A stretch of DNA of 64,000 nucleotides from contig OZ223209.1 of the NCBI GenBank assembly GCA_965140415.1, positions 3,072,001 to 3,136,000 on the forward strand, read 5' to 3'. The translations under genes and the position numbers were made by a program. Under the pieces are notes generated by a model. It saw only the letters and a list, made by a program, of their open reading frames with translations, did not search any database and was not told the origin of the DNA. Numbering within the stretch: position 1 is the first letter of the stretch; the number at the start of each line of letters is the position of its first letter. The DNA is from Myxococcota bacterium. Lineage in GTDB: Bacteria > Myxococcota_A > SURF-8. Below, piece after piece: positions 1 through 64,000 of this stretch.

Positions 1-123
1 TCATCACATATCGCAACAAACGGAAAAAGAGCTAAAAGGGCGAAAGTGAACAGCACGTAACAGCTTACTTCGAATGAAAGCCTTATGTCCCCTCAAAATG
101 TGTCGTAACGTTTTTTTAACCGA

Positions 124-2412
124 TTACTTTGCCAGTGGCGCAAAACTCGGTTCACGACCTTCCCGAATGGTCAGATGGTAATTGGCTGGAACGTCCTGCC
201 AGCTTTGAGTGCTTAACTCCGAGTTGGGCCAGCGAATCTCCAATTCGTCGATCACACAGGCCTCTCCCAGACCGATAGTCAATGGCAACTCGGACTGCAT
301 CCCGAAATGGCCGTAGCCGGCTTGAATCCATTCGGTCTGGACACGATCTCCCGTGCGCACTTTGACACGCGCCCCAATGGCGCTGGCGTTGGCAAAACCT
401 TCGCCTTTGCCCTTCAAGGTCAGGCGGATCGCATTGGAATTCTGGCCGACATCGTTTCGGAAGTAATGCACTTCGGGGGTGCTGTAGGGACTTTCGCGCA
501 TCGTGCTGGAACCGATGATCAAATCCAGATCGCCGTCCCGGTCGAAGTCGCTGGCCACGATTCCCAAAGCCCGAGCGTGCTTGACACCGCTGAGGTCCGA
601 AACGTCTTCGAAATGAGAATCGGAAGTCTGATGATATAGTAGCCCGAAGGTGTTGGGGTAATCCGAACTGGCGATGTACAGATCCGGGTAGCCGTCCAGG
701 TCGAAGTCGAAACGTGCCGGAGTAATGTCGCCTTCGTTCCAGTCCACACCGATATGGGTGCGATTCAATCCCGTGTATTCTCTGCCCGGACGAGTAAACA
801 GAATGCTGTCCTGGGTGGACCAGTTGGTCAACAACTGACTCGGATCGCTGGATTGTCCGATATGCCAATGCTGAATTTCGGCGTTGAACAGATCCGGCAA
901 ACCATCACCTGTCCAGTCGCCGCAGATCGTACTGAAGGTATTGCCACCCAAGCGCCAGGACTTGGCGTCGGAGGAATTCCAGTAGCCATCTGCTGGAGAA
1001 GGACATTGAATGCGAGGCTGGCTCGTAGCCGGGTCGCAAGTATGAAGCGTGCAGTAACATTTATAGAATTCGTTGTCGGTATAATCTTCGTTCTCGTCGC
1101 TGGCGAAACCGCTGGATACGCCGACGTCTTCAAAGCTGTCGCCTTTATTCCACCACAACTCGTTGAACTGGCGGCCATAGGAACTACCGATCAAATCGGG
1201 ATCACCGTCGTCATCGACGTCGCAAACCGTTACGCCGTAGCTCGGCTTGTGATTCGTTCCGGCGTCGTAATTGTAATCCGTCGTCAAGCCGTAGGCGTCG
1301 GTTTGATCCGTAAAGGTGCCATCGCCATTGCCGATGTAAAGCCGGTTCTGCAAAGCCCCCAGAAAACCGTAATTGATGTACCAGAAGCCGACCCACAGAT
1401 CCAGGATGCCGTCGCGGTTGACATCCACAAACGACGCGCCGGTGGTAGACCAAAGGTCCGCTGCGCCTGGAGTCGTATCGGAAGCTTCGGCAAAAGCGAA
1501 ATTGGCCTCGCCATCGTTAAGCAGGATTTCGGAACGATCTCCCGGATCGGTTTGAGGATTGTTGGCATCGACATAGGTGCCGCTGAACGCATCCAGGCTG
1601 CCATTGTTATCCACATCGGCGAAAATCGCGAACTGGGAAGAACGTCCCAGGCTGTTGTCGCGTGTGGCGGTAAAACCGGAACTGTTCGTGACGTCCACAA
1701 ACATGCGTCCGCCATCGGATTTACTTGGATCGGGACGATTGAGCAGCAGGTGTTTGCGAATCACCTGCGGATCGGAAAGCAGGTTGTCGCGAGCATTGGA
1801 GTTTACGGTATGTACCAGCAGATCGGGATAGCCGTCGCCATCGAAATCGGCGGAAGCAATACGATTGCCGATCAATGCCAATCCGTCTGCTCCCAATCCG
1901 ATTTCATCCGTAATGTCGGTGAAAAATGGACCATCTCCCAAGGCTTCCGGCGTTTTACAGATTGGAGTAGGGAATTCCATGTCGCCATCGATGACATCAT
2001 CATCTCCATCCGCCTGATCGCCATCGACAATCGTGTCTCCATCCGCCGTGTCACCGTCTGTAGAATCTCCATCGGCAACGTCACCATCTGTTGTATCGCC
2101 GTCAGCAACATCGCCATCCATTTTGTCTCCATCAATCGAATCCCCGTCTGTCGCGTCGGAATCGCCAGAGAGACAATTCTCACATTCTCCCCAGCCGGTT
2201 CCGAAAGAATTGCATTTCTGCTGGCTTTCTTCACCGTTTGGACAAATGCAGCTTCGCACCTGCAAGGGTTCGCAAACTTTCTCAGTATCGGCCATTTCGC
2301 TGTCGCCATCCGACGAATCTCCATCCGTAATCGGATCGTCATCTCCGCCACATCCGGCGAATGCAAAGGAAAGACCTAAAAGAATCAACATCATTAGTAA
2401 GCAACGCGGCAT
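124..2412 (-). CDS. CRTAC1/ASPIC-UnbV family FG-GAP-repeat lipoprotein with DGD-repeat linker
   Basis: Lipobox FAGC followed by GGDDD; DGDxx repeats; several DxDxDGxxD FG-GAP motifs; C-terminal ASPIC/UnbV signature AIGARVKV...GLG...LEIRWP. Confidence 0.85.
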   Translation of the reverse strand: MPRCLLMMLILLGLSFAFAGCGGDDDPITDGDSSDGDSEMADTEKVCEPLQVRSCICPNGEESQQKCNSFGTGWGECENCLSGDSDATDGDSIDGDKMDGDVADGDTTDGDVADGDSTDGDTADGDTIVDGDQADGDDDVIDGDMEFPTPICKTPEALGDGPFFTDITDEIGLGADGLALIGNRIASADFDGDGYPDLLVHTVNSNARDNLLSDPQVIRKHLLLNRPDPSKSDGGRMFVDVTNSSGFTATRDNSLGRSSQFAIFADVDNNGSLDAFSGTYVDANNPQTDPGDRSEILLNDGEANFAFAEASDTTPGAADLWSTTGASFVDVNRDGILDLWVGFWYINYGFLGALQNRLYIGNGDGTFTDQTDAYGLTTDYNYDAGTNHKPSYGVTVCDVDDDGDPDLIGSSYGRQFNELWWNKGDSFEDVGVSSGFASDENEDYTDNEFYKCYCTLHTCDPATSQPRIQCPSPADGYWNSSDAKSWRLGGNTFSTICGDWTGDGLPDLFNAEIQHWHIGQSSDPSQLLTNWSTQDSILFTRPGREYTGLNRTHIGVDWNEGDITPARFDFDLDGYPDLYIASSDYPNTFGLLYHQTSDSHFEDVSDLSGVKHARALGIVASDFDRDGDLDLIIGSSTMRESPYSTPEVHYFRNDVGQNSNAIRLTLKGKGEGFANASAIGARVKVRTGDRVQTEWIQAGYGHFGMQSELPLTIGLGEACVIDELEIRWPNSELSTQSWQDVPANYHLTIREGREPSFAPLAK
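1980..2165 (-). repeat. In-frame 15-bp tandem repeats encoding (DGDxx)n linker
   Basis: Protein DGDSIDGDKMDGDVADGDTTDGDVADGDSTDGDTADGDT... Confidence 0.75.
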
Positions 2413-2557
2413 CGTCCATCTCCATCAGAAAAGGGCAAAAACGCAGGAAGTGTAATCGTTTGTCGTTAGAAAATCAACCGTTTCCGTTAGAAACAATTTG
2501 CGAAAAGACCGGGTATGCCATCTGAAATACAAAACGATGTAATTCAATATTATCTTA

Positions 2558-2587
2558 TTGACATTCGATAATGTATTGTTGTATTAT
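2558..2587 (+). promoter_or_regulatory. Putative sigma70 promoter TTGACA-N18-TATTAT
   Basis: TTGACA at 2558-2563 and TATTAT at 2582-2587 in an AT-rich gap upstream of the 2684 CDS. Confidence 0.45.
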
Positions 2588-2683
2588 AATTTCACCTGAG
2601 GATGTGCCACAAAAGCTGAAAACCGATCTGGCAACGCAAGAAACTAGTTTATACGCCATCATTGCCTGTAAAGGAGAGGATTA

Positions 2684-5338
2684 ATGAGGACAAAAGGCGA
2701 GCGGGAACAGAGAAATGGTATGAAATGGATAGCCCCAATTCTGCTGGTGCTTCTCCTGTTCTTTCCTGGTTGCTCCGATAGCGAAGATAGCGACCTGTTG
2801 CCGGATGGAGACAATGAAATTTCAGACGTGGAGCAGGATTCCGACGATTTCATCGACGGCGATTTCACGGATGGCGATGTGATCGATGGCGATACCACAG
2901 ATGGCGACATGGTTGATGGCGATGCTTCCGACGGCGATCTCGTAGATGGAGATCTTGTTGATGGTGATACCGCCGATGGAGATCTGATCACGGATGGCGA
3001 CCAGTCGGATGGAGATGTTATCGACGGCGATCTTGAAGCGGATCTTGAACCCGATGATAATCCTTTCGGATTCCCGGAAGAGTTTTTAAATCAAGTCGTT
3101 CCCTGGCAGTATTGCGATTTATACGATGATCCTGCTACAGGCAGCGGTACCGCCGAGTGTGCGGATGTGCGAGTGCCTTTGTTTTACGATGACGGCTCTC
3201 GCGATGACAGTGAAATCACGATTCATATCAAACGGTTAAAGGCTGGATTGTTCCCTGCCCGTCAGATCTGGCTGCTTCAGGGCGGTCCAGGAGCAGCAGG
3301 AACGACCGATTTTCCCTTTTTCATGGAACAACTGATCGAGGCCGATCCTGGGATTGAAGTCTATGCTGTGGATCATCGTGGAACGGGATATTCCGCTCGT
3401 ATGGGATGCCCGGAGCAGGAAGCGGAAGATTCGGAATGGGGTTACTTTATTTCGGAAGCCGAATGGCCTGCCTGCATCGAATACCTTAAAAACGACTGGC
3501 TGCCGACGGATGCTTTTACCGTCACCAACGCCGCGACGGATGTGGCGCTGTTAGCGGAAATCATGAAGAAACCGGGAGTCGATCGCTTTATCTACGGCGT
3601 TTCTTATGGAAGTTACTGGGTGCATCGTTATGCTCAATTATACCCGGATCAGGTTCAGGGCGTGATTATGGATTCGGTCGCGCCGACAGACGAAACCTAC
3701 CTGGATCACTATGATATTCTTGGCAATACAACGATTCAGCAGTTTTTCGGAATGTGCGCCGAAGACACCTTGTGTCATGAAAAAATGGGAGACGATCCCT
3801 ATCAGAAAGCCTTGGATGCCCTGGATAACTTCCGTAATAACGATCATTGCTCCGAATTGCAAACAAATTATGGAATTACGCCGGAATACATCCAGATGCT
3901 AGGCTTCAGTCTGGGCATGAGTTGGTATGGCCGTGTGCTGGTGCCGGCACTATTTTATCGGCTGGATCGCTGCAACGACGATGATGTCGTCGCGATTTAC
4001 AATGCAGTATTTCAAGTTCTGGGAAGCTCGGATACCGTTTCTGCACACGATCGTCAGAACAGCTCGGCCTTGGGACGTCATATCGGAACTTCCGAATTGA
4101 CGAGCCAGGATGGAACGACGGTAGCCGAAATGACGACGATTTATGAAAGCCTGCTGGTTCAGCTCGGAGTCGGAAGACGCATGCTGCAATTCCCCGATAC
4201 ATGGCCTCACTACACGCCCGATAGTTATTTCAAGCAATGGGCGTCGCAGGATGTTCCACTGTTGATGATGAACGGCACTTTGGATCTGCAAACCCCGATC
4301 GAGATCGCCGATAATGCCGAGCAGAATCTGACCGGCGAGCATCAATATTTCGTGACGATTCCCAACGGAAATCATGGCGTTGTCAGTTCTTCTCCCGTAC
4401 AGAGCGACGGTGGGTACGACTGCGGCTTCCAGATCCTGGTGGATTACTTGAAGCACCCTTTGCAACAGCCTGATACTACTTGTCTTTCGGATCTCAAGCC
4501 AATCGACTTTACCGGTGAAATCGCTTATAGCCAATACTATTTCGGAGAAACGGATATCTGGGAAAAAGCCCAGGTGCCGCTGGATTGCAGCCTGCCGGAA
4601 GATTATTTCAACGCTCGCACGGATAGTCATTTTATTTTCAGCTATCGCGGTTTTCTCAGCAGCTGGTCTCCAGGCTGGACGGAAACCGACGTCATGCTGG
4701 ATGGCCAGGTTTATCAAGCGGATAGCTATGCCGCCAATGCAAGTCGAACGACCACTCAATCCGGCCTGCCGGTTGTACACCTTGAGCATTACGGACAAAT
4801 AAACCAGATTTCGCCGGGATACCTGCAATATCTTTACAGCTCATTGGATATTCCGTTAAATCAGCTTACTTCGTTGAAGCAAAGCGGAGAACATCAATTG
4901 GACTTTGCCGCCAATCTGACCGCTTATTTGCAGACCGTCGTTCAGCTTCAGGAAAAGCGTATCGATGATGATACGAATTACAAATACTGCCCGGTCGCCG
5001 TTTCCGATGTAAATGCTGATAATTCCTCGCTTTACGTCTGCCATGAGGGCAATCTCTCATTCGCGAACGGCGAATTGATACAGTTTGCAGGCAACACCAC
5101 CTTAACAACAGACACGGATGCCATCGAAAGCGTTTTCCAATTGGGCGCGCCCTGCACCTGCTGGAAAAATAACAATCAAGCGTTAAGCTGCGATGCATTC
5201 GACGCCATCGATATGGGATCGACAAAGAGTTCCGAGCGTGACCAGATATATTTCGTAAAACCGGTCCTTCCTGTTCCAGAATGGGCTGGGTTTCCTAACG
5301 AGAAAACGAAGTTATCGAGGCAAATACCACCACTCTGA
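2684..5338 (+). CDS. Alpha/beta-hydrolase (TAP-like, peptidase S33) lipoprotein with DGD repeats and unknown C-terminal domain
   Basis: Lipobox FPGC; QGGPG oxyanion motif; DHRGTG; GVSYG (Ser); GTLDLQTP (Asp); NHGV (His). Start may be 2720. Confidence 0.8.
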   Translation: MRTKGEREQRNGMKWIAPILLVLLLFFPGCSDSEDSDLLPDGDNEISDVEQDSDDFIDGDFTDGDVIDGDTTDGDMVDGDASDGDLVDGDLVDGDTADGDLITDGDQSDGDVIDGDLEADLEPDDNPFGFPEEFLNQVVPWQYCDLYDDPATGSGTAECADVRVPLFYDDGSRDDSEITIHIKRLKAGLFPARQIWLLQGGPGAAGTTDFPFFMEQLIEADPGIEVYAVDHRGTGYSARMGCPEQEAEDSEWGYFISEAEWPACIEYLKNDWLPTDAFTVTNAATDVALLAEIMKKPGVDRFIYGVSYGSYWVHRYAQLYPDQVQGVIMDSVAPTDETYLDHYDILGNTTIQQFFGMCAEDTLCHEKMGDDPYQKALDALDNFRNNDHCSELQTNYGITPEYIQMLGFSLGMSWYGRVLVPALFYRLDRCNDDDVVAIYNAVFQVLGSSDTVSAHDRQNSSALGRHIGTSELTSQDGTTVAEMTTIYESLLVQLGVGRRMLQFPDTWPHYTPDSYFKQWASQDVPLLMMNGTLDLQTPIEIADNAEQNLTGEHQYFVTIPNGNHGVVSSSPVQSDGGYDCGFQILVDYLKHPLQQPDTTCLSDLKPIDFTGEIAYSQYYFGETDIWEKAQVPLDCSLPEDYFNARTDSHFIFSYRGFLSSWSPGWTETDVMLDGQVYQADSYAANASRTTTQSGLPVVHLEHYGQINQISPGYLQYLYSSLDIPLNQLTSLKQSGEHQLDFAANLTAYLQTVVQLQEKRIDDDTNYKYCPVAVSDVNADNSSLYVCHEGNLSFANGELIQFAGNTTLTTDTDAIESVFQLGAPCTCWKNNNQALSCDAFDAIDMGSTKSSERDQIYFVKPVLPVPEWAGFPNEKTKLSRQIPPL
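2854..3035 (+). repeat. In-frame 15-bp tandem repeats (gatggcgat core) encoding (DGDxx)n
   Basis: About 12 DGDxx units: DGDFTDGDVIDGDTTDGDMVDGDASDGDLV... Confidence 0.8.
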
Positions 5339-5362
5339 AAAGTAAGTCACGCTTGGTGAAAG

Positions 5363-5396
5363 ACGGGCCGTTTCGGGGGGAACGGCCCGTTCTTTT
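5363..5396 (+). terminator. Rho-independent terminator
   Basis: Perfect 10-bp stem acgggccgtt/aacggcccgt followed by tctttt, ~25 bp after the stop codon. Confidence 0.8.
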
Positions 5397-5410
5397 ATGC
5401 GGTTACAACC

Positions 5411-5624
5411 TTGGCCGCTTTGGCACGGTAACGCACGTAAACGAGCACCAAAAGGCCCCTAAATGACCGAAGAGCGACAGTGCTTCCTGGTGCAGCATGA
5501 GGCAGCACGCCGCAGCGAAGGGCCCCATCCAGCCGCACCAGGCAACATGCGCGAACAGCCCACTGGTTGTTTACGGTCTTTTAGCGGTTATGTACTGTTC
5601 GTTTAGCGGTCGTTTAGCGTCCAA
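5411..5624. repeat. Long imperfect nested inverted repeat (possible structured ncRNA or MITE-like element)
   Basis: Nested arms: 5411-5419/5616-5624, 5438-5447/5596-5605, 5459-5469/5574-5584, 5478-5482/5561-5565, 5486-5496/5532-5542, 5497-5503/5522-5528. Confidence 0.6.
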
Positions 5625-5747
5625 TATCGCCGTTTGCCGCCGCCTTCGGCGCTATGGAGATGGTTTTGTGAGATTACGATCTGCTTTTTGACGATCTTCT
5701 CTCGCTAATCGTGAGCAGACCAAGTGAGATACTTGCAAGATTTTCGT

Positions 5748-5898
5748 GTAGTTCGGATTCAGTGAATCCGACATTTCTAATTGGTGTCGGGCAAGACATT
5801 TGCCCGACCTACTATAGATACAATTGTATCATATCGATATCAATCTCAACTGCTCCAACGGAACACTCAATGTCGGACAAGAATTTTGTCCGACCTAC
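5748..5898. repeat. Cluster of three GTAG-type REP-like palindromes
   Basis: GTAG-t-tcggattca-g-tgaatccga (5748-5771, +); gtcgggcaa-gacat-ttgcccgac-CTAC (5786-5812, -); gtcggacaa-gaatt-ttgtccgac-CTAC (5872-5898, -). Confidence 0.7.
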
Positions 5899-5921
5899 AA
5901 TTGGTGCCGCTATGTATCGTA

Positions 5922-7466
5922 TTACATGCAACCCGGAAAACGTGTCTTCAATTCAGGATGCTTGCATAGATCCACACCGTAAAGGTCTTCGGGAGGTGAA
6001 AATAAATTGTCCGGTTGTTCCCGCCCATCACGCCAAACCACGATGTTTTTCCAGATACTAGCGTTATCCTGTCTGCCTTCATGATGACTCAGATTCCACT
6101 CTTCACCGGTAGGAATATAATACAAATAAATGTCACTCTTTGCAGAGCCTGCGCAAAACTCTGTATCTCCTGATCCTCCGCCTTCGCGCCAATCGCTATA
6201 GACCATCCAATCTTCCCACACATCGTTTACGCGCTTATCCGCTTGATTCCCGTCGAGTAGCACCCTTTGTACATCCGTATTTAAATCATACTCGATAATC
6301 GAGAATCCGCAATGACTTGCACTTAAATCTGATGCTTGACAGCGGTCCGTCCAGTAAAGTTTGTTTTTTCGGAGAACGACTTGATATACGCGATATGAGT
6401 AGGGTAGTTCAGCTATCACACGCTCGTCAAAGCTATCTCCATCTCGGGTTGAGAGAATGATCTTGAAATACGGATCCTGCATAGGAAGCACGTAAACGAT
6501 ACGATTTTCATAGACATCATAGTAATTACCAAGCCCGGTATTTCTGTATTGATCGACTCGTATATCTTGACCGTTTGCATCTAACGTGTACAAATGATAA
6601 TTTTCGCCACCAGGAACCAGACGATCATCAAGCCAGTAGACTTGATTACGAAACGTTTTGGAACGCATTTTGTAGCTGCCAGTTGTAGAAACCGATGTTG
6701 AAGTTATTCTGTCTAAAGTTGTTTTTCTCATTTCACAATATACGTCTTGCCTGTAATCTGGTGCCCCTATCACATAATTCCAATAAACTTGACCATCTCG
6801 TATCGAAGCATAAACCCCAGAGTGGTTATCTCCTAAGCGAACCGTTTTCTCGCTTTCATAGTCAAATAACAACAAAAATATATCTGACGACACTACAGAA
6901 ATCGCACTTCTAAATACAATCCAGTTGTTCCATACATCAGGTCCACCATTTGATATCATTCCACTTGGTCCGATTCGGAATGTTCCCCGGTCATCAATCC
7001 AGGTAAAAGGATAATCGTGAATGCAGGGAGGACCGGTTTGTGTACTACAAGGCAAAAAGCGAGACAGATCTCGTTCCCATTCAACATCTCCATCACATGC
7101 ATCTGAATCGATATCACCGTCAATGGAATCACGATCATGATCACGATCTCCATCTGATGACGAATCCTCATCACCATCGCTGGTAGAATCCGAATCTCCA
7201 CCAATCGAGCGACAATTGGTTTTCTCGAAGACTTCATATCCTTCAGGACATTCACAGGCCGCGTAGCCGTTAACCGCTTTACAGGTTCCGGGAGAGCAGT
7301 CTATGTCCTTACAAGCACTTGGGATGTTATCTACATCGGTTTGTTCGACTTCGCTATCACCATCCTGGATAGAATCGCCATCTACATGATCGTTAGACGA
7401 ATCGGAACAGGAAACAAGCCCCCACAACATAAAAACGATTAACAACCAGTAAGGCTTGAGTTTCAT
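5922..7466 (-). CDS. Lipoprotein with EGF-like module, DGD repeats and TolB-like/surface beta-propeller repeats
   Basis: Lipobox LVSC followed by SDSSND; EGF CKDIDCSPGTC...CECPEGY; propeller blades VYWLDDR, LYWTDR, MVYSDWR, DIYLY, IVVWRDGR. Confidence 0.75.
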   Translation of the reverse strand: MKLKPYWLLIVFMLWGLVSCSDSSNDHVDGDSIQDGDSEVEQTDVDNIPSACKDIDCSPGTCKAVNGYAACECPEGYEVFEKTNCRSIGGDSDSTSDGDEDSSSDGDRDHDRDSIDGDIDSDACDGDVEWERDLSRFLPCSTQTGPPCIHDYPFTWIDDRGTFRIGPSGMISNGGPDVWNNWIVFRSAISVVSSDIFLLLFDYESEKTVRLGDNHSGVYASIRDGQVYWNYVIGAPDYRQDVYCEMRKTTLDRITSTSVSTTGSYKMRSKTFRNQVYWLDDRLVPGGENYHLYTLDANGQDIRVDQYRNTGLGNYYDVYENRIVYVLPMQDPYFKIILSTRDGDSFDERVIAELPYSYRVYQVVLRKNKLYWTDRCQASDLSASHCGFSIIEYDLNTDVQRVLLDGNQADKRVNDVWEDWMVYSDWREGGGSGDTEFCAGSAKSDIYLYYIPTGEEWNLSHHEGRQDNASIWKNIVVWRDGREQPDNLFSPPEDLYGVDLCKHPELKTRFPGCM

Positions 7467-7492
7467 GGCTCCATTCTCCCAAACAACTCAAA

Positions 7493-7519
7493 GTCGGACA
7501 AGACATTTGCTCGACCTAC
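7493..7519 (-). repeat. Fourth GTAG-type REP-like palindrome (degenerate)
   Basis: gtcggacaa-gacat-ttgctcgac-CTAC, same orientation as the copies at 5786 and 5872. Confidence 0.65.
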
Positions 7520-7614
7520 ATATGTTGTATATGCTACAATACTACATCAATTCTGTTTTTTCCGCAAGTGCTCTCGTGCCCATGACGACAAACATGTGAA
7601 GCAGGTCAGGAGCC

Positions 7615-8920
7615 CACAGCTGTCCCGTTAACTATTGAATAATTCCAACTGCTTACCAAAAGGGATATTGGTAGGCAGGGAGGCGTTTGCCTTTAGCACC
7701 TGTAAAATGGGGCTTTCCTCGAAAAGCGTGACGCTTAAAATCTGTAGAATCGTCATCAAACTGTGCTCGAGATTCAGATCCTTTTTCAGAATCGCAACCA
7801 ACAGATAAACCGTAATCGAAATCCACACTTGTGTCTTTACCGCATTGGCGCTGCGACCGTAAAACGCCTTGATTCGCAGATTCTGTTTGATCCATTTGAA
7901 AAACACTTCGATACTCCACCGCAGCCGGTACAAGTCCGGAATCGTTTCCGAAGAAAGATCAAAGTTGTTGGTCAGCCAGACAAATCGGGTGTTCGATTCT
8001 GGATCGATGTAGTTGATTCGCCGCACATGATCCGGATAGCGTCGAATGGAAGCACGGTCCACGAAGCTCACGGTCTGATCGGCGCGCAATCCCAAGCTCT
8101 TGTCGATGGGGTGTGAATAGATTCGCTTTGTGCTGGTGTTCTTGCTGGCTCTAAGAATGAAGAAGGCTCCCGCCCGATGGATGCGATGCATGCGTCCGTA
8201 ATCGACATAACCGCGATCCATGATATAAAATGCGCCCGCTTCCAAAGGCAGAATATCCAGTAAACGCTTGTCATGGCTCTTGCCGTCCGTAATGGAAATA
8301 AAGGCGGGAATCCGTCCGCGAAGGTCCATTTGCGTGTGAAGACGCAATGATCCATTGTATCGCGTGAATTTGGCCCATGGAAAAAGCGACAAACTCAAAT
8401 CAATCGCTGTCGTGTCGAGCGCGTAGGTGGTGGCGTCTAGGTCGACGGCGAGCTTCTCGTCCGCATACAGCGCGCGGGCGCGCCGTATCAGGGGCTGAGC
8501 GAGATCTGCGTAAATGCGCCAGTCGCGTTTTTCATTCGCTCTGGCCAGTGTGTTGCGAGAGACTTTTCCACGCAGACCCATGTGATAAAGTTTCAGCTGA
8601 ATAGCCCGCAAGGTCGCTTCAATATCGCGCAGGCTTTCGCGGTAGGCCAGCTGGGCAAATGCCATGCAAATGAATTGATCCATACAGGAAAAGGTACGAA
8701 TGCGCTTGTTCCCCTGATAGCGATTGACACAACGGCGGAAATGGCGATCCGGCAAATAGTCGAGCACTTGCGAAAAGACAGTCTGTGTCATTTTGATCTC
8801 CTGCATTTCTTGACTATTCGAAATGCAGAAAAACTATCGCGGACACCTGATAATCACAAATTCAATCTGTAATAATAAGTAGTTGTAGCGCTGAACCTGG
8901 AAGTTAGCGGGACAGCTGTG
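7615..8920 (-). mobile_element. Complete IS4-family insertion sequence (~1.3 kb)
   Basis: 19-bp terminal IRs cacagctgtcccgttaact (7615-7633) and agttagcgggacagctgtg (8902-8920), 1 mismatch; flanking direct repeat gtcaggagcc (7605-7614) / gtcaggagac (8921-8930). Confidence 0.9.
7628..8791 (-). CDS. IS4-family DDE transposase (N-terminal DUF4372-type domain)
   Basis: TVFSQVL...QFICMAFAQL..RESLRDIE; ALDTT; MDRGY; YRLRWSIEVFFKWIKQ (YREK motif); AGGAG RBS before ATG 8791. Confidence 0.93.
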   Translation of the reverse strand: MTQTVFSQVLDYLPDRHFRRCVNRYQGNKRIRTFSCMDQFICMAFAQLAYRESLRDIEATLRAIQLKLYHMGLRGKVSRNTLARANEKRDWRIYADLAQPLIRRARALYADEKLAVDLDATTYALDTTAIDLSLSLFPWAKFTRYNGSLRLHTQMDLRGRIPAFISITDGKSHDKRLLDILPLEAGAFYIMDRGYVDYGRMHRIHRAGAFFILRASKNTSTKRIYSHPIDKSLGLRADQTVSFVDRASIRRYPDHVRRINYIDPESNTRFVWLTNNFDLSSETIPDLYRLRWSIEVFFKWIKQNLRIKAFYGRSANAVKTQVWISITVYLLVAILKKDLNLEHSLMTILQILSVTLFEESPILQVLKANASLPTNIPFGKQLELFNS

Positions 8921-9139
8921 GTCAGGAGACGCCGCCCCAACGGAAGCAATCGCTCGCAAATAAATTCAACCTCGTCATTGTAAACGAGGATACGGATTTT
9001 ACGCAAAAGTCAAATAACGAAATCTAAAGAGATCCGGGAAAGATCGCCACGGATAAATCGGTTGCCCGAAGTCATGCTTTGGCGTATAGATTGAAGATCA
9101 TGCGTATTGCCAGGTTGTGCGAGAAAGGAGAACTCGATC

Positions 9140-9991
9140 TTGTCCGATGAATCGAAACCAATCGAGCGGTCCAATGGGGCGGAGGAATTCCCCGATTTTA
9201 CTTTTCGCGCCTATCGCGAGTTGCTCATACGCTTATCTGACCGCTATCACATAAACAACTGCACCCGCGTTCTGAATGCTTTTTACAAGCCTGAGAAGTC
9301 GCAAGCGTCTTCCAAACCGCTTCTTCTGCTACGGCACGATGTGGACTTTCAACCGGAGGCGGCGTTGGCGCTGGCGGAGATCGAGGCAAAGCTGGGCGTG
9401 TCGGCAAGCTATTTCGTAGGCTTCTTCATGTACTACAATGCAGATTGGGAGCCCAACAAGGAAATCTTTCGGCGTCTGATCGGTCTGGGCCATGAAGTCG
9501 GCTTGCATTACGATGTGTCCCAATACGCAAGCGATCCGGAACAACGGGAAGCGATGTTTCGCTTTGAATTGCAGCGGCTTTCCAATCTTATCGGTGAACC
9601 CGTGCGTTGCGCTTCCATGCACATTCCATCGATAAACGGAAACGATCCTTTCGCGGATTCGGCCATCGTCCTGAATCCCTCCGATCCGGCTTTTCTAAAC
9701 GAGGTCGTGTACATCAGCGATTCCACACGCGCCTGGCGCGACGACAATATCGTGAAACTACAACAGGGCAGTCTGGATTCGAAATGGTTCATGATCAACC
9801 TGCATCCGATTCTATGGAGCGAAGTGGAAATGACGGATCGACTGGAGTTTCTGTGTGATACAATCGCTACACGTTACGACCGGGAAGTCAGAGATATCCT
9901 GATCAAAGCACGTCCAAGCTGGCTTGGACATCGGGGCGGACAGACGCACGATAGACGCTGCGGTATCTTCAGGGAGACGGAAGATGAATGA
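9140..9991 (+). CDS. Polysaccharide deacetylase-like (NodB/CE4 superfamily) protein
   Basis: LLRHDVD, ASYF, GHEVGLHYD, YISDS and INLHP motifs; AGGAG before TTG 9140 (ORF is open from 9107). Confidence 0.65.
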   Translation: MSDESKPIERSNGAEEFPDFTFRAYRELLIRLSDRYHINNCTRVLNAFYKPEKSQASSKPLLLLRHDVDFQPEAALALAEIEAKLGVSASYFVGFFMYYNADWEPNKEIFRRLIGLGHEVGLHYDVSQYASDPEQREAMFRFELQRLSNLIGEPVRCASMHIPSINGNDPFADSAIVLNPSDPAFLNEVVYISDSTRAWRDDNIVKLQQGSLDSKWFMINLHPILWSEVEMTDRLEFLCDTIATRYDREVRDILIKARPSWLGHRGGQTHDRRCGIFRETEDE

Positions 9992-10925
9992 ACGACGCCT
10001 ACAAGTCCTGCTTCAAAACGCCGGGATCGAGAAAGAGATAAAGGGCACTTGCTCTATCGGAGCGTTGCGCCCGGGTTATCTGGCCTATCTGGCGGATTCT
10101 CGCTATGCAAAGGAAATCACACCCAATGCGGACGGCATGATTCTGTGTGCGCCCGACTGCGAACCGGCGGCAAACGCGATTGCAGGAAACCGGGTGATCG
10201 TTCATCCTGCTGCCGCACTTGTCTTTTTTCGCATCCACAACGAATTCTATGCAGAAAGTGCGTCGGTTTCCTATCATGGTCCCTGGATGAAGGAGTATCC
10301 CGAGGCGAAGATCTCGACGCAGGCGGTGATCGGAAAGAACTTTCAACCCGGTGCAGGTGTAACTGTTGCGCCTTTCGCCGTGATCGGAGACGATGTTTCG
10401 CTCGGCAATCGCAGCTTCGTTCATAGCGGCGCCGTGATCGGCGATCGCGTTCGAGTCGGCGCAGACTGCGTGCTGGCGCCGCATTGTGTACTTGGAAACA
10501 CCGGATTCCGCCTGTTTCGCGACGAAGGCGGCGATCCATGGCGACTGGCGCATAAAGCGGCGGTACTGCTGGGAGATTACGTCGAGATCGGCTCCTTTTG
10601 CAGCGTGGACCGGGGCGTGTTTCAGGACACCGTCATCGAGGATTTCGTGAAGATCGACAACCAGGTTCACGTGGGACATAACGCGCGCGTTGGCAAAGGA
10701 TCTTTCCTATGTGCGGGTTCGATTGTCGGTGGATCTAGTATCATCGAGGAAAACGTGTGGCTGGGCTTGAACGTCGCCACGGCGGATCATATCACGGTGG
10801 GGGAGGAAGCTTTCCTCTCCATGGGAGCAATCGTCACGAAAAACGTTCCTGCCAAGGCAAAGGTCTCCGGGAACTTCGCCATCGATCACGAACGCTTCGT
10901 TGCATTCGTCAAATCCATCGCGTAG
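9984..10925 (+). CDS. LpxD-like hexapeptide-repeat N-acyltransferase
   Basis: Left-handed beta-helix hexapeptides; VEIG..CSVDRG..DTVI..VKIDNQVHVGHN; start overlaps upstream stop. Confidence 0.75.
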   Translation: MNERRLQVLLQNAGIEKEIKGTCSIGALRPGYLAYLADSRYAKEITPNADGMILCAPDCEPAANAIAGNRVIVHPAAALVFFRIHNEFYAESASVSYHGPWMKEYPEAKISTQAVIGKNFQPGAGVTVAPFAVIGDDVSLGNRSFVHSGAVIGDRVRVGADCVLAPHCVLGNTGFRLFRDEGGDPWRLAHKAAVLLGDYVEIGSFCSVDRGVFQDTVIEDFVKIDNQVHVGHNARVGKGSFLCAGSIVGGSSIIEENVWLGLNVATADHITVGEEAFLSMGAIVTKNVPAKAKVSGNFAIDHERFVAFVKSIA

Positions 10926-10986
10926 TTGTTCCTGTGACTGGTTTCAGGAGACAGCCTAGTCCCGCACCATTCTTAGTACTTCCGGC

Positions 10987-12579
10987 TTATTCCGGGTAAG
11001 CTTTTTGCCTGAAATACAGGAAGAGCGTCTGGAAAATCGAAAAGACCGGAACGGCCAGCAGCGCGCCGAACAGGCCATAGGCATATTCTCCGGCGACAAG
11101 AGCAAATACCACCAGTACCGGGTGAATTTTCGCAGACGTTCCAATAATTTTCGGATTCAGCAGATTGGCTTCGATCAGATGAATGATGGTAATCCACAGC
11201 AGCACCAGCACGCCCAGGCTGAAGGATTGCGTCAAGGCGATCCCCACGGAGGGAATGCTTGAAATGATCGTTCCGAAAATGGGAACCAGCGAGAAAACGG
11301 TGGCGATCATCGCCAGGGTGACGGCATACTTGACACCCAGAATCATCAAACCTAAACCGGTCAGAGTGCCGTTAACCAGGCAGATCATGATTTGTCCACG
11401 AATCACGCCGCCCAGGCCTTTGTCGATACCAACTAAAATATCGTCGTATTCCTCTCGATAGTGCGGCGGAATAAGCGAGCGGAAAAAGCTCATGATTCTG
11501 GGGGTATCGATCAGCATGAAAGCGGCAATCATCAAGGTCAGCACCAGCGTCATCAGTGAACCGACGACCCTGGCAACCAGATTGCGCCCGAAACTCACGA
11601 CATCGCCGACATATTTTTCCAGGTTCTGCATGGAATCCGCTAACGATTTTTGAATTTGCAGGCCAATTCCCTGAATGTCCTCCTGGGGAGTGTCGGTGGC
11701 TTTTCCATTCGGATGCATTTTAACTCGGTAGCGATCCTCACCGGTTTTTTCTACATCGATGGTGACGTGCTGAAGCCAATTGACAAATTCATTTGAAGCC
11801 ATGTCCGGCGGAGAACCGGAGCTGTTGGAGGCTTTGTTCTGTGGAACTGTAACCGCGATTTGGGATCCGCTTGGATTCTCTTCCGCTGCTTCTTCATGAG
11901 GGACTTCTGCATCCCCATTTTCTCCGTAACCCTCCAGCGCCTCATCGGAGTCTAGAATTTCAATTTCAAAACCGTTTTCGGATTCCGGTCCCTGCACGAC
12001 CGGCACGATTCCGATTTCGTGGGACTTCTCCGCCTCGGCCATGGGGGCCGTCAAGCGGGAGAGGAAATCCGTAAGTTTTTGATTGAATTGGGGAATCCAG
12101 ACTTGAGTGGTTTTTCGGACCATCCCCGGTGCTTCTTCCGCTATCTTCTGGAATTCACCGTAAAAACGCGGAAGAATGACCACGGAAAACGAGTAGACCG
12201 AAAGAAACATGAAGATATATAGCACGATTACGGCTACCCAGCGCGGCATTCGCACGTTGCGTACTCGTTTCGACGACATCCAGTCGACGATCGGTGCAAG
12301 CACGTAAACCAGCACCACTGCCAGTATAAAGGGGAGAATGACTTCGCGAACGACGATCAGGAAAGAAAAGAAGAAGAGCACGAGCATGGCCAACAAAGCC
12401 CTGCGCCCCCACTTCGAAATAAAGTTTCGGGAGGCACTGGTTGCTTTGGGTTTGCTCGGTTCTTGAACCAATTCGGTTTTTAACGATTCACCACCAGAAT
12501 CCGTTTCCGAATGATCTTCAGAAGTCGTTTCGGTTTCAGGTTCGGCTACGTTCGTTTCTTTCGAGTCGTCAGTACTCAT
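10987..12579 (-). CDS. AI-2E (PerM/YhhT) family transporter
   Basis: PFILAVVLVYVLAPIVDW; GVIRGQ; SLVPIFG; IEANLLNPKIIG; LHP-like IHPVLVVFAL; GALLAVP. Confidence 0.85.
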   Translation of the reverse strand: MSTDDSKETNVAEPETETTSEDHSETDSGGESLKTELVQEPSKPKATSASRNFISKWGRRALLAMLVLFFFSFLIVVREVILPFILAVVLVYVLAPIVDWMSSKRVRNVRMPRWVAVIVLYIFMFLSVYSFSVVILPRFYGEFQKIAEEAPGMVRKTTQVWIPQFNQKLTDFLSRLTAPMAEAEKSHEIGIVPVVQGPESENGFEIEILDSDEALEGYGENGDAEVPHEEAAEENPSGSQIAVTVPQNKASNSSGSPPDMASNEFVNWLQHVTIDVEKTGEDRYRVKMHPNGKATDTPQEDIQGIGLQIQKSLADSMQNLEKYVGDVVSFGRNLVARVVGSLMTLVLTLMIAAFMLIDTPRIMSFFRSLIPPHYREEYDDILVGIDKGLGGVIRGQIMICLVNGTLTGLGLMILGVKYAVTLAMIATVFSLVPIFGTIISSIPSVGIALTQSFSLGVLVLLWITIIHLIEANLLNPKIIGTSAKIHPVLVVFALVAGEYAYGLFGALLAVPVFSIFQTLFLYFRQKAYPE

Positions 12580-15500
12580 CCCAGGCTCGAATCTCCAGTT
12601 TGTCGTCGTCCAACATGCAGATCGCGCGGATCAACAGTTGAGCCAATTGAAGATTGGTGAAAAGCGGAATACCTAAATCCACGGCGTTTCGACGAATCAG
12701 GTATCCGTCCAGGTTCTCTTCCGTCGAATACTCTTTCGGAATGTTGATTACCAAGTCGATGGTGCCCTGTCGAAGGACTTCTACCACGCTTGGAGATTGC
12801 TTGTCGCGCTCTTTGTACAAGATCTGGACATCGACGCCATGTTCTCTCAAAAAGCTTGCCGTACCTTCCGTAGCGTATACCGGAAGACCCATTTTGACAA
12901 GACCTGGAATGGATTCGATGAACGCCAACTTGTCTTTTTGACGCCCCACCGACACCAGAACGCCTTTTTTAGGAAGTTTCAAGCCGGTGGAAATCAGCGA
13001 TTTCATCAGCGCTTCTTCCACATCATCGCCGAAACAGGCGACTTCACCGGTACTGGCCATTTCCACACCGAGAGTCGGATCGGCTCCAGCCAGGCGCGAG
13101 AAACTGAATTGCGCGGCCTTGACGGCGATATAGTCCAGGTCAATCGAATCGACACTGACAGGTTTGACAACGCCCAGCATGCGCTGAGTGGCCAGTTCAA
13201 TCATGTTCTTTTTCGTCACTTTCGAGACGAAGGGGAACGAGCGCGATGCGCGCAGGTTGCATTCGATTACCTTGACCATGTTTTCACGCGCCAGGAATTG
13301 AATATTGAATGGACCTGTGATATTAAGTGCTTGTGCGATCTTCCTGGAAATCTGTTTAATCTTTCTCAGCGTTCTGAGATAAACTTTCTGTGCCGGCAGC
13401 ATCAAGGTGGCGTCACCGGAATGAACGCCCGCTTTTTCGACGTGCTCGCTTACGGCATAGGCTATCAGCTCGCCATGATCCGCCACCGCGTCGATTTCGA
13501 TTTCTTTGGAATCGACTTCGTACTTACTCATGACAATCGGGTGTTCCGGGCTGACCTCGGTGGCTGCCTCGATATAATTGCGGAGCTGTTCGATGTCGTA
13601 TGCAACGCACATCGCTGCCCCGGAAAGAACGTAAGAGGGGCGCACCAGAATCGGGAAACCGATCTTGCCGCTGACATCCGACAGGTTGTCGAAACGGGAT
13701 ACTTCCGCCCATTTCGGTTGATCGATGCCCAACTCGTCGCAGAGATTGGAAAACTTGTGGCGATCTTCCGCTCGGTCGATGTCTTCGGCGCTGGTTCCCA
13801 AAATGACGACACCATGCTCCGCCAGCCTTGTAGCCAGGTTGTTGGGAGTCTGCCCACCGACGGAAAGAATGATGCCGAGCGGTTTTTCTTTTTCCCATAC
13901 ATCCAGAACGGATTCGAAATTGATTTCATCGAAGTAGAGGCGATCGCAGACATCGTAATCCGTGGAGACGGTTTCCGGGTTGTAGTTGAGCAGAATGGTT
14001 TCGTAGCCCAACTTTCGACAGGTGTTGACCGCTGTTACGCAGCACCAGTCGAATTCCACAGAAGAGCCGATGCGATATGCGCCGGAACCCAGCACCATCA
14101 CTTTTTCACGGTTCGTGGCCTGCACATCGTCCACATCGCCGTTGTAAGTCATGTACAAATAATTGGTCTCGGCAGGGTATTCTGCCGCCAATGTATCGAT
14201 TTGCTTGATGCGAGGCAGAATCTTGCGTTCGATTCTCTTTTCGCGAACGTCAATTTCCGGAATCTTCAGAGCTTGCGCCAATTGTGCGTCGCAAAATCCC
14301 ATTTGCTTGGCATAACGGAGATGCTCGTCCGCCAACGGCCATGACTCTTTTTTGATCTCGGTTTCGGTTCGCACGAGGTTCTCTATTTTGGATAAGAACC
14401 AACAGTCGATACGACACAATTCCGAGATGCTTTCGCGGCTCATGCCTCGACGGAAGCCTTCCGCAATGGCGAAAATGCGCTTGGGTGACGGAGTCTGAAT
14501 TTTCTGCTTCAGGCCGTCATCGTCGAGCTTATCGAAGCCCATCGCTTCGAAGCCGAGGCCGTCTACCCCGATCTGTAGCATACGCAGGGCCTTTTGCAGC
14601 ACTTCTTCAAAGCGGCGGCCAATGGCCATGACTTCGCCCACCGATTTCATTTCGGTGCCGAGTTCGTCCTGTACATGGGAGAACTTGTCCAGATCCCAGC
14701 GCGGAATCTTCATGACGAGATAGTCCAGCGCAGGCTCGAAGAAGGTTGCCGTTCGCCGGGTAATGACATTGGCCAGATCGACGAGCGTGTAGCCCAGGCC
14801 TATCTTGGCGGCTACATAGGCCAACGGATAGCCTGTCGCTTTACTGGCCAGTGCGGAAGAGCGCGACAGCCGGGCGTTGACTTCGATGACCCGGTAATCG
14901 CTGGTATCCGGGCAGAGTGCGTATTGAATATTGCATTCGCCGATGATTCCCAGTTTGCGAATCACTTTGATGGCCAGTTCGCGCAGGTAATGGTATTCAT
15001 GATTGGTCAAGGTCTGGCTGGGAGCCACGACAATCGATTCACCGGTATGGATGCCCAATGGATCGACGTTTTCCATGTTGCAAACGGTGATGCAGTTGTC
15101 GCGTCCGTCCCTTACAACCTCGTATTCGACTTCTTTCCAACCTTCCAGGTATTCTTCGACCAGAACCTGGGGCACATCCGCAAAGGCGCGCGGCAAAACG
15201 ACTTCCAGTTTTTCGTTGTTATGGACAATCGCCGAACCCTTTCCGCCAAGCGAAAAGGCTCCACGCAAGATGACCGGATAGCCGATGGTTTTTACTGCTT
15301 GTCGAACCTGAGTGGCATTGTTACAGGCAATGGATCGGGCCGTTTTTACGTTGATGCTGTTCAACACATCGATGAAGCGGGCGCGGTCCTCGGTGTCCAG
15401 AATCGTTTGCACCGGCGTTCCCAGTACCCGGACCTGGTGTTTTTCCAGTACGCCCGTGCGAAAGAGTTCCACTCCGCAGTTCAGCGCCGTTTGTCCACCA

Positions 15501-15778
15501 AAGGAAAGCAACAGACCGTCCACTTTTTCCTTTTCGATGACTTTTTCAACGAACACGGGATTGACCGGAAGAAAATACGTTCGATCCGCCATGTTTTCAG
15601 AGGTTTGAATGGTCGCGATATTCGGGTTGACGAGCACCGTATGGATGCCTTCTTCGCGCAGAGCCTTGATTGCCTGGGAGCCGGAATAATCGAATTCTCC
15701 GGCCTCTCCGATTTTCAACGCACCGGAACCGAGAATCAACACCTTCTTGGGTTTATGCGGGAGATAATTTCCAAACAT
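12569..15778 (-). CDS. carB: Carbamoyl-phosphate synthase large subunit
   Basis: GSGALKIGEAGEFDYSGSQA; GIHTGESIVVAP; IEVNARLSRSSALASKATGYP; duplicated ATP-grasp; C-terminal MGS domain. Confidence 0.97.
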   Translation of the reverse strand: MFGNYLPHKPKKVLILGSGALKIGEAGEFDYSGSQAIKALREEGIHTVLVNPNIATIQTSENMADRTYFLPVNPVFVEKVIEKEKVDGLLLSFGGQTALNCGVELFRTGVLEKHQVRVLGTPVQTILDTEDRARFIDVLNSINVKTARSIACNNATQVRQAVKTIGYPVILRGAFSLGGKGSAIVHNNEKLEVVLPRAFADVPQVLVEEYLEGWKEVEYEVVRDGRDNCITVCNMENVDPLGIHTGESIVVAPSQTLTNHEYHYLRELAIKVIRKLGIIGECNIQYALCPDTSDYRVIEVNARLSRSSALASKATGYPLAYVAAKIGLGYTLVDLANVITRRTATFFEPALDYLVMKIPRWDLDKFSHVQDELGTEMKSVGEVMAIGRRFEEVLQKALRMLQIGVDGLGFEAMGFDKLDDDGLKQKIQTPSPKRIFAIAEGFRRGMSRESISELCRIDCWFLSKIENLVRTETEIKKESWPLADEHLRYAKQMGFCDAQLAQALKIPEIDVREKRIERKILPRIKQIDTLAAEYPAETNYLYMTYNGDVDDVQATNREKVMVLGSGAYRIGSSVEFDWCCVTAVNTCRKLGYETILLNYNPETVSTDYDVCDRLYFDEINFESVLDVWEKEKPLGIILSVGGQTPNNLATRLAEHGVVILGTSAEDIDRAEDRHKFSNLCDELGIDQPKWAEVSRFDNLSDVSGKIGFPILVRPSYVLSGAAMCVAYDIEQLRNYIEAATEVSPEHPIVMSKYEVDSKEIEIDAVADHGELIAYAVSEHVEKAGVHSGDATLMLPAQKVYLRTLRKIKQISRKIAQALNITGPFNIQFLARENMVKVIECNLRASRSFPFVSKVTKKNMIELATQRMLGVVKPVSVDSIDLDYIAVKAAQFSFSRLAGADPTLGVEMASTGEVACFGDDVEEALMKSLISTGLKLPKKGVLVSVGRQKDKLAFIESIPGLVKMGLPVYATEGTASFLREHGVDVQILYKERDKQSPSVVEVLRQGTIDLVINIPKEYSTEENLDGYLIRRNAVDLGIPLFTNLQLAQLLIRAICMLDDDKLEIRAWDEY

Positions 15779-15783
15779 TTCGA

Positions 15784-16905
15784 TTACCTATATTGAGAAA
15801 GCAAACGGACGAAGTCATCGAACAGATACTCGGTATCGGTCGGTCCGGGAGCTGCTTCGGGATGGAACTGGACAGAAAAGAATGGTTTCTGGCGATGCCG
15901 GATACCTTCATTGGTGCCATCGTTTATATTGACGAACCATGTATCCCAATCCTGCGGAATGGAATCTTCTAGAACGGCATAGCCATGATTCTGGCTGGTG
16001 ATGACACAGCGTCGGCTGATCAGATCCTGGCAGGGCTGATTTTGCGAGCGGTGCCCGTACTTCAATTTATAGGTGTCCGCTTCGGCTGCCAGCGCCATGA
16101 CCTGGTTACCCAGACAGATTCCAAAAATCGGCTTGTTCTGATTCAGCATCATGCGAACCTGTTGAACCAGCGGCATGACGTTCTTCGGATCTCCGGGACC
16201 GTTGGAAAGCAGAATCCCTTGATAATCCTGCTCCAGAGTCAGCAGGTTCGTATTCCAGGGAACACGCAAAACGGAAATTCCGCGTTTGAGCAAATGGCGG
16301 ATAATGTTGAGTTTGGCCCCACAATCGACCAGAAGGACCGTCATGTCTCCAGCGGGGTAATGGATGATTTCCTTGCAAGAAACTTCCGGTACCACACTTT
16401 CCAGGGGAATCGTGGAGGAGGGCAGGGCGACATCGGTTTCTACCGAGCAGATCTTTCCGCGCATCGTACCGACTTCACGGAGTTTCTGTGTCAGTGCGCG
16501 AGTGTCAATGCCGCAAATTCCAGGGACTCCGGCTTTTTTAAACCAGTCGTCCAGGCTTTGGGTTGCGCTATGGTGACTGAATTCCTCGGAGGCTTCAGAA
16601 ACCACAACCCCCAGCGTTTTCACTCCATCCGATTCGAATGGAACGCCCATTTCATGCAAAGCCCCAGCATCGATGTCCTGCATGATGCCGTAGTTTCCGA
16701 TTAGAGGATAGGTCATTACCAGAATTTGTGCGGTGTAGGAGCAATCCGTAAAGGACTCAACATATCCGGTCATTCCGGTGTTGAATACGACCTCTCCACA
16801 AACATCACAATCGGCCCCGAATCCCTGTCCCAGGTATTCGCTGCCATCCTCCAACACAAGCTTCATCGGTCGAACGAACTTCCCGATCACGCGAGTTCCT
16901 CCCAT
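15784..16905 (-). CDS. carA: Carbamoyl-phosphate synthase small (glutaminase) subunit
   Basis: GEVVFNTGMTGY; TYPLIGNYG; SNGPGDP; GICLG; TSQNHGY; VQFHPEA. Confidence 0.97.
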   Translation of the reverse strand: MGGTRVIGKFVRPMKLVLEDGSEYLGQGFGADCDVCGEVVFNTGMTGYVESFTDCSYTAQILVMTYPLIGNYGIMQDIDAGALHEMGVPFESDGVKTLGVVVSEASEEFSHHSATQSLDDWFKKAGVPGICGIDTRALTQKLREVGTMRGKICSVETDVALPSSTIPLESVVPEVSCKEIIHYPAGDMTVLLVDCGAKLNIIRHLLKRGISVLRVPWNTNLLTLEQDYQGILLSNGPGDPKNVMPLVQQVRMMLNQNKPIFGICLGNQVMALAAEADTYKLKYGHRSQNQPCQDLISRRCVITSQNHGYAVLEDSIPQDWDTWFVNINDGTNEGIRHRQKPFFSVQFHPEAAPGPTDTEYLFDDFVRLLSQYR

Positions 16906-17246
16906 GTGCTATAAATCTCTAGCTCGCCATATCATCAACTGGAGGATATGCCTATCACAATGCGAGAAAAGCCGCAAGAGCTATTGAAAATAAATTCATG
17001 AAACTGGATAATCGAAAAGAGGAATGGATTTTATCCATTGCGTTTTGATATTACAGGGTTATGGAACTAGAAAAGTCTTGTTGAGAAACATGAGTTTTAT
17101 GATATAGTTCCGGGCTGAAGATGAAAGATGCAACATGAAGGGTTTGGTCGAGGCGGCTTTTGTATCCTTGTCAAAGTAGGGAATAAATTCCAGTAATAAC
17201 AGACTATTGCTGGATGGCTATCCAGATGTTCTGTAAGAGGAAACAC

Positions 17247-18218
17247 ATGCAGTGGAGGAAAATTGCTTGGGCTTCGCTCGTTATCCTGTTTGCGGTATGG
17301 ATATCCGGGCTTTCGTTCTGCGCCACCTCGTCGGGGAAAGTCAATCCAACGTGGCTGCCTGCAAACGTTCAGAGACCGAACAGTGCGGATGAATTTGAAA
17401 TGAAATGGAAGAAATTCCACCACTCGTTGCCGGATAAACGAGCCCGGGGGAAAATAACGGATGTTGTGGATCGATTGTTAAGTAAATACAATGATCCTCA
17501 GCCTGCCGAGATCCAGAAAATTGCTGCGACTCTTGTCGGGACGGGCTATCAGCTTTCCGAATACAATGGGCCCAAAGGTCATTGGTTGATTCTGGAAGGC
17601 GAGGGCAAGCGTCGTGGGGCCGGATATTATCTTTTCCGACTTGGTCCTTTGCCCAACGAAATGGTTTTACAGGCGCCGCATGCGATTTTCGACGTTCACA
17701 CGGATGTGATCGCCAAATACATATTCGTAAATTATCCCGTGCGTGCCGTCTTCTTTTGCGACTGGCAACGCTATGGCTGGACCGGGAAACAGCCCAACAA
17801 GGATAGCGACTATGACCTGGCGCACAACCCCGACACTCTGTATCAGGACTTGACTGCACTGTGGGCAAAGCGATTACCGCAGACGGTGTTCGTTCAGATC
17901 CATGGCTTCAATCAATCCAGTATTCGAGATCATGATACGAAAATGATTCTCAGTCCCGGGCATCGTCGCAAAGTTGGCAAATACTTCGATAAGATGGTTA
18001 CCGCCTTTTATCAGCATTTTTCTCCCAAGCAGATTGCCTTGTATCCCAGCACCATCAAAGTACTAGGCGGCACGACGAATGTGCAGGGGAAGTTGATACG
18101 GAAACTGGGGGGACAGTTCATTCATATCGAGTTATCGGAGTCCGTAAGAAATGAAATGAAAAAGCAACCGAAGAGCATTTCGACATTGGGCCAGGCCTTG
18201 ATGGCAGGGCTAAAGTAG
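17247..18218 (+). CDS. Secreted hypothetical protein, possible Zn-amidohydrolase (PghP/N-formylglutamate amidohydrolase-like fold)
   Basis: Signal peptide; QAPH...D..T, DLAH, VQIHGF and FIHIELS motifs. Confidence 0.5.
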   Translation: MQWRKIAWASLVILFAVWISGLSFCATSSGKVNPTWLPANVQRPNSADEFEMKWKKFHHSLPDKRARGKITDVVDRLLSKYNDPQPAEIQKIAATLVGTGYQLSEYNGPKGHWLILEGEGKRRGAGYYLFRLGPLPNEMVLQAPHAIFDVHTDVIAKYIFVNYPVRAVFFCDWQRYGWTGKQPNKDSDYDLAHNPDTLYQDLTALWAKRLPQTVFVQIHGFNQSSIRDHDTKMILSPGHRRKVGKYFDKMVTAFYQHFSPKQIALYPSTIKVLGGTTNVQGKLIRKLGGQFIHIELSESVRNEMKKQPKSISTLGQALMAGLK

Positions 18219-18270
18219 TTCGCATTGTAATGAAAACAGAAGACAAACTATGTAATTGGAGTAATGAACC

Positions 18271-20145
18271 ATGTCAAGAATCGTGTGGCGACGAATCCTT
18301 ATTTCGATGATCCTGCTTTCATTCATCTTCGTTATCCCGGCCTGTGGCGGCGACGATGAAGTGGTGGATGGCGATACGGATGGCGATACGGATGGAGACC
18401 AGGAACTGGCTTCATTCGAATATGCTTCCTGTGCTTCGCGCTCGGATGCATTCCAATATCCCACTCCGAGCTGGGAAAACAGCGCAGACACCCTTACCGG
18501 TGTACAACTCAAGCCTCCGGCAAACGATAAAGCCGCCTTGCTCTTAAAAGACGAAAAAGAGGAGTGGTATCTGGCAATTAACGATTTGGATGGATTTCCC
18601 CGCATGGCCGATTGGGTGATTGCCCTGGACAACGATGCAAGTGCCGTCGATGGGGAGAAAGTAAAGGTGTTCAGTTGGTTGTCCCAGGACGTAACGTTGC
18701 TTTCCGATGTGGATATCAGCGTTGAATTGTCCGACGATCCATCTCTCTTAATGATACAGGCCAACAAGCCGTTGCCGCTGCCCCAGAAGGGGGAACGGTA
18801 TATTCTCGCTTTGTATGAAGGCGTTACAACGGGAGCGACTCCTCTGCCTGCTTGTGACAGCAGCGAGGTGCACCCGCAATACGTGGATGCAGCCAATGCG
18901 CTGGTGGCCGCCGGGGAAGGAGAGGCATTGGTATATGCTTTGCCTACGACAGTCAGCCGCACCAGCATCGTTCATGCGAACCTGTATGATGAGTTATCGC
19001 AAACACCGACCTTGCAGGTTACGAGCATCGAGGAACATAGCGACTACGACAATTTTGATGGTTTGAAAGCCGATGCCGACACGTTGGCATTATTGGCCGA
19101 GCATAGCTATTCCGGTCTGTTTACAACTCCGATGTATCAGGACGAGAACGGTATCATCCAAACCGACATCGAAACGGAAACGCCTATTGCTGCTGGAACT
19201 ACAAGTCCTGGATATTTCCTTATTCTTCCAAAAGACGGTCAGGCTCCCTTCCCGATGCTTCTTTTCCAGCATGGTGGAAGTCGCTTCAAATATGATTCTC
19301 TCGCCATTGCCAAACCCTACCTGGAAAACGGGATTGCCATTTTGGGAATCGATCTGCCTTATCATGGCGACCGTGCCAGTGGGAGCAACAATGGCTCGGA
19401 ACTGGACATGGCCAACTTCGATGAGCCCCTGCGTACGCGTGATAACTTCAGGCAGGCCAGCTCGGACCACCTTTCCGTATTGACAGGAATCGATGCCCTG
19501 AACACAGCTTTGGAGCAATACACGGGTGAGACCGAGACGCTGGACAAAACCAGGCTCTTTTTCATGGGACACTCGATGGGCTCCGTCAGCGGCACCATGA
19601 CTTCATCCGTTGCAGATAACGTGCTCGGCGCGAGTTTAGTTGCAGGAGGATGCCCATACCGCCTGGTGGTTTCTGACGGCATGTTCAGTATGTTTATTAT
19701 GAACATGGTCAAGAATCGTCCCAATGCCGAGATCCGTTTGCTTCTCGGCTTCATCCAAACTCTGCTTGATGGCGGAGATCCTGTCAATTTCCCGCAATCG
19801 CAGGAAAATCCAGAGTTGGCTCCCAAAGATATTCTGATCTGGGAAGCGGTTGGAGAGCCGGTCTTGATCAATCCGGCGACGGATCTGCAAGCCTATGTTT
19901 ACGGTGCCGATCTGGCGACTCCGGTTCATCATTCGGTTGAACATCTTTCGGAATTAGATGAACCAATCTCGAATAATTTCGATGGTTTGGGAGAAGGCTC
20001 GGCGACTCGCGTTTTGCGACAGGTCGAGTTTCCTGATGTGGCGACCCAGAATTTGCACATGGAAATGTTCACGGACATGATTTCCCATGTGCATGCCGGT
20101 CCTTGTTTCGGTGCAAGAGCGGAAGGAAATGCTTGTTCCTATTGA
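18271..20145 (+). CDS. Alpha/beta-hydrolase (extracellular lipase-like) lipoprotein
   Basis: Lipobox IPAC followed by GGDDE; DGDTDGDTDGD; LFQHG; IDLPYHGDR; RDNFRQ; GHSMG nucleophile elbow; D.GDP. Confidence 0.75.
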   Translation: MSRIVWRRILISMILLSFIFVIPACGGDDEVVDGDTDGDTDGDQELASFEYASCASRSDAFQYPTPSWENSADTLTGVQLKPPANDKAALLLKDEKEEWYLAINDLDGFPRMADWVIALDNDASAVDGEKVKVFSWLSQDVTLLSDVDISVELSDDPSLLMIQANKPLPLPQKGERYILALYEGVTTGATPLPACDSSEVHPQYVDAANALVAAGEGEALVYALPTTVSRTSIVHANLYDELSQTPTLQVTSIEEHSDYDNFDGLKADADTLALLAEHSYSGLFTTPMYQDENGIIQTDIETETPIAAGTTSPGYFLILPKDGQAPFPMLLFQHGGSRFKYDSLAIAKPYLENGIAILGIDLPYHGDRASGSNNGSELDMANFDEPLRTRDNFRQASSDHLSVLTGIDALNTALEQYTGETETLDKTRLFFMGHSMGSVSGTMTSSVADNVLGASLVAGGCPYRLVVSDGMFSMFIMNMVKNRPNAEIRLLLGFIQTLLDGGDPVNFPQSQENPELAPKDILIWEAVGEPVLINPATDLQAYVYGADLATPVHHSVEHLSELDEPISNNFDGLGEGSATRVLRQVEFPDVATQNLHMEMFTDMISHVHAGPCFGARAEGNACSY

Positions 20146-20271
20146 TCTTCGATTTCTGAAGCAGTCTGGTGCTCTGGATGGATAGAGTGCCGGACTGCTT
20201 GGGATTCATCCCGGTTTCACATTTTGCAAAGATAGGAAAAATCGCGTCGGTGATGGAAGGCGGCGAAGGAC

Positions 20272-23079
20272 GTGGCGGAACGAAATGCTGTGACACGCAT
20301 GGAAGGCTTGTTGACGCGCTGGGCGGAGTTGCTTTCTTCAAAGACTCGCCCATTGCTGATCTTGTTTCTTGTTTTGACTGCGTTGAGTGTAAGTCCGGCA
20401 CTGAACTTCCAGCTTGAATCCTCGGAAAACGTCCTGTTCCCATCTGCATTGTACTCCTCGCAAGAAAATGAAAATCTATCTCAAGGTATCGGGGCGACAG
20501 ATATCCTCTATGGAGTTGTCGAGGGAGGAACGTTGGCAGAAAAAGCTGCGTTCATTTCGGAACTCGTAAACGATCTGACTATCGAGCGCGACCGGTTGTT
20601 GGATATCGGCCAGGATGGAATGCTTCAGTATGCCATTTACCGCCTGCCCATTTCCTTTTTCGAAGATCGCCGCCTGCTGTACTTGAAAATCGCCGATTTG
20701 CTGGACATTGAAAGCCGCTTGAAGCGTCGCCTCGAACAGGAAAGGATGAAACACAACCCGTTTTATATTGACCTTGAGCAGCAGGAAGAATCGGAAGTTG
20801 ATATTTCCTTTCAAGACTTGCAAGCCAAATACGGCATGGAGCGATTTCAGGAGTACACGGTTTCTGTCGATCAGAACATTTTGGTTGCTTTATTCAAACC
20901 CACTCAGCCCAGCAGCGATATCGGGTTTTCCCAACGTCTCGTGGAATGGGTGCGGAATACAGCACAGGCCAGATTGCAAAAGCAGCATAAAAGCGGCTTG
21001 AAGTTTTCAATTGGAGGCTCATATATAGAGCAGATTGTGTGGCGCGATACTATTGACCATGACAGGAAAGTCTGCCATGGCATCTTCTTTATTTGTTTTG
21101 CTTTGCTGACTCTACTGATCTTTCGGCGTCCACGCCCGTTAATTCTATTGGGATTGGTAGGAATCAGTTTTTCCTGTTGGATGGTCGCACTGGTTACCCT
21201 GTATTATCATTCAGTGAATTTATTCGGTTTCACTGCGATCCCCATCGCTTTGACTTTATGCTTGACGTATGGGCTTCTGTTTCTTTACAAGTACGCAGAG
21301 CTTCGTCGTCTGGATTATGATGTCCATAATGCCGTAAAAAACATTGTGATCCGAGAAGGCGAAATCATGCTGCCTGTGGCGCTGATTGTCGCAATTGTGC
21401 TTCTGGGAATGAGTTTCTTTTCGTTTCCAGGCATGGCGCTGTTCTGCCGAATCGCTGCTATTGGTATCCTGCTGATACTTGTTGCTGTTTTGGGATTCCT
21501 GCCGGTTCTACTGTTGACGAGCGAGCATGTTTCTCTAATGATATTCAGCAGTTCCGTTCGTATCGTGCAGCCAATGCCGAGACGCATGCCGCGTGGGAAA
21601 GCTGTCGTTGCAATCGGCGTAGGGCTTGTTCTTGTGACTGCTGTATTGTTTTTTCAAAGTTGGTTTTGTTGGCAGAAACCATGGTGTTCCAGTGCAAATC
21701 GCTGTTGCGATGGAGAAGATTGCTGCAAACCTGCTATTGATTTCGAGTACGATTTCCTTCATTTTCTTCCGGCACCGCCACGGATCGCAGAAGTCGAAAA
21801 GAAATTCAAACAAGCGGTTCCGATTCACCTGCGTCCAGTCGTCATTGTCGCTCCTTCAAGAAACGAATTACATGCTTTCTTAAAAAAACTTGATACGGAG
21901 CAAGAGGGCGATCCCGATCCGGCGATACAAAATGAAAGCTCTATCCTCAGATTCGTTCCCGCTGAACAGGAAAAGAAAAAAGAGATTCTTGCTCGCATCG
22001 ATCAATTGGCGACCCATGAAAATATCGCATTTCTGGATCGGCGCATTCAGCGCAAGATTGATGATGTACGGTCCTTGTTGCATCCATCCTCTGTTAGTAT
22101 TTACCAACTACCCATCAGCGTGATCCGGGTGTTCAGTCAACAGCCCACCGGAACGGAAAAAATATTGGAGATTTTGCATCGTTCATTACGAACGTTGCCG
22201 GACACAATAACCGATTCGGAATGGGATCAGGCCGTGTTGCAAACATTGCAAAGTTTGTCGGATGGCCAGTTGATCCAGTTGTATCGGGATATCAGGCAGT
22301 CTGAATTGGCTGGCGAGTTGGACAAGAAGGATAGCCAAAAGCTTGCCAAGCCGGAAAATCTACTGCCTGTTTTCAGGGCGTATCATTCCAGATATGTTGG
22401 AACCGTTGCATACCTTTACCCTGCACAATCCGCATTTCAGGGAAAAGCTGCGTTGGCTACAGCCGAGTTCTTGCAGCCTCTATTGGCAAAACATCCGAAC
22501 ATAGAGGCGTACGGTCAGATGATGGAACTGGCCAGCATGCTGAACAAGTTAAAGCCGATGCTGTATTCCGGTCTATTGGCGGGGCTTTTAGCAGTTATGG
22601 TGATTCTGCCTTTGATATTCCGACCATTTCCACGTTTGTTCCTGATTCCCACCCCGGTAATTGTGGGAAATAGCATTTTAATTTTGAGTATGTCGATCTT
22701 CTCGATCAAGTGGAATATTTATATTCTGATGGGTGTGCCGATTCTGCTTTGGTTTGGATTTGATGCCAGCATTCGCATGTATTTGCGCTATTGGCGAGAT
22801 GGATTGATCGGCGCGGTGCAGTCGTTGATTGCGGAAGGGCAGGCGGTATTGGTGGCCGTTTTGACTTTACTGTTTTCGCAGATCGGGTGGTTATCGTTTA
22901 CGCACCGTGGCGCAGCGATTGTGGGACTTGCAACTCTGCTGGGAGTTATCGCATTCTCTCTTGCTTGCTTTGGCTTCTTTCCTGCCTTATTGGAATTGTA
23001 CAATGCAAGATTGCAGCGGAGACGGTTGAGTTTCGTGCAAAAGAAAACCGCCCCTACCAGAAAATGGTGGAGCGGTTGA
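20272..23079 (+). CDS. MMPL/RND-superfamily membrane transporter
   Basis: Two repeats of TM1, large periplasmic loop and 5 TM; FRRPR; AYLYP; alternative start 20299. Confidence 0.75.
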   Translation: MAERNAVTRMEGLLTRWAELLSSKTRPLLILFLVLTALSVSPALNFQLESSENVLFPSALYSSQENENLSQGIGATDILYGVVEGGTLAEKAAFISELVNDLTIERDRLLDIGQDGMLQYAIYRLPISFFEDRRLLYLKIADLLDIESRLKRRLEQERMKHNPFYIDLEQQEESEVDISFQDLQAKYGMERFQEYTVSVDQNILVALFKPTQPSSDIGFSQRLVEWVRNTAQARLQKQHKSGLKFSIGGSYIEQIVWRDTIDHDRKVCHGIFFICFALLTLLIFRRPRPLILLGLVGISFSCWMVALVTLYYHSVNLFGFTAIPIALTLCLTYGLLFLYKYAELRRLDYDVHNAVKNIVIREGEIMLPVALIVAIVLLGMSFFSFPGMALFCRIAAIGILLILVAVLGFLPVLLLTSEHVSLMIFSSSVRIVQPMPRRMPRGKAVVAIGVGLVLVTAVLFFQSWFCWQKPWCSSANRCCDGEDCCKPAIDFEYDFLHFLPAPPRIAEVEKKFKQAVPIHLRPVVIVAPSRNELHAFLKKLDTEQEGDPDPAIQNESSILRFVPAEQEKKKEILARIDQLATHENIAFLDRRIQRKIDDVRSLLHPSSVSIYQLPISVIRVFSQQPTGTEKILEILHRSLRTLPDTITDSEWDQAVLQTLQSLSDGQLIQLYRDIRQSELAGELDKKDSQKLAKPENLLPVFRAYHSRYVGTVAYLYPAQSAFQGKAALATAEFLQPLLAKHPNIEAYGQMMELASMLNKLKPMLYSGLLAGLLAVMVILPLIFRPFPRLFLIPTPVIVGNSILILSMSIFSIKWNIYILMGVPILLWFGFDASIRMYLRYWRDGLIGAVQSLIAEGQAVLVAVLTLLFSQIGWLSFTHRGAAIVGLATLLGVIAFSLACFGFFPALLELYNARLQRRRLSFVQKKTAPTRKWWSG

Positions 23080-23102
23080 TGATGTTCTGGATAATGTAGG
23101 AA

Positions 23103-23885
23103 TCAGGGCGCTTTCGGCTCTTCACTTTTTTCTTTTTCGGTATTCGCTTCCACCTGTTCCATCATCTTGTCTGCTTCTTGTTTGGCGGCTTCTTCGGATT
23201 CTTCCAGCGCTTTTGTATCCTGCTCTGTTTCTTCTTCCGGTTCATCCGCGATGGTACTGGGCATTTCTTTCGGTGCAGGCTTTTCCTTCTTTTCCGCTGT
23301 CCGCCAGGTGTCTACCTGACCGTCTGCATCAATATCCAGGCCGATACGGTCCAATTCCCCTTTTTCGTAATATTCCCAATAGTCGATGCGACCATCGTTG
23401 TTGCGATCTTTCTCAAGGCGCACCAACTGGTTTTTCAGATAATATTTGAACATGTCCGGTTTTTCATCGAAAGCGAAATCGATGGATTTCTTAATGATCT
23501 GACCTTTTGCATAGTGGTCGATCAGGTCGATGCGTCCATCAAAATCGAGATCGAAGGACTCCTTGGACATTTGACCGTCGGGTCCGTATTCTGACCAGAC
23601 ATCGATTTTTCCATCGCCATTCAAATCCAATTCGCGTTTAACCAGCACTAAAATGCTTTTGCCCGTTTCTTCGTCTTTACCAGTGGCATAAAATTTAAAA
23701 ACATCCGGTTTCAAATCGGAATTGAGATCGAATTCTTTTACACGCAGACCATCGCTATCCATGTGGGACATCTTGGCATCGCTGAAATCTTTTTCTTCCG
23801 CTGTTTTTTTGGTTTCGGCACAGCCGAGGACAGAAAAAGCGAAAAATAAACAAATCAGCATAAGCCAATAGGCTTTGACCTTCAT
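23103..23885 (-). CDS. Lipoprotein with tandem DxNxDGxxD (EF-hand-like/beta-hairpin) repeats and acidic tail
   Basis: Lipobox VLGC; DLNSDLKPD, DLNGDGKID, DLDFDGRID, DRNNDGRID, DIDADGQVD. Confidence 0.7.
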   Translation of the reverse strand: MKVKAYWLMLICLFFAFSVLGCAETKKTAEEKDFSDAKMSHMDSDGLRVKEFDLNSDLKPDVFKFYATGKDEETGKSILVLVKRELDLNGDGKIDVWSEYGPDGQMSKESFDLDFDGRIDLIDHYAKGQIIKKSIDFAFDEKPDMFKYYLKNQLVRLEKDRNNDGRIDYWEYYEKGELDRIGLDIDADGQVDTWRTAEKKEKPAPKEMPSTIADEPEEETEQDTKALEESEEAAKQEADKMMEQVEANTEKEKSEEPKAP

Positions 23886-24155
23886 TCCAAGCTCCTTGAC
23901 CATTAAAAGTCCTTTAACTTACCCCGGTTTCCAAGCCTTTCAATAAGGTTTGCATAGTATACTTCATGGTCATCACTTTGACAACATTTTAGATCGAAAA
24001 GCAGAAATCGGGGAATCATGTCGATGGAAAACGGGCGGCGATGGTTTCTATCTATCGAGTTGGCGGAGATGACGTGACAAAGCTCTTGATCTTTTTGGGG
24101 AGACATACTACACCTGATTGACGTGTTACCGTTAGTGAAGGGAAAGGGGTATTTT

Positions 24156-25178
24156 ATGAGCAATCGTGTGGTTTGGGATGAAAAAAAGAACGCGTTTTAT
24201 GAAACGTGGTATTTCACTGTAAATCATCGTGCAAGTGGAAAGTCCTTTTGGCTGCGTAGCACCTTGAATTTAACCCCAGATGGAACTCGCGATCAGTTCG
24301 GTGGTTTGTGGTGCGCCATGTTCGATCCGGAAAAGCCGGGAGAAAATCTGGCTTTTCATCGAATGTATCCGGAATCCAGTGTATGTTTCGGAAGAGGCGG
24401 TCTGGATGTCGTCATCGGCGAATCGCGTTTGCGAGAAGGACAGTATCGTGCCGAGTTCGCCAATGATTCTCATTTCGCGTCCTGGGATTTACACTATAAG
24501 CCACACACGGAAGATATCTGGCTTGTACCCAAGTTGATCCGGGGTAGTCATATTCCCAAAGCGGATGTCTGCGTTCCAAATGTAGATATCGAGTTGGAAG
24601 GGGAATTGACGATCGATGGGGAAACCTACCGTTTCGAAGGTGATCCGGCGGGACAGGCCCATCATTGGGGATATCACTATGCAAGAGAATGGCTCTGGGG
24701 TCATTGCAATGATTTCGAGAATTCACCCGGGGCCTGGTTGGAAGTGCTGGCCGTCAAGCTGTTTGATTGGGGACGGGCCAGCTATCCGGTGACATTGCTA
24801 CAGTTAAATGCTCCTTCCGGGCGTTATGGCGTTCGAACTCCGTTGCAATTGTTGCATTCGCGAGCTTGCTATGAGAAGGGAATCTGGCGTTATGTAGCGA
24901 TCGAGCGAGAAACACGCATTGAAGTTGAATTTTCCGCTCCAGAAAGTGCATTCGTTTGTTTTCCCTATACTTCACCGCACAACGAGTCGTTTTGGTGCCA
25001 CAACAGTTGCTTGTGCGATTTGAAAGTACAGGTGTTTGCCCGAAAGGGGAACTCTTGGGTGCCAATCGAACAACTGGTATCGAAAAGGCGAGCCGCAGCA
25101 GAATTCTGTACAATGAAAGAAACTACCCCTTCTGAATTTGTCTACCAAGGTGTCGTTTCCCCACGATTTATCCCTTGA
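24156..25178 (+). CDS. Tocopherol cyclase/AttH-like protein
   Basis: FYETWYF, WDLHY, GQAHHWG..YAREWLWGHCN motifs. Confidence 0.55.
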   Translation: MSNRVVWDEKKNAFYETWYFTVNHRASGKSFWLRSTLNLTPDGTRDQFGGLWCAMFDPEKPGENLAFHRMYPESSVCFGRGGLDVVIGESRLREGQYRAEFANDSHFASWDLHYKPHTEDIWLVPKLIRGSHIPKADVCVPNVDIELEGELTIDGETYRFEGDPAGQAHHWGYHYAREWLWGHCNDFENSPGAWLEVLAVKLFDWGRASYPVTLLQLNAPSGRYGVRTPLQLLHSRACYEKGIWRYVAIERETRIEVEFSAPESAFVCFPYTSPHNESFWCHNSCLCDLKVQVFARKGNSWVPIEQLVSKRRAAAEFCTMKETTPSEFVYQGVVSPRFIP

Positions 25179-25305
25179 ACGAGTTGAGATTACTGCTGGT
25201 AGAATTGGTCGCATCGAACCCTTCTGAAACATTATATTGTTAAAAAGCGGTTGACAAACGAGAATTGCTGTCGCAAAATATAATCAGGAGGAGGACTATT
25301 CTTCC

Positions 25306-25345
25306 CATCGGCATGGATCGCCGATGAACAGGTTTCAAGGAGGAA
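25306..25345 (+). promoter_or_regulatory. Putative CsrA-binding leader (ANGGA in a hairpin loop plus a site overlapping the SD)
   Basis: catcggc-ATGGATc-gccgatg hairpin at 25306-25326; cAAGGAgga overlaps the SD before ATG 25351. Confidence 0.5.
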
Positions 25346-25350
25346 CCATC

Positions 25351-26520
25351 ATGAGAGCCTACGAACTAGCCACTAGTGCCGTTGCTCAAAATCAATTCTT
25401 CAAAATTCAGAATATCTCCAACCTTGGTGGAGTAACGAACGCGCAGTTCGCTACGGATGAAGATGTGGCAACTGCTGCTGCGACGGTTGAGTTAAGCAAT
25501 TCCGCACGATTCCGGAATGAAGTCTCGCAGGTTACGGAACAACTTGCCGCTGCGACAGACAATGTGTCGCGTACCCAGGTTGCTGATAATGCGCTGACGA
25601 AAGCGGACGAGTTGCTGGATCAGATCAAGCAACTGGCCGAACAGGCTTCGGAGCAGGGAACCAGCACGGAAACACGGGCCGAGCTGCAAACCCAGGCCGA
25701 TGAACTGATGGAAGAATACACCGCCACCTTCCAGAATGCGGAATACGGAAGCCAGAATGTGTTCGGCATCGCTGCAACTGCGGATGAAGGAGTAACGACG
25801 GAATACACGGCGAATGCTCCTGTTGATGTTCGCGGGATCAACCTAGAGCCGCAGGAAAATCCGGAAACGTTCCTGCAAAATATCAACAATGCGTTGGATC
25901 AGGTGGAACAGGCCAGTACTTTGGTTCAGGAGCGATTGGCAGCCGCCGATCAATCCGCACCTTTTACGTTGGATAACTATGCCAGTTTGGCCTTAGGGAA
26001 TGTGCGTGAGTCCTTGCTGCAAATTCAAGATCTTGCGCAACAGGCTGCGACCCCCAATCTCCCCTATACTGAACGAAGCAACCTGGAAAGCCAGATCGCC
26101 TCGTTGGTGGAAGATGTCGGTTCCGTGCTGGAAAACACCACCTTCGATGGTCAGAACGTATTTACCACCGATGCCAACGCAGATGTCCTTCAGGATTTCA
26201 GCCTGGCGTTGCCGACCATCGATCTGACTACAGAGGAAAGCGCGCAGCTTTCGCTAGGTGGAATTGAACAGGCCATCGAGCAGGTTGGAATCAAGCAGGA
26301 TCAGGTTCAGCAGCTACTGAACGAACAAACGAATCAACTGACTGTGGCTCATCAGAATTATCTTAGCCTGCAAGAAGAGATGAACTCGGTTCAGGAAGCT
26401 ACTCAAGCGGCTCAGCTTGTTTCGTTTACCCAAGATCAGATTCTTTTCCAGAGCGATACGGCTTCGCTGGCACAAGCAACCATCGGACCGCAGGTTATCC
26501 TGCAATTGTTGGACGTCTGA
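25351..26520 (+). CDS. Atypical flagellin-like protein with duplicated D1 domain
   Basis: Two flagellin N-helical segments (TQVADNAL...QLAEQAS...RAELQ...EYGSQNVF; ALGNV...DLAQQAA...ERSNLE...TTFDGQNVF); C-terminal QILFQ..TASLAQA...PQVILQLL. Confidence 0.7.
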   Translation: MRAYELATSAVAQNQFFKIQNISNLGGVTNAQFATDEDVATAAATVELSNSARFRNEVSQVTEQLAAATDNVSRTQVADNALTKADELLDQIKQLAEQASEQGTSTETRAELQTQADELMEEYTATFQNAEYGSQNVFGIAATADEGVTTEYTANAPVDVRGINLEPQENPETFLQNINNALDQVEQASTLVQERLAAADQSAPFTLDNYASLALGNVRESLLQIQDLAQQAATPNLPYTERSNLESQIASLVEDVGSVLENTTFDGQNVFTTDANADVLQDFSLALPTIDLTTEESAQLSLGGIEQAIEQVGIKQDQVQQLLNEQTNQLTVAHQNYLSLQEEMNSVQEATQAAQLVSFTQDQILFQSDTASLAQATIGPQVILQLLDV

Positions 26521-26547
26521 TCGCTTCGTAACACAGCTATAGAATAT

Positions 26548-26581
26548 CAAGCCCCTCGTTTTCACGAGGGGCTTTCCTTTT
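26548..26581 (+). terminator. Rho-independent terminator (probably bidirectional)
   Basis: aagcccctcg-ttttca-cgaggggctt followed by tcctttt, between convergent genes. Confidence 0.8.
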
Positions 26582-26612
26582 AAATGCCTGTGAGTTGGTT
26601 CGGGATCTTTTG

Positions 26613-27428
26613 TTAAAGTGAAGCTTGCTCCGGCATGTCTTCCTCCTGACCTGTTGGCAGGGTGACGATGATTCCCATTGAAATTCCAATGGAAAACTCT
26701 TCATCTTCTTGTGGAATATCGAAAGTGACTTGATTGATCATCTCGATTGCATCGTTTAAAACCACATTGTAACCTAACGCAACTGCCCCGATTTCAATAT
26801 CCCGTTCATCCTCTGAAGGATTATGAGCGAAACCCATGTCGTATTCCAATAACAACTGGTGGCCTTCTCCCACTGTCCAATAGGTGCCGGCAGTCAGTTC
26901 CGTCATTGGAGCAAATTCATATTCGGTGGAGCTGTCATCGTCCTCCGTTTGTGTCGTTTTCGAGGTTTTTTCTCTTCCGGACAACACTTCCGAAACCACG
27001 AAGTAAAGCCCCCAGCTTGATTGGTCGTTGTCCAGGTCGAAATTAAGTTCCAATGCCGGAATCAGCGAAAAGTCATCTTGTGATATTCCTGCTTCGAGAA
27101 ACAGGTCAATATCGACATGCTCGCTGTCAAGCGGGGTTCCGAAAAATCCTATCGCAAGGCCCCATTCTCCGTTGGAAAAATACTCATTTCCGGCACCTGA
27201 AATGGCAAGGTAGGCAGAGAGGTTTTCCACTAAGCCATATCCGGCCACTCCTTCGGCAGAAATCGATTTTTCATATTCACCTAAGCCGATTCCATCAAAG
27301 CCAAGGTAAAATTCAAAATCAGTCGCTCCAATGTCGAAGGTTTCCGTTGTATCGGCTGCATAGGAAGAAGTGGAAGCAAACAGAAGTGTAATGATCACTG
27401 CACAAGAAGTACTACAAAACCGACTCAT
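26613..27428 (-). CDS. Secreted protein, probable outer-membrane beta-barrel, downstream of ECF metal transporter
   Basis: Signal peptide (SSYA-A); alternating amphipathic beta-strands; very acidic. Confidence 0.55.
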   Translation of the reverse strand: MSRFCSTSCAVIITLLFASTSSYAADTTETFDIGATDFEFYLGFDGIGLGEYEKSISAEGVAGYGLVENLSAYLAISGAGNEYFSNGEWGLAIGFFGTPLDSEHVDIDLFLEAGISQDDFSLIPALELNFDLDNDQSSWGLYFVVSEVLSGREKTSKTTQTEDDDSSTEYEFAPMTELTAGTYWTVGEGHQLLLEYDMGFAHNPSEDERDIEIGAVALGYNVVLNDAIEMINQVTFDIPQEDEEFSIGISMGIIVTLPTGQEEDMPEQASL

Positions 27429-27567
27429 GATATTCTCCTCTTAAAGTGATAGACATAACTAACAGTAGTGTACAAGTCTTTCTCTAGATGTCAAGCCTGT
27501 TTTGGAGACAATATTGAGACGACGTGCTATCTTCTTGGAATTATTATGGAACTATAGGAACAGAAAG

Positions 27568-28320
27568 CTACTTTCGTGAGCAGACGGGGCAAGCTTGCAG
27601 ACTGAACGGGGGTTCCAGGTTGCCTTTTTCCAGCAATTCCGAATTGTTCATGATGTCAATAGTCGGGCCATCGGCAAGAACGCGGCCATGTTGAAGCACT
27701 ATTGTGCGCTCGCAGACATCCATCACCAAATCAAGGTCGTGAGTGGCGATGATTTTCGTATGTTCAAATGATTTCAATAGGTTAATCAGTTGTCGGCGGT
27801 TTTTGGGATCTAAATTGGAAGAGGGTTCGTCCATCACCAGAATATCAGGCGACATGGAAAGAACGGTTGCGATGGCTACGGAACGCTTTTCGCCACCCGA
27901 TAACTTGTAGGGAGGTCGATCTTTCAGGTGCAAGGCTCCTACTCGTTCCAGCGATTGAAGCACACGTTGCTCGATTTCGTCGCTTTCCATGCCGAGGTTC
28001 ATTGGTCCGAAGGCCACATCCTCATAAACGGTGGGCATGAAAAGCTGGTCGTCGGGATCCTGGAAAACCATACCGACCGTACGACGTACAAGTTCCAGTG
28101 TTTTCTTCGTCACACGCGAATCGCCAATGCGCATGGCGCCTTGCTGCGGGATATGAAAGCCATTCAAATGTAGTAATAACGTGGATTTACCAGCACCATT
28201 GGCACCGATGACAGCCACCGATTCCCCATGGGTAATCAGGAAAGATACTCCCTGCAAGGCCCGAGTATGATCGGGATACTGATAATGAATGTCGCAGGCT
28301 TCCACAATGTGATGGCTCAT
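27568..28320 (-). CDS. cbiO: ECF transporter ATPase (CbiO/NikO)
   Basis: GANGAGKST; VFQDPDDQLF; LSGGEK; MDEP; THDL. Confidence 0.9.
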   Translation of the reverse strand: MSHHIVEACDIHYQYPDHTRALQGVSFLITHGESVAVIGANGAGKSTLLLHLNGFHIPQQGAMRIGDSRVTKKTLELVRRTVGMVFQDPDDQLFMPTVYEDVAFGPMNLGMESDEIEQRVLQSLERVGALHLKDRPPYKLSGGEKRSVAIATVLSMSPDILVMDEPSSNLDPKNRRQLINLLKSFEHTKIIATHDLDLVMDVCERTIVLQHGRVLADGPTIDIMNNSELLEKGNLEPPFSLQACPVCSRK

Positions 28321-29129
28321 GTAAACAACTCCATGATCAGTTTTCCGAATAAATCTGGAAGATTGTAAAATCGGCAGGAAATGAAATAGAAACACCAGAA
28401 CGCAATAAAGAGAGCATCCGAAAGGCTAAAATGCAAAGGTTGTATGCGATTGATCTGGCCGGTAAAGCCTCGGCAATGCATCGCAAGATGAATGCGCTGG
28501 GCACGGTCCAGGGTTCTAAGCAAAAGATGTCCGACCATCGGACCATAACTTCTCAAGCCGCCATCGTGCTTTCCGAAACTGCGCAGGGAACGCGCACGAA
28601 TCAAGCGCAGGCTTTCTTCCGTCAATACAAACAGATAGCGATACAGAAACATCAACTGTATCGAAAACACTCTTGGTGCGCCTAGCTTTTCCATTGCGAG
28701 ACAGACATCGTTCAAGCCGGTTACTGCAAGTAAAAGTAACGCAGCAGAAACCGTTAACACAAAGCGCAGAAGAATAGAAAAAAAGGAAATCCAGCCACCA
28801 CTTATGTCAAGCGGCCCGAGGGTCAACAGAATGTGCGAGTCCAGAAACGGATTGAAAATCCCGATCATGATGGCAAACGGTGAGACCAACAGGATTTTTT
28901 TCGCTATATAGAAAAAAGGAATACGTCCTGCGGCGATCAGAAAAATCGGGTAAAGCAGAAACGGCATCAACTGTGCCAGATCGTATTTCCCGAAAGAGAC
29001 CGTCGTTACGATAAAGGCTAATGTTACCAGTAGTTTGGCGCGTGGGTCCAACTGGTGAACGATACTTTGCTGGCGCGAGAGGCGATCCATCGCGCCGAGA
29101 TCGAAAACTTGCGATTCAACGGAATTCAT
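28317..29129 (-). CDS. cbiQ: ECF transporter T component (CbiQ/NikQ)
   Basis: HQLDPRAKLL; YRYLFVL.EE..R..RAR; AM.CRGF. Confidence 0.9.
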   Translation of the reverse strand: MNSVESQVFDLGAMDRLSRQQSIVHQLDPRAKLLVTLAFIVTTVSFGKYDLAQLMPFLLYPIFLIAAGRIPFFYIAKKILLVSPFAIMIGIFNPFLDSHILLTLGPLDISGGWISFFSILLRFVLTVSAALLLLAVTGLNDVCLAMEKLGAPRVFSIQLMFLYRYLFVLTEESLRLIRARSLRSFGKHDGGLRSYGPMVGHLLLRTLDRAQRIHLAMHCRGFTGQINRIQPLHFSLSDALFIAFWCFYFISCRFYNLPDLFGKLIMELFT

Positions 29130-29191
29130 GTTGTGGATCGATTTCGCATGTTGTCCCGAATGAAATAGCCAGAGGGTAAAGGCGCAAGAGG

Positions 29192-30226
29192 TTATCTAGT
29201 TGCCCGACTGCGCCTCTTTAGCAGCAGGCCGATAAAGGCAGCCAGAAAGAGTGTTAAAGCACTGCCGACTAGTCCGGAAACGCTGGTTCCGGCGCTTACG
29301 GCAGGCCAGGACGCTTCCTCTTCTTCCGCCGCTTCGCTGGCTTTGAAACCATAATCCGGCAGCACCGCTGTTGTTTCCTGAACTTGCGCAAGCGATTTAT
29401 AAAGCCTGTCTTGAGCGGCAGGGGGAGCCAGTTCTTCTTCGCCAGTCGTTTTGAAAATCGACCATTCCAGTCCATCGGGATGAGTCGAGGCAAACCAACT
29501 TAGCATGACTCCGGTTATCAGGGTCGCTACGCCAAGACCGACGAACACCTTTTTTAGTGAGAGGTTTGCAATCGATGTGTTCGTACTGGCAGCTTGCAAT
29601 AGTTCCGGGCGGGCCTGTTGCACAAACATGACGACAGCCGCCGTTGCCAGACCTTCAACGATACCGATGGCCAGATGTATGGGTTGCATTAAAAGCAGGA
29701 ATGAGGAAAAACTAAGTTCGGTGATACCGGATGACACGGTCTCTATGACGACACCTAATGAGCCCATCTGCAAACCGATTACAGCTGCCAGGATGGCCGC
29801 AAATGCAATGCGGCCTTTGGAAGTTTGGTCTGCTGCAAGTGGTTTGTAAATCAGCGGATAAGCGATGAAGCAGGGGAAAAAGCCAAGGTTGAAGATGTTC
29901 GCTCCCAGGGCAAGCAGTCCGCCATCTGCAAAAAAGAGAGCCTGCACGGTAAGTACCGAAGCCATCGTAAGAAAAGCGGCGTATGGCCCCAGTAAAATCG
30001 CCAGAATCAGTCCTCCTCCTAGATGCCCGCTGGAGCCGGTGGCCGGGATCGTGAAGTTGATCATCTGGGCTGCGAAGATGAACGCTGCGACAACGCCCAT
30101 CAAAGGAACTTTTTTATCGTCCAGTTCATTTGCGATTTTGCGCGAACTGGTGGCGATCAATACGGCGGACGCGGTCCACAAAGCACCGCCTACGGCAGGA
30201 GAAACCAACGCATCGGCCATGTGCAT
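29192..30226 (-). CDS. cbiM: ECF S component CbiM/NikM fused to NikN-like PDGLE domain
   Basis: N-terminal MHMAD metal-binding motif; GSSGHLGG; FADGG..ALGAN; IGIVEG; AS.HPDGLE; LPDY. Confidence 0.88.
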   Translation of the reverse strand: MHMADALVSPAVGGALWTASAVLIATSSRKIANELDDKKVPLMGVVAAFIFAAQMINFTIPATGSSGHLGGGLILAILLGPYAAFLTMASVLTVQALFFADGGLLALGANIFNLGFFPCFIAYPLIYKPLAADQTSKGRIAFAAILAAVIGLQMGSLGVVIETVSSGITELSFSSFLLLMQPIHLAIGIVEGLATAAVVMFVQQARPELLQAASTNTSIANLSLKKVFVGLGVATLITGVMLSWFASTHPDGLEWSIFKTTGEEELAPPAAQDRLYKSLAQVQETTAVLPDYGFKASEAAEEEEASWPAVSAGTSVSGLVGSALTLFLAAFIGLLLKRRSRATR

Positions 30227-30326
30227 ACAACACCTCCGAATGAAAAGCAGCTTTGTATCTTGTGGTACAGCATGAAACGCAATGATGCTTCTTTCTCGTT
30301 ATTCAACTTGCTGTAACCGAAGAAAG

Positions 30327-30373
30327 GTAGCATCAATACAAAAACAGTAGCACCGCTAAAGAAAGACTGTCAA
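30327..30373 (-). promoter_or_regulatory. Promoter (TTGACA-N18-TACTGT) with overlapping putative NikR operator GTGCTAC-N13-ATGCTAC
   Basis: + strand gtagcat-caatacaaaaaca-gtagcac at 30327-30353; tgtcaa at 30368-30373. Confidence 0.5.
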
Positions 30374-30595
30374 GGTGAAATGCCTTGTTTTGTCCGGCTT
30401 GGGCGCATCACAAGATATTGCGATTGACTTTGAAAACGGCTGCCATCGGCTAAGCGAAGAGAAACGGAGCTTGCCCATGTGGCTCTTTAACACGGGCAAG
30501 CCTGCGGCTTAGCCCGCGCCACCCTGAAATCAGACAGGTTTGCAACTTCTTTTGATGCACCCGTCCGGCTTGCAGAATAGTTTTTGAATATGTGA

Positions 30596-31279
30596 TTATG
30601 GGAAAAATTGATAACCGACCCCACGCAAGGTGCGAATGTGGAGTGGAATTTTGGAATCCTTTTCGAATAGCTTGCGTAACCTTGCAATAAAAATGTCCAC
30701 CGTACGGGTTTCAAGGGCAGAAGAATATCCCCAGACTTTCTCCAGTAATTCGATGCGGCTGACCGGTCTCTGCTGGTTTTCGATCAGGTATTTCATGACA
30801 TAGCACTCATATGGCGTCAGGCGAGTTTCGCCCTGGTTCGTCTTGGCTTCGAAACTGCGGAAATTGATCCAATAGTCACCGAACTCCACGTTTTCTCCAC
30901 TTCGCGCTGCTTCATCGTACCAACTGGTTCGTTCCAACATGCGCTTGATACGCAAAATCAATTCCGGCAGTGAAAACGGTTTCGTTACATAATCATCCGC
31001 TCCGGCGGAAAAGCCGTTCAGGCGATCTTCTTCGCGCGCTTTGGCGGACAGGATCAGTACGGGATATTGAAAGTCTTTTTGCCTGACCAATGCCAGTAGT
31101 TCCAAGCCGTTCATGCCGGGTAACATGATATCAAGCACCATCATGTCGTAATCGCGATAGATTTCCAGGGCTTCCTCCGCACTTTCAACACAATGGACGT
31201 CATGCTTTTCCAGTTGGAGGTTGAATTTCAGCCCTTCAGCCAGATTTCGTTCATCTTCTATAATCAAGATGCGAGCCAT
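30596..31279 (-). CDS. OmpR/PhoB-family response regulator
   Basis: ILIIEDE; LDIMLPG; GADDYVTKPF; winged helix TRTVD.FIARLR..F; TLRGVGY. Confidence 0.93.
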   Translation of the reverse strand: MARILIIEDERNLAEGLKFNLQLEKHDVHCVESAEEALEIYRDYDMMVLDIMLPGMNGLELLALVRQKDFQYPVLILSAKAREEDRLNGFSAGADDYVTKPFSLPELILRIKRMLERTSWYDEAARSGENVEFGDYWINFRSFEAKTNQGETRLTPYECYVMKYLIENQQRPVSRIELLEKVWGYSSALETRTVDIFIARLRKLFEKDSKIPLHIRTLRGVGYQFFP

Positions 31280-31284
31280 AACTC

Positions 31285-32178
31285 CTACTCCTTCTCATTC
31301 CGATGATGTTCTTTCGGTCCATCCGCTTTGAACAGCATCACAATGCTCGTGCCTTCACCTTTACCTTTGCTTTCCGCCCAGACTTTTCCTCGATGCGCAC
31401 GGACGATCTTGTGGACGATATACAATCCCAGTCCGCTGCCCTGGGGCTTGGAGGAGTGTCGATAGAACAGTTTGAAGACACGGGACAATTCGGATTCCGG
31501 GATACCTTCGCCATTGTCGCTGATTTCCAGTCGCAGGCGCTTTAATTGACGTTTTAGAGAAACCTTGATCCGAGCCGGGGAAGGGGAATAGCGGATCGCA
31601 TTGTCGAACACATTTTGTAGTACGCTCAACATGGCCGCTTTATCTGCCTTCATAAACGAATTCGATTCAAGCTGCAATTCGATATTGGCTTTCCCCTGGT
31701 ATTCCGGATTGGCTTCGATGCATTCATTGATCAGATCGGTCAGATCGTGATGTTCGAACTGGTAGATGGCTCGTCCTTGTTCGATACGGCCTGCCGAAAG
31801 CAAGCTGGAAATCGAACCAGCCAGTCTGAGGCTGTCGTTGTGCATTCGCTCAAGAAAGACCTTCCTGGTTTCATCGTCCAGTTGATGCAACTGCATGGTT
31901 TCTACATACAAGCGCAATGAGGCCAGAGGGGTCAGCAACTCGTGGCTGATGCTGGAAATGAAGTTGACTCGCTCCGCATCCAGATTGCGGGACTTGGTCC
32001 AGAATATGAATAAGGTGGTCGCCCCCAGAATGATTACCAAAGAAAGCAGAATGCCTTGGATCATCCACCAGACATGGGAGGGTTCAAGCGAATGCTGAAC
32101 GATCCACAGCACCAAAAGTGCCACGCTTGCGGATTGTGCCAGCACGAAAGCGGCGATGGGTAGTGCAACTCGTTTCAT
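31285..32178 (-). CDS. Membrane-bound sensor histidine kinase
   Basis: Two TM helices with short loop; H-box SHELLTPL; N-box NVFDNAIRY; DNGEGI; GSGLGL. Confidence 0.9.
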   Translation of the reverse strand: MKRVALPIAAFVLAQSASVALLVLWIVQHSLEPSHVWWMIQGILLSLVIILGATTLFIFWTKSRNLDAERVNFISSISHELLTPLASLRLYVETMQLHQLDDETRKVFLERMHNDSLRLAGSISSLLSAGRIEQGRAIYQFEHHDLTDLINECIEANPEYQGKANIELQLESNSFMKADKAAMLSVLQNVFDNAIRYSPSPARIKVSLKRQLKRLRLEISDNGEGIPESELSRVFKLFYRHSSKPQGSGLGLYIVHKIVRAHRGKVWAESKGKGEGTSIVMLFKADGPKEHHRNEKE

Positions 32179-32226
32179 GATCGAAGCATACCTTATTGAA
32201 TTGGAAGGAACAAGCCAACGGAGGCT

Positions 32227-32246
32227 TTTTACAGTTGTTTTACAGT
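32227..32246. promoter_or_regulatory. Direct repeat TTTTACAGT-N2-TTTTACAGT, putative OmpR-family binding site
   Basis: Identical 9-mers at 32227-32235 and 32238-32246 (11-bp period) in the divergent promoter region. Confidence 0.5.
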
Positions 32247-32336
32247 GTAATCCATTCCCGATGCCTACAATGAAATACGTGATACGAAAAAAAAGGAGAC
32301 CCAGGAACACACAACCTATAAACCTGGAGAAAGATT

Positions 32337-33971
32337 ATGTCACCTGAAAAGATGAAACGAGTGCTACTCAGCAGTGTCTGCAAACCTTTCGGCCCAGAAT
32401 ATGGAGATGGTTTTGGAGTCAGTGCCGAGGGAACCCATCAGATCATGTGGGCGCAAGGCGTGTTTCGGGTTCGTGCAACGACTACGCAATGGGGGTTGGA
32501 TTTCATTGCGGCGAATCTTAAAGCGCCGACCGTGACCCTGCATTATCCGAGCATGATAGAGTTCGTTCGCGAAATCAAAAAAGGATACGATTACATCGGT
32601 ATCGCCTTTATCAGTGCGACTCTTCATAAGATGATTCCCATGGTGAAAGCCATTCGAAAGCATGCTCCGGAAAGCAAAATCGTTTTAGGCGGCTATGGAA
32701 CCGCTCTCGGTAAAGATCGCTTGTCTTTATATGCCGATTGTATCTGTCAGGAAGAGGGTGTGCAGTTCATGAGACGCCTGCTTGGTGAAGATCCAAAGGC
32801 GCCCATCGTCCAGCCGGATATATCACAAAAGCAAACGATCTTTTCCATCCCGATGACAGGTGAAACCGGTTATGTGTTTGGCGGTTTGGGATGTCCGAAT
32901 GGTTGCGATTTCTGTGCGACCTCACACTATTTCAAGCGTAAGCATATCAAATTTCTTAAATCGGGTGATGAGATCCTTCAGGCAATCATCGATCTACGAC
33001 GCAAGCATCCGGATATGACCACCTTCTGGATCAACGATGAGGATTTCCTGCTAAATGAAAAACGAGGTCGCGAGTTCTTACGGGCGATTCGCGATTCCGG
33101 GCTGCCACCTTTGTCGCTGTCGGTTTTTGGCAGTGTGAAAGCCTTGTCTCAGTATGAGCCTTCCGAGTTGGTTGAAATGGGAATCGACTGGATTTGGATC
33201 GGCTATGAAGGCAAACGTGCCGGTTACGCCAAGCAGAAAGGGAAAAGCTATGAAGAATTGTTCACCTCGTTCCGGCAACATGGCATCAGCGTCCTGGCTT
33301 CAATGATCATCGGTTTCGATTATCAGACACCTGAGATCATTTATGAAGAATTCGAAGAGTTGATGAGGTTGCAACCGACAATGAGCCAGTTCTTGATTTA
33401 CGGTCCTTCTCCTGGGACACCACTGCAAACTCGACTTGAAAAGGAAGAACGTTTGGATCTTGCTGTAATGGCGGATAACCGCTTGCACGATGGCTTTACG
33501 CTTGGTTTTCAACATCCACACATCGATCGAGAAAAGATGTCACGGATTCAACGGGATCTGTATCGACAGGAATTCGAAAAGCTTGGGCCATCGATTTTCA
33601 GAGTGGTGGATTGCATGTTAAACGGTTATGAGCAATTACGCGAACATCCTGCGGATCGGGTATGGCAAAAAGCGGAATACTATCGCCAGTTGTGTCATAG
33701 AGCCATGATACTGCTTCCCGCCAGTTATTCCAAAGCTCCGAAAGCAAGTGTCACTTGGTTACATGATTTGTATGACAGGCTGGAAACAGCGACCGGACCG
33801 CTTTCAGCTATTGAACGTGTTCAGGCGGCATTCGTTCCCGCGTTGATTCGCTTAACCGAATTCAAGAAAAACCGTGACATCGGGCAACAGCCGTCCTTCA
33901 CCCGTAGGCGTTACCGATGGTCGTCGGCAAGACCACAAAGCAAACTGCGCCCTATAGCGGATCATGCATAG
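32337..33971 (+). CDS. B12-binding-domain radical SAM protein
   Basis: N-terminal cobalamin-binding-like domain (KIVLGGYG); CPNGCDFC; INDEDF; IGYE; MIIGFD. Confidence 0.85.
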   Translation: MSPEKMKRVLLSSVCKPFGPEYGDGFGVSAEGTHQIMWAQGVFRVRATTTQWGLDFIAANLKAPTVTLHYPSMIEFVREIKKGYDYIGIAFISATLHKMIPMVKAIRKHAPESKIVLGGYGTALGKDRLSLYADCICQEEGVQFMRRLLGEDPKAPIVQPDISQKQTIFSIPMTGETGYVFGGLGCPNGCDFCATSHYFKRKHIKFLKSGDEILQAIIDLRRKHPDMTTFWINDEDFLLNEKRGREFLRAIRDSGLPPLSLSVFGSVKALSQYEPSELVEMGIDWIWIGYEGKRAGYAKQKGKSYEELFTSFRQHGISVLASMIIGFDYQTPEIIYEEFEELMRLQPTMSQFLIYGPSPGTPLQTRLEKEERLDLAVMADNRLHDGFTLGFQHPHIDREKMSRIQRDLYRQEFEKLGPSIFRVVDCMLNGYEQLREHPADRVWQKAEYYRQLCHRAMILLPASYSKAPKASVTWLHDLYDRLETATGPLSAIERVQAAFVPALIRLTEFKKNRDIGQQPSFTRRRYRWSSARPQSKLRPIADHA

Positions 33972-34629
33972 GAGAACAACAGGGGGTCACTCGCTTGTCA
34001 TCGGCAATGATGGGCAGACTGCACTGTTTAGAGAATACGACATGCAATAAAAAAGCAGTTGCGGCACCGGCAACAAGATCCATTAAGTAATGTTGCTTGG
34101 TGGTCAGGCAAGACATACTGATGATGACTGTTTACAACAGAAATAGCCATCCACGATTGCGATTCTGACCAAGCATGGAAAAGGCGGCTAAAAAGGCCAT
34201 GCCGACGTGCAGGCTGGGAAAGCAGTTGCGAGGCGGGTCCAAGGTCCACATCTGTTGATACATCCAGGCAAAGTATCCTCCCGGTTCGAAGCCTTCTCTT
34301 GGATAATAACTGGGCCAGAATAGAAAGATCAGACCGTAAACGGCGATCATCACCAATCCCGCAGATATTGCACAGCCGAAACGCCGCGTTTGTAACAGCC
34401 ACATTCCTAAAAAGATCTGTAGGAATACGGATAGATAAGGGAGGATGGTCCAATCGACAAAGGGGATGTTTCTTTCAAAAGAAAGCATGGGCCAGTCGGT
34501 AGCGGGGAACAAATTGAGAAACATGTTTCCCCGATATGCCAGAGACCAAAGTGCCAGACCGACAACAAAGGCATGCCAGCGGGGACGAGCGTCGAATTCT
34601 GCTGAGATGTGGGCCACAATGTTTTTCAT
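33952..34629 (-). pseudogene. PAP2 / inositol-phosphorylceramide-synthase-like gene interrupted by an in-frame TAA at 34134-34132
   Basis: IPFV.WT..PY, PSYYPR and D.PRNCFPSLH precede the stop; the same frame continues TVIISMSCLTTKQHYLMDLVAG (C3 motif) to TAG at 33954-33952. Confidence 0.75.
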
Positions 34630-34881
34630 GGCCAATCTTTCCACTCGAACCAAATTTCGTTCGAGTTGCTTTAATTATACCGTAACAGCATGTTCAATCA
34701 TAGACAAACGATCATTTGTTATGCTTTATTACGTATCATTTTCCGATATTGCTTTGATCCTTTACCTGATTTGTTTTCTGTGCTAGAAAGTAATTGCTCT
34801 ACGCTAGCGATACACGTTATTTGTACCGTTCGCATTGAAGTTGGATGTTCTAGTCGTTCTGCTTGGCAAGGAGTTATAGAA

Positions 34882-36321
34882 ATGAAGTTCAGTAAGTCCC
34901 TTGGCGGTTACAAGTCTTTATGCTTCCTTTTCGTCTTGATATTGCTCTGTTGGCTTCCTGCCTGTGGAGGAGAAGACGACAGCGTCATCGATGGTGACAC
35001 GGATCTGGAGCAGGGTGATGTCGTGACCGAACCGACGAAATTCCTGCTCGGCTATTCTGAAATCGATATTACACCCTATCCAGAATTTGAAACGGTGCTG
35101 ATGGGTTCCTACGGCGTTCCTAGCGTTCATCGCGCCATGGTCGGTGTGCACGATCCCTTGATGGCACAAGTGGCGCTGATCAAGAACGACGCCAACCAGG
35201 CATTTATGCTCGTTTCGCTGGATCTTTGCGGATATTCCTTTGAGTTCGCCGATAACGGTCCTGGCGTGCGCGAAGTAAGAGAAAGCATTTCCGAGGCTCT
35301 GTCGGATATCTTGACAATCGCTCCTGAGCAGATCGTTTTAGCCTCCAGCCACAATCACACCAGTACGGATCTGGTTGGTATGCACCAGGATATCGGCGGT
35401 ACGATCTCGCGCGATCTTCTGGAATGGCATGTGGAAAAGATTACCACGGCAGCAGTGGAAGCGGCCCAATCGTTTACTGAAGTGGACTTGTTTTTCTCCG
35501 AAACGGAATTGGTTGGCTATGCAGGCCGAGACGAAGTGCCTGTCGGCAGCGGTCAACGCTGTTCGGAAGTGATCGACGATCGCATTTACACCATGCGTGC
35601 AAAAGATAAAGACGGTCAGGTGATGTTAACCGTCACCAATTACGCCAAGCATCCGACGCAAATCGACTGGTTGTTAAAAGAAGCTACGGCGGACTATATC
35701 TGGGCTTACCGGTTGGAAATCGAAGAGAAGACCGGCGGAGAAGCCATGTTCATTCAGAGTTTTGAAGCGGCTGTTCACGATGGCGATGCCTATGCGGACA
35801 TTCCCGGCGAAGAAGGCAGTTACGAAAAAACCGAGAATTTCGGGCGACTGTTTGCCAACGCCGTTATTGATGGGACGGAGAACGAAGTCAAGGCTGAAGA
35901 ATTCGATATCGAACATAAAGAAGAAGTGTTTCCCCTCAAGGGACATGGTTTCTATCGCGACCTGGCCAAGTATGCAAGACTGGATCTGCGTAGTTTCGAT
36001 GTGGCGGAAGACACCTGCTATATTCTAAAGTATGTTCCCGCTAGCTGGCACAAACTGGGACCGGCACAGTTTGTTGTTTGGCCTGGAGAGATCGCTCCGG
36101 AATATGGTGTGGCGATTCGTGAACGTATGCAGACTCCAGTAAAATTCTTGGTAGGCTTGGGAAACGATCAAGTTGGCTACATCGTGGATGCGGAATCCGT
36201 GGCAAACGATCCGACGGGAAAACTGGCTAAATATGAAGCTAATACGGGACCGGGAATTGGCGCCGGGGAAGTGATCATGGAAGTGATGGAATCCTTCGAC
36301 TTCATGACAGCAAAAGAATAA
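34882..36321 (+). CDS. Neutral/alkaline ceramidase-like lipoprotein
   Basis: Lipobox LPAC followed by GGEDD; IDITP; GVHDPL; VSLD; ASSHNHT; NYAKHP; PGE; GLGNDQVGY; AGGAG before ATG 34882. Confidence 0.7.
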   Translation: MKFSKSLGGYKSLCFLFVLILLCWLPACGGEDDSVIDGDTDLEQGDVVTEPTKFLLGYSEIDITPYPEFETVLMGSYGVPSVHRAMVGVHDPLMAQVALIKNDANQAFMLVSLDLCGYSFEFADNGPGVREVRESISEALSDILTIAPEQIVLASSHNHTSTDLVGMHQDIGGTISRDLLEWHVEKITTAAVEAAQSFTEVDLFFSETELVGYAGRDEVPVGSGQRCSEVIDDRIYTMRAKDKDGQVMLTVTNYAKHPTQIDWLLKEATADYIWAYRLEIEEKTGGEAMFIQSFEAAVHDGDAYADIPGEEGSYEKTENFGRLFANAVIDGTENEVKAEEFDIEHKEEVFPLKGHGFYRDLAKYARLDLRSFDVAEDTCYILKYVPASWHKLGPAQFVVWPGEIAPEYGVAIRERMQTPVKFLVGLGNDQVGYIVDAESVANDPTGKLAKYEANTGPGIGAGEVIMEVMESFDFMTAKE

Positions 36322-36350
36322 GTCCTCCATTTAAATGGTTCAAACAAATC

Positions 36351-36400
36351 GGCGGTTGCAACGCTGTTATTTATATCCAGCCTTGCAACCGCCTTTTTTT
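36351..36400 (+). terminator. Terminator-like hairpin
   Basis: ggcggttgcaa/ttgcaaccgcc stem with a large loop, followed by ttttttt. Confidence 0.6.
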
Positions 36401-36431
36401 GTCATGCACTATCAAGAAGACCGTCTGTCCG

Positions 36432-37877
36432 TTAATCCTTCGAGTTGAAGATGAACGGGTAGGTCACCACGACCACACCTCCCTGCTTGGGTTGCGGGAA
36501 AAGGATGCGTTTCATCGTTAGGCTGACACACTGCTCGACCGCGTGATTTTTAAGCGTCGACACACGGATGGCAGAGGAAGAAACCGAGCCGGCAGCGCCG
36601 ATGGTGAACTGCACGGAAATTTTTCCGTACAATCGCGGATTTTTCTGCAATTCCTTCTGGTAGCAATAACGAAATTGGGAATGATGCTTGCGAATCACAC
36701 GCGCGATAACGGATTTGTCCAAGCCTCCGATCACGGTGGACGTTCCCGTTTCTACATTGGCCAGCATATTGTTCTTTTTCAGAGGATCCGAGTCCCCAAT
36801 ACCGTATTTCAGATTGGTTTTTCCTCCAAGTCGGCCACGGGTTCCAATGCCGCCGATCCCAAGCGCATCACCGCCACCACCGCTACCCGGTCCTCGTGAT
36901 CCCAAGCCTCCGGTACCACGCATGTCCATATCGGGAATGCCTTGCAGCATTCCCAGCGTTTTTTCAAGACCGGCTCCCAATCCACCGCTTCCAAAAAGGC
37001 GATCCATGCGCTCGAATCCGGTATCCATCGCACCTAGAATTCCAGCATGAGAAGCCACCGCTTCATCCTCCAGTCGTCGTTTTGAACTTCCCTGTGTGGT
37101 ATCCAATTCGCTTTTTTCCGTTCCCGTGCGACCTTCTTTGCCTAGTGACTTGGGCTGGGAAGTGAATTTAACGGAATCGATTTTCGGTTTCTCGATGAGT
37201 TCCTGTAAAGCCGCTAGGCTTCGGCCATCCCAACGGTCCCGGACGTCGTCTAAAATATCTGCGACTTCGGGGGCGGGCAGGGTATTGATCCAGGCGACCA
37301 GCAGAAACAGCCCCATGTATAGCAGTGTCATTACCGAAGAAAACGGCGTGTCGATTCTGCGAATAAGGGGTGTTCGCTTTAATGATTCCGGGTTTACCAG
37401 GCGCAGATGATAAGAAAACGGACCGAAATTCGCCGTTGCGCCGACATCGGGTGAAAGATTCAACACGATTCCATTGCCATCCCGAGAGGCCAGACCGCTG
37501 GCCAGTGCGTCATCCAGCGTCAGTTTCTCATGATCCCGGTATACCCAGCCACCCGATTTGCGCTGAAACCGAATTAGACTGCGATGCTTTGAATCCGGTG
37601 GCACCAGGGTATGTGGACCGTTTTCCAGATAGTCGTTGAATATGGAAAACGTGCAGCCTTTGCCTTCGCCCAAGGTAATCGGCACGCCGCATTCGAAGTG
37701 TCGGACATTGAGCAGCGTGTTGCCCCATAGCACCTCGCGTACCTCTACAAGGTAGCGCCCAGGTTCGGGTTTGTGATGGATACTGGGAATGACTTCCAGC
37801 AGGCTGCGTTTCTTCCTGGCCGAATCGGGAATTCGATAGGAAATGGTTTTCGATGATAGGTGAATGTCGTTTTTCAT
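36432..37877 (-). CDS. GltG-like protein: cytoplasmic domain, TM helix, Gly-rich linker and AgmX/PglI (TonB-C-like) domain
   Basis: GLDKSVIARVIR...FRYCYQKEL..NP.L.GKI.VQFTI...G.V...VEQCV....FPQP.GG.V.VTYPF.F. Confidence 0.8.
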   Translation of the reverse strand: MKNDIHLSSKTISYRIPDSARKKRSLLEVIPSIHHKPEPGRYLVEVREVLWGNTLLNVRHFECGVPITLGEGKGCTFSIFNDYLENGPHTLVPPDSKHRSLIRFQRKSGGWVYRDHEKLTLDDALASGLASRDGNGIVLNLSPDVGATANFGPFSYHLRLVNPESLKRTPLIRRIDTPFSSVMTLLYMGLFLLVAWINTLPAPEVADILDDVRDRWDGRSLAALQELIEKPKIDSVKFTSQPKSLGKEGRTGTEKSELDTTQGSSKRRLEDEAVASHAGILGAMDTGFERMDRLFGSGGLGAGLEKTLGMLQGIPDMDMRGTGGLGSRGPGSGGGGDALGIGGIGTRGRLGGKTNLKYGIGDSDPLKKNNMLANVETGTSTVIGGLDKSVIARVIRKHHSQFRYCYQKELQKNPRLYGKISVQFTIGAAGSVSSSAIRVSTLKNHAVEQCVSLTMKRILFPQPKQGGVVVVTYPFIFNSKD

Positions 37878-37894
37878 TTTTGGATCTCCTTTCC

Positions 37895-37923
37895 CGGCTG
37901 GCCGATATCGAACCGGCCAGCCG
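37895..37923 (-). terminator. Intergenic GC hairpin between the two TonB-C genes
   Basis: cggctggccg...cggccagccg, no clear U tract. Confidence 0.35.
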
Positions 37924-37957
37924 ATTTGGGAGGTTGCAAGGATCGAAACTTCCGATA

Positions 37958-40543
37958 CTAGCGATGAATGAATGTCAAGCTCGCGCGGACTCGCACCGTT
38001 TTCTTCGTTTTGAAATTCGAAAGTTTCAGGTAGCTCAGCATCTCCGTGATTTCGCGTTCGAGAGAGGGCAGCAGCAGGCTGCTTTTCTCGATGGAAACCG
38101 AGACTACGTGCCCGTTCTGGTCGATTTGCAGGCTCAGTCGAATTTCACCTGAAAGCGATGGATTGCTGGCGCGCTTTTTCATGTACAGGGATTTCATTTT
38201 CGGCAACAGTTTTTTCAGCGCATGCTGAATGATATTCTGCTGATCCTTTGAAATCGCATCGACGATAACCAGCGTACCGAGACGGACATAGGATGTCGGT
38301 GCAGAGGCTTTCTTTTCTGTCTTGGTCGCCTCCAGCAATGGTTCGGCTTCCTCTTCTGCCATGACTTTGTCCAGGCATGGTGCGGATTTGCTTTTGGCCA
38401 TGCCGCCGCCGCCTCGTCCATACCCACGGATGGACAATCCTCCGCTTCCATATGAAGATGCCCTGCTTTGTGCCAACGCACCCAATGTACCGACAGCCAT
38501 ATTCGAAACACCTTGCGGCAATGGCAGCGGTTGCTTGACCGTAGTGGATTCTCCCGAACCGCGAATTTCAGAGTCGATGGCGACAAATGAGGTGTAGTCT
38601 GTCAGCAGGCTGTATTTTAACCCCAGATCGGTCACTTCCTGAATGCGGGAATTGTCGCCGGTCAGTTTTTGCATGTCCGACAGTCGCGAGATCTTGTGTC
38701 GCGCCCACAGGTATTTCAGTGCGCGATTGTTGCTCGACTGATCCGCCGACTGCATGTTCATCGTTTTGGTGAAGCGCGCACGCGGAGTAAGCCCGGTCAC
38801 TTCGATTTCGCCTGTGGCGTCCCCCTTGTACTTGCCGAACAGAATCAACGGGCGCTTGGCGAACAGATCCGGCAGGGCGACCGGCTCGACGTCGTACACA
38901 TCGGCCCCGTGAAAGGAAACCTCGATATCGGTCAGTACCGGGCTTTGAATGTACTCTCTGAAACGATCTGCCGTTTTTTCCGCCTCCTGCGGATCGAGGA
39001 TCACGAAAGGCTCGCCCAATCCCGCACGCGCCATGCCTTCGATCAGAAAGCGGTTGACGCTCGATCCAATCCCGAAGGGGAACAGGTTGGCATCGGAAAG
39101 GCTGGAAGAAATCAGTTCGAAAGCTTCTTTCTCAACAGCGATATAGCCATCGGTTGCAATCACCACCGTTCTGGAAACGCCTTCCGCTTTAGGCAATGAC
39201 AGGGCACGCTTCAGGGCCGGTAGCAATTCCGTGCCGCCGCCGCCATGCTGATGGTCGATCAATCGGATCGCTTTCTGAATATTCGACTTGTTGGCTACCA
39301 GCGGTTTGGGGGAAAGAACCGAGTTTCCACCGGCGAAGAGCAACACGTTGAAGAAATCGTTGGAACGCAGGTTGGAAAGCAGGTCGCGCATCAACTTTTT
39401 ACTGATTTCCAGTGGGAATCCGTTCATGGAGCCGGATACATCCACGATGAACACGTACTCTCTGGGAGTGATTTCGGTCTCTTTAACCCGCTTGGGAGGC
39501 TCCATCATCATCAGGAAGAAATTTTCTTCTTCTCCGGGATAGAGCAGCACACCGCTTTGGATCTGTTTGCCCTGCAAGCGGTAATCCAATACGAAATCCC
39601 GGTTGCCGTTTTCGGCTTTTTCATCCAGTTCGATTTCCACGCTTTTCTCGTCCGGGTAATCTACCCAGATATCGTGGCTGCGACTTACGATTTCGGAAAC
39701 CGGAATGCCGCCATGCAGCGTTGCATGCAATCCGAAAGTGAAAGGAGCGTTTTCGCCTTTATGCAGGTATGGATTTTTGACCCAGGCCTGTCGATCATCG
39801 GCGGAGGACTCAGATTGATTGGAATAGCGTGGACCGACCACGGTCGGGTATACGAATTCATAAATGCCATCTTCCGGGGCCAATAATTCCGTGTAAAGGA
39901 GTTCGACCTTGATCTCATCGCCGGGAAGGATGTTGGCGACATTCATCTGGAAAACGTTGGGACGTTGCTGTTCCAATAAGGAAGCGGTGCGTCCATCCGC
40001 CTTGGCCTGTTCGTAATCGGCGCGTGCCTGTTCGCGTTCTTTGATCTGAGCTTCAATCACACGCTCGCCGATCGTCATTTTCATGGCGTGAACGGCTGCC
40101 TTTGTGGATGCTGGAAAAATGTAAATCGCTTCCAATGTCTGCCGCCCGACATTTTTATATAGCTGGGTGACTTTGACACTGGCGATTACGCCGCTGATGT
40201 CGATGTCGGCTCGTGTCATCTTCAATGGCAGAGCATCCACTTCATCGCTTTCACTCTGCACGAAGAAATATGGAGAAAGTGTCTTGTCCTTCTGTAAGTT
40301 GTTCTCGGTTTCCGGTAGCGATTTCGGATCGGCCTTGACGAGCGTACGTGATGACGTACTCATATTTGAATTCTTCATTTCAACTTCGCAACCGGAACAA
40401 TTGGCAGGCGCAGGACGTTCGGCCTGTGCCTCGCCAAAATAAAGCCAGACGGAAATGCAGGCCACCACGCTGACAAGAAAGAGGGCGACCAGGGCGGCCA
40501 CATCGGCATCCACTGAATAACGGTTTCTGATTTTCGTTTTCAT
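37958..40543 (-). CDS. VIT + vWA domain protein with C-terminal AgmX/PglI (TonB-C-like) domain
   Basis: VIT (ASVKVTQ.Y.N...EAIYIFP...ASLLEQQRPNVF); MIDAS DVSGSM; GGGTE; TDG; FGIGSSVN; C-terminal NPSLSGEI. Confidence 0.85.
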   Translation of the reverse strand: MKTKIRNRYSVDADVAALVALFLVSVVACISVWLYFGEAQAERPAPANCSGCEVEMKNSNMSTSSRTLVKADPKSLPETENNLQKDKTLSPYFFVQSESDEVDALPLKMTRADIDISGVIASVKVTQLYKNVGRQTLEAIYIFPASTKAAVHAMKMTIGERVIEAQIKEREQARADYEQAKADGRTASLLEQQRPNVFQMNVANILPGDEIKVELLYTELLAPEDGIYEFVYPTVVGPRYSNQSESSADDRQAWVKNPYLHKGENAPFTFGLHATLHGGIPVSEIVSRSHDIWVDYPDEKSVEIELDEKAENGNRDFVLDYRLQGKQIQSGVLLYPGEEENFFLMMMEPPKRVKETEITPREYVFIVDVSGSMNGFPLEISKKLMRDLLSNLRSNDFFNVLLFAGGNSVLSPKPLVANKSNIQKAIRLIDHQHGGGGTELLPALKRALSLPKAEGVSRTVVIATDGYIAVEKEAFELISSSLSDANLFPFGIGSSVNRFLIEGMARAGLGEPFVILDPQEAEKTADRFREYIQSPVLTDIEVSFHGADVYDVEPVALPDLFAKRPLILFGKYKGDATGEIEVTGLTPRARFTKTMNMQSADQSSNNRALKYLWARHKISRLSDMQKLTGDNSRIQEVTDLGLKYSLLTDYTSFVAIDSEIRGSGESTTVKQPLPLPQGVSNMAVGTLGALAQSRASSYGSGGLSIRGYGRGGGGMAKSKSAPCLDKVMAEEEAEPLLEATKTEKKASAPTSYVRLGTLVIVDAISKDQQNIIQHALKKLLPKMKSLYMKKRASNPSLSGEIRLSLQIDQNGHVVSVSIEKSSLLLPSLEREITEMLSYLKLSNFKTKKTVRVRASLTFIHR

Positions 40544-40806
40544 GAGATCCTCCTCTCTGGGGTTGTTCGGATCATTTCTTGCCATATTCTACAATCGGTG
40601 CTATAGTATTGCCTGATTGTTCCTGAACGAACGGGTCTTCATGCTGGAACAATGAAATGGCAAGGATCCGATAAAAACTGAAAAACACTTGATGTATCTC
40701 AAAGAACGGGTACAACTCATGGGTCATGCAAGAAATTAAAACTGTTTATTCGTGCAGTTTCTTGCTTAAGAAACAGGTTAATTTTCAACGATCACAATTT
40801 TAAGAT

Positions 40807-40820
40807 TGCACGTACGTGCA
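40807..40820. promoter_or_regulatory. Perfect 14-bp palindrome TGCACGTACGTGCA, putative operator
   Basis: Lies 25 bp upstream of the XRE gene ATG (40846). Confidence 0.4.
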
Positions 40821-40845
40821 TCTTTGTCAACAGGAAAATGCAATA

Positions 40846-41373
40846 ATGGACACTTTTTCGGATCGAATCGAGCAGGTCAGGCAAGCGTTAGGTCTGAAGG
40901 CCAATGCATTTGCTGAACAATTGGACGTTCCATACCGGACCTACATGAACTATAAAACCGGTCGAACGCCCCCTGTGGAACTGCTTCCCAAACTGGTCGA
41001 GTTGTATGACGTCAATCCTTCATGGCTTATGACTGGTAAGGGTGATATCTTTAATTCGCCTGATAATACCGATCAATCGGAGAGCGACGATTCGGATGAA
41101 ATGGATGAGGACGAGAACGATTTCGAATCGCCGTCGCAACGTTCCTATGATGGCGATGATGATCCGGATACTGGTGACGAAAGTGCAATAATGGGCAATT
41201 ATTTGTCTGGGCTGTCCGATTCTGCAGAATCTCCTGAGCAACTTCACCTGAAACTGATGAACCACCTGGTCGATCTGCACGCCGAAAACCGAATGCTGCG
41301 GCAGCGTGTGGAGGAATTGGAGGTCAAACTGTTTCGAGAACGCAAACGCAGTCGCCGCGCACGCCGTCAATAA
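40846..41373 (+). CDS. XRE/Cro-CI family HTH transcriptional regulator with acidic linker and C-terminal coiled coil
   Basis: RIEQVR..LGL....FAEQL.V...TY..Y..GR.P......VNP.WLMTG.G. Confidence 0.8.
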   Translation: MDTFSDRIEQVRQALGLKANAFAEQLDVPYRTYMNYKTGRTPPVELLPKLVELYDVNPSWLMTGKGDIFNSPDNTDQSESDDSDEMDEDENDFESPSQRSYDGDDDPDTGDESAIMGNYLSGLSDSAESPEQLHLKLMNHLVDLHAENRMLRQRVEELEVKLFRERKRSRRARRQ

Positions 41374-41557
41374 TTCTTCAATGACGAATTTCCGGTAATT
41401 CTATCGGGATTTTGGCTAGACAACCCCCGATTTCTTCCCATAATGGTTAATGGCCTTCCATTTTTCCACTGGTGGACTCTGTCACTGGTTTGAAATGTGA
41501 AGTCCAATTGGATCGTATTGTCCAGTCACCTAACGCAAAGCTAACGAGGTCTGATTC

Positions 41558-44500
41558 ATGAAGCCGGGACTGCTACTTTATACTCTAGTTCTATTGGTTT
41601 CGTTTATGCTGTTACCAGCCGGATGCGGTTCTTCGGACAGTAACGAAAACGATGATCAAAGCTGTTTGGATTATTCCTGTGGAGAGCATGGCCGTTGCGT
41701 TGTTTCAACCGATGGCCCCGCCTGTGTGTGTGATGCAGGCTATACGGGAGACGATTGCGACAGTTGCGCCGCAGGTTACGAACGCAGCGGTGGAGATTGC
41801 TTGAAAAGCGATCCATGTGCGGAGGATCCCTGTCGGCACGGCGTCTGTATGGTTGTAAATGGAGAAGCAAGCTGTTCCTGTCATGCCGGATACGCAGGAG
41901 CGTTATGCGATCGCTGCGATCTTGGATATGTGGCAGTCGGTTTGGAATGCCTGCCGGAGTCGATCTGTTCGTCTGAAAGCTGCGTACACGGTGCCTGCAT
42001 GTATGAAGATGGAGAAGCGGTTTGTGCTTGCGATACCGGTTATACGGGAGACCATTGCGATGAGTGTGCGGCAGGGTACGTTCAGGATGGAGACCGCTGC
42101 GTGCCCGGCGAGGAAGATGACATCTGCGATCCCAATCCCTGTAACGAAAACAACCGCACGATCTGTGTCGAAGACGAAGAGGAACTGTATCGTTGCGAGT
42201 GCGATCCGGGTTACATGTTGCAAGATGATCAATGCGTCCTGCAAGGCGGGCCATGTACGCCCAATCCCTGCGAAGAAGAGCATCGCACACGCTGTGTAAC
42301 CGATGGGGAGAATTACACCTGTGAATGCGACAACGGCTATTACGATGACGGCGGAACATGCGTCCAGAGCAGCGGTCCCTGCCAGCCGAATCCCTGCACC
42401 GAAGCCTATCGATCGGTTTGTCAGGAAAGCGGTGAGGACGCTTACGTCTGCTTGTGTGATCCCGGTTACACGGAGGAGCAGGGCGTTTGCGTCGAAAATT
42501 CCGCCTGTTCACCCAATCCATGCACAATCGTTCATCAAACCGTCTGTGTTGAAATCACCGAGGGGTATCGCTGCGACTGCGATACCGGCTACCATGAAGA
42601 AAATGGGGGATGTGTTCTCGACAGCGTGTGCAGTCCCAATCCATGCGACGAAGCAAATCGGAGCCGCTGCTTGGAGCAGGGAGATAGCTACGAATGCCTG
42701 TGCGATCCGGGGTATCACCTGGAATCCGAATCTTGTGTTTTAGATGAGACTTGTGATGCTGCTACAACCTGTTCCGGTCATGGACAATGTGCAGGAAGCG
42801 GGCTGGACTGCATCTGTGATGAGGAATACGCGGGTTCTCATTGTGAAGACTGTGCCGAAGGCTATCATGAAACGGCGACATTCGATTGCGTCGCCGATAC
42901 GCCTTGCGATCCGAATCCCTGCACAACCGTTAACAAGACGGAATGCGTTGCACAGGGCGATTCCTTCACATGCGAATGCGATGAAGGCTATCAGGATGAA
43001 AACGACGATGGCTCCTGTCTGCCGGATTGCAGCACCGCCTCGATCAATTGCGGAGATTTCGGACATTGCGAAATCGTAGCAGGGCAGGCGAATTGCGTAT
43101 GCAACGAAGGCTATCTTGGACCGCTGTGCGATATGCGCAGTTGCGGCACGGTAGTGGAATACGATCCCGGCTCGCAAACGATCAATCATCTGTTTATTCG
43201 TGGAGAGTTTAACGGATGGGGAGAAGGCGATGAACTTGAAAAGGAAGAAGACGGAATCTACCGCATCACGCTGACGCTGACTCCCGGCGATTACGCCTAC
43301 AAGCTGTTCAACCAAGACAGCAACACCTGGTTCGAAGATCCGGGTAATCCCTTTACTAAGTACGTTAATGGCCAGCGCAATTCCCGCCTGCGTGTTTCGG
43401 ACTGTGATGAACCGCAATTGGTTCTTTTAGAGTCTCCCGAGGTTTCAGGAAACGACATCTCATTCGATGTGGCGATCATTCGTGGAAACGCAGGCTCCGC
43501 CATCGATTCTGATTTACTTGTCGCCACACGCAACGGGCAAACGCTTGCCAGCATGTACGATGCGGAAAATCGACGTTTCACGATTCGCGACACGAACCTG
43601 TCTCCCAACAAGTACGCCTATCAGTTCCGTGTGACGGATGAAAGCGGGAAGTCGTCGAACAAGTTGTTCGTGCCGGTCTGGGTTGAAGAGCAACAATTCG
43701 ATTGGAAAGACGGCGTCATGTACTTCGTCATGACTGACCGCTTCAACGATGGCGATTCCTCCAACAACGCATTAGCTCCCAATGTGGATTTCCGTGCCAA
43801 CTGGCAGGGCGGCGATTTCGCCGGAGTCTCGGATAAAATCCAGAGCGGCTATTTCGACGATCTGGGCGTGAACGTGATCTGGATTTCTTCGATCAGCATG
43901 AATACACAGGGATCGGGGATGGGCGTTTCAGACGGTAAAAACTATTCCGGCTATCATTCCTATTGGCCGGTTTCCACCGGATGGACGGAAGAAGAACCCC
44001 TTTCGGGTGTCGAAGCGGTCGATCCGCACTTCGGTGATCTTCAGGAATTCAAGGATCTGGTGGAAGAAGCGCATCTGCATGGTATTCGCGTGATTGTCGA
44101 TTTCGTCGCCAATCATTTCCACGAATCTCATCCGCTCTATCAGCAACATAAAAACGACGGCTGGTTCCATACGCCGCAGTATGTGTGCGGCTGGGATCGT
44201 CCCATCGAATGCTGGTTCACCGGTTACTTACCCGATTTGGAATACAAGAACCTGGATGTTCTGGACCGCATGACCGACCACGCCGTCTGGTTGGTTCAGG
44301 AAACCAACATAGACGGTTTCAGGCTGGACGCCGTAAAGCACATGATCCACGATTTCGGCTGGACTTTGCGTGCGCGCATCGATGAAGAGGTCGATACAAC
44401 GGAGGATATCCGCTTTTACATGGTCGGCGAAACCTTCGTCGGCGCAGACGAAGCCAGCACGATTCTCGCCTATATCGGCGAGGACGAACTGGACGGCCAA

Positions 44501-45193
44501 TTCGATTTTCCGATCTACTGGCGCGTTTTGTGGACTTTCTTGAAGGAAAGCAGCGACTTCAACTCCTTAAACGGTTTCATGAATATCAATGACAGCTACT
44601 ATCCAGATTACGCGGTCATGAGTAACTTCATGGGCAACCACGATGTCGCCCGCGCCATCAGCGAAGCGAATTTCGAAAACGTGGGTGATCCCTGGGGCTA
44701 TCAACCCGGTGTGCCATCGAATGTGGATGTGTTCAAGAAAATGCGTTTGGCCTGGTCCTATCTGCTGACCATCCCCGGCATCCCCTTGATTTACTACGGA
44801 GACGAAATCGGTCTTCCGGGAGCCAGCGACCCGGATAACCGTCGCATGATGATCTTCGGAAACGAGCTTTCGACGGATCAGAACAACACCCTGCAACACG
44901 TGCGGGCCTTGGGACAGATTCGACGCAATCACCCGGCTTTGTCGCGCGGTACACGTACCACGTTGAGCATCGATGCTGATTTCTGGGTGTATGCGCTGGT
45001 TGAAGGCAGTGACAAGGTGGTGGTGGTATTGAATCGAAACGGCTCGGCGCAGTCTCGTAGTGTCAATCTGTCTTCCATAGGCATCACATCAGGCACGCTC
45101 ACAGACGAATTAAACGGCGGTAGCGTTTCGGTTTCCGGGGGTAGCATAACGGTCAATGCACCCGCTAAAAGCGCCCTGATCTTCGCTCAGTAA
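41558..45193 (+). CDS. EGF-repeat lipoprotein with CBM48-like domain and GH13 alpha-amylase
   Basis: Lipobox PAGC; ~11 EGF-like modules; RGEFNGW (CBM48-like); TDRF.DGD; GGDF.G; DFVANH; DGFRLDAVKH; VGE; GNHD; YYGDEIG..G..DPDNRR. Confidence 0.88.
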   Translation: MKPGLLLYTLVLLVSFMLLPAGCGSSDSNENDDQSCLDYSCGEHGRCVVSTDGPACVCDAGYTGDDCDSCAAGYERSGGDCLKSDPCAEDPCRHGVCMVVNGEASCSCHAGYAGALCDRCDLGYVAVGLECLPESICSSESCVHGACMYEDGEAVCACDTGYTGDHCDECAAGYVQDGDRCVPGEEDDICDPNPCNENNRTICVEDEEELYRCECDPGYMLQDDQCVLQGGPCTPNPCEEEHRTRCVTDGENYTCECDNGYYDDGGTCVQSSGPCQPNPCTEAYRSVCQESGEDAYVCLCDPGYTEEQGVCVENSACSPNPCTIVHQTVCVEITEGYRCDCDTGYHEENGGCVLDSVCSPNPCDEANRSRCLEQGDSYECLCDPGYHLESESCVLDETCDAATTCSGHGQCAGSGLDCICDEEYAGSHCEDCAEGYHETATFDCVADTPCDPNPCTTVNKTECVAQGDSFTCECDEGYQDENDDGSCLPDCSTASINCGDFGHCEIVAGQANCVCNEGYLGPLCDMRSCGTVVEYDPGSQTINHLFIRGEFNGWGEGDELEKEEDGIYRITLTLTPGDYAYKLFNQDSNTWFEDPGNPFTKYVNGQRNSRLRVSDCDEPQLVLLESPEVSGNDISFDVAIIRGNAGSAIDSDLLVATRNGQTLASMYDAENRRFTIRDTNLSPNKYAYQFRVTDESGKSSNKLFVPVWVEEQQFDWKDGVMYFVMTDRFNDGDSSNNALAPNVDFRANWQGGDFAGVSDKIQSGYFDDLGVNVIWISSISMNTQGSGMGVSDGKNYSGYHSYWPVSTGWTEEEPLSGVEAVDPHFGDLQEFKDLVEEAHLHGIRVIVDFVANHFHESHPLYQQHKNDGWFHTPQYVCGWDRPIECWFTGYLPDLEYKNLDVLDRMTDHAVWLVQETNIDGFRLDAVKHMIHDFGWTLRARIDEEVDTTEDIRFYMVGETFVGADEASTILAYIGEDELDGQFDFPIYWRVLWTFLKESSDFNSLNGFMNINDSYYPDYAVMSNFMGNHDVARAISEANFENVGDPWGYQPGVPSNVDVFKKMRLAWSYLLTIPGIPLIYYGDEIGLPGASDPDNRRMMIFGNELSTDQNNTLQHVRALGQIRRNHPALSRGTRTTLSIDADFWVYALVEGSDKVVVVLNRNGSAQSRSVNLSSIGITSGTLTDELNGGSVSVSGGSITVNAPAKSALIFAQ

Positions 45194-45205
45194 AGAAGGA
45201 CTCTC

Positions 45206-47920
45206 ATGATTCGCCAAACGAGAAATATGCCGATCTTCTGGCTGTTTGCCCTTTCACTATTCCTTTTACCTGCATGCTCGAATGACGAGGATACGAATCC
45301 CTGTTCCGATATCGACTGTTCCGGGTATGGGGTCTGTGTCGTTCAAGGAGAGGATTATTCCTGTACTTGCGACGGCGGCTACACCGGAAAGGACTGCGAC
45401 CAATGCGCCGCCGACTTCGTGCGCCAGGGCGATGCCTGCGTACCCGATTACGGTGGAGACAATCCCATCATCCCGCCGAGTGATTATGATTACACTTCAG
45501 ATGGCGATCAGAACCCGGATGGTGACCAGCTTCCCGATGGAGACAACACAATCGATGGCGACTCCATTTCGGATGGAGATTCCGTTGTAGATGGTGATGT
45601 GCCTGTCGATGGTGACACGATAGTTGACGGCGATCTTGAAACCGACGGTGACTCGATCACGGATGGGGACAATCCTATTGACGGCGATAGTGTCTTAGAT
45701 GGCGACATGGAGTTGGATGATGCTCCGGATGGCGATATGGTCGAAGATGTAGATTCGCTGGAAGAGGATGTCGATTCCGTAGCCGATAAATGCAGGCCCA
45801 ACCCCTGCTCGGAATACCATCGCACGGTATGCGTCGAAAATCGTCAGGATGGATACTCCTGCGAATGCGACAGCGGCTATCGGTTGGAGCAAGGGCTTTG
45901 CCTGCCGGATTGCACCGTAGATGCGACGCTCTGTCAGGCGGCTTCGGACACCTCGCCTTTACTGGTGAGCGCCAATGGCTTCAGTGCCATCGGATGGAAC
46001 AAGGCTGAACGAAAAGCCGATACGTTCCTGGAGCATATCTATCGCAACTGGGATGAAAACGTATGGACTCGCGATTTGTTATACGATTCCTACTTTGGCC
46101 TGCGATATGGCGATCAGGCGACATGGCTGAACAGCGTTGCACCGGATTATTGGGGCTATGTGCAGGAAAGCGGCATCATTCACATCATCAGAACGGTTGG
46201 TGATTTCAAAGTGGAGTCCTTTTACTTTTCTCCCTGGTCTGTGGCGCGACCGGCTATGACCATGGTGTTGAAGATTACGAGCCTGGCCACTACCACCCAA
46301 TCTGTTTCTGCTTACAGCCTGCATAATTATCATCTGGGTTATATCAGCACGATCGATCCGGTGAATCCCGATGCATTGAATGAAACCATGACATACGACG
46401 TAAATAGCGGAGCGTATTTCGAAAATGGAATAGGGGGAGCGCTGGTCCATCTGCCGTTATCAGGCAGCGATCATCATGCCTGCACGCCGGACAATCCCTA
46501 TCAAGCCCTATTGAACGGACAGGATCTGGCCGACACTGCGTCCAGCGGGCTTGGAAGTGACCGTGTCGCCGGATTCCAGAAGAATTTCACGATAGCCCCT
46601 GGTGAAAGTGCGATTTTCAGTGTGGCTACCGCATTCGATGCTTCTGGTGATTCCGCAGCCGCGTTACAGGATCTTCAAATCGCTTATAGCGGCCATTGTT
46701 GTCAGCAGGCGCTCGATGCCGAACTGGAAGCCTGGGAAAACTGGCGAAAGCCGATCCCCGAAGGCATGAATCTTTCGCCGGAAGAGGAGATGGTCTACCG
46801 ACAGTCGGAAGCGGTGTTGCGCATGGGTCAGGTGAGGGAAACCTCGGATCTTTCTTTCGGTCAGATTCTGGCTTCGATGCCTCCCGGTAACTGGAATATC
46901 TGCTGGATGCGCGATATGACCTATGCCATCATTGCTCTGGTGCAAATGGGACATTGGCAAGAGGCACGCGATGCGCTGGCTTTCGTCCTGAATGCGGATT
47001 CCGGCTACTATCAGGATTACAGCGGTACGCCATACCAGGTGACGATCACACGCTATTTCGGACGTGGAAAAGAGGAAACCGACTCCAACGAAAACGGTCC
47101 GAATATCGAATATGACGGCTTCGGCTTGTTCCTTTGGGCTTTGGCCGAATACCTGGAAGCCTCCGGCGATACGGAACTGTTAACGCAGCACTGGACGACG
47201 ATTCGGGATGAAATTGCCGGTGCACTACTTGCGCTGTTGCAGCCTAACGGCATGATTGCAGCGGATTCCTCCATCTGGGAGGTTCACTGGAACGGACAGC
47301 AGAAACAGTATAGTTATACATCGCTAACCGCAGCAAACGGCTTATGTCGCCTTGCTCCATTGGTCCGAACGGCGGGCTATACAAGCGAAGCCGACAGCTA
47401 CGAGCAGGCCGCGGCGACGTTGCGACAGGGCATTCGCTTGGAATGCATCGATAATGACAACGTACTGGCCAGTTCCATCGAGGAATTGGAATCCGGCTCC
47501 GGCTATTATGACGTCGCCACGGTAGAGGCGTTCAACTGGCCGGTGTTCAATCCGACTGGTGACATCGCCTCGGCGACATTCAACATGTACGATCAGCACC
47601 TGAAAATTTCCAGCGGTCGCGGCTATTTCAGAAACGACGATGGTGGCTGGTACGATTCGCAGGAATGGGTGTTCGTCGATTTGCGCGCCTCTCGGGCATT
47701 GCGACGGGCGGGTCAAACCGAACGTGCCGATGATCTGCTGAATTGGATCACCGCACAGGGAATGCACAATCAGGGTATGATTTCCGAACTGCACGAGCCT
47801 TCCAACGGTACCTATGAAGGTGAATACCCCATGGTGGGATTCGGGGCAGGCGCTTATATTTTGGCCCTGTTCGAGCGTGCTTTCCCATCGGATGTCGCAT
47901 CCGCTTGCGGTCAATGGTAG
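45206..47920 (+). CDS. EGF/DGD-repeat lipoprotein with GH15 glucoamylase domain
   Basis: Lipobox LPAC followed by SNDED; 2 EGF modules; DGD repeats; CWMRD; SSIWEVH; ISE. Confidence 0.8.
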   Translation: MIRQTRNMPIFWLFALSLFLLPACSNDEDTNPCSDIDCSGYGVCVVQGEDYSCTCDGGYTGKDCDQCAADFVRQGDACVPDYGGDNPIIPPSDYDYTSDGDQNPDGDQLPDGDNTIDGDSISDGDSVVDGDVPVDGDTIVDGDLETDGDSITDGDNPIDGDSVLDGDMELDDAPDGDMVEDVDSLEEDVDSVADKCRPNPCSEYHRTVCVENRQDGYSCECDSGYRLEQGLCLPDCTVDATLCQAASDTSPLLVSANGFSAIGWNKAERKADTFLEHIYRNWDENVWTRDLLYDSYFGLRYGDQATWLNSVAPDYWGYVQESGIIHIIRTVGDFKVESFYFSPWSVARPAMTMVLKITSLATTTQSVSAYSLHNYHLGYISTIDPVNPDALNETMTYDVNSGAYFENGIGGALVHLPLSGSDHHACTPDNPYQALLNGQDLADTASSGLGSDRVAGFQKNFTIAPGESAIFSVATAFDASGDSAAALQDLQIAYSGHCCQQALDAELEAWENWRKPIPEGMNLSPEEEMVYRQSEAVLRMGQVRETSDLSFGQILASMPPGNWNICWMRDMTYAIIALVQMGHWQEARDALAFVLNADSGYYQDYSGTPYQVTITRYFGRGKEETDSNENGPNIEYDGFGLFLWALAEYLEASGDTELLTQHWTTIRDEIAGALLALLQPNGMIAADSSIWEVHWNGQQKQYSYTSLTAANGLCRLAPLVRTAGYTSEADSYEQAAATLRQGIRLECIDNDNVLASSIEELESGSGYYDVATVEAFNWPVFNPTGDIASATFNMYDQHLKISSGRGYFRNDDGGWYDSQEWVFVDLRASRALRRAGQTERADDLLNWITAQGMHNQGMISELHEPSNGTYEGEYPMVGFGAGAYILALFERAFPSDVASACGQW
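45500..45740 (+). repeat. In-frame 18-bp tandem repeats encoding (DGDxxx)n
   Basis: DGDQNPDGDQLPDGDNTIDGDSISDGDSVVDGDVPVDGDTIV... Confidence 0.75.
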
Positions 47921-47923
47921 CTC

Positions 47924-50101
47924 ATGGACCGTTTCGCTGCGATTCGTTACCTCTTGGTCTGTGGGTTTTGCCTGATTCCCGGTCTTTTTGTGATCTGCTG
48001 CCAGGATGATTCCGCGAAGCAAACTCAACGCGATTGCCGCCTTACAGTTTATTACGAACCGGAAGAGGGGCATACCGGGCCGTTTTATCTGGTCGGCGAT
48101 TTCAACAACTGGGAAGAAGGGCACACTCGCCTCGTCGATCAAAACGAGGATGGCGTTTACGTAGCGCGTTTGGCGCTTCCACCCGGTCCGGCGTATTACC
48201 GGATCTGGGACGACGGAGAACTGCTGTTGGATGCCAACAATCCGTTGACGGCCTACGACGAGCAGGAAAAAGAGCAATCCTTTCGGCGCATTGCAGATTG
48301 CAGTCAGCCGGAATTGCAAGTACATTCCGTAGAAATCAATGAGGGAAAACTCGATTTGCAATTGCGATTATTGCGAAACGAGTCCGACTTGCCAATCGAT
48401 CCAGAAAGTCTCTCAGTTCAAACGGCGGAAGGATTGAAACTGGGTGCATCTGCTTCCGTTAGTTCGGGAGAAATCGTCGCTACAGGAAGTCTGCCTCTGG
48501 GGAAATCCTGGTTGCAGGTGAAGGCGAAGGATATCGAAGGAAACTCGGCGGAACTCTCATTTCCGGTATGGAATGAAGAAGAGCCCTTTGATTGGCAGGA
48601 CGCGACGATTTACCAGATTGTGGTGGACCGGTTTCGGAAAGGGCAGGGCGTTTTGGCTTCCGGTCCGATCTCGCATTATCTCGGTGGCGATTTGAAGGGA
48701 ATTCAAGAGGCAATTGAACAAGGCTATTTCGAGGAGCTTGGCGTCAACGTGCTGTGGCTGTCTCCACTCTATGACAATCCAGAGGGACTGTATTTTGGCC
48801 TGGACGATCACTGGTACGAAGCCTATCACGGCTACTGGCCCTCCGATTCCCTTTCCGTTGAACCGCATTTCGGTACGCCGGAAGATCTGGATAACCTGGT
48901 GAAGGCTGCACACCAGAAAGGAATCCGCGTGTTGATGGATCTGGTTCCGAATCACGTCCACCAAACCAATCCGTATTTCATTGAAAACAAAGACAAGGAC
49001 TGGTTCAATTTTCCAGACGGCTCCTGTGTGTGCGGTCGCGGTACTTGCTCCTGGGCGACGGACATCGAATACTGCTGGTTTACCGAATACTTACCGGATT
49101 TCAACTGGAAGAAGCTGGAGGTTGTGGACCGTATGCGAGCCGATGCGTTAGCCTGGCTCAAACGCTTCGATCTGGACGGTTTCCGAATTGATGCCGTAGC
49201 CATGATGCCGCGCCTGGCCACCCGCCAGCTTCGCGATGCGTTCAGGACCGCCATTGATATTGGTGGCACGAGAACCTATCTGATCGGTGAAACCTACACC
49301 GGATCGGAAGGGCAGGGCAAGATCCGCTGGTATCTTGGACCGCAGGGATTGGACGGCCAATTCGACTTCCCCCTTATGTGGCAGTTGCGAGAAGTGATCG
49401 CCCATGGATCGGCGGATATGGAGTTGCTACAGGATACCATCGATGAAAGCGAAGCGGCCTGGGAAGGTTCCGGTGCGGTGATGGGATTGATCCTGGGAAA
49501 CCACGATGTCACCCGCTTCATTTCGGAAGCCAACGACGACCCATTGAACGACTCCTGGGGAGCGCCGCCGGAGCAACCACAGAACCGGGAAGCCTATCAG
49601 CGGCTGGCTCTGGCTTTTGCGGTGCTGTTCACATTGCCGGGAGCACCTATTATTTATTATGGAGATGAAATCGGCTTGCCGGGCGCGAGTGACCCGGACA
49701 ATCGCAGACCATTTCCCGTAGACGTCCAGTTAAACGAACATGCTCGCTGGCTTCGTGAGCAGGTTCAACAGCTTGGCCAACTGCGCCAGACGTATTCAGC
49801 CCTACGTCGCGGAAGCAGACGTTCCATTTTGGCAGAAGACAGCACGCTTGGTTTTCTTCGTGAATCGGATGACGCCGATAGTGTTTTGATCCTGTTAAAC
49901 GGAAGCACACAGGCTCGAAAAATTAGCCTGGACCTACAACAATGTGGTAAACTGAAAGATGCTAACGGGTTGATAGACCATTTCGGAACGTCGGTAGGCA
50001 TTCACGACCAGAATCTTTCGCTGGTGTTGCCGCCTTTATCCTTTGCCATCGTAACCGGCTCGGACAAAGGTGAGACATCCCCGAAGACGGAGAAGGAATG
50101 A
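47924..50101 (+). CDS. CBM48-like + GH13 alpha-amylase/neopullulanase-like lipoprotein
   Basis: VICCQDDS N-terminus; LVGDFNNW; VDRF; GGDL.G; YHGYW; DLVPNH; DGFRIDA; IGE; GNHD; DPDNRR. Confidence 0.88.
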   Translation: MDRFAAIRYLLVCGFCLIPGLFVICCQDDSAKQTQRDCRLTVYYEPEEGHTGPFYLVGDFNNWEEGHTRLVDQNEDGVYVARLALPPGPAYYRIWDDGELLLDANNPLTAYDEQEKEQSFRRIADCSQPELQVHSVEINEGKLDLQLRLLRNESDLPIDPESLSVQTAEGLKLGASASVSSGEIVATGSLPLGKSWLQVKAKDIEGNSAELSFPVWNEEEPFDWQDATIYQIVVDRFRKGQGVLASGPISHYLGGDLKGIQEAIEQGYFEELGVNVLWLSPLYDNPEGLYFGLDDHWYEAYHGYWPSDSLSVEPHFGTPEDLDNLVKAAHQKGIRVLMDLVPNHVHQTNPYFIENKDKDWFNFPDGSCVCGRGTCSWATDIEYCWFTEYLPDFNWKKLEVVDRMRADALAWLKRFDLDGFRIDAVAMMPRLATRQLRDAFRTAIDIGGTRTYLIGETYTGSEGQGKIRWYLGPQGLDGQFDFPLMWQLREVIAHGSADMELLQDTIDESEAAWEGSGAVMGLILGNHDVTRFISEANDDPLNDSWGAPPEQPQNREAYQRLALAFAVLFTLPGAPIIYYGDEIGLPGASDPDNRRPFPVDVQLNEHARWLREQVQQLGQLRQTYSALRRGSRRSILAEDSTLGFLRESDDADSVLILLNGSTQARKISLDLQQCGKLKDANGLIDHFGTSVGIHDQNLSLVLPPLSFAIVTGSDKGETSPKTEKE

Positions 50102-50481
50102 GGACATCCAACGCATGGTTATTCTTGTTGATCTCGTTGAGTTTCCTGCTAGTATGCGGCTGTAGCGGTGATGACGATGACCCGGTTTTTCATGATTACG
50201 ATGTAATCATCGATGGAGATCTGGATGTAGTCGACCATTGGGATCCCGGAGATGATCCCGGTGATAATGGAAATTGCGGCAGCGGCTATGGATACGGGGA
50301 AGACTGCACCCCTGTAGAGGGAAATATCGACTGCGATCAAGATCCTTGTGTATATGGTTCCTGTGTCCGTGATACTGGAGAGGACTATTGTCGTTGCGAC
50401 ACAGGGTATTCTGGTGTTTTATGCGACAGTTGTGCGGATGGTTACCACACGGAAAACCTTCGTTGCGTCCCCAATCGATAA
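50098..50481 (+). CDS. Small lipoprotein with one EGF/laminin-EGF-like module
   Basis: Lipobox VCGC followed by SGDDDD; CDQDPCVYGSC...CRCDTGYSGVLCDSCADGY; ATGA overlap with upstream gene. Confidence 0.75.
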   Translation: MRTSNAWLFLLISLSFLLVCGCSGDDDDPVFHDYDVIIDGDLDVVDHWDPGDDPGDNGNCGSGYGYGEDCTPVEGNIDCDQDPCVYGSCVRDTGEDYCRCDTGYSGVLCDSCADGYHTENLRCVPNR

Positions 50482-50545
50482 CCCATAAACGACCGAAACT
50501 TCCAGGCATGGAAGTTTCTTTAATCTGCTTGAATAGGAACGAATC

Positions 50546-52954
50546 ATGCTCGCAGTTTTAGAAAACAAGCTTTTCACTTTTGCATTTGTTCTGGTCGCCG
50601 GTCTTCTGTTGATTTCGGCTTGCTCCAGTGATGATGACGCGAATCCGGGAGATGCGGATGGAGATCAGGAAGTCGTAATTGAAGATTCGACACTGGAATG
50701 CCTACAGGATTCGGACTGCGGCATCGGTGAATTCTGTTCGGCAGCAGGGATGTGTTTGGAAGAATGTCGAACGGAACTCGATTGTCCCCCTAACGATTAC
50801 TGTATGCCCAGCGTAAGCGCCCGTTGTCTGGATTGTCTTGAAGACGAGCACTGTAACGACAAGGGTGATGATGCCTACTGCGACATGGATTATTACAAGT
50901 GCCGCATTGGTTGTGATGACTGCGAATCGGACCAGGTTTGCGTGGAAGATCGCTGCGTTACACAAGTCATCGATGGCGATCTGGATGCTGAAACGGAAGG
51001 GGATCTTGAAGAAGAAGGGGACACGGTAGAAGTCTTTAAATGCCCTAACCCGGAAGATCCGCTATTGCGTTGCGAACCGAGTTGTTCCGAATGTCTGACT
51101 CCTATGTCCGCCCGAAAATGCAATGAAGAGGGGAGCGGTTGGATTAACGCCAGTTGCGAACAGGATGAATTCTGTAATTCGAGCACGGGGTTTTGTGAAA
51201 AGACGACCTGTGAAGCGGGGGAACAGTACTGCGAAGGCAATATCGCTCGTGTATGCAAAGATGACGGTTCCGGCTATCGCGACACAACCTGTCAACAGCC
51301 GAACCAATGTCTGGACGGTGCCTGCGTGATTTTAGCCTGTAAGGATTCCACGGCGCGCCTGTTCACATTAAACGCAAGAAGCGCAGTCGGGTCACCGGAC
51401 CGCTTTTGCAATGTTGCCGTCAATCGCGGCTCCGCCCAATGGGCAGAGATGGATAACCACGGCGGTGTGGCGACTTTCGACGGTTCCAGCGCCCGCATGT
51501 TGCTAGATTCCTCTGCCGGCGATTTTCAGGAAGGGCTGACCGTGCGGCTTGATGTTCTTGCAGCAGGAGACATGAGTGGCAATCAGACGCTTATCGCCAA
51601 GGGAAATACTCCCGTCAGTTACGAGTTGGCGCTTGAAGATGGCAATGTGGTGTTTACTTTAACGATTTCAGGTGGTTACTCAAAGCGCATCGAAGGTGCG
51701 CAGTTAGACGGTAATACCTGGCACAGCATTACAGGAACTTTCGATGGTCTGGAAATGCGATTGTACATCGACGGCAACCAGCAGGGCGCACCGGTTCTGA
51801 TGCAAACGAAAAAACTGATCGAACGCAACCCACGCATCATTTCCATTGGAGCCAGAACCCAGGACTCCGGAACGGCTTATCGCTATTTCGAAGGTTCGCT
51901 CGACAACATCTACCTCTCCGGTCGCGCACTGGATTATTTCGAAGTGGATTACTTCAGGGATCGCAAGGACTTATGCCCCTTATCCGATGAGGAAGACCTG
52001 TACTGCAACGACGATTTATGCAATCGCCAGTATGTTTCGGTTCCAATCAACGAACCATGGCAGGAAGAGGGCATGGACCTTATTCCGGGCGAAGCGGTGT
52101 TCGTCGATCCGGGTGGTTGCCCGGACCCGCAGGTTGGTCAGGCTTGTATTGGCCCGCAGGGACTGGATAATGGCAGCAACTGCGATGTATGTCCGGTCAC
52201 GACCAGTTTCCAGTATAGTTTGATTGCAAAAGTCGGAGAAAGCGGACCTCCTTTCTATGCTGGAGAGCGCGATATCTATGTAGCGAATCGCTTTGGAGCG
52301 CTTCTTTTCGGATACAATGACGAGGGATTCAGCGAAAATCTTGGAGGTTTCAACGTTCTAGTTGAAAACGGATACTGCAAAATCAGTGAATGTCCGGACG
52401 GAATGGTGCCGATTCCAAATAAGGATGCTTGCGTCGACCGCTATGAGGCATCCTGTGCGACGGCCAGCTATGCCAGTTCGAGTACGTGTTCAGCGGAGAA
52501 TGATGATGAGCCGGTCAGTCTCCCGGGGCTGTTCCCTTGGACCAACATCACAGCAGAAGATGCCGTAATTACCTGTGCTAGAGTCGGCAAGCGTTTGTGT
52601 AAAAGCGAGGAATGGGACGACAGTTGCGCAGGATACTCCGAGTTAAACTATCCGTACGGTGACAGCTATCAGTCCCTTTACTGCAATGACAATAACTACA
52701 CGTCACCACTGGATAATTCTGATCTGACATCAACTGGATACATGTATCGTTGCGTCACCGAAACCGGTGCCTTCGACATGGCTGGCAATGCGGCGGAATT
52801 CGTTTCGAAAGAATCCGGTGGATTCAGGGCCATGGCAGGGAAGGGCTTTGCTGGTGACAATGCCTGTTACGATCGTTTGGATTTCTCCGGTGCAGGTCTG
52901 CTTATCGGTTTCCGCTGTTGCATGGACCATGAAGCAGATGTAGAAGAAGACTAG
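50546..52954 (+). CDS. Cys-rich lipoprotein with LamG-like domain and C-terminal FGE-sulfatase (SUMF1-like) domain
   Basis: Lipobox ISAC followed by SSDDD; WHSITGTFDG..MRLYIDG; FEGSLDN; CPDGMV; DRYE; GKRLC..EW; YPYG; DMAGN..E; GFRCC. Confidence 0.8.
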   Translation: MLAVLENKLFTFAFVLVAGLLLISACSSDDDANPGDADGDQEVVIEDSTLECLQDSDCGIGEFCSAAGMCLEECRTELDCPPNDYCMPSVSARCLDCLEDEHCNDKGDDAYCDMDYYKCRIGCDDCESDQVCVEDRCVTQVIDGDLDAETEGDLEEEGDTVEVFKCPNPEDPLLRCEPSCSECLTPMSARKCNEEGSGWINASCEQDEFCNSSTGFCEKTTCEAGEQYCEGNIARVCKDDGSGYRDTTCQQPNQCLDGACVILACKDSTARLFTLNARSAVGSPDRFCNVAVNRGSAQWAEMDNHGGVATFDGSSARMLLDSSAGDFQEGLTVRLDVLAAGDMSGNQTLIAKGNTPVSYELALEDGNVVFTLTISGGYSKRIEGAQLDGNTWHSITGTFDGLEMRLYIDGNQQGAPVLMQTKKLIERNPRIISIGARTQDSGTAYRYFEGSLDNIYLSGRALDYFEVDYFRDRKDLCPLSDEEDLYCNDDLCNRQYVSVPINEPWQEEGMDLIPGEAVFVDPGGCPDPQVGQACIGPQGLDNGSNCDVCPVTTSFQYSLIAKVGESGPPFYAGERDIYVANRFGALLFGYNDEGFSENLGGFNVLVENGYCKISECPDGMVPIPNKDACVDRYEASCATASYASSSTCSAENDDEPVSLPGLFPWTNITAEDAVITCARVGKRLCKSEEWDDSCAGYSELNYPYGDSYQSLYCNDNNYTSPLDNSDLTSTGYMYRCVTETGAFDMAGNAAEFVSKESGGFRAMAGKGFAGDNACYDRLDFSGAGLLIGFRCCMDHEADVEED

Positions 52955-53026
52955 TCTGCGTTCTAGTTCGAATTTGGCCTTTTTGTCTAAGGAAAACTGA
53001 AAAAAGACCATTTTCGTATCTCAGTA

Positions 53027-53055
53027 TTGACCTTCCGCAGCGTGCTGTGTATGAT
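53027..53055 (+). promoter_or_regulatory. Sigma70 promoter TTGACC-N17-TATGAT
   Basis: Near-consensus hexamers with 17-bp spacer and extended -10 TG, upstream of bcp. Confidence 0.55.
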
Positions 53056-53099
53056 AGAAATAGATGCGTTTCTAGTTTTCCTGCTTGGAGAAGATACAC

Positions 53100-53597
53100 A
53101 TGCCGAAAAAAACGAAAGCGAATGACTCTGAGTTAAAGACGGGAAAAGTCGCACCGACATTTTCGCTTCAGGCCACAACTGGAATCAAGATCAATTTGAA
53201 AGAATTCAAGGGTGAGAAAAACGTGGTTGTGTATTTCTACCCGAAGGATGATACGCCGGGTTGTACGATCGAGGCGAAGGAATTCGAGAATTTAAAGACG
53301 AAGTTTGCAAAGAACGGCTCCGTTGTTCTGGGAATCAGTCCCAATGATATGGATAGTCACAACGACTTCTGTAGGAAAAACAATTTAACGTTTCCTTTGT
53401 TGGTCGATCAGGATGCGAAAATCGCAAGAAAATATGGAGTTTGGAAAGAAAAAGAGATTTTCGGACAGTCTTTCATGTCCGTGCTAAGAACGACCTTTGT
53501 CATCGGAAAAGACGGAAAAATCAAGAAGATCTACTCGAATGTTAAAGTCAGCGGTCACGCCAGAAACGTCCTGGCATTTGTCAAGACACTCAACTGA
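53100..53597 (+). CDS. bcp: Peroxiredoxin BCP/PrxQ
   Basis: VYFYPKDDTPGCT.EA; LGISP; RTTFVI. Confidence 0.92.
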   Translation: MPKKTKANDSELKTGKVAPTFSLQATTGIKINLKEFKGEKNVVVYFYPKDDTPGCTIEAKEFENLKTKFAKNGSVVLGISPNDMDSHNDFCRKNNLTFPLLVDQDAKIARKYGVWKEKEIFGQSFMSVLRTTFVIGKDGKIKKIYSNVKVSGHARNVLAFVKTLN

Positions 53598-53629
53598 CAC
53601 GCATCCCTTACTTTCTATTTTGTAATCTC

Positions 53630-54325
53630 TTAAAGTGCTAACCGTTTCGCTTTCGCAGCCAACTTGTCGGCCAGTCTCGTTGGCTCCGGGATTCGCAGCT
53701 TTGCAGTACAGGAAAGGGCGATCCGGCAGGCTTCATCCAACTCCACACCATGACCAATCGAAACATAGACGGGGGAGACGTTGTCACGTGTGCGCAACAC
53801 ACGTCCTATAATTCGATCGTCATTGTCTACAAGATCGACCATCGAACCTTTGGCTTCTCCGAGATTTTCATCAGCATGTCCAAACAGGTGGGATTTAGCG
53901 ATTCCCATAGTAGGAATCCCCAGTAGTAACCCCATATGGCAGGCAATTCCCAGGTAGCGCGGATGGGAAAGCCCATGACCGTCGAAGATCACCAAATCAG
54001 GTGAATCCTTTATCTTATCGAAAAGTTGCAAATAAATAGGACATTCTCTAAAGGACAACAAGCCGGGGATATATGGAAAGTCAAGCGAACCAACGTGAGT
54101 GATTTCAGAAATCAATTCCATAGAAGGATATTTCAATAAAACCATCGCACCGAAGGCCAGATTGTTTTTCCGATCGATGGCCATGTCGCAACCGGCAATC
54201 GTTTGAAGGTTATCGAGTTTTCCGGATTCAATCACAAGGGTCGAAAGCTCACGCTGCAAACGAATTGCAGCGGAAGGTGATAAGTTCCATGGATGAGCCT
54301 GTATTTTCAAAAGGCTGGTGGTCAT
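53630..54325 (-). CDS. nfi: Endonuclease V (deoxyinosine 3' endonuclease)
   Basis: FPYIPGLLSFRE; DGHG.SHPR..GIACHMG; GIAKS; PVYVSIGH; RIPEPTRLAD. Confidence 0.95.
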   Translation of the reverse strand: MTTSLLKIQAHPWNLSPSAAIRLQRELSTLVIESGKLDNLQTIAGCDMAIDRKNNLAFGAMVLLKYPSMELISEITHVGSLDFPYIPGLLSFRECPIYLQLFDKIKDSPDLVIFDGHGLSHPRYLGIACHMGLLLGIPTMGIAKSHLFGHADENLGEAKGSMVDLVDNDDRIIGRVLRTRDNVSPVYVSIGHGVELDEACRIALSCTAKLRIPEPTRLADKLAAKAKRLAL

Positions 54326-54530
54326 ACTGTCTCTTTAGTTTAGCAGATGTCAAACGTGTGATCAGAAGAATATAGGAAAGAAACGGATTGGGCAATAGCC
54401 GGCAGATTAAACGCACACTTTCTACTATGCATAATGCATCTTATGAGAAGCAGCTAAAACATCTAAAATCACATCCTGTCTCGTAATTAATTGTTATTAC
54501 AATTAAATGCCTAGTCCCCTGTAAAGGAGC

Positions 54531-55733
54531 CTATTTGTAAGGTGTAAACGGAGAGCCCTTTTTCCCCAAGGTAATCGCATACAAATAACCACCGTTAGAC
54601 AATGCGTAGATGTGATCACCTAATACAGTTGGTGGTGCGGAGTTGCCATTGCCAGGAGTAAAGCGCTTGATGAGCTTTCGCTCGATGTAATCTACGAAGT
54701 AGATGCCAGAGCCGGATGATGACAAAACCAGATATCGGTCTTTGAACAAGTACGGTTTGGAGAGAACCCCTTCCGGCTGCTTGCGATAAAGCGCATCCAG
54801 TTTGATGTCCCAGATTCTGGAGCCGGTTTCAAGATCCAGACAATAAAAGCCGTCTTCCGATGAAGTCAGGTAAAGTTTGTCTTTAATGATAATGCCTGAA
54901 CTGGCCGACTTGATGTCGTTTTTCCATACCATCTGACCGGATTCGGCATTCAGGCAATATACGGCGTTGTCGAACGACGCGGTATAAACAAGCCCTTGAT
55001 AAACGACCGGTGTTGCATTGGCATCGTCGAAACGTTTACCGCTGCCCAGGTTCCTACGCCACAGCAATTCACCGGAAACACGGTCGAAAGCACAGAAAGT
55101 TCCAGAGGTAAATCCCTGGAAAACGCTGTTTCCATCCACAACGGGCTGCCCACGGCGCCGAATGGATAACGTCCCATGATATTCTTCACGATGCTCCCAC
55201 TTGAAGGCTCCGGTCTGAGCGTCCAAGGCGGTCAGCGTATCATCAAGCGAAACAAAGTACAGGATGCCGTCGTGATGCGTGCAAGGCGCAACGATCTCGC
55301 TGCTGGTCTGGTAAGTCCACAGATCTTCCAGACTGTGCTTGTCCATGGCATGCATGGTGCCCGAAGACGTTCCAAGATAGACAATGGAGCCGACAACGAG
55401 CGGCTGTGAAAAGATTTCTTCTTTGAGTTTTCTTTTGGCTAGAACTTTTCCGGTTTTGCGGTCAAGTCTGAATAAGCGATGAGAACGTCCACCGACATAT
55501 ACCGCTTGTTCGTCCACGCCCGCAATGCCGGACTCAAGCGGCTCAAAATCCATCGGCTCGCGATCGCTGATCTTGGCGCGCCAGGACACGATAACGTCTT
55601 GATTTCCTGGGAAGAAAACGCTCGGTTCACGTCCTTCGGGACGATGGTTGATACTGGGTGAACAAGCAGGCAAAAGAAGGGCGAGGGCCACGATCACCAA
55701 CAAGCTGTGGAAACCCCTCACGCAAGGACGCAT
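54531..55733 (-). CDS. bamB: PQQ-like beta-propeller lipoprotein, BamB-like
   Basis: Lipobox LPAC; repeated ALD..TG...W blades; directly downstream of a YfgM-like gene. Confidence 0.7.
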   Translation of the reverse strand: MRPCVRGFHSLLVIVALALLLPACSPSINHRPEGREPSVFFPGNQDVIVSWRAKISDREPMDFEPLESGIAGVDEQAVYVGGRSHRLFRLDRKTGKVLAKRKLKEEIFSQPLVVGSIVYLGTSSGTMHAMDKHSLEDLWTYQTSSEIVAPCTHHDGILYFVSLDDTLTALDAQTGAFKWEHREEYHGTLSIRRRGQPVVDGNSVFQGFTSGTFCAFDRVSGELLWRRNLGSGKRFDDANATPVVYQGLVYTASFDNAVYCLNAESGQMVWKNDIKSASSGIIIKDKLYLTSSEDGFYCLDLETGSRIWDIKLDALYRKQPEGVLSKPYLFKDRYLVLSSSGSGIYFVDYIERKLIKRFTPGNGNSAPPTVLGDHIYALSNGGYLYAITLGKKGSPFTPYK

Positions 55734-56545
55734 CAGCCGCCCTCCCCTGCTGGTTTGACATCGGCTTTTTCTGCGGCTTCAGGCGTTTCCGATTTCTTTT
55801 CAACGGGTTTCGGTCCGCGCAGCAGCGTCAGCATTTTCTCGGCCTTCGGCTTGACTTCGCTGTCAGGGTAATTTTCCGTCACATCGGTATACCATTTAAT
55901 GGCTTCCGCTTTGTTACCCTCGCGCTTGTAGATATCCGCGATCATGAAGCTTGCTTCATCCTTCCACAGTTCGCCACCGAAGCTAAGGATCTTTTTGTAA
56001 GTTTCAATCGCCTGATCGAACTTTTTCTCGGCATCGTAGCTTTGCGCGATGTTGTGATAGGCAAGAAAATTGAACTGGGAGAAGTCGGAACCGGAATTGT
56101 CGATAAACGCCTGATAAGCTTCGCGAGCCTTTTCATAACGCTTAAGCTGGAAGTGGGAATTGCCAAGATAGAAGTTGGCGATGTTGCCATACGCACTTCC
56201 ACCGTATTCGTTCACCACGGTCTGGAATTTTTCCGTTGCCGCCAGGTATTTCGCTTCTTCAGTGGAAAACGTAAGCCCTTCCTGCGGCTCGCCTTCGGTA
56301 TCTTTGACCACCGGGGCATCGTAGACCTTCATGGCATCGGCATAAACTTCACTTATTTTATCGTTACGCATTTGCAGCAAGTTACTTGCGATCGTAATCA
56401 ATAGAATAATACCGATAAATCCCAAAACGGCGTACAGATAACGTCGCCGATTATCGATAAAATGCTGAAGAAATTCCTCACCTTTAGTTTGGAAGGTATC
56501 CGGTTGCTTCAGTTCCTTGCGGGAAAGCTTTTTTGCTTGTGCCAA
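55733..56545 (-). CDS. YfgM-like TM-anchored TPR protein
   Basis: RKELKQPDTF, single TM helix, TPR repeats; AGGAGG before TTG 56545 (ORF is open from 56584). Confidence 0.75.
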   Translation of the reverse strand: MAQAKKLSRKELKQPDTFQTKGEEFLQHFIDNRRRYLYAVLGFIGIILLITIASNLLQMRNDKISEVYADAMKVYDAPVVKDTEGEPQEGLTFSTEEAKYLAATEKFQTVVNEYGGSAYGNIANFYLGNSHFQLKRYEKAREAYQAFIDNSGSDFSQFNFLAYHNIAQSYDAEKKFDQAIETYKKILSFGGELWKDEASFMIADIYKREGNKAEAIKWYTDVTENYPDSEVKPKAEKMLTLLRGPKPVEKKSETPEAAEKADVKPAGEGG

Positions 56546-56679
56546 AACCTGCCTCCTTGAAATCGCTTCGCGCACTGGGGACAAAACTGGGGCAATATAT
56601 AGGTAAAAGCCTCAGATTGTCAAACAAATTCTAACTATCACGTGACTTGATCGTTACTTCTCAGTGGAAGCGCGATTGG

Positions 56680-58341
56680 TTAACACCGACACTTTTCGCA
56701 AACGTCATCTTCACCGGTTTTCAGCTTCAATGCGGTTTTCACCAGGTGATAAAAAAGCTCTGCCGGATTTTCAAGACTGCTCGTCAATTCCGGATGGAAT
56801 TGGCTTGCGACAAAATACGGATGATCGGGCAATTCCATCAACTGCATGATCTCTCCGCCGGGCGCGTAACCCGAAAATACCAAGCCTTTTTCCTTAAGCA
56901 TTCCAACGTATTCCGGGTTTATTTCGTAGCGATGACGGAAGCGTCGGCGAATCTTGTCTTTGCCGTAAATCTTGTAAGCCATGGTATCCGGTTCGATAAT
57001 CACATCGTGGCCGCCAAGGCGCATGGTGCCGCCTTTGTATACGATTTTCTGCTGTTCCGGCAGTACGCAGACCAGCGGTTTTTCCACCTTGTGGCCGTCG
57101 GCTTCGATTTCCGTCGTGTTTGCACCGGAAATGCCACAGACGTTGCGCGCATATTCCACAACGGCCAACTGCATGCCGTAACAGATGCCAAGGAACGGAA
57201 TCTTCTCTTCGCGACAAGCCTGAATGACATCGATTTTGCCCTCGATTCCCCGTGTTCCGAAGCCGCCGGGAACGATAACGGCATCGACGCCATCCAGTGC
57301 GTCTTTCACGGTGATTTTGCCGTTTTCGATTTCTGTCGTCTCGATCCAGGTGAAATCAAGGTCGACTGAAAGATGGGCACGGGTATGGTTGAGCGCCTCG
57401 AAGATGGAGGCATAGGAATCGTGTAGATCCACATACTTACCACAAATGGCAATCGTCAAGCGGGTCTTGTTCTCCTTCGCCATCATCCGATTCACGAGAT
57501 GTCGCCAGTTGTCCAGGCGCGGGGGCGAATAAATCTGCAATTTCTTGTGCAATAATTCCGCAATACCTTCTTCTTCGTACAGCAATGGAATTCGGTAAAC
57601 CGTATCCACATCCGGGCCACTGATCACCGCATCCGAATCAATATTACAGAACAGAGCGATCTTTTCCTTGATTTTGGGAGTAAGATCGGTCGGGCAACGT
57701 CCAATGATGATATCGGGATAGATTCCTCGCTCATTCATCAATTTTACGGACTGCTGGGTTGGTTTTGATTTCTGCTCGTCCACACCGGAAGGAATGGGCA
57801 CGTAAGTCAAATGCACGGAAACGATATTGTCGCGACCGATTTCCTGGCGAAGCTGGCGAACGCTTTCCAGGAACAGTTCGTTTTCCATATCGCCGATGGT
57901 GCCACCGATTTCAACCAGCAGGATGTCTGCTTTTTCTACTTTAGCGATTTCACAAAGCTTTTCTTTAATGGCATCCGCTACATGGGGAATGAACTGGACG
58001 GTCTGTCCAAGAAAATCACCTCGGCGCTCTCTGTCCAGGATCGATTTAAACACCTTGCCCATCGTCAGGTTCCAACCAAACTTGCAGGTAACGCCTAAAA
58101 AGCGCTCGTAATGGCCGAAATCCATATCCACTTCACCGCCATCGTCAAGCACGAAAACTTCGCCGTGTTCGATGGGGTTCATGGTGCCGGGATCGGTATT
58201 GAGGTAGCCGTCGCATTTGACCGGAACCACTTTCAGGCGATCACCGAGCAGATGGCCGATAGATGCGGTCGCGATTCCTTTGCCCAAGCCGGACAAAACG
58301 CCTCCCGTAACCACAATGAACTTAGGACCGGAATATGCCAT
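56680..58341 (-). CDS. pyrG: CTP synthase
   Basis: TGGVLSGLGKGI; DPGTM; HGEVFV; GGTIGD; KSKPTQ; PGGFG.RG; GICYG; MRLG; RHRYE; QFHPE. Confidence 0.97.
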   Translation of the reverse strand: MAYSGPKFIVVTGGVLSGLGKGIATASIGHLLGDRLKVVPVKCDGYLNTDPGTMNPIEHGEVFVLDDGGEVDMDFGHYERFLGVTCKFGWNLTMGKVFKSILDRERRGDFLGQTVQFIPHVADAIKEKLCEIAKVEKADILLVEIGGTIGDMENELFLESVRQLRQEIGRDNIVSVHLTYVPIPSGVDEQKSKPTQQSVKLMNERGIYPDIIIGRCPTDLTPKIKEKIALFCNIDSDAVISGPDVDTVYRIPLLYEEEGIAELLHKKLQIYSPPRLDNWRHLVNRMMAKENKTRLTIAICGKYVDLHDSYASIFEALNHTRAHLSVDLDFTWIETTEIENGKITVKDALDGVDAVIVPGGFGTRGIEGKIDVIQACREEKIPFLGICYGMQLAVVEYARNVCGISGANTTEIEADGHKVEKPLVCVLPEQQKIVYKGGTMRLGGHDVIIEPDTMAYKIYGKDKIRRRFRHRYEINPEYVGMLKEKGLVFSGYAPGGEIMQLMELPDHPYFVASQFHPELTSSLENPAELFYHLVKTALKLKTGEDDVCEKCRC

Positions 58342-58424
58342 GGAATTCCCCTTCTATCGGCTGTCTCGCGCCGCACAATAATCGTTGATCAAGGTTTTTG
58401 GGCGGATCGCGCGGTTCGTTCGCA

Positions 58425-58459
58425 CGGGGGGATTATACTGAGTACGGCTTTGAATGCAA
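58425..58459 (-). promoter_or_regulatory. pyrG promoter TTGCAT-N16-TATAAT-CCCCCCG
   Basis: + strand atgcaa at 58454-58459, attata at 58432-58437, G6 run at 58426-58431. Confidence 0.55.
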
Positions 58460-58510
58460 GTCCTTTTCAGCAATCCTTTTCGAGTTTCGATAAACGCATG
58501 TTATTTGCAG

Positions 58511-61120
58511 CTATGGCTCTAATTCACCGTACATTTCTGTGAGCGATGTTTGAAGCCATTGTTCATTCGGCAATAGTTCAAGAATAACAGGGTAAAGATA
58601 CTGATTGTTGGCAATGTTGCCGAATAAATGACAACCCAGCACTCCTTGAGCGCCTTTTGTGCCTTCCAATTCGAAGATCCGGGCAGGAAGATCTTTATTT
58701 GTCCTAAAACCTTGAATTGCAAAAGCTTTCCAGTCGTACCCCTGTTCTCCGCCCAGTACAACAAAGCTACGTTTGGAATTCTCTTCCTCCGTAGCCAGAA
58801 TCGATACGGAATACCATCTCGGGAATGGATCGTTGTGGGTTTCTACTAAATTATCAGTCTTTTCATAAAGATAAAACGATGGGAAGAGTGTTTCTTCCGG
58901 CTTCGCCTTCAGATAAGGATTCGTAACCCTTTGAAACGCTTCCCAGTTCGCCATCCCGTTTTCCATTTTATAGGCAAGCTGAACGGTAGAGGAATCCTGC
59001 CAACTATGGAACGCCCTGAAAATCGCAACCGTTGTGCCATCCAATGCTTTGATGCGATACCGTTTTTCAAGGTTTTCAGGAAGAGAATGTTCCTTGACTT
59101 TTACGATTCGCAGCGTGTTTTCACAAGCTTGTTCGGAATGCTCCGCTTTGTTAGAAGCGAGATCGAGTTTATCCAGCGGCAGATATAGCGGTAAGGCCTG
59201 ATAGAAATATACATTACCGGGTAGTTGGACGCACTGCCGAATCTTTGAATAGCTATACCCCATTTCAGTGAGTTCATCGGCAATGATGTTGACGTCAGAA
59301 TACGTCCACTTCGAGAGGGAACGCTGATGATGCACGACGCGACTGTCATCGATGTAATATAAATGGTAGCTCATCAATGCTATCAGCATCAACACTGTCA
59401 ACGAAGTAGCCAGTCGGTTGGCGGCTCGCAATCGTGTCAGGCTTGCAATCCAGGAAAGCAAACGGACTGCAAGAACGGGAAAAATCAGCATACAAAACGG
59501 GAAAACCAACTGATAATAATGAGCGGAACAGTAAAAGGTCACCTGCTGCAACAGCTTCAAAGGGGTCGTGTCGTTGGTTGGGTATAAGAACTCACTATCC
59601 GAAATGTTTGGTACAACGATTTGAAGGAAGATGTACCCAATTAATCCGAACAATGCCAAACCGATCCGAATATCTTTCCTGCTGCGCTTTTCGTACAGAC
59701 GCGGGCGCAACCAGAAACCAAGCAGTGAAAATAGCAGGAGCGCCTCGATCATTGAAAGAATCACTCCGGAGCCTATCAAAAGCCGCAAGTTTCCAAGGTA
59801 GGCTTCGTAACTGCTGACCAACATGAAAATCGCCAGTACGAAAACAGCCTGTATCGTTTCCAGCAGTGGCCGGCGCGAATAGGCTCCGATGATCGTCAAG
59901 AGAGGTGCAAGCAGCAGGTAGTTGATCAGGTGGCCTTCTCCTGCAAGAAAAAGGGCTAGCAATGCCCCCCAGTATCCAATGCGGCTCTGATTGCGAATAT
60001 AGGAAATCACTGCCGAGGTGAACGCAAGCACGCACAGTGGGGTCAGTGAGTCGTTCAGTAAGTTCGGATAAAGCGACCATTTTAACAGTAGATATATGGA
60101 GAAAAGGGCGACCGGTACGGCGTAGCGCCTTCCGGCGATCCAAATTGCAAAGAGATAAGCCGCCGCCGCCTGGATCCCCAGCATGAAAATGACAAGATAA
60201 TGTATTGTCCGAACGGAAATCCCCAGCCATTGAAAGAGGACGAACACGTGGACAGGCAGTCCTCCCATCTTCAGGTTTCCAATCGCTGGAGGGCCTTCGA
60301 AGTGACAGTTGATGCCGGTCAGGCAGTCGCGAGCCCAGACAAGATATTCTGTGCTGTCATCGAGCAGCGGAACACCTTTGCTTAGTACCGCCAGCAACAA
60401 GGAGATGAAAGCGCCCCAAAGCAAAGCCAGGTAAACATCTTGTCGTACAAGTTTTCTGCCTTTTCTATTATTTTCTTCCGCACCGATGATCCATAGGGCA
60501 AACGAGGTCGTCCGCTTTCCGCACATTCGCAACAACTTCGAAATCGGAGTCAAGGCTTTACCTGCGGGACGATCCGTGCCGAACACACCTGATTTTGAGG
60601 CGACCTGCCACAGAATCACCAATATGACGATCCCGAAAAACCAGTAATGCAGTAGAAAACTACCAGTTCCGGCAATCGGTGCTGCGTTTAAGCTATTGTG
60701 ATGCTGAAACAGTTCCAGCGAAATCGCGTTGTCTTTTTTCGATGCTTTCTTTACGAAAGGTTGGTAGCCGGTCTGCGTTTCAAGCCGAGTGAGTTGTTGC
60801 TGAATGAACTGTAGAATTGAGGTGGGTGGCGTTTCTCCCGGTAATGGTTGAATCTGGTAATACCTGCTCAACCATTGTCCATTATCTCCGCGGCGATAAG
60901 TGATTTCCACCGAGGTCTGTTCTTTTCCTCTGCTCAGATGAAGATGAACGAATTCCGGTTGCGAGTCGATTTGCGAGATGCTCCAGCCGGAATCCAGGGA
61001 ATCGCCAATTTCCCAAGGTAACGAGGATTGGCCCTCGTTTGCCTGTACATCCAAAGAGCATAGAAATCCCACGAGAAGAAGGACGCAATAAACAAGAAAG
61101 GAGCTTTTGATTGGGTTCAT
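58511..61120 (-). CDS. Large multi-pass membrane protein, possible GT-C (ArnT/PMT-like) glycosyltransferase
   Basis: Signal peptide, ~12 TM helices, LDDS.EY acidic motif after a TM helix, C-terminal soluble domain. Confidence 0.5.
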   Translation of the reverse strand: MNPIKSSFLVYCVLLLVGFLCSLDVQANEGQSSLPWEIGDSLDSGWSISQIDSQPEFVHLHLSRGKEQTSVEITYRRGDNGQWLSRYYQIQPLPGETPPTSILQFIQQQLTRLETQTGYQPFVKKASKKDNAISLELFQHHNSLNAAPIAGTGSFLLHYWFFGIVILVILWQVASKSGVFGTDRPAGKALTPISKLLRMCGKRTTSFALWIIGAEENNRKGRKLVRQDVYLALLWGAFISLLLAVLSKGVPLLDDSTEYLVWARDCLTGINCHFEGPPAIGNLKMGGLPVHVFVLFQWLGISVRTIHYLVIFMLGIQAAAAYLFAIWIAGRRYAVPVALFSIYLLLKWSLYPNLLNDSLTPLCVLAFTSAVISYIRNQSRIGYWGALLALFLAGEGHLINYLLLAPLLTIIGAYSRRPLLETIQAVFVLAIFMLVSSYEAYLGNLRLLIGSGVILSMIEALLLFSLLGFWLRPRLYEKRSRKDIRIGLALFGLIGYIFLQIVVPNISDSEFLYPTNDTTPLKLLQQVTFYCSAHYYQLVFPFCMLIFPVLAVRLLSWIASLTRLRAANRLATSLTVLMLIALMSYHLYYIDDSRVVHHQRSLSKWTYSDVNIIADELTEMGYSYSKIRQCVQLPGNVYFYQALPLYLPLDKLDLASNKAEHSEQACENTLRIVKVKEHSLPENLEKRYRIKALDGTTVAIFRAFHSWQDSSTVQLAYKMENGMANWEAFQRVTNPYLKAKPEETLFPSFYLYEKTDNLVETHNDPFPRWYSVSILATEEENSKRSFVVLGGEQGYDWKAFAIQGFRTNKDLPARIFELEGTKGAQGVLGCHLFGNIANNQYLYPVILELLPNEQWLQTSLTEMYGELEP

Positions 61121-61234
61121 GCGAATGATCGTAATTTCACATGGTTAAGAAGTCAAGTCGCTCAGCCTGACAATTTCCAACAGGAAAACGACTGTCCTTA
61201 ACAACGATGACAACACCGCTACGTATGAAATGCC

Positions 61235-62638
61235 TTATGCTTGCGCCAGTTCCCGCCGTTTCTTGATGTGCTGATTGGCCGTAACCGCCAAAATGGCCAC
61301 ACTGAATACGCCGGAGAGGATCAGCATGTAAGGCAACTGACCGAATACCGCCATCATGAAAATGGTGAAGATAAAGAAATCCCGTTTAGCCAGGAATTTC
61401 AAAAATGCCAATACACGCACGAAGATGCGGTTGTCTTGCAGACTGTCCTTTTTGTTAAAGGTATAGTCGATCGCCATCACATCGCCGGAGTCGGTGTATT
61501 TAATAATATAGGAATACATCAATGGTGTGATGAACGAGTAGTTGAACAGAGTCAGCAAACCGAACCACAGCAACCATGCCGGACCGGCAGTACCTGCCCA
61601 TACGGTGTAGGTGATGCCTGCAAAGAACGAATAATTCGAAATGTCGTCTGCAACCGTATCGAACCATTCACCATATTTCGAAAACTGGTATTTCAATCGC
61701 GCCAGTTCTCCATCCACGCCGTCGACAATCGAGGCGAACTGGAACAGTCCGGCCCCCAGCAGCATCCACCAGTAACCGCCATTGGTTACACACCAGATTG
61801 CAATCATGGCCAATACGACCGTAAACCCGCTAGCCATGTTAGGAGTTATGAACGTCTTCGCCAGTACACGCGAAATCGGGATCGAAATGTTGCGATTGAT
61901 CGATCGCGCAATCAGACCGTCAATCTGCTTGCGTAATGCATTCAGCAACTTTTCTTCTACCGGTTTCCAATCTCGTCGCTCTCTGAGCGTACTCCACCAG
62001 ATATGGTCGTCAAGAGTCAGTGTGTCGAGCTTGCCGCCCTTGCTCTGCCACTCGAAAACTTCCGTCAATTTTCCACTGGTCGCAGCCAGAATGCCCAACG
62101 CCTCTTTAGAAAACAGGAAGACGCCCGCCAGGGGGAAACCTGCCGCCCTGCTTCCAAAACGCCAGCCGCCTTCTTCAAAAAAGACCGGTTTGTCATTGGC
62201 ATGCGGTTCGCGTCGAATGGCCGCCGTCATGCCGCTTTGGCAACCGTGCGCATCCAGTGCCATAAACAACTGCGGGGTTGCTACCAGATCGCTGCGACAC
62301 AAGTAGGTGGGACCATCGATTTCCTTCGCGATGGTGCACAGCGCTTCCGAAGCATCCGAGTCTTTAGCGATAAATGAGAATTTGCATTCATGTGTGATGC
62401 GGAAATCTTCTTTTATGATTCGTTCCGCTTCGCGCTCGCTCTCCGGCAATACGAGATGGCTGCGAGTGACCCCGGCATCCTGCAACTGTCGCAATACACG
62501 CACGATCAACGGAACGCCGAGTATCGACTCCGTAAGTCGAACCGGTTCCCCTTCTGTTTCCGTTTGCCCAAGGAAACCGTATTCCGGTGCAATTACAATC
62601 GCTTCGGTCACTGTAGTATTTGCAACAATCGTGCTCAT
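61235..62638 (-). CDS. CDP-alcohol phosphotransferase fused to a degenerate nucleotidyltransferase domain (IPCT/DIPPS-like)
   Basis: INRNISIPIS; ITPN; DGVDGELAR...GEWFD.VAD signature; N-domain lacks LAAG.G.R. Confidence 0.85.
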   Translation of the reverse strand: MSTIVANTTVTEAIVIAPEYGFLGQTETEGEPVRLTESILGVPLIVRVLRQLQDAGVTRSHLVLPESEREAERIIKEDFRITHECKFSFIAKDSDASEALCTIAKEIDGPTYLCRSDLVATPQLFMALDAHGCQSGMTAAIRREPHANDKPVFFEEGGWRFGSRAAGFPLAGVFLFSKEALGILAATSGKLTEVFEWQSKGGKLDTLTLDDHIWWSTLRERRDWKPVEEKLLNALRKQIDGLIARSINRNISIPISRVLAKTFITPNMASGFTVVLAMIAIWCVTNGGYWWMLLGAGLFQFASIVDGVDGELARLKYQFSKYGEWFDTVADDISNYSFFAGITYTVWAGTAGPAWLLWFGLLTLFNYSFITPLMYSYIIKYTDSGDVMAIDYTFNKKDSLQDNRIFVRVLAFLKFLAKRDFFIFTIFMMAVFGQLPYMLILSGVFSVAILAVTANQHIKKRRELAQA

Positions 62639-62650
62639 CGCGCTCGATCC

Positions 62651-63412
62651 TTATTTTTCGAAGTGAATTTTACCTTGAGAAAGCAGCTTTTGAGCGTATT
62701 CCAACGTTTCAGGCGTATCGACATCTTGCCACAAAGCCTCGCCAATATCGAAATATCCAAAGCGTCCCTGCGCTCCTAGATTGCCCATGCCATCTGAAAT
62801 CGAGCAGTCGCCCTTTTTGTCGTAGACGCCCTGTAAGTTTTCGAAAACTTCAGGCAGACAGTGGAATAAACCGATATCGATCGCATTATATTCCGGCAGC
62901 ATTTTTCCGATCTGAACGATGCGGTCCTCTTCCGTAACGACCTTGGTGGCGTCGTCAAGGTCGAAGACCTGATCGATCTTGCGGTCGATGCACAAGCGCG
63001 CGCCCTTATTGCTCAGGCCATCTTCAATCAAAGTCTTGGCGGTGGTCACATCGTATACATGATCGGACATTGAAAGCAGGAAAGGCTCTTCTACCGCAAC
63101 TTTGGCAGCTAAAAGCGAAACGCCATTGGCTAGCGTATCCCATTTCGGGTTGAAAACCGCCTGCACCTGCACACCAAGTTCATCCGCCAGCGGTAAAACC
63201 GCCGCTTCGACTTTCTCATTCATGTAACCGGTAACGACTACGACTTTCTTGATTCCGGCTTTTACCAGGGTTTTAATAACGCGAACCACCATCGGGACGC
63301 TTTCCAACTCGATCAGAGGCTTGGAGATCGCCTCGCCCTCTTTCGCCAGACCTTGTACCCGACTTCCCCAACCCGCTGCCAGAATCACAGCCGTTTCGGT
63401 ATTTTTCTGCAT
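62651..63412 (-). CDS. Inositol-1-phosphate/phosphocholine cytidylyltransferase-family NTP transferase
   Basis: AVILAAGWGSR..KPL; NGVSLL; LSMSDH; DATKV; YNAIDIGLF; WQDVDTPE. Confidence 0.85.
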   Translation of the reverse strand: MQKNTETAVILAAGWGSRVQGLAKEGEAISKPLIELESVPMVVRVIKTLVKAGIKKVVVVTGYMNEKVEAAVLPLADELGVQVQAVFNPKWDTLANGVSLLAAKVAVEEPFLLSMSDHVYDVTTAKTLIEDGLSNKGARLCIDRKIDQVFDLDDATKVVTEEDRIVQIGKMLPEYNAIDIGLFHCLPEVFENLQGVYDKKGDCSISDGMGNLGAQGRFGYFDIGEALWQDVDTPETLEYAQKLLSQGKIHFEK

Positions 63413-63560
63413 GTATAGACCTCACCTTGGACCCAGAACTCGGATCATTGTTTCAAGCGGCTGACACCCATCACAGAAACACTGCCGCCGCAGGTTTGTA
63501 GCGCGAAATCATGGGTAAAGTCAAGCTATTCAATGGTTTCCCAGTGATACGCCGACAGCC

Positions 63561-64000
63561 CTACCCCATTCTACCGGCCTTCACCAACTTTGCCGGGTCC
63601 AGCCATTGATCCACTTCTTCCGGCTTCAGAATGCCCATCGTAACCACCGCTTCGGCCACCGTGACGTTATCGGCATGGGCCTTATAGGCAACCTTCGCCG
63701 CTTCGGCATAACCGATTTTGGAGATCAGAGCTGTGGCAATCGCCAGAGAGCTATTGAGATCCCGGCTGACTTCCTCTTCTCGGACGGTCATGTTTTCCAC
63801 CAGCCGTGTGCGGAAGACTTCGCAGGCGTTGGCCAGTATTTCCATCGATCCGAGCAAGGCATAGGCCGTTACTGGTAATGTTACGTTCAACTCGAACTGT
63901 CCGCCCGCCGCCGCCGCCAGCACCGTGGCATGATGTCCCGCAACCGCCATGGCGACCTGCACGACTGATTCGCATACGACCGGGTTTACTTTACCCGGCA
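63561..64000 (-). CDS. fumC: Class II fumarate hydratase/aspartase, 3' part (truncated by window edge)
   Basis: Frame open to the window end: (M)PGKVNPVVCES; GQFELNV..P; IGY..AA.VA..A; WLDP. Confidence 0.8.
   Translation of the reverse strand, partial: PGKVNPVVCESVVQVAMAVAGHHATVLAAAAGGQFELNVTLPVTAYALLGSMEILANACEVFRTRLVENMTVREEEVSRDLNSSLAIATALISKIGYAEAAKVAYKAHADNVTVAEAVVTMGILKPEEVDQWLDPAKLVKAGRMG

Follow-up and report, generated by a model that had tools for sequence, protein, structure and literature searches.

The enterobacterial maltose/maltodextrin system comprises LamB, MalE, MalF, MalG, MalK and MalS, the last of which is periplasmic in E. coli, and Klebsiella possesses with PulA a surface lipoprotein pullulanase. 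The Sus system of Bacteroides consists of SusC/D, the surface lipoprotein amylase SusG and the binding lipoproteins SusE/F, and is to our knowledge devoid of EGF stalks. The amylosome of Ruminococcus bromii is based on cohesin and dockerin.

In this study, a 64,000-nucleotide stretch of a Myxococcota genome (contig OZ223209.1; hereafter the window) was analyzed with regard to a gene cluster described in an initial annotation as a five-gene, Sus-independent and amylosome-like operon without an ABC transporter. We consider it probable that genes A–D (41558–50481) form one operon and represent the outer, polymer-attacking half of a maltoporin/ABC-importer system for alpha-glucans, with EGF modules and DGD repeats serving as spacers. 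This alpha-glucan (starch, glycogen, maltodextrin) system is widespread in Myxococcota and is found here in uncultured myxobacteria. The uptake system itself is of a known kind; new are the glycosidases on EGF stalks.

Results

Layout of the gene cluster

The five co-directional open reading frames at 41558–52954, with intergenic distances of 12, 3, −4 (overlap) and 64 bp, were found as initially annotated, and the domain architectures given for A–E were borne out by Pfam and a regular expression (regex) for Cys modules. The features are:

41417..41444, + strand: promoter-like site 5′ of A (TAGACA-16-CATAAT, 10/12, consensus match only)
41558–45193, + strand: gene A, 1211 aa; predicted lipoprotein (Cys23) with 11-EGF stalk, CBM48, beta domain, GH13 catalytic domain and C domain
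41663..43120, + strand: EGF stalk of A, residues 36–521 (regex and Pfam)
43136..45190, + strand: enzyme part of A, residues 527–1211, with CBM48 (543–615), second beta domain and GH13 (723–1090)
45206–47920, + strand: gene B, 904 aa; predicted lipoprotein (Cys24); two EGF modules flanking ~100 aa of DGDxxx repeats, then GH15-like beta-sandwich and (alpha/alpha)6 barrel
45302..45901, + strand: stalk of B, residues 33–232, with eight-Cys EGF, DGD hexapeptide repeats and CxPNPC EGF
45908..47917, + strand: GH15-like catalytic region of B, residues 235–904
47924–50101, + strand: gene C, 725 aa; predicted lipoprotein without stalk, with CBM48-like domain, beta domain and GH13; paralogous to A
50098–50481, + strand: gene D, 127 aa, with 4-bp overlap with C; predicted lipoprotein with acidic linker, conserved WDPG...GYGYG motif and one eight-Cys EGF
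50495..50518, + strand: hairpin in the D–E gap, perfect 10-bp, terminator-like, with weak T tract, 14 nt past the D stop
50546–52954, + strand: gene E, 802 aa; predicted lipoprotein, Cys-rich, LamG and FGE-sulfatase-like

The promoter-like site is weak, since the region overall has fewer such sites than shuffled sequences. In all five proteins, the N-terminal hydrophobic stretch ends in Cys, as expected from their earlier classification as predicted lipoproteins, and the lipobox Cys is conserved among the orthologues of A, B, C and D (invariant C22 in D); lipoprotein status is used here in this sense of sequence pattern plus conservation.

Synteny and the transport genes

Ten loci surrounding B orthologues were retrieved from relatives that share the family, order or phylum. 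Seven of them have A-B-C-D in collinear order, and A orthologues were present in 7 of the 10; the flanking genes (HTH, VIT-VWA, AhpC) were matched in none of the 10 loci. Conservation of cluster order was therefore confirmed for A–D, but E (Pfam: Laminin_G_3, 2.1e-13; FGE-sulfatase, 1.4e-9) adjoined the cluster neither in the 10 relatives' loci nor in 80 wider Myxococcota loci (±10 kb). Full-length E orthologues are located elsewhere in the genome in eight relatives, and in 2 of 7 fetched E loci the gene lies beside AhpC, as in this genome. The hairpin between D and E folds at −14.2 kcal/mol (z −2.14), a value matched by 6 of 200 shuffles. E was therefore rejected as an operon member and is an unrelated neighbour, so that the proposed five-gene operon is reduced to the conserved unit A–D.

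In most relatives, transport genes directly follow D at its 3′ side, in the order LamB maltoporin, fourth GH13 lipoprotein, MalK, MalE::MalF fusion and MalG; Pfam identified LamB, a GH13 protein of ~650–700 aa, MalK and the binding protein-permease fusion among the genes past D. Geobacillus/Anoxybacillus alpha-amylases (4e2o, 5a2a) are among the three best solved relatives of the fourth GH13. The survey was extended to B homologues in Myxococcota, using the best 80 of 321 relatives with ±10 kb each. Within these loci, many of which are truncated by contig ends, the counts were 62 for CBM48-GH13, 51 for LamB, 44 for the fourth GH13, 17 for MalK, 15 for MalE::F and 0 for E. In this genome, a LamB-GH13c-MalK-MalE::F-MalG block, containing its single LamB match, is located at ~5.591–5.599 Mb, 2.5 Mb from A–D. 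The transport half is thus unlinked to A–D here, and co-regulation of both halves is assumed. The description as a Sus-independent, amylosome-like cluster lacking an ABC transporter is not supported, because the relatives' cluster runs on into LamB and the Mal importer and the block is also present here.

The enzymes

Gene A matched EGF (1.2e-20), AMPK1_CBM/CBM48 (27.9 bits) and Alpha-amylase (7.5e-40) in Pfam. Its GH13 triad D924/E958/D1029 aligns, and the canonical GFRLDAVKH motif is present. For C, Pfam reported Alpha-amylase (2.9e-51) and AMPK1_CBM with 20.4 bits, which is under the cut-off of 26.8; the triad D423/E456/D528 aligns and is invariant in 22 sequences. The best solved relatives of C are the Geobacillus alpha-amylase 4e2o (E 4e-55) and 5a2a (2e-49). 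Following the nucleophile, C carries an unusual RIDAVAMMPR in place of the usual D..KH, and without this Lys-His its specificity may differ from that of an amylase.

For B, Pfam reported EGF (4.7e-6) and Glyco_hydro_15 (28.7 bits; cut-off 22). A single-sequence search of the PDB gave no match, while a profile search found 9ju0 (1.4e-10) and 1lf6 (7.3e-6). The model of the catalytic region (pLDDT 96.3) has a GH15-type fold, with TM-scores of 0.72–0.74 to dextran dextrinase 9ju0, 0.67 to glucodextranase 1ug9 and 0.66 to glucoamylase 1lf6; identity to solved GH15 relatives amounts to 11–17%. E692 (SIWE) and E861 are shared by all 56 sequences compared, and DSSIWE aligns with the DYSIWE stretch of dextran dextrinase. 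The model places both residues (E458 and E627 in model numbering) in the alpha5-alpha6 and alpha11-alpha12 loops, where PMC12446779 locates the GH15 acid and base. B is a divergent member of the GH15 family and probably an exo-acting glucohydrolase. Of the original designation as GH15 glucoamylase, the family membership stands and the activity is putative, as the closest solved relative is the transglucosylating dextran dextrinase, at 17% identity. That the catalytic residues are intact was correct, with both GH13 D/E/D triads aligning and the SIWE Glu of B invariant, and overall the data support an alpha-glucan-degrading cluster of predicted lipoproteins.

EGF and DGD stalks

The regex resolved the stalk of A into four eight-Cys (laminin/teneurin-like) and six CxPNPC six-Cys modules; an eleventh, terminal six-Cys module (residues 491–521) was recognized by Pfam (EGF, hEGF, EGF_2, EGF_3). 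A profile including such modules matched Notch and fibrillin EGF in the PDB. EGF was present in 22 of 23 rows of the A-type GH13 clade and in none of the C-type orthologues examined. Orthologues of A contain 4–9 regex-detected EGF modules and those of B 1–7, and among B orthologues the DGD linker is swapped for TD repeats, for more EGF modules or for no low-complexity linker at all. The stalk of A alone as query retrieved 480 proteins (E ≤ 1e-10). Among the 120 of these that were listed, the heads on similar stalks in related MAGs were GH13 (~29), clostripain C11 (~17), GH57 (7), GH15 (5), FGE (2), metallo-beta-lactamase (2), GH31 (1) and others. DGDx3 repeats occur in 214 of the 4330 ORFs of this genome, in 159 with the repeat ≤150 aa after a lipobox-like Cys. 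EGF modules of the A/B types are rare here, the two types being present in 9 and 4 of 4330 ORFs, three of which belong to this cluster, and their concentration in one operon could point to a role beyond that of a generic spacer. Both the EGF modules and the DGD repeats look like length-variable spacers, a building habit of the lineage's lipoproteins, rather than specific docking units. The spacer role suggested in the initial annotation is supported by the variation in module number and the varied heads on the same stalks.

Discussion

Where the enzymes act

The direct observations concern which genes are present and how they are ordered in relatives, their domain families, the conservation of catalytic residues and the variability of the stalks; what the enzymes do, their place on the outer surface, the sequence of steps and the use of the stalks as spacers are inferred from these as follows. 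A, an alpha-amylase-type GH13 with CBM48 atop a ~490-residue stalk of 11 EGF modules, and B, a GH15-family enzyme on an EGF-DGD-EGF stalk, would be lipid-anchored and kept at a distance from the membrane by their stalks. C, with its differing active-site motif, would be anchored without a stalk and act near the membrane. The maltodextrins set free would pass the LamB maltoporin, be trimmed by the fourth GH13 lipoprotein and be imported by MalE::MalF-MalG-MalK.

Surface exposure is deduced from three features: the presence of CBM48, the long stalks and a maltoporin. Alternatively, A–D could face the periplasm, at the inner leaflet of the outer membrane or at the inner membrane, where maltodextrins would be trimmed after LamB passage as by E. 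coli MalS and the stalks would span the periplasm. Being rich in disulfides, the EGF modules have to fold in the periplasm, and a lipobox is shared by all four GH13/GH15 enzymes, even the one encoded between LamB and MalK, so that a lipobox alone is no mark of an extracellular enzyme. However, the CBM48-type glycogen/starch-binding modules of A and C suit polymers too large for a maltoporin, the 11-module stalk, at roughly 2.5–3 nm per EGF module, would be about as long as the periplasm is wide or longer, and with all enzymes in the periplasm nothing in the system would attack polymer outside the cell. We therefore regard a periplasmic location as unlikely and favour the outer surface.

Gene D and the role of B

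For D, described earlier as a catalytically empty single-EGF lipoprotein, the sole Pfam match was EGF_laminin at 17.8 bits, under cut-off. An alignment of 17 sequences shows little or no variation at the lipobox Cys, at W48, along the GYGYG stretch and at the EGF cysteines, and D is taken as a small conserved accessory lipoprotein. D was confined to the clade with EGF-bearing A and B, which fits a stalk-related role. It might even be an adaptor organizing A, B and C into one amylosome-like complex, with the EGF modules as docking units. Besides its conservation and restriction to this clade, the overlap with C is in line with such a function, as is the retention of D with A–C where the LamB half sits elsewhere (this genome and loci L037, L040 and L048). 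On contig L051, a D module is joined to the N-terminal, CBM48-bearing part of C, the 305-aa representative P0192 bears a D module at its C-terminus, and the low model confidence of the D motif region (pLDDT 51–61) would be expected of partner-dependent folding. Nevertheless, an adaptor is quite improbable: EGF number and order differ widely among orthologues, unlike specific docking modules, the same stalks occur on unrelated enzymes (peptidases, beta-lactamase-fold proteins), the genome has no match to cohesin/dockerin families, and A, B, C and D each have their own lipid anchor.

It is very improbable that B is a dextran-dextrinase-like transglucosidase remodelling maltodextrins from A and C into alpha-1,6-glucan as capsule or matrix polymer: 9ju0 is its best match in sequence and structure, and a Trp-Tyr pair (GGWYDSQEW), in the alpha9-alpha10 loop of the model, is at the position of the dextran dextrinase Phe-Tyr dyad, but B has Ser-Glu (ISELH) instead of the Gly-Glu dyad shared by the retaining cluster and the cluster nearest to it, indicating an inverting hydrolase by the authors' reasoning (dyads and reasoning as given in PMC12446779), it is missing the CBM35-like N1 domain, and its linkage to maltoporin and maltodextrin importer in 51 of 80 loci (best 80 of 321) points to uptake.

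Comparison with known systems

The locus shares with the enterobacterial system a LamB-family maltoporin, MalK with an OB/TOBE tail, a binding protein, two permease components and GH13 enzymes acting before import, and with Klebsiella PulA a lipid-anchored starch-debranching or degrading enzyme. It differs in that the transporter genes come with four lipoprotein glycosidases, one of them GH15-like, MalE and MalF form a single fusion protein, two enzymes are on EGF stalks and accompanied by a small EGF accessory protein, and the locus is split in two in this genome.

Similar to Sus, there are a lipid-anchored amylase with carbohydrate-binding modules, small non-catalytic lipoproteins encoded alongside, and an outer-membrane channel with further glycosidases behind. 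A passive maltoporin replaces SusC, however, and the phylum differs; the SusD family had no match in the genome, and none of the 32 window neighbours scanned was a TonB-dependent or SusD gene. As in the R. bromii amylosome, several starch-active GH13 enzymes presumably cooperate at the cell surface, but here each has its own lipid anchor and the genome has no cohesin/dockerin match.

With regard to single enzymes, C shares with the Geobacillus/Anoxybacillus alpha-amylases (4e2o, 5a2a) the LPD motif and the catalytic triad in the alignment, whereas A and C have N-terminal CBM48, beta domains and a lipobox, and C has DAVAMMPR instead of the usual D..KH. B resembles GH15 enzymes (9ju0, 1lf6, 1ug9) in its beta-sandwich and (alpha/alpha)6 barrel, in its Pfam GH15 match over cut-off and, following PMC12446779, in the loop positions of its two invariant Glu, while it has Trp-Tyr and Ser-Glu where the retaining cluster has Phe-Tyr and Gly-Glu dyads. 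In contrast to the solved GH15 enzymes from Gluconobacter (9ju0), from a bacterium (1lf6) and from Arthrobacter (1ug9), B carries a lipid anchor and, N-terminal to its enzyme part, an EGF/DGD stalk.

Gene order and extent of the conserved unit

Five open reading frames (ORFs), A to E, lie on the plus strand at 41558-52954, with the gaps of 12 bp and 3 bp, the 4-bp overlap and the 64-bp gap described in the initial annotation. The window covers 3,072,001-3,136,000 of a single contig of 5.98 Mb from a genome (G000) that is 93.7% complete, and its other genes are ordinary chromosomal ones (carbamoyl-phosphate synthase, CTP synthase, BamB, endonuclease V, AhpC, an ECF transporter, a two-component system and an insertion sequence). 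The N-terminal domain of flagellin was matched (5.4e-11) by another ORF of the window, of 398 aa at 25324-26520, although descriptions of myxobacteria usually give them as non-flagellated.

Orthologs of B were present in 24 of 40 related genomes searched. A, B, C and a D-like ORF were collinear in 7 of 10 loci fetched (L011-L017), which cover the same family and order as well as one further family, and the HTH, VIT-VWA and AhpC genes flanking the cluster in the window were matched in 0/10. Judged from this gene order, A-D are a four-gene block that moves together. For a wider survey, a profile of B orthologs was searched against a species-representative genome collection, which gave at least 321 relatives; the best 80 loci were kept and fetched with ±10 kb, and features were scored with bit-score thresholds set in the script. 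E was found beside the cluster in 0/10 fetched and 0/80 wider loci. The conservation expected of the cluster therefore holds for the order of A-D but not for E, and the proposed five-gene operon has to be reduced by one gene. The genes concerned are:
50546-52954, plus strand: E, member of a family of LamG-FGE lipoproteins
53085-53597: peroxiredoxin (AhpC/TSA) gene

E (802 aa) has a good lipobox (LISAC) and a Cys-rich region, and its description as a LamG-FGE protein agrees with the Pfam matches (LamG 2.1e-13; FGE-sulfatase-like domain 1.4e-9). Its family comprises Cys-rich lipoproteins of roughly 770-830 aa with this domain content and is conserved in eight relatives, where a genome search located full-length orthologs (34-44% identity; 33-42% by tblastn) at other genomic places; in G001, the closest relative, E lies at 0.96 Mb, apart from the A-D cluster at 0.68 Mb. 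In seven E loci fetched, no A-D gene was near E, and E was followed by AhpC in two (G004 and G001), as in the window, so that E belongs with its downstream neighbor and not with the amylase genes. A search of genome contigs for loci related to E gave no match, and a Protein Atlas search with E returned LamG/FGE clusters only, with scores <0.9. Between D and E, 14 nt past the stop codon of D, a perfect 10-bp hairpin was found at 50495-50518 (-14.2 kcal/mol; 6 of 200 shuffled sequences fold as well), which is only suggestive because its T tract is weak.

The GH13 enzymes A and C

A (1211 aa) has an N-terminal hydrophobic signal, which ends in Cys23, and carries, after an EGF stalk, a CBM48-type module (PF16561, 27.9 bits; cut-off 26.8) and a GH13 domain (PF00128, 7.5e-40). 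C (725 aa) has a lipobox-like end, no stalk, a GH13 domain (PF00128, 2.9e-51) and a CBM48-like region that scores below the same PF16561 cut-off (20.4 bits) and aligns with the module of A. Both proteins share 35% identity over 659 residues. The catalytic triads are intact, with D924/E958/D1029 of A aligned to D423/E456/D528 of C; since these residues align and the ORFs and gaps are as described, the observation underlying the initial annotation is confirmed.

The catalytic residues of C are invariant in 22 sequences. Region II of A is canonical (GFRLDAVKH), and that of C reads GFRIDAVAMM (RIDAVAMMPR) without the Lys-His of GFRxDxxKH. The motif AVxMMPR replaces Lys-His after the nucleophile in C and all 21 aligned orthologs, among which M427, P429 and R430 are invariant, as are four Cys residues (C368, C370, C375 and C384) in the B-domain region. 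The missing Lys-His leaves C within GH13 but suggests another specificity, and C and its orthologs may form a distinct GH13 subgroup. The best solved relatives of C are alpha-amylases of Geobacillus and Anoxybacillus (4e2o, E 4e-55; 5a2a, 2e-49).

The GH15-like enzyme B

B (904 aa) carries Cys24 followed by one eight-Cys EGF module, a stretch of DGDxxx repeats about 100 residues long and one EGF module of the six-Cys CxPNPC type. Its catalytic part matched the GH15 family PF00723 with 28.7 bits (cut-off 22), and the NCBIfam models for GH15-type trehalase (8e-11) and oligosaccharide amylase (3e-10) were matched far below their equivalog cut-offs. In a single-sequence search of the PDB no solved catalytic homolog was detected, the only match being that of the EGF part to E-selectin. 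With a profile of 56 B sequences, dextran dextrinase (9ju0, 1.4e-10) and glucoamylase (1lf6, 7.3e-6) were found.

An AlphaFold model of residues 235-904 (pLDDT 96.3; pTM 0.95) predicts an N-terminal beta-sandwich as well as an (alpha/alpha)6 barrel. With Foldseek, 9ju0 was the best match to this model (TM 0.72-0.74, 17% identity), 1lf6 and 1ug9 gave TM 0.66 and 0.67, and GH94 phosphorylases of like architecture matched nearly as well as 9ju0 (TM 0.69-0.71). The WE motif noted initially is intact: E692 (SIWE) is invariant in the 56 sequences, as is E861, and the region of the acid aligns with the DYSIWE stretch of dextran dextrinase. In model numbering, E692 lies between helices 429-443 and 469-488 and E861 between helices 604-620 and 643-658. 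According to PMC12446779, the general acid of GH15 enzymes is located in the alpha5-alpha6 loop and the general base in the alpha11-alpha12 loop. E692 and E861, which the model places in the same two loops, are therefore the putative general acid and base of B; for E861 the assignment follows from loop position only.

The same paper lists glucodextranase, trehalase, isomaltose glucohydrolase and dextran dextrinase as further members of GH15, and characterizes the retaining dextran-dextrinase cluster by a Phe-Tyr dyad (S4) and a Gly-Glu dyad (S5). B and its orthologs have Trp-Tyr (GGWYDSQEW) and Ser-Glu (ISELH) at these dyads, so the residue pairs that define the retaining cluster in that paper are absent from B; judged by this criterion of the authors, an inverting hydrolase is the more likely identity of B. 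Of the former label 'GH15 glucoamylase', the family assignment stands with the PF00723 score above cut-off, but glucoamylase is a reasonable guess and no finding. The B family is far from every characterized GH15 member and is thus a candidate for a new specificity.

EGF stalks and DGD linkers

A possesses the eleven EGF modules counted initially, ten of them found by regular expression and one by Pfam (491-521). Four are of the eight-Cys type (36-81, 87-131, 137-181 and 399-444), and the six CxPNPC modules are present as claimed. Pfam assigned EGF (73.8 bits), hEGF and EGF_2 to A, and the profile of B orthologs, which includes the stalk modules (positions 32-104), matched a Notch1 EGF at 7.5e-8. 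Inspection of the modules by eye for a calcium-binding consensus revealed none.

In a FastTree phylogeny of 93 A/C-type GH13 sequences, which was midpoint-rooted and hence does not establish the order of events, the A-type enzymes group in a single clade (support 99); 22 of its 23 rows have EGF modules upstream, and the remaining row is truncated where its contig begins. A separate clade holds the C-type enzymes of these genomes, and none of them has EGF modules. B carries EGF modules in 24/80 loci, exactly those in which the upstream GH13 enzyme has them. By regular expression, A orthologs have 4 to 9 modules versus 10 in the A studied here, and B orthologs 1 to 7 versus 2. In one relative, TD repeats stand in place of the DGD linker of B, and in others additional EGF modules do.

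Searched alone, the stalk of A finds 480 proteins at E<=1e-10. According to precomputed Pfam domains counted by hand, the heads among the 120 matches listed are GH13 (~29), clostripain-like C11 peptidases (~17), GH57 (7), GH15 (5), FGE (2), metallo-beta-lactamase folds (2), GH31 (1), PPC, LTD and others; where named, these proteins come from MAGs of Myxococcota or 'Deltaproteobacteria'. The varying number of modules, the interchangeable linkers and the unrelated heads fit a role as spacer and fit specific docking less well. The graded distances from the membrane proposed initially hold insofar as A and B are always stalked and C never is, a conserved pattern, but the grading of A above B is not conserved; in G006 it is B (1125 aa) that exceeds A (1049 aa) in length.

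The two parts of these tethers are distributed differently. DGDx3 repeats occur in 214 of 4330 ORFs of G000; 190 of the 214 have a crude lipobox, and in 159 the repeat sits <=150 residues after the Cys, so that these repeats, by pattern, are a genome-wide tether in G000. EGF modules of the A/B types were found in only 9 and 4 of the 4330 ORFs for the two types, A, B and D included. They are therefore not a genome-wide habit of G000, a reading we rejected; from the database matches, it is in the lineage at large that EGF stalks are common. Two other lipoproteins of G000, at C1:5029161-5031761 and 4484377-4487748, carry the same stalk modules. One has a long DGD tether, a CxPNPC module and a C-terminus that looks clostripain-like by eye, the other eight-Cys modules and a C-terminus that looks FGE-sulfatase-like by eye.

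The small predicted lipoprotein D and the putative lipid anchors

D was correctly described as a small, predicted single-EGF lipoprotein: its 127 aa hold a single eight-Cys EGF module besides a lipobox and an acidic linker. An alignment of 17 sequences shows conservation of the lipobox Cys, of an invariant Trp (WDPG), of a GYGYG motif between two Cys, and of one or two eight-Cys EGF modules, and on this alignment D is a real, conserved family. It follows C only in the EGF-bearing clade and remains with A-C where the LamB half of the locus, treated below, lies elsewhere. The D motif was counted in 10/80 loci with a strict regular expression and in 16/80 with a looser one; these counts are lower bounds, as inspection of ORFs added further cases. 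A D profile searched against 1.84 billion representatives matched mostly generic EGF arrays, with ~20 stand-alone, full-length D-like proteins of 126-184 aa among the 150 matches listed.

In the structural model of D, the EGF part has a pLDDT of ~95 and the WDPG-GYGYG part of 51-61. A complex prediction for C (27-725, 22-row alignment) and D (40-127, 17-row alignment) scored 0.29, the mark being 0.32, and so speaks neither for nor against binding. It is possible that D is an accessory protein binding glucan or a partner. On a high-GC Polyangia contig, L051:3480-4393 encodes a lipoprotein of about 305 aa without catalytic domain, in which a C-like CBM48 and beta domain run into a D module (WDPG-GYGYG-EGF-EGF); P0192, a protein representative found with the D profile (305 aa), has the same layout. 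The protein in L051 could reflect a genuine fusion, but also a deletion or faulty assembly.

All five proteins are predicted lipoproteins with an N-terminal hydrophobic stretch and a Cys, a sequence pattern kept in their orthologs, and several lipoboxes are atypical (LPAGC, VICC). Acidic residues directly follow the lipobox Cys in A-E. In Bacteroidota, another phylum, such residues are the surface-export signal of lipoproteins, which those of A-E resemble.

The maltoporin and ABC importer genes

In five relatives' loci (L013, L015, L016, L017 and L019), Pfam searches of the genes following D identified a LamB porin (up to 2.5e-29), a GH13 protein of 650-700 aa, MalK (ABC_tran + OB_MalK/TOBE) and a fusion of binding protein and permease (SBP_bac_1 + BPD_transp_1). 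Feature counts for the 80 loci are listed below; they are lower bounds, since many of these loci end at contig ends. The record titles of the loci with B homologs name Myxococcota, Polyangia, Polyangiaceae, 'Myxococcales' or 'Deltaproteobacteria' MAGs, or MAGs left unresolved, in line with a Myxococcota origin, and no cultured close relative was among them.

Features found in the best 80 loci with B homologs
CBM48-GH13 of A/C type: 62/80
LamB: 51/80
Fourth GH13: 44/80
MalK: 17/80
MalE::MalF fusion: 15/80
CBM25/26 protein: 1/80
E: 0/80

G000 has a single LamB match, and the orthologs of the relatives' genes form a separate block:
C1, about 5.591-5.599 Mb, minus strand: LamB, the fourth GH13 (GH13c), MalK, MalE::MalF and MalG

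GH13c of G000 has 655 aa and the lipobox LLVSC, and MalE::MalF 785 aa; 4e2o and 5a2a are also among the three best solved matches of the fourth GH13. The linked order in relatives, together with the separate block in G000, points to an ancestral locus A-B-C-D-LamB-GH13c-MalK-MalEF-MalG. The locus is split also in G001, G003 and G008. The initial statement that an ABC transporter is lacking therefore describes the window correctly but gives a misleading picture of the system, as a Mal-type uptake system is linked to the glycosidases in relatives and is present, though unlinked, in G000. The absence of SusC/SusD was borne out (SusD_RagB: 0 matches in G000, none in 32 neighbors scanned), and so was that of cohesin and dockerin (PF00963 and PF00404: 0 matches in G000). 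A transporter-independent amylosome is contradicted on both counts, by the LamB and ABC importer genes linked in relatives and by the missing cohesin/dockerin pair.

A copy of an insertion sequence is present in the window:
about 7610-8930, minus strand: insertion sequence of ~1.3 kb with ORF 7628-8806 (DUF4372 + DDE_Tnp_1 transposase, 392 aa)

G000 contains 10 copies with >=99.5% identity and five more places at 80% identity, and a near-identical copy (C1:5589933-5591261) directly adjoins malG where the LamB-Mal block ends. As the cause of the split this element is not supported, because the malG copy is at the far end of the block and not at the D/LamB breakpoint, and because G001 likewise has A-D without LamB.

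In L019:8902-13437 (G018, same phylum), a GH15-like enzyme, CBM48 and GH13 are fused in an ORF of 1511 aa, with LamB and a further GH13 after it; that such a fusion occurs naturally supports a functional link of B-type with A/C-type enzymes. In G003, the gene after D (L012:4945-6048) encodes a starch-binding protein with CBM25 and CBM26 and without catalytic domain, and homologs occur elsewhere in G000 (C1:5789275-5790465 and 3574257-3575063). In the same relative, two genes away from the EGF-rich cluster, L012:3664-4899 encodes a disulfide-forming VKOR-DsbA/thioredoxin fusion. Its position may be a coincidence; disulfide-rich stalks would need such machinery.

Discussion

Gene content, linkage and conserved residues form the observed basis of the following model. 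CBM48 would bind starch, or glycogen of prey or dead cells, and A would cut it as far from the membrane as its stalk allows; B would take glucose or short units off the chain ends, and C would work close to the membrane. Maltodextrins would then cross via LamB, be trimmed by the fourth GH13 lipoprotein and be imported in shortened form by MalE::F-G-K. Enzyme activities, membrane side and co-regulation of the two halves in G000 we infer from sequence. The system probably indicates starch or glycogen feeding by a large and mostly uncultured group of bacteria of soil, sediment and groundwater, possibly with prey or dead cells as the source.

The Mal-type alpha-glucan uptake system is ordinary and this physiological reading conventional; the core is a common maltoporin with an ABC importer, and the outer enzymes are carried on EGF modules otherwise typical of animal extracellular proteins. 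What appears undescribed is the pairing of a small EGF lipoprotein dedicated to the system with GH13 and GH15 enzymes that stand on EGF stalks and are predicted to be lipid-anchored. A full-text literature search found no paper on EGF-stalked amylases or the A-D locus in myxobacteria, and as far as this search shows the architecture has not been characterized before. In public data, EGF-stalked GH13, GH15, GH57 and GH31 proteins go under the name 'hypothetical' or the generic label 'alpha-amylase family'. Should the stalks determine the distance between enzyme and cell, they would represent a simple natural design for surface display.

A more far-reaching picture is a layered 'brush' on the outer membrane of one clade, with A and B on EGF stalks, C flush above the maltoporin, D organizing the two stalked enzymes or capturing glucan chains, and the stalk reused on GH57, GH31 and clostripain-like peptidases; taken as a whole, we consider it rather improbable. 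If true, the EGF stalk would be a device reused for these enzymes in predatory or saprophytic feeding. The myxobacterial amylases AmyM and AmyCf are described as secreted enzymes from cultured Myxococcia. Next to Sus-type loci and cohesin-dockerin systems, the layered arrangement would constitute a third way of arranging polysaccharide-degrading enzymes on the surface of bacteria.
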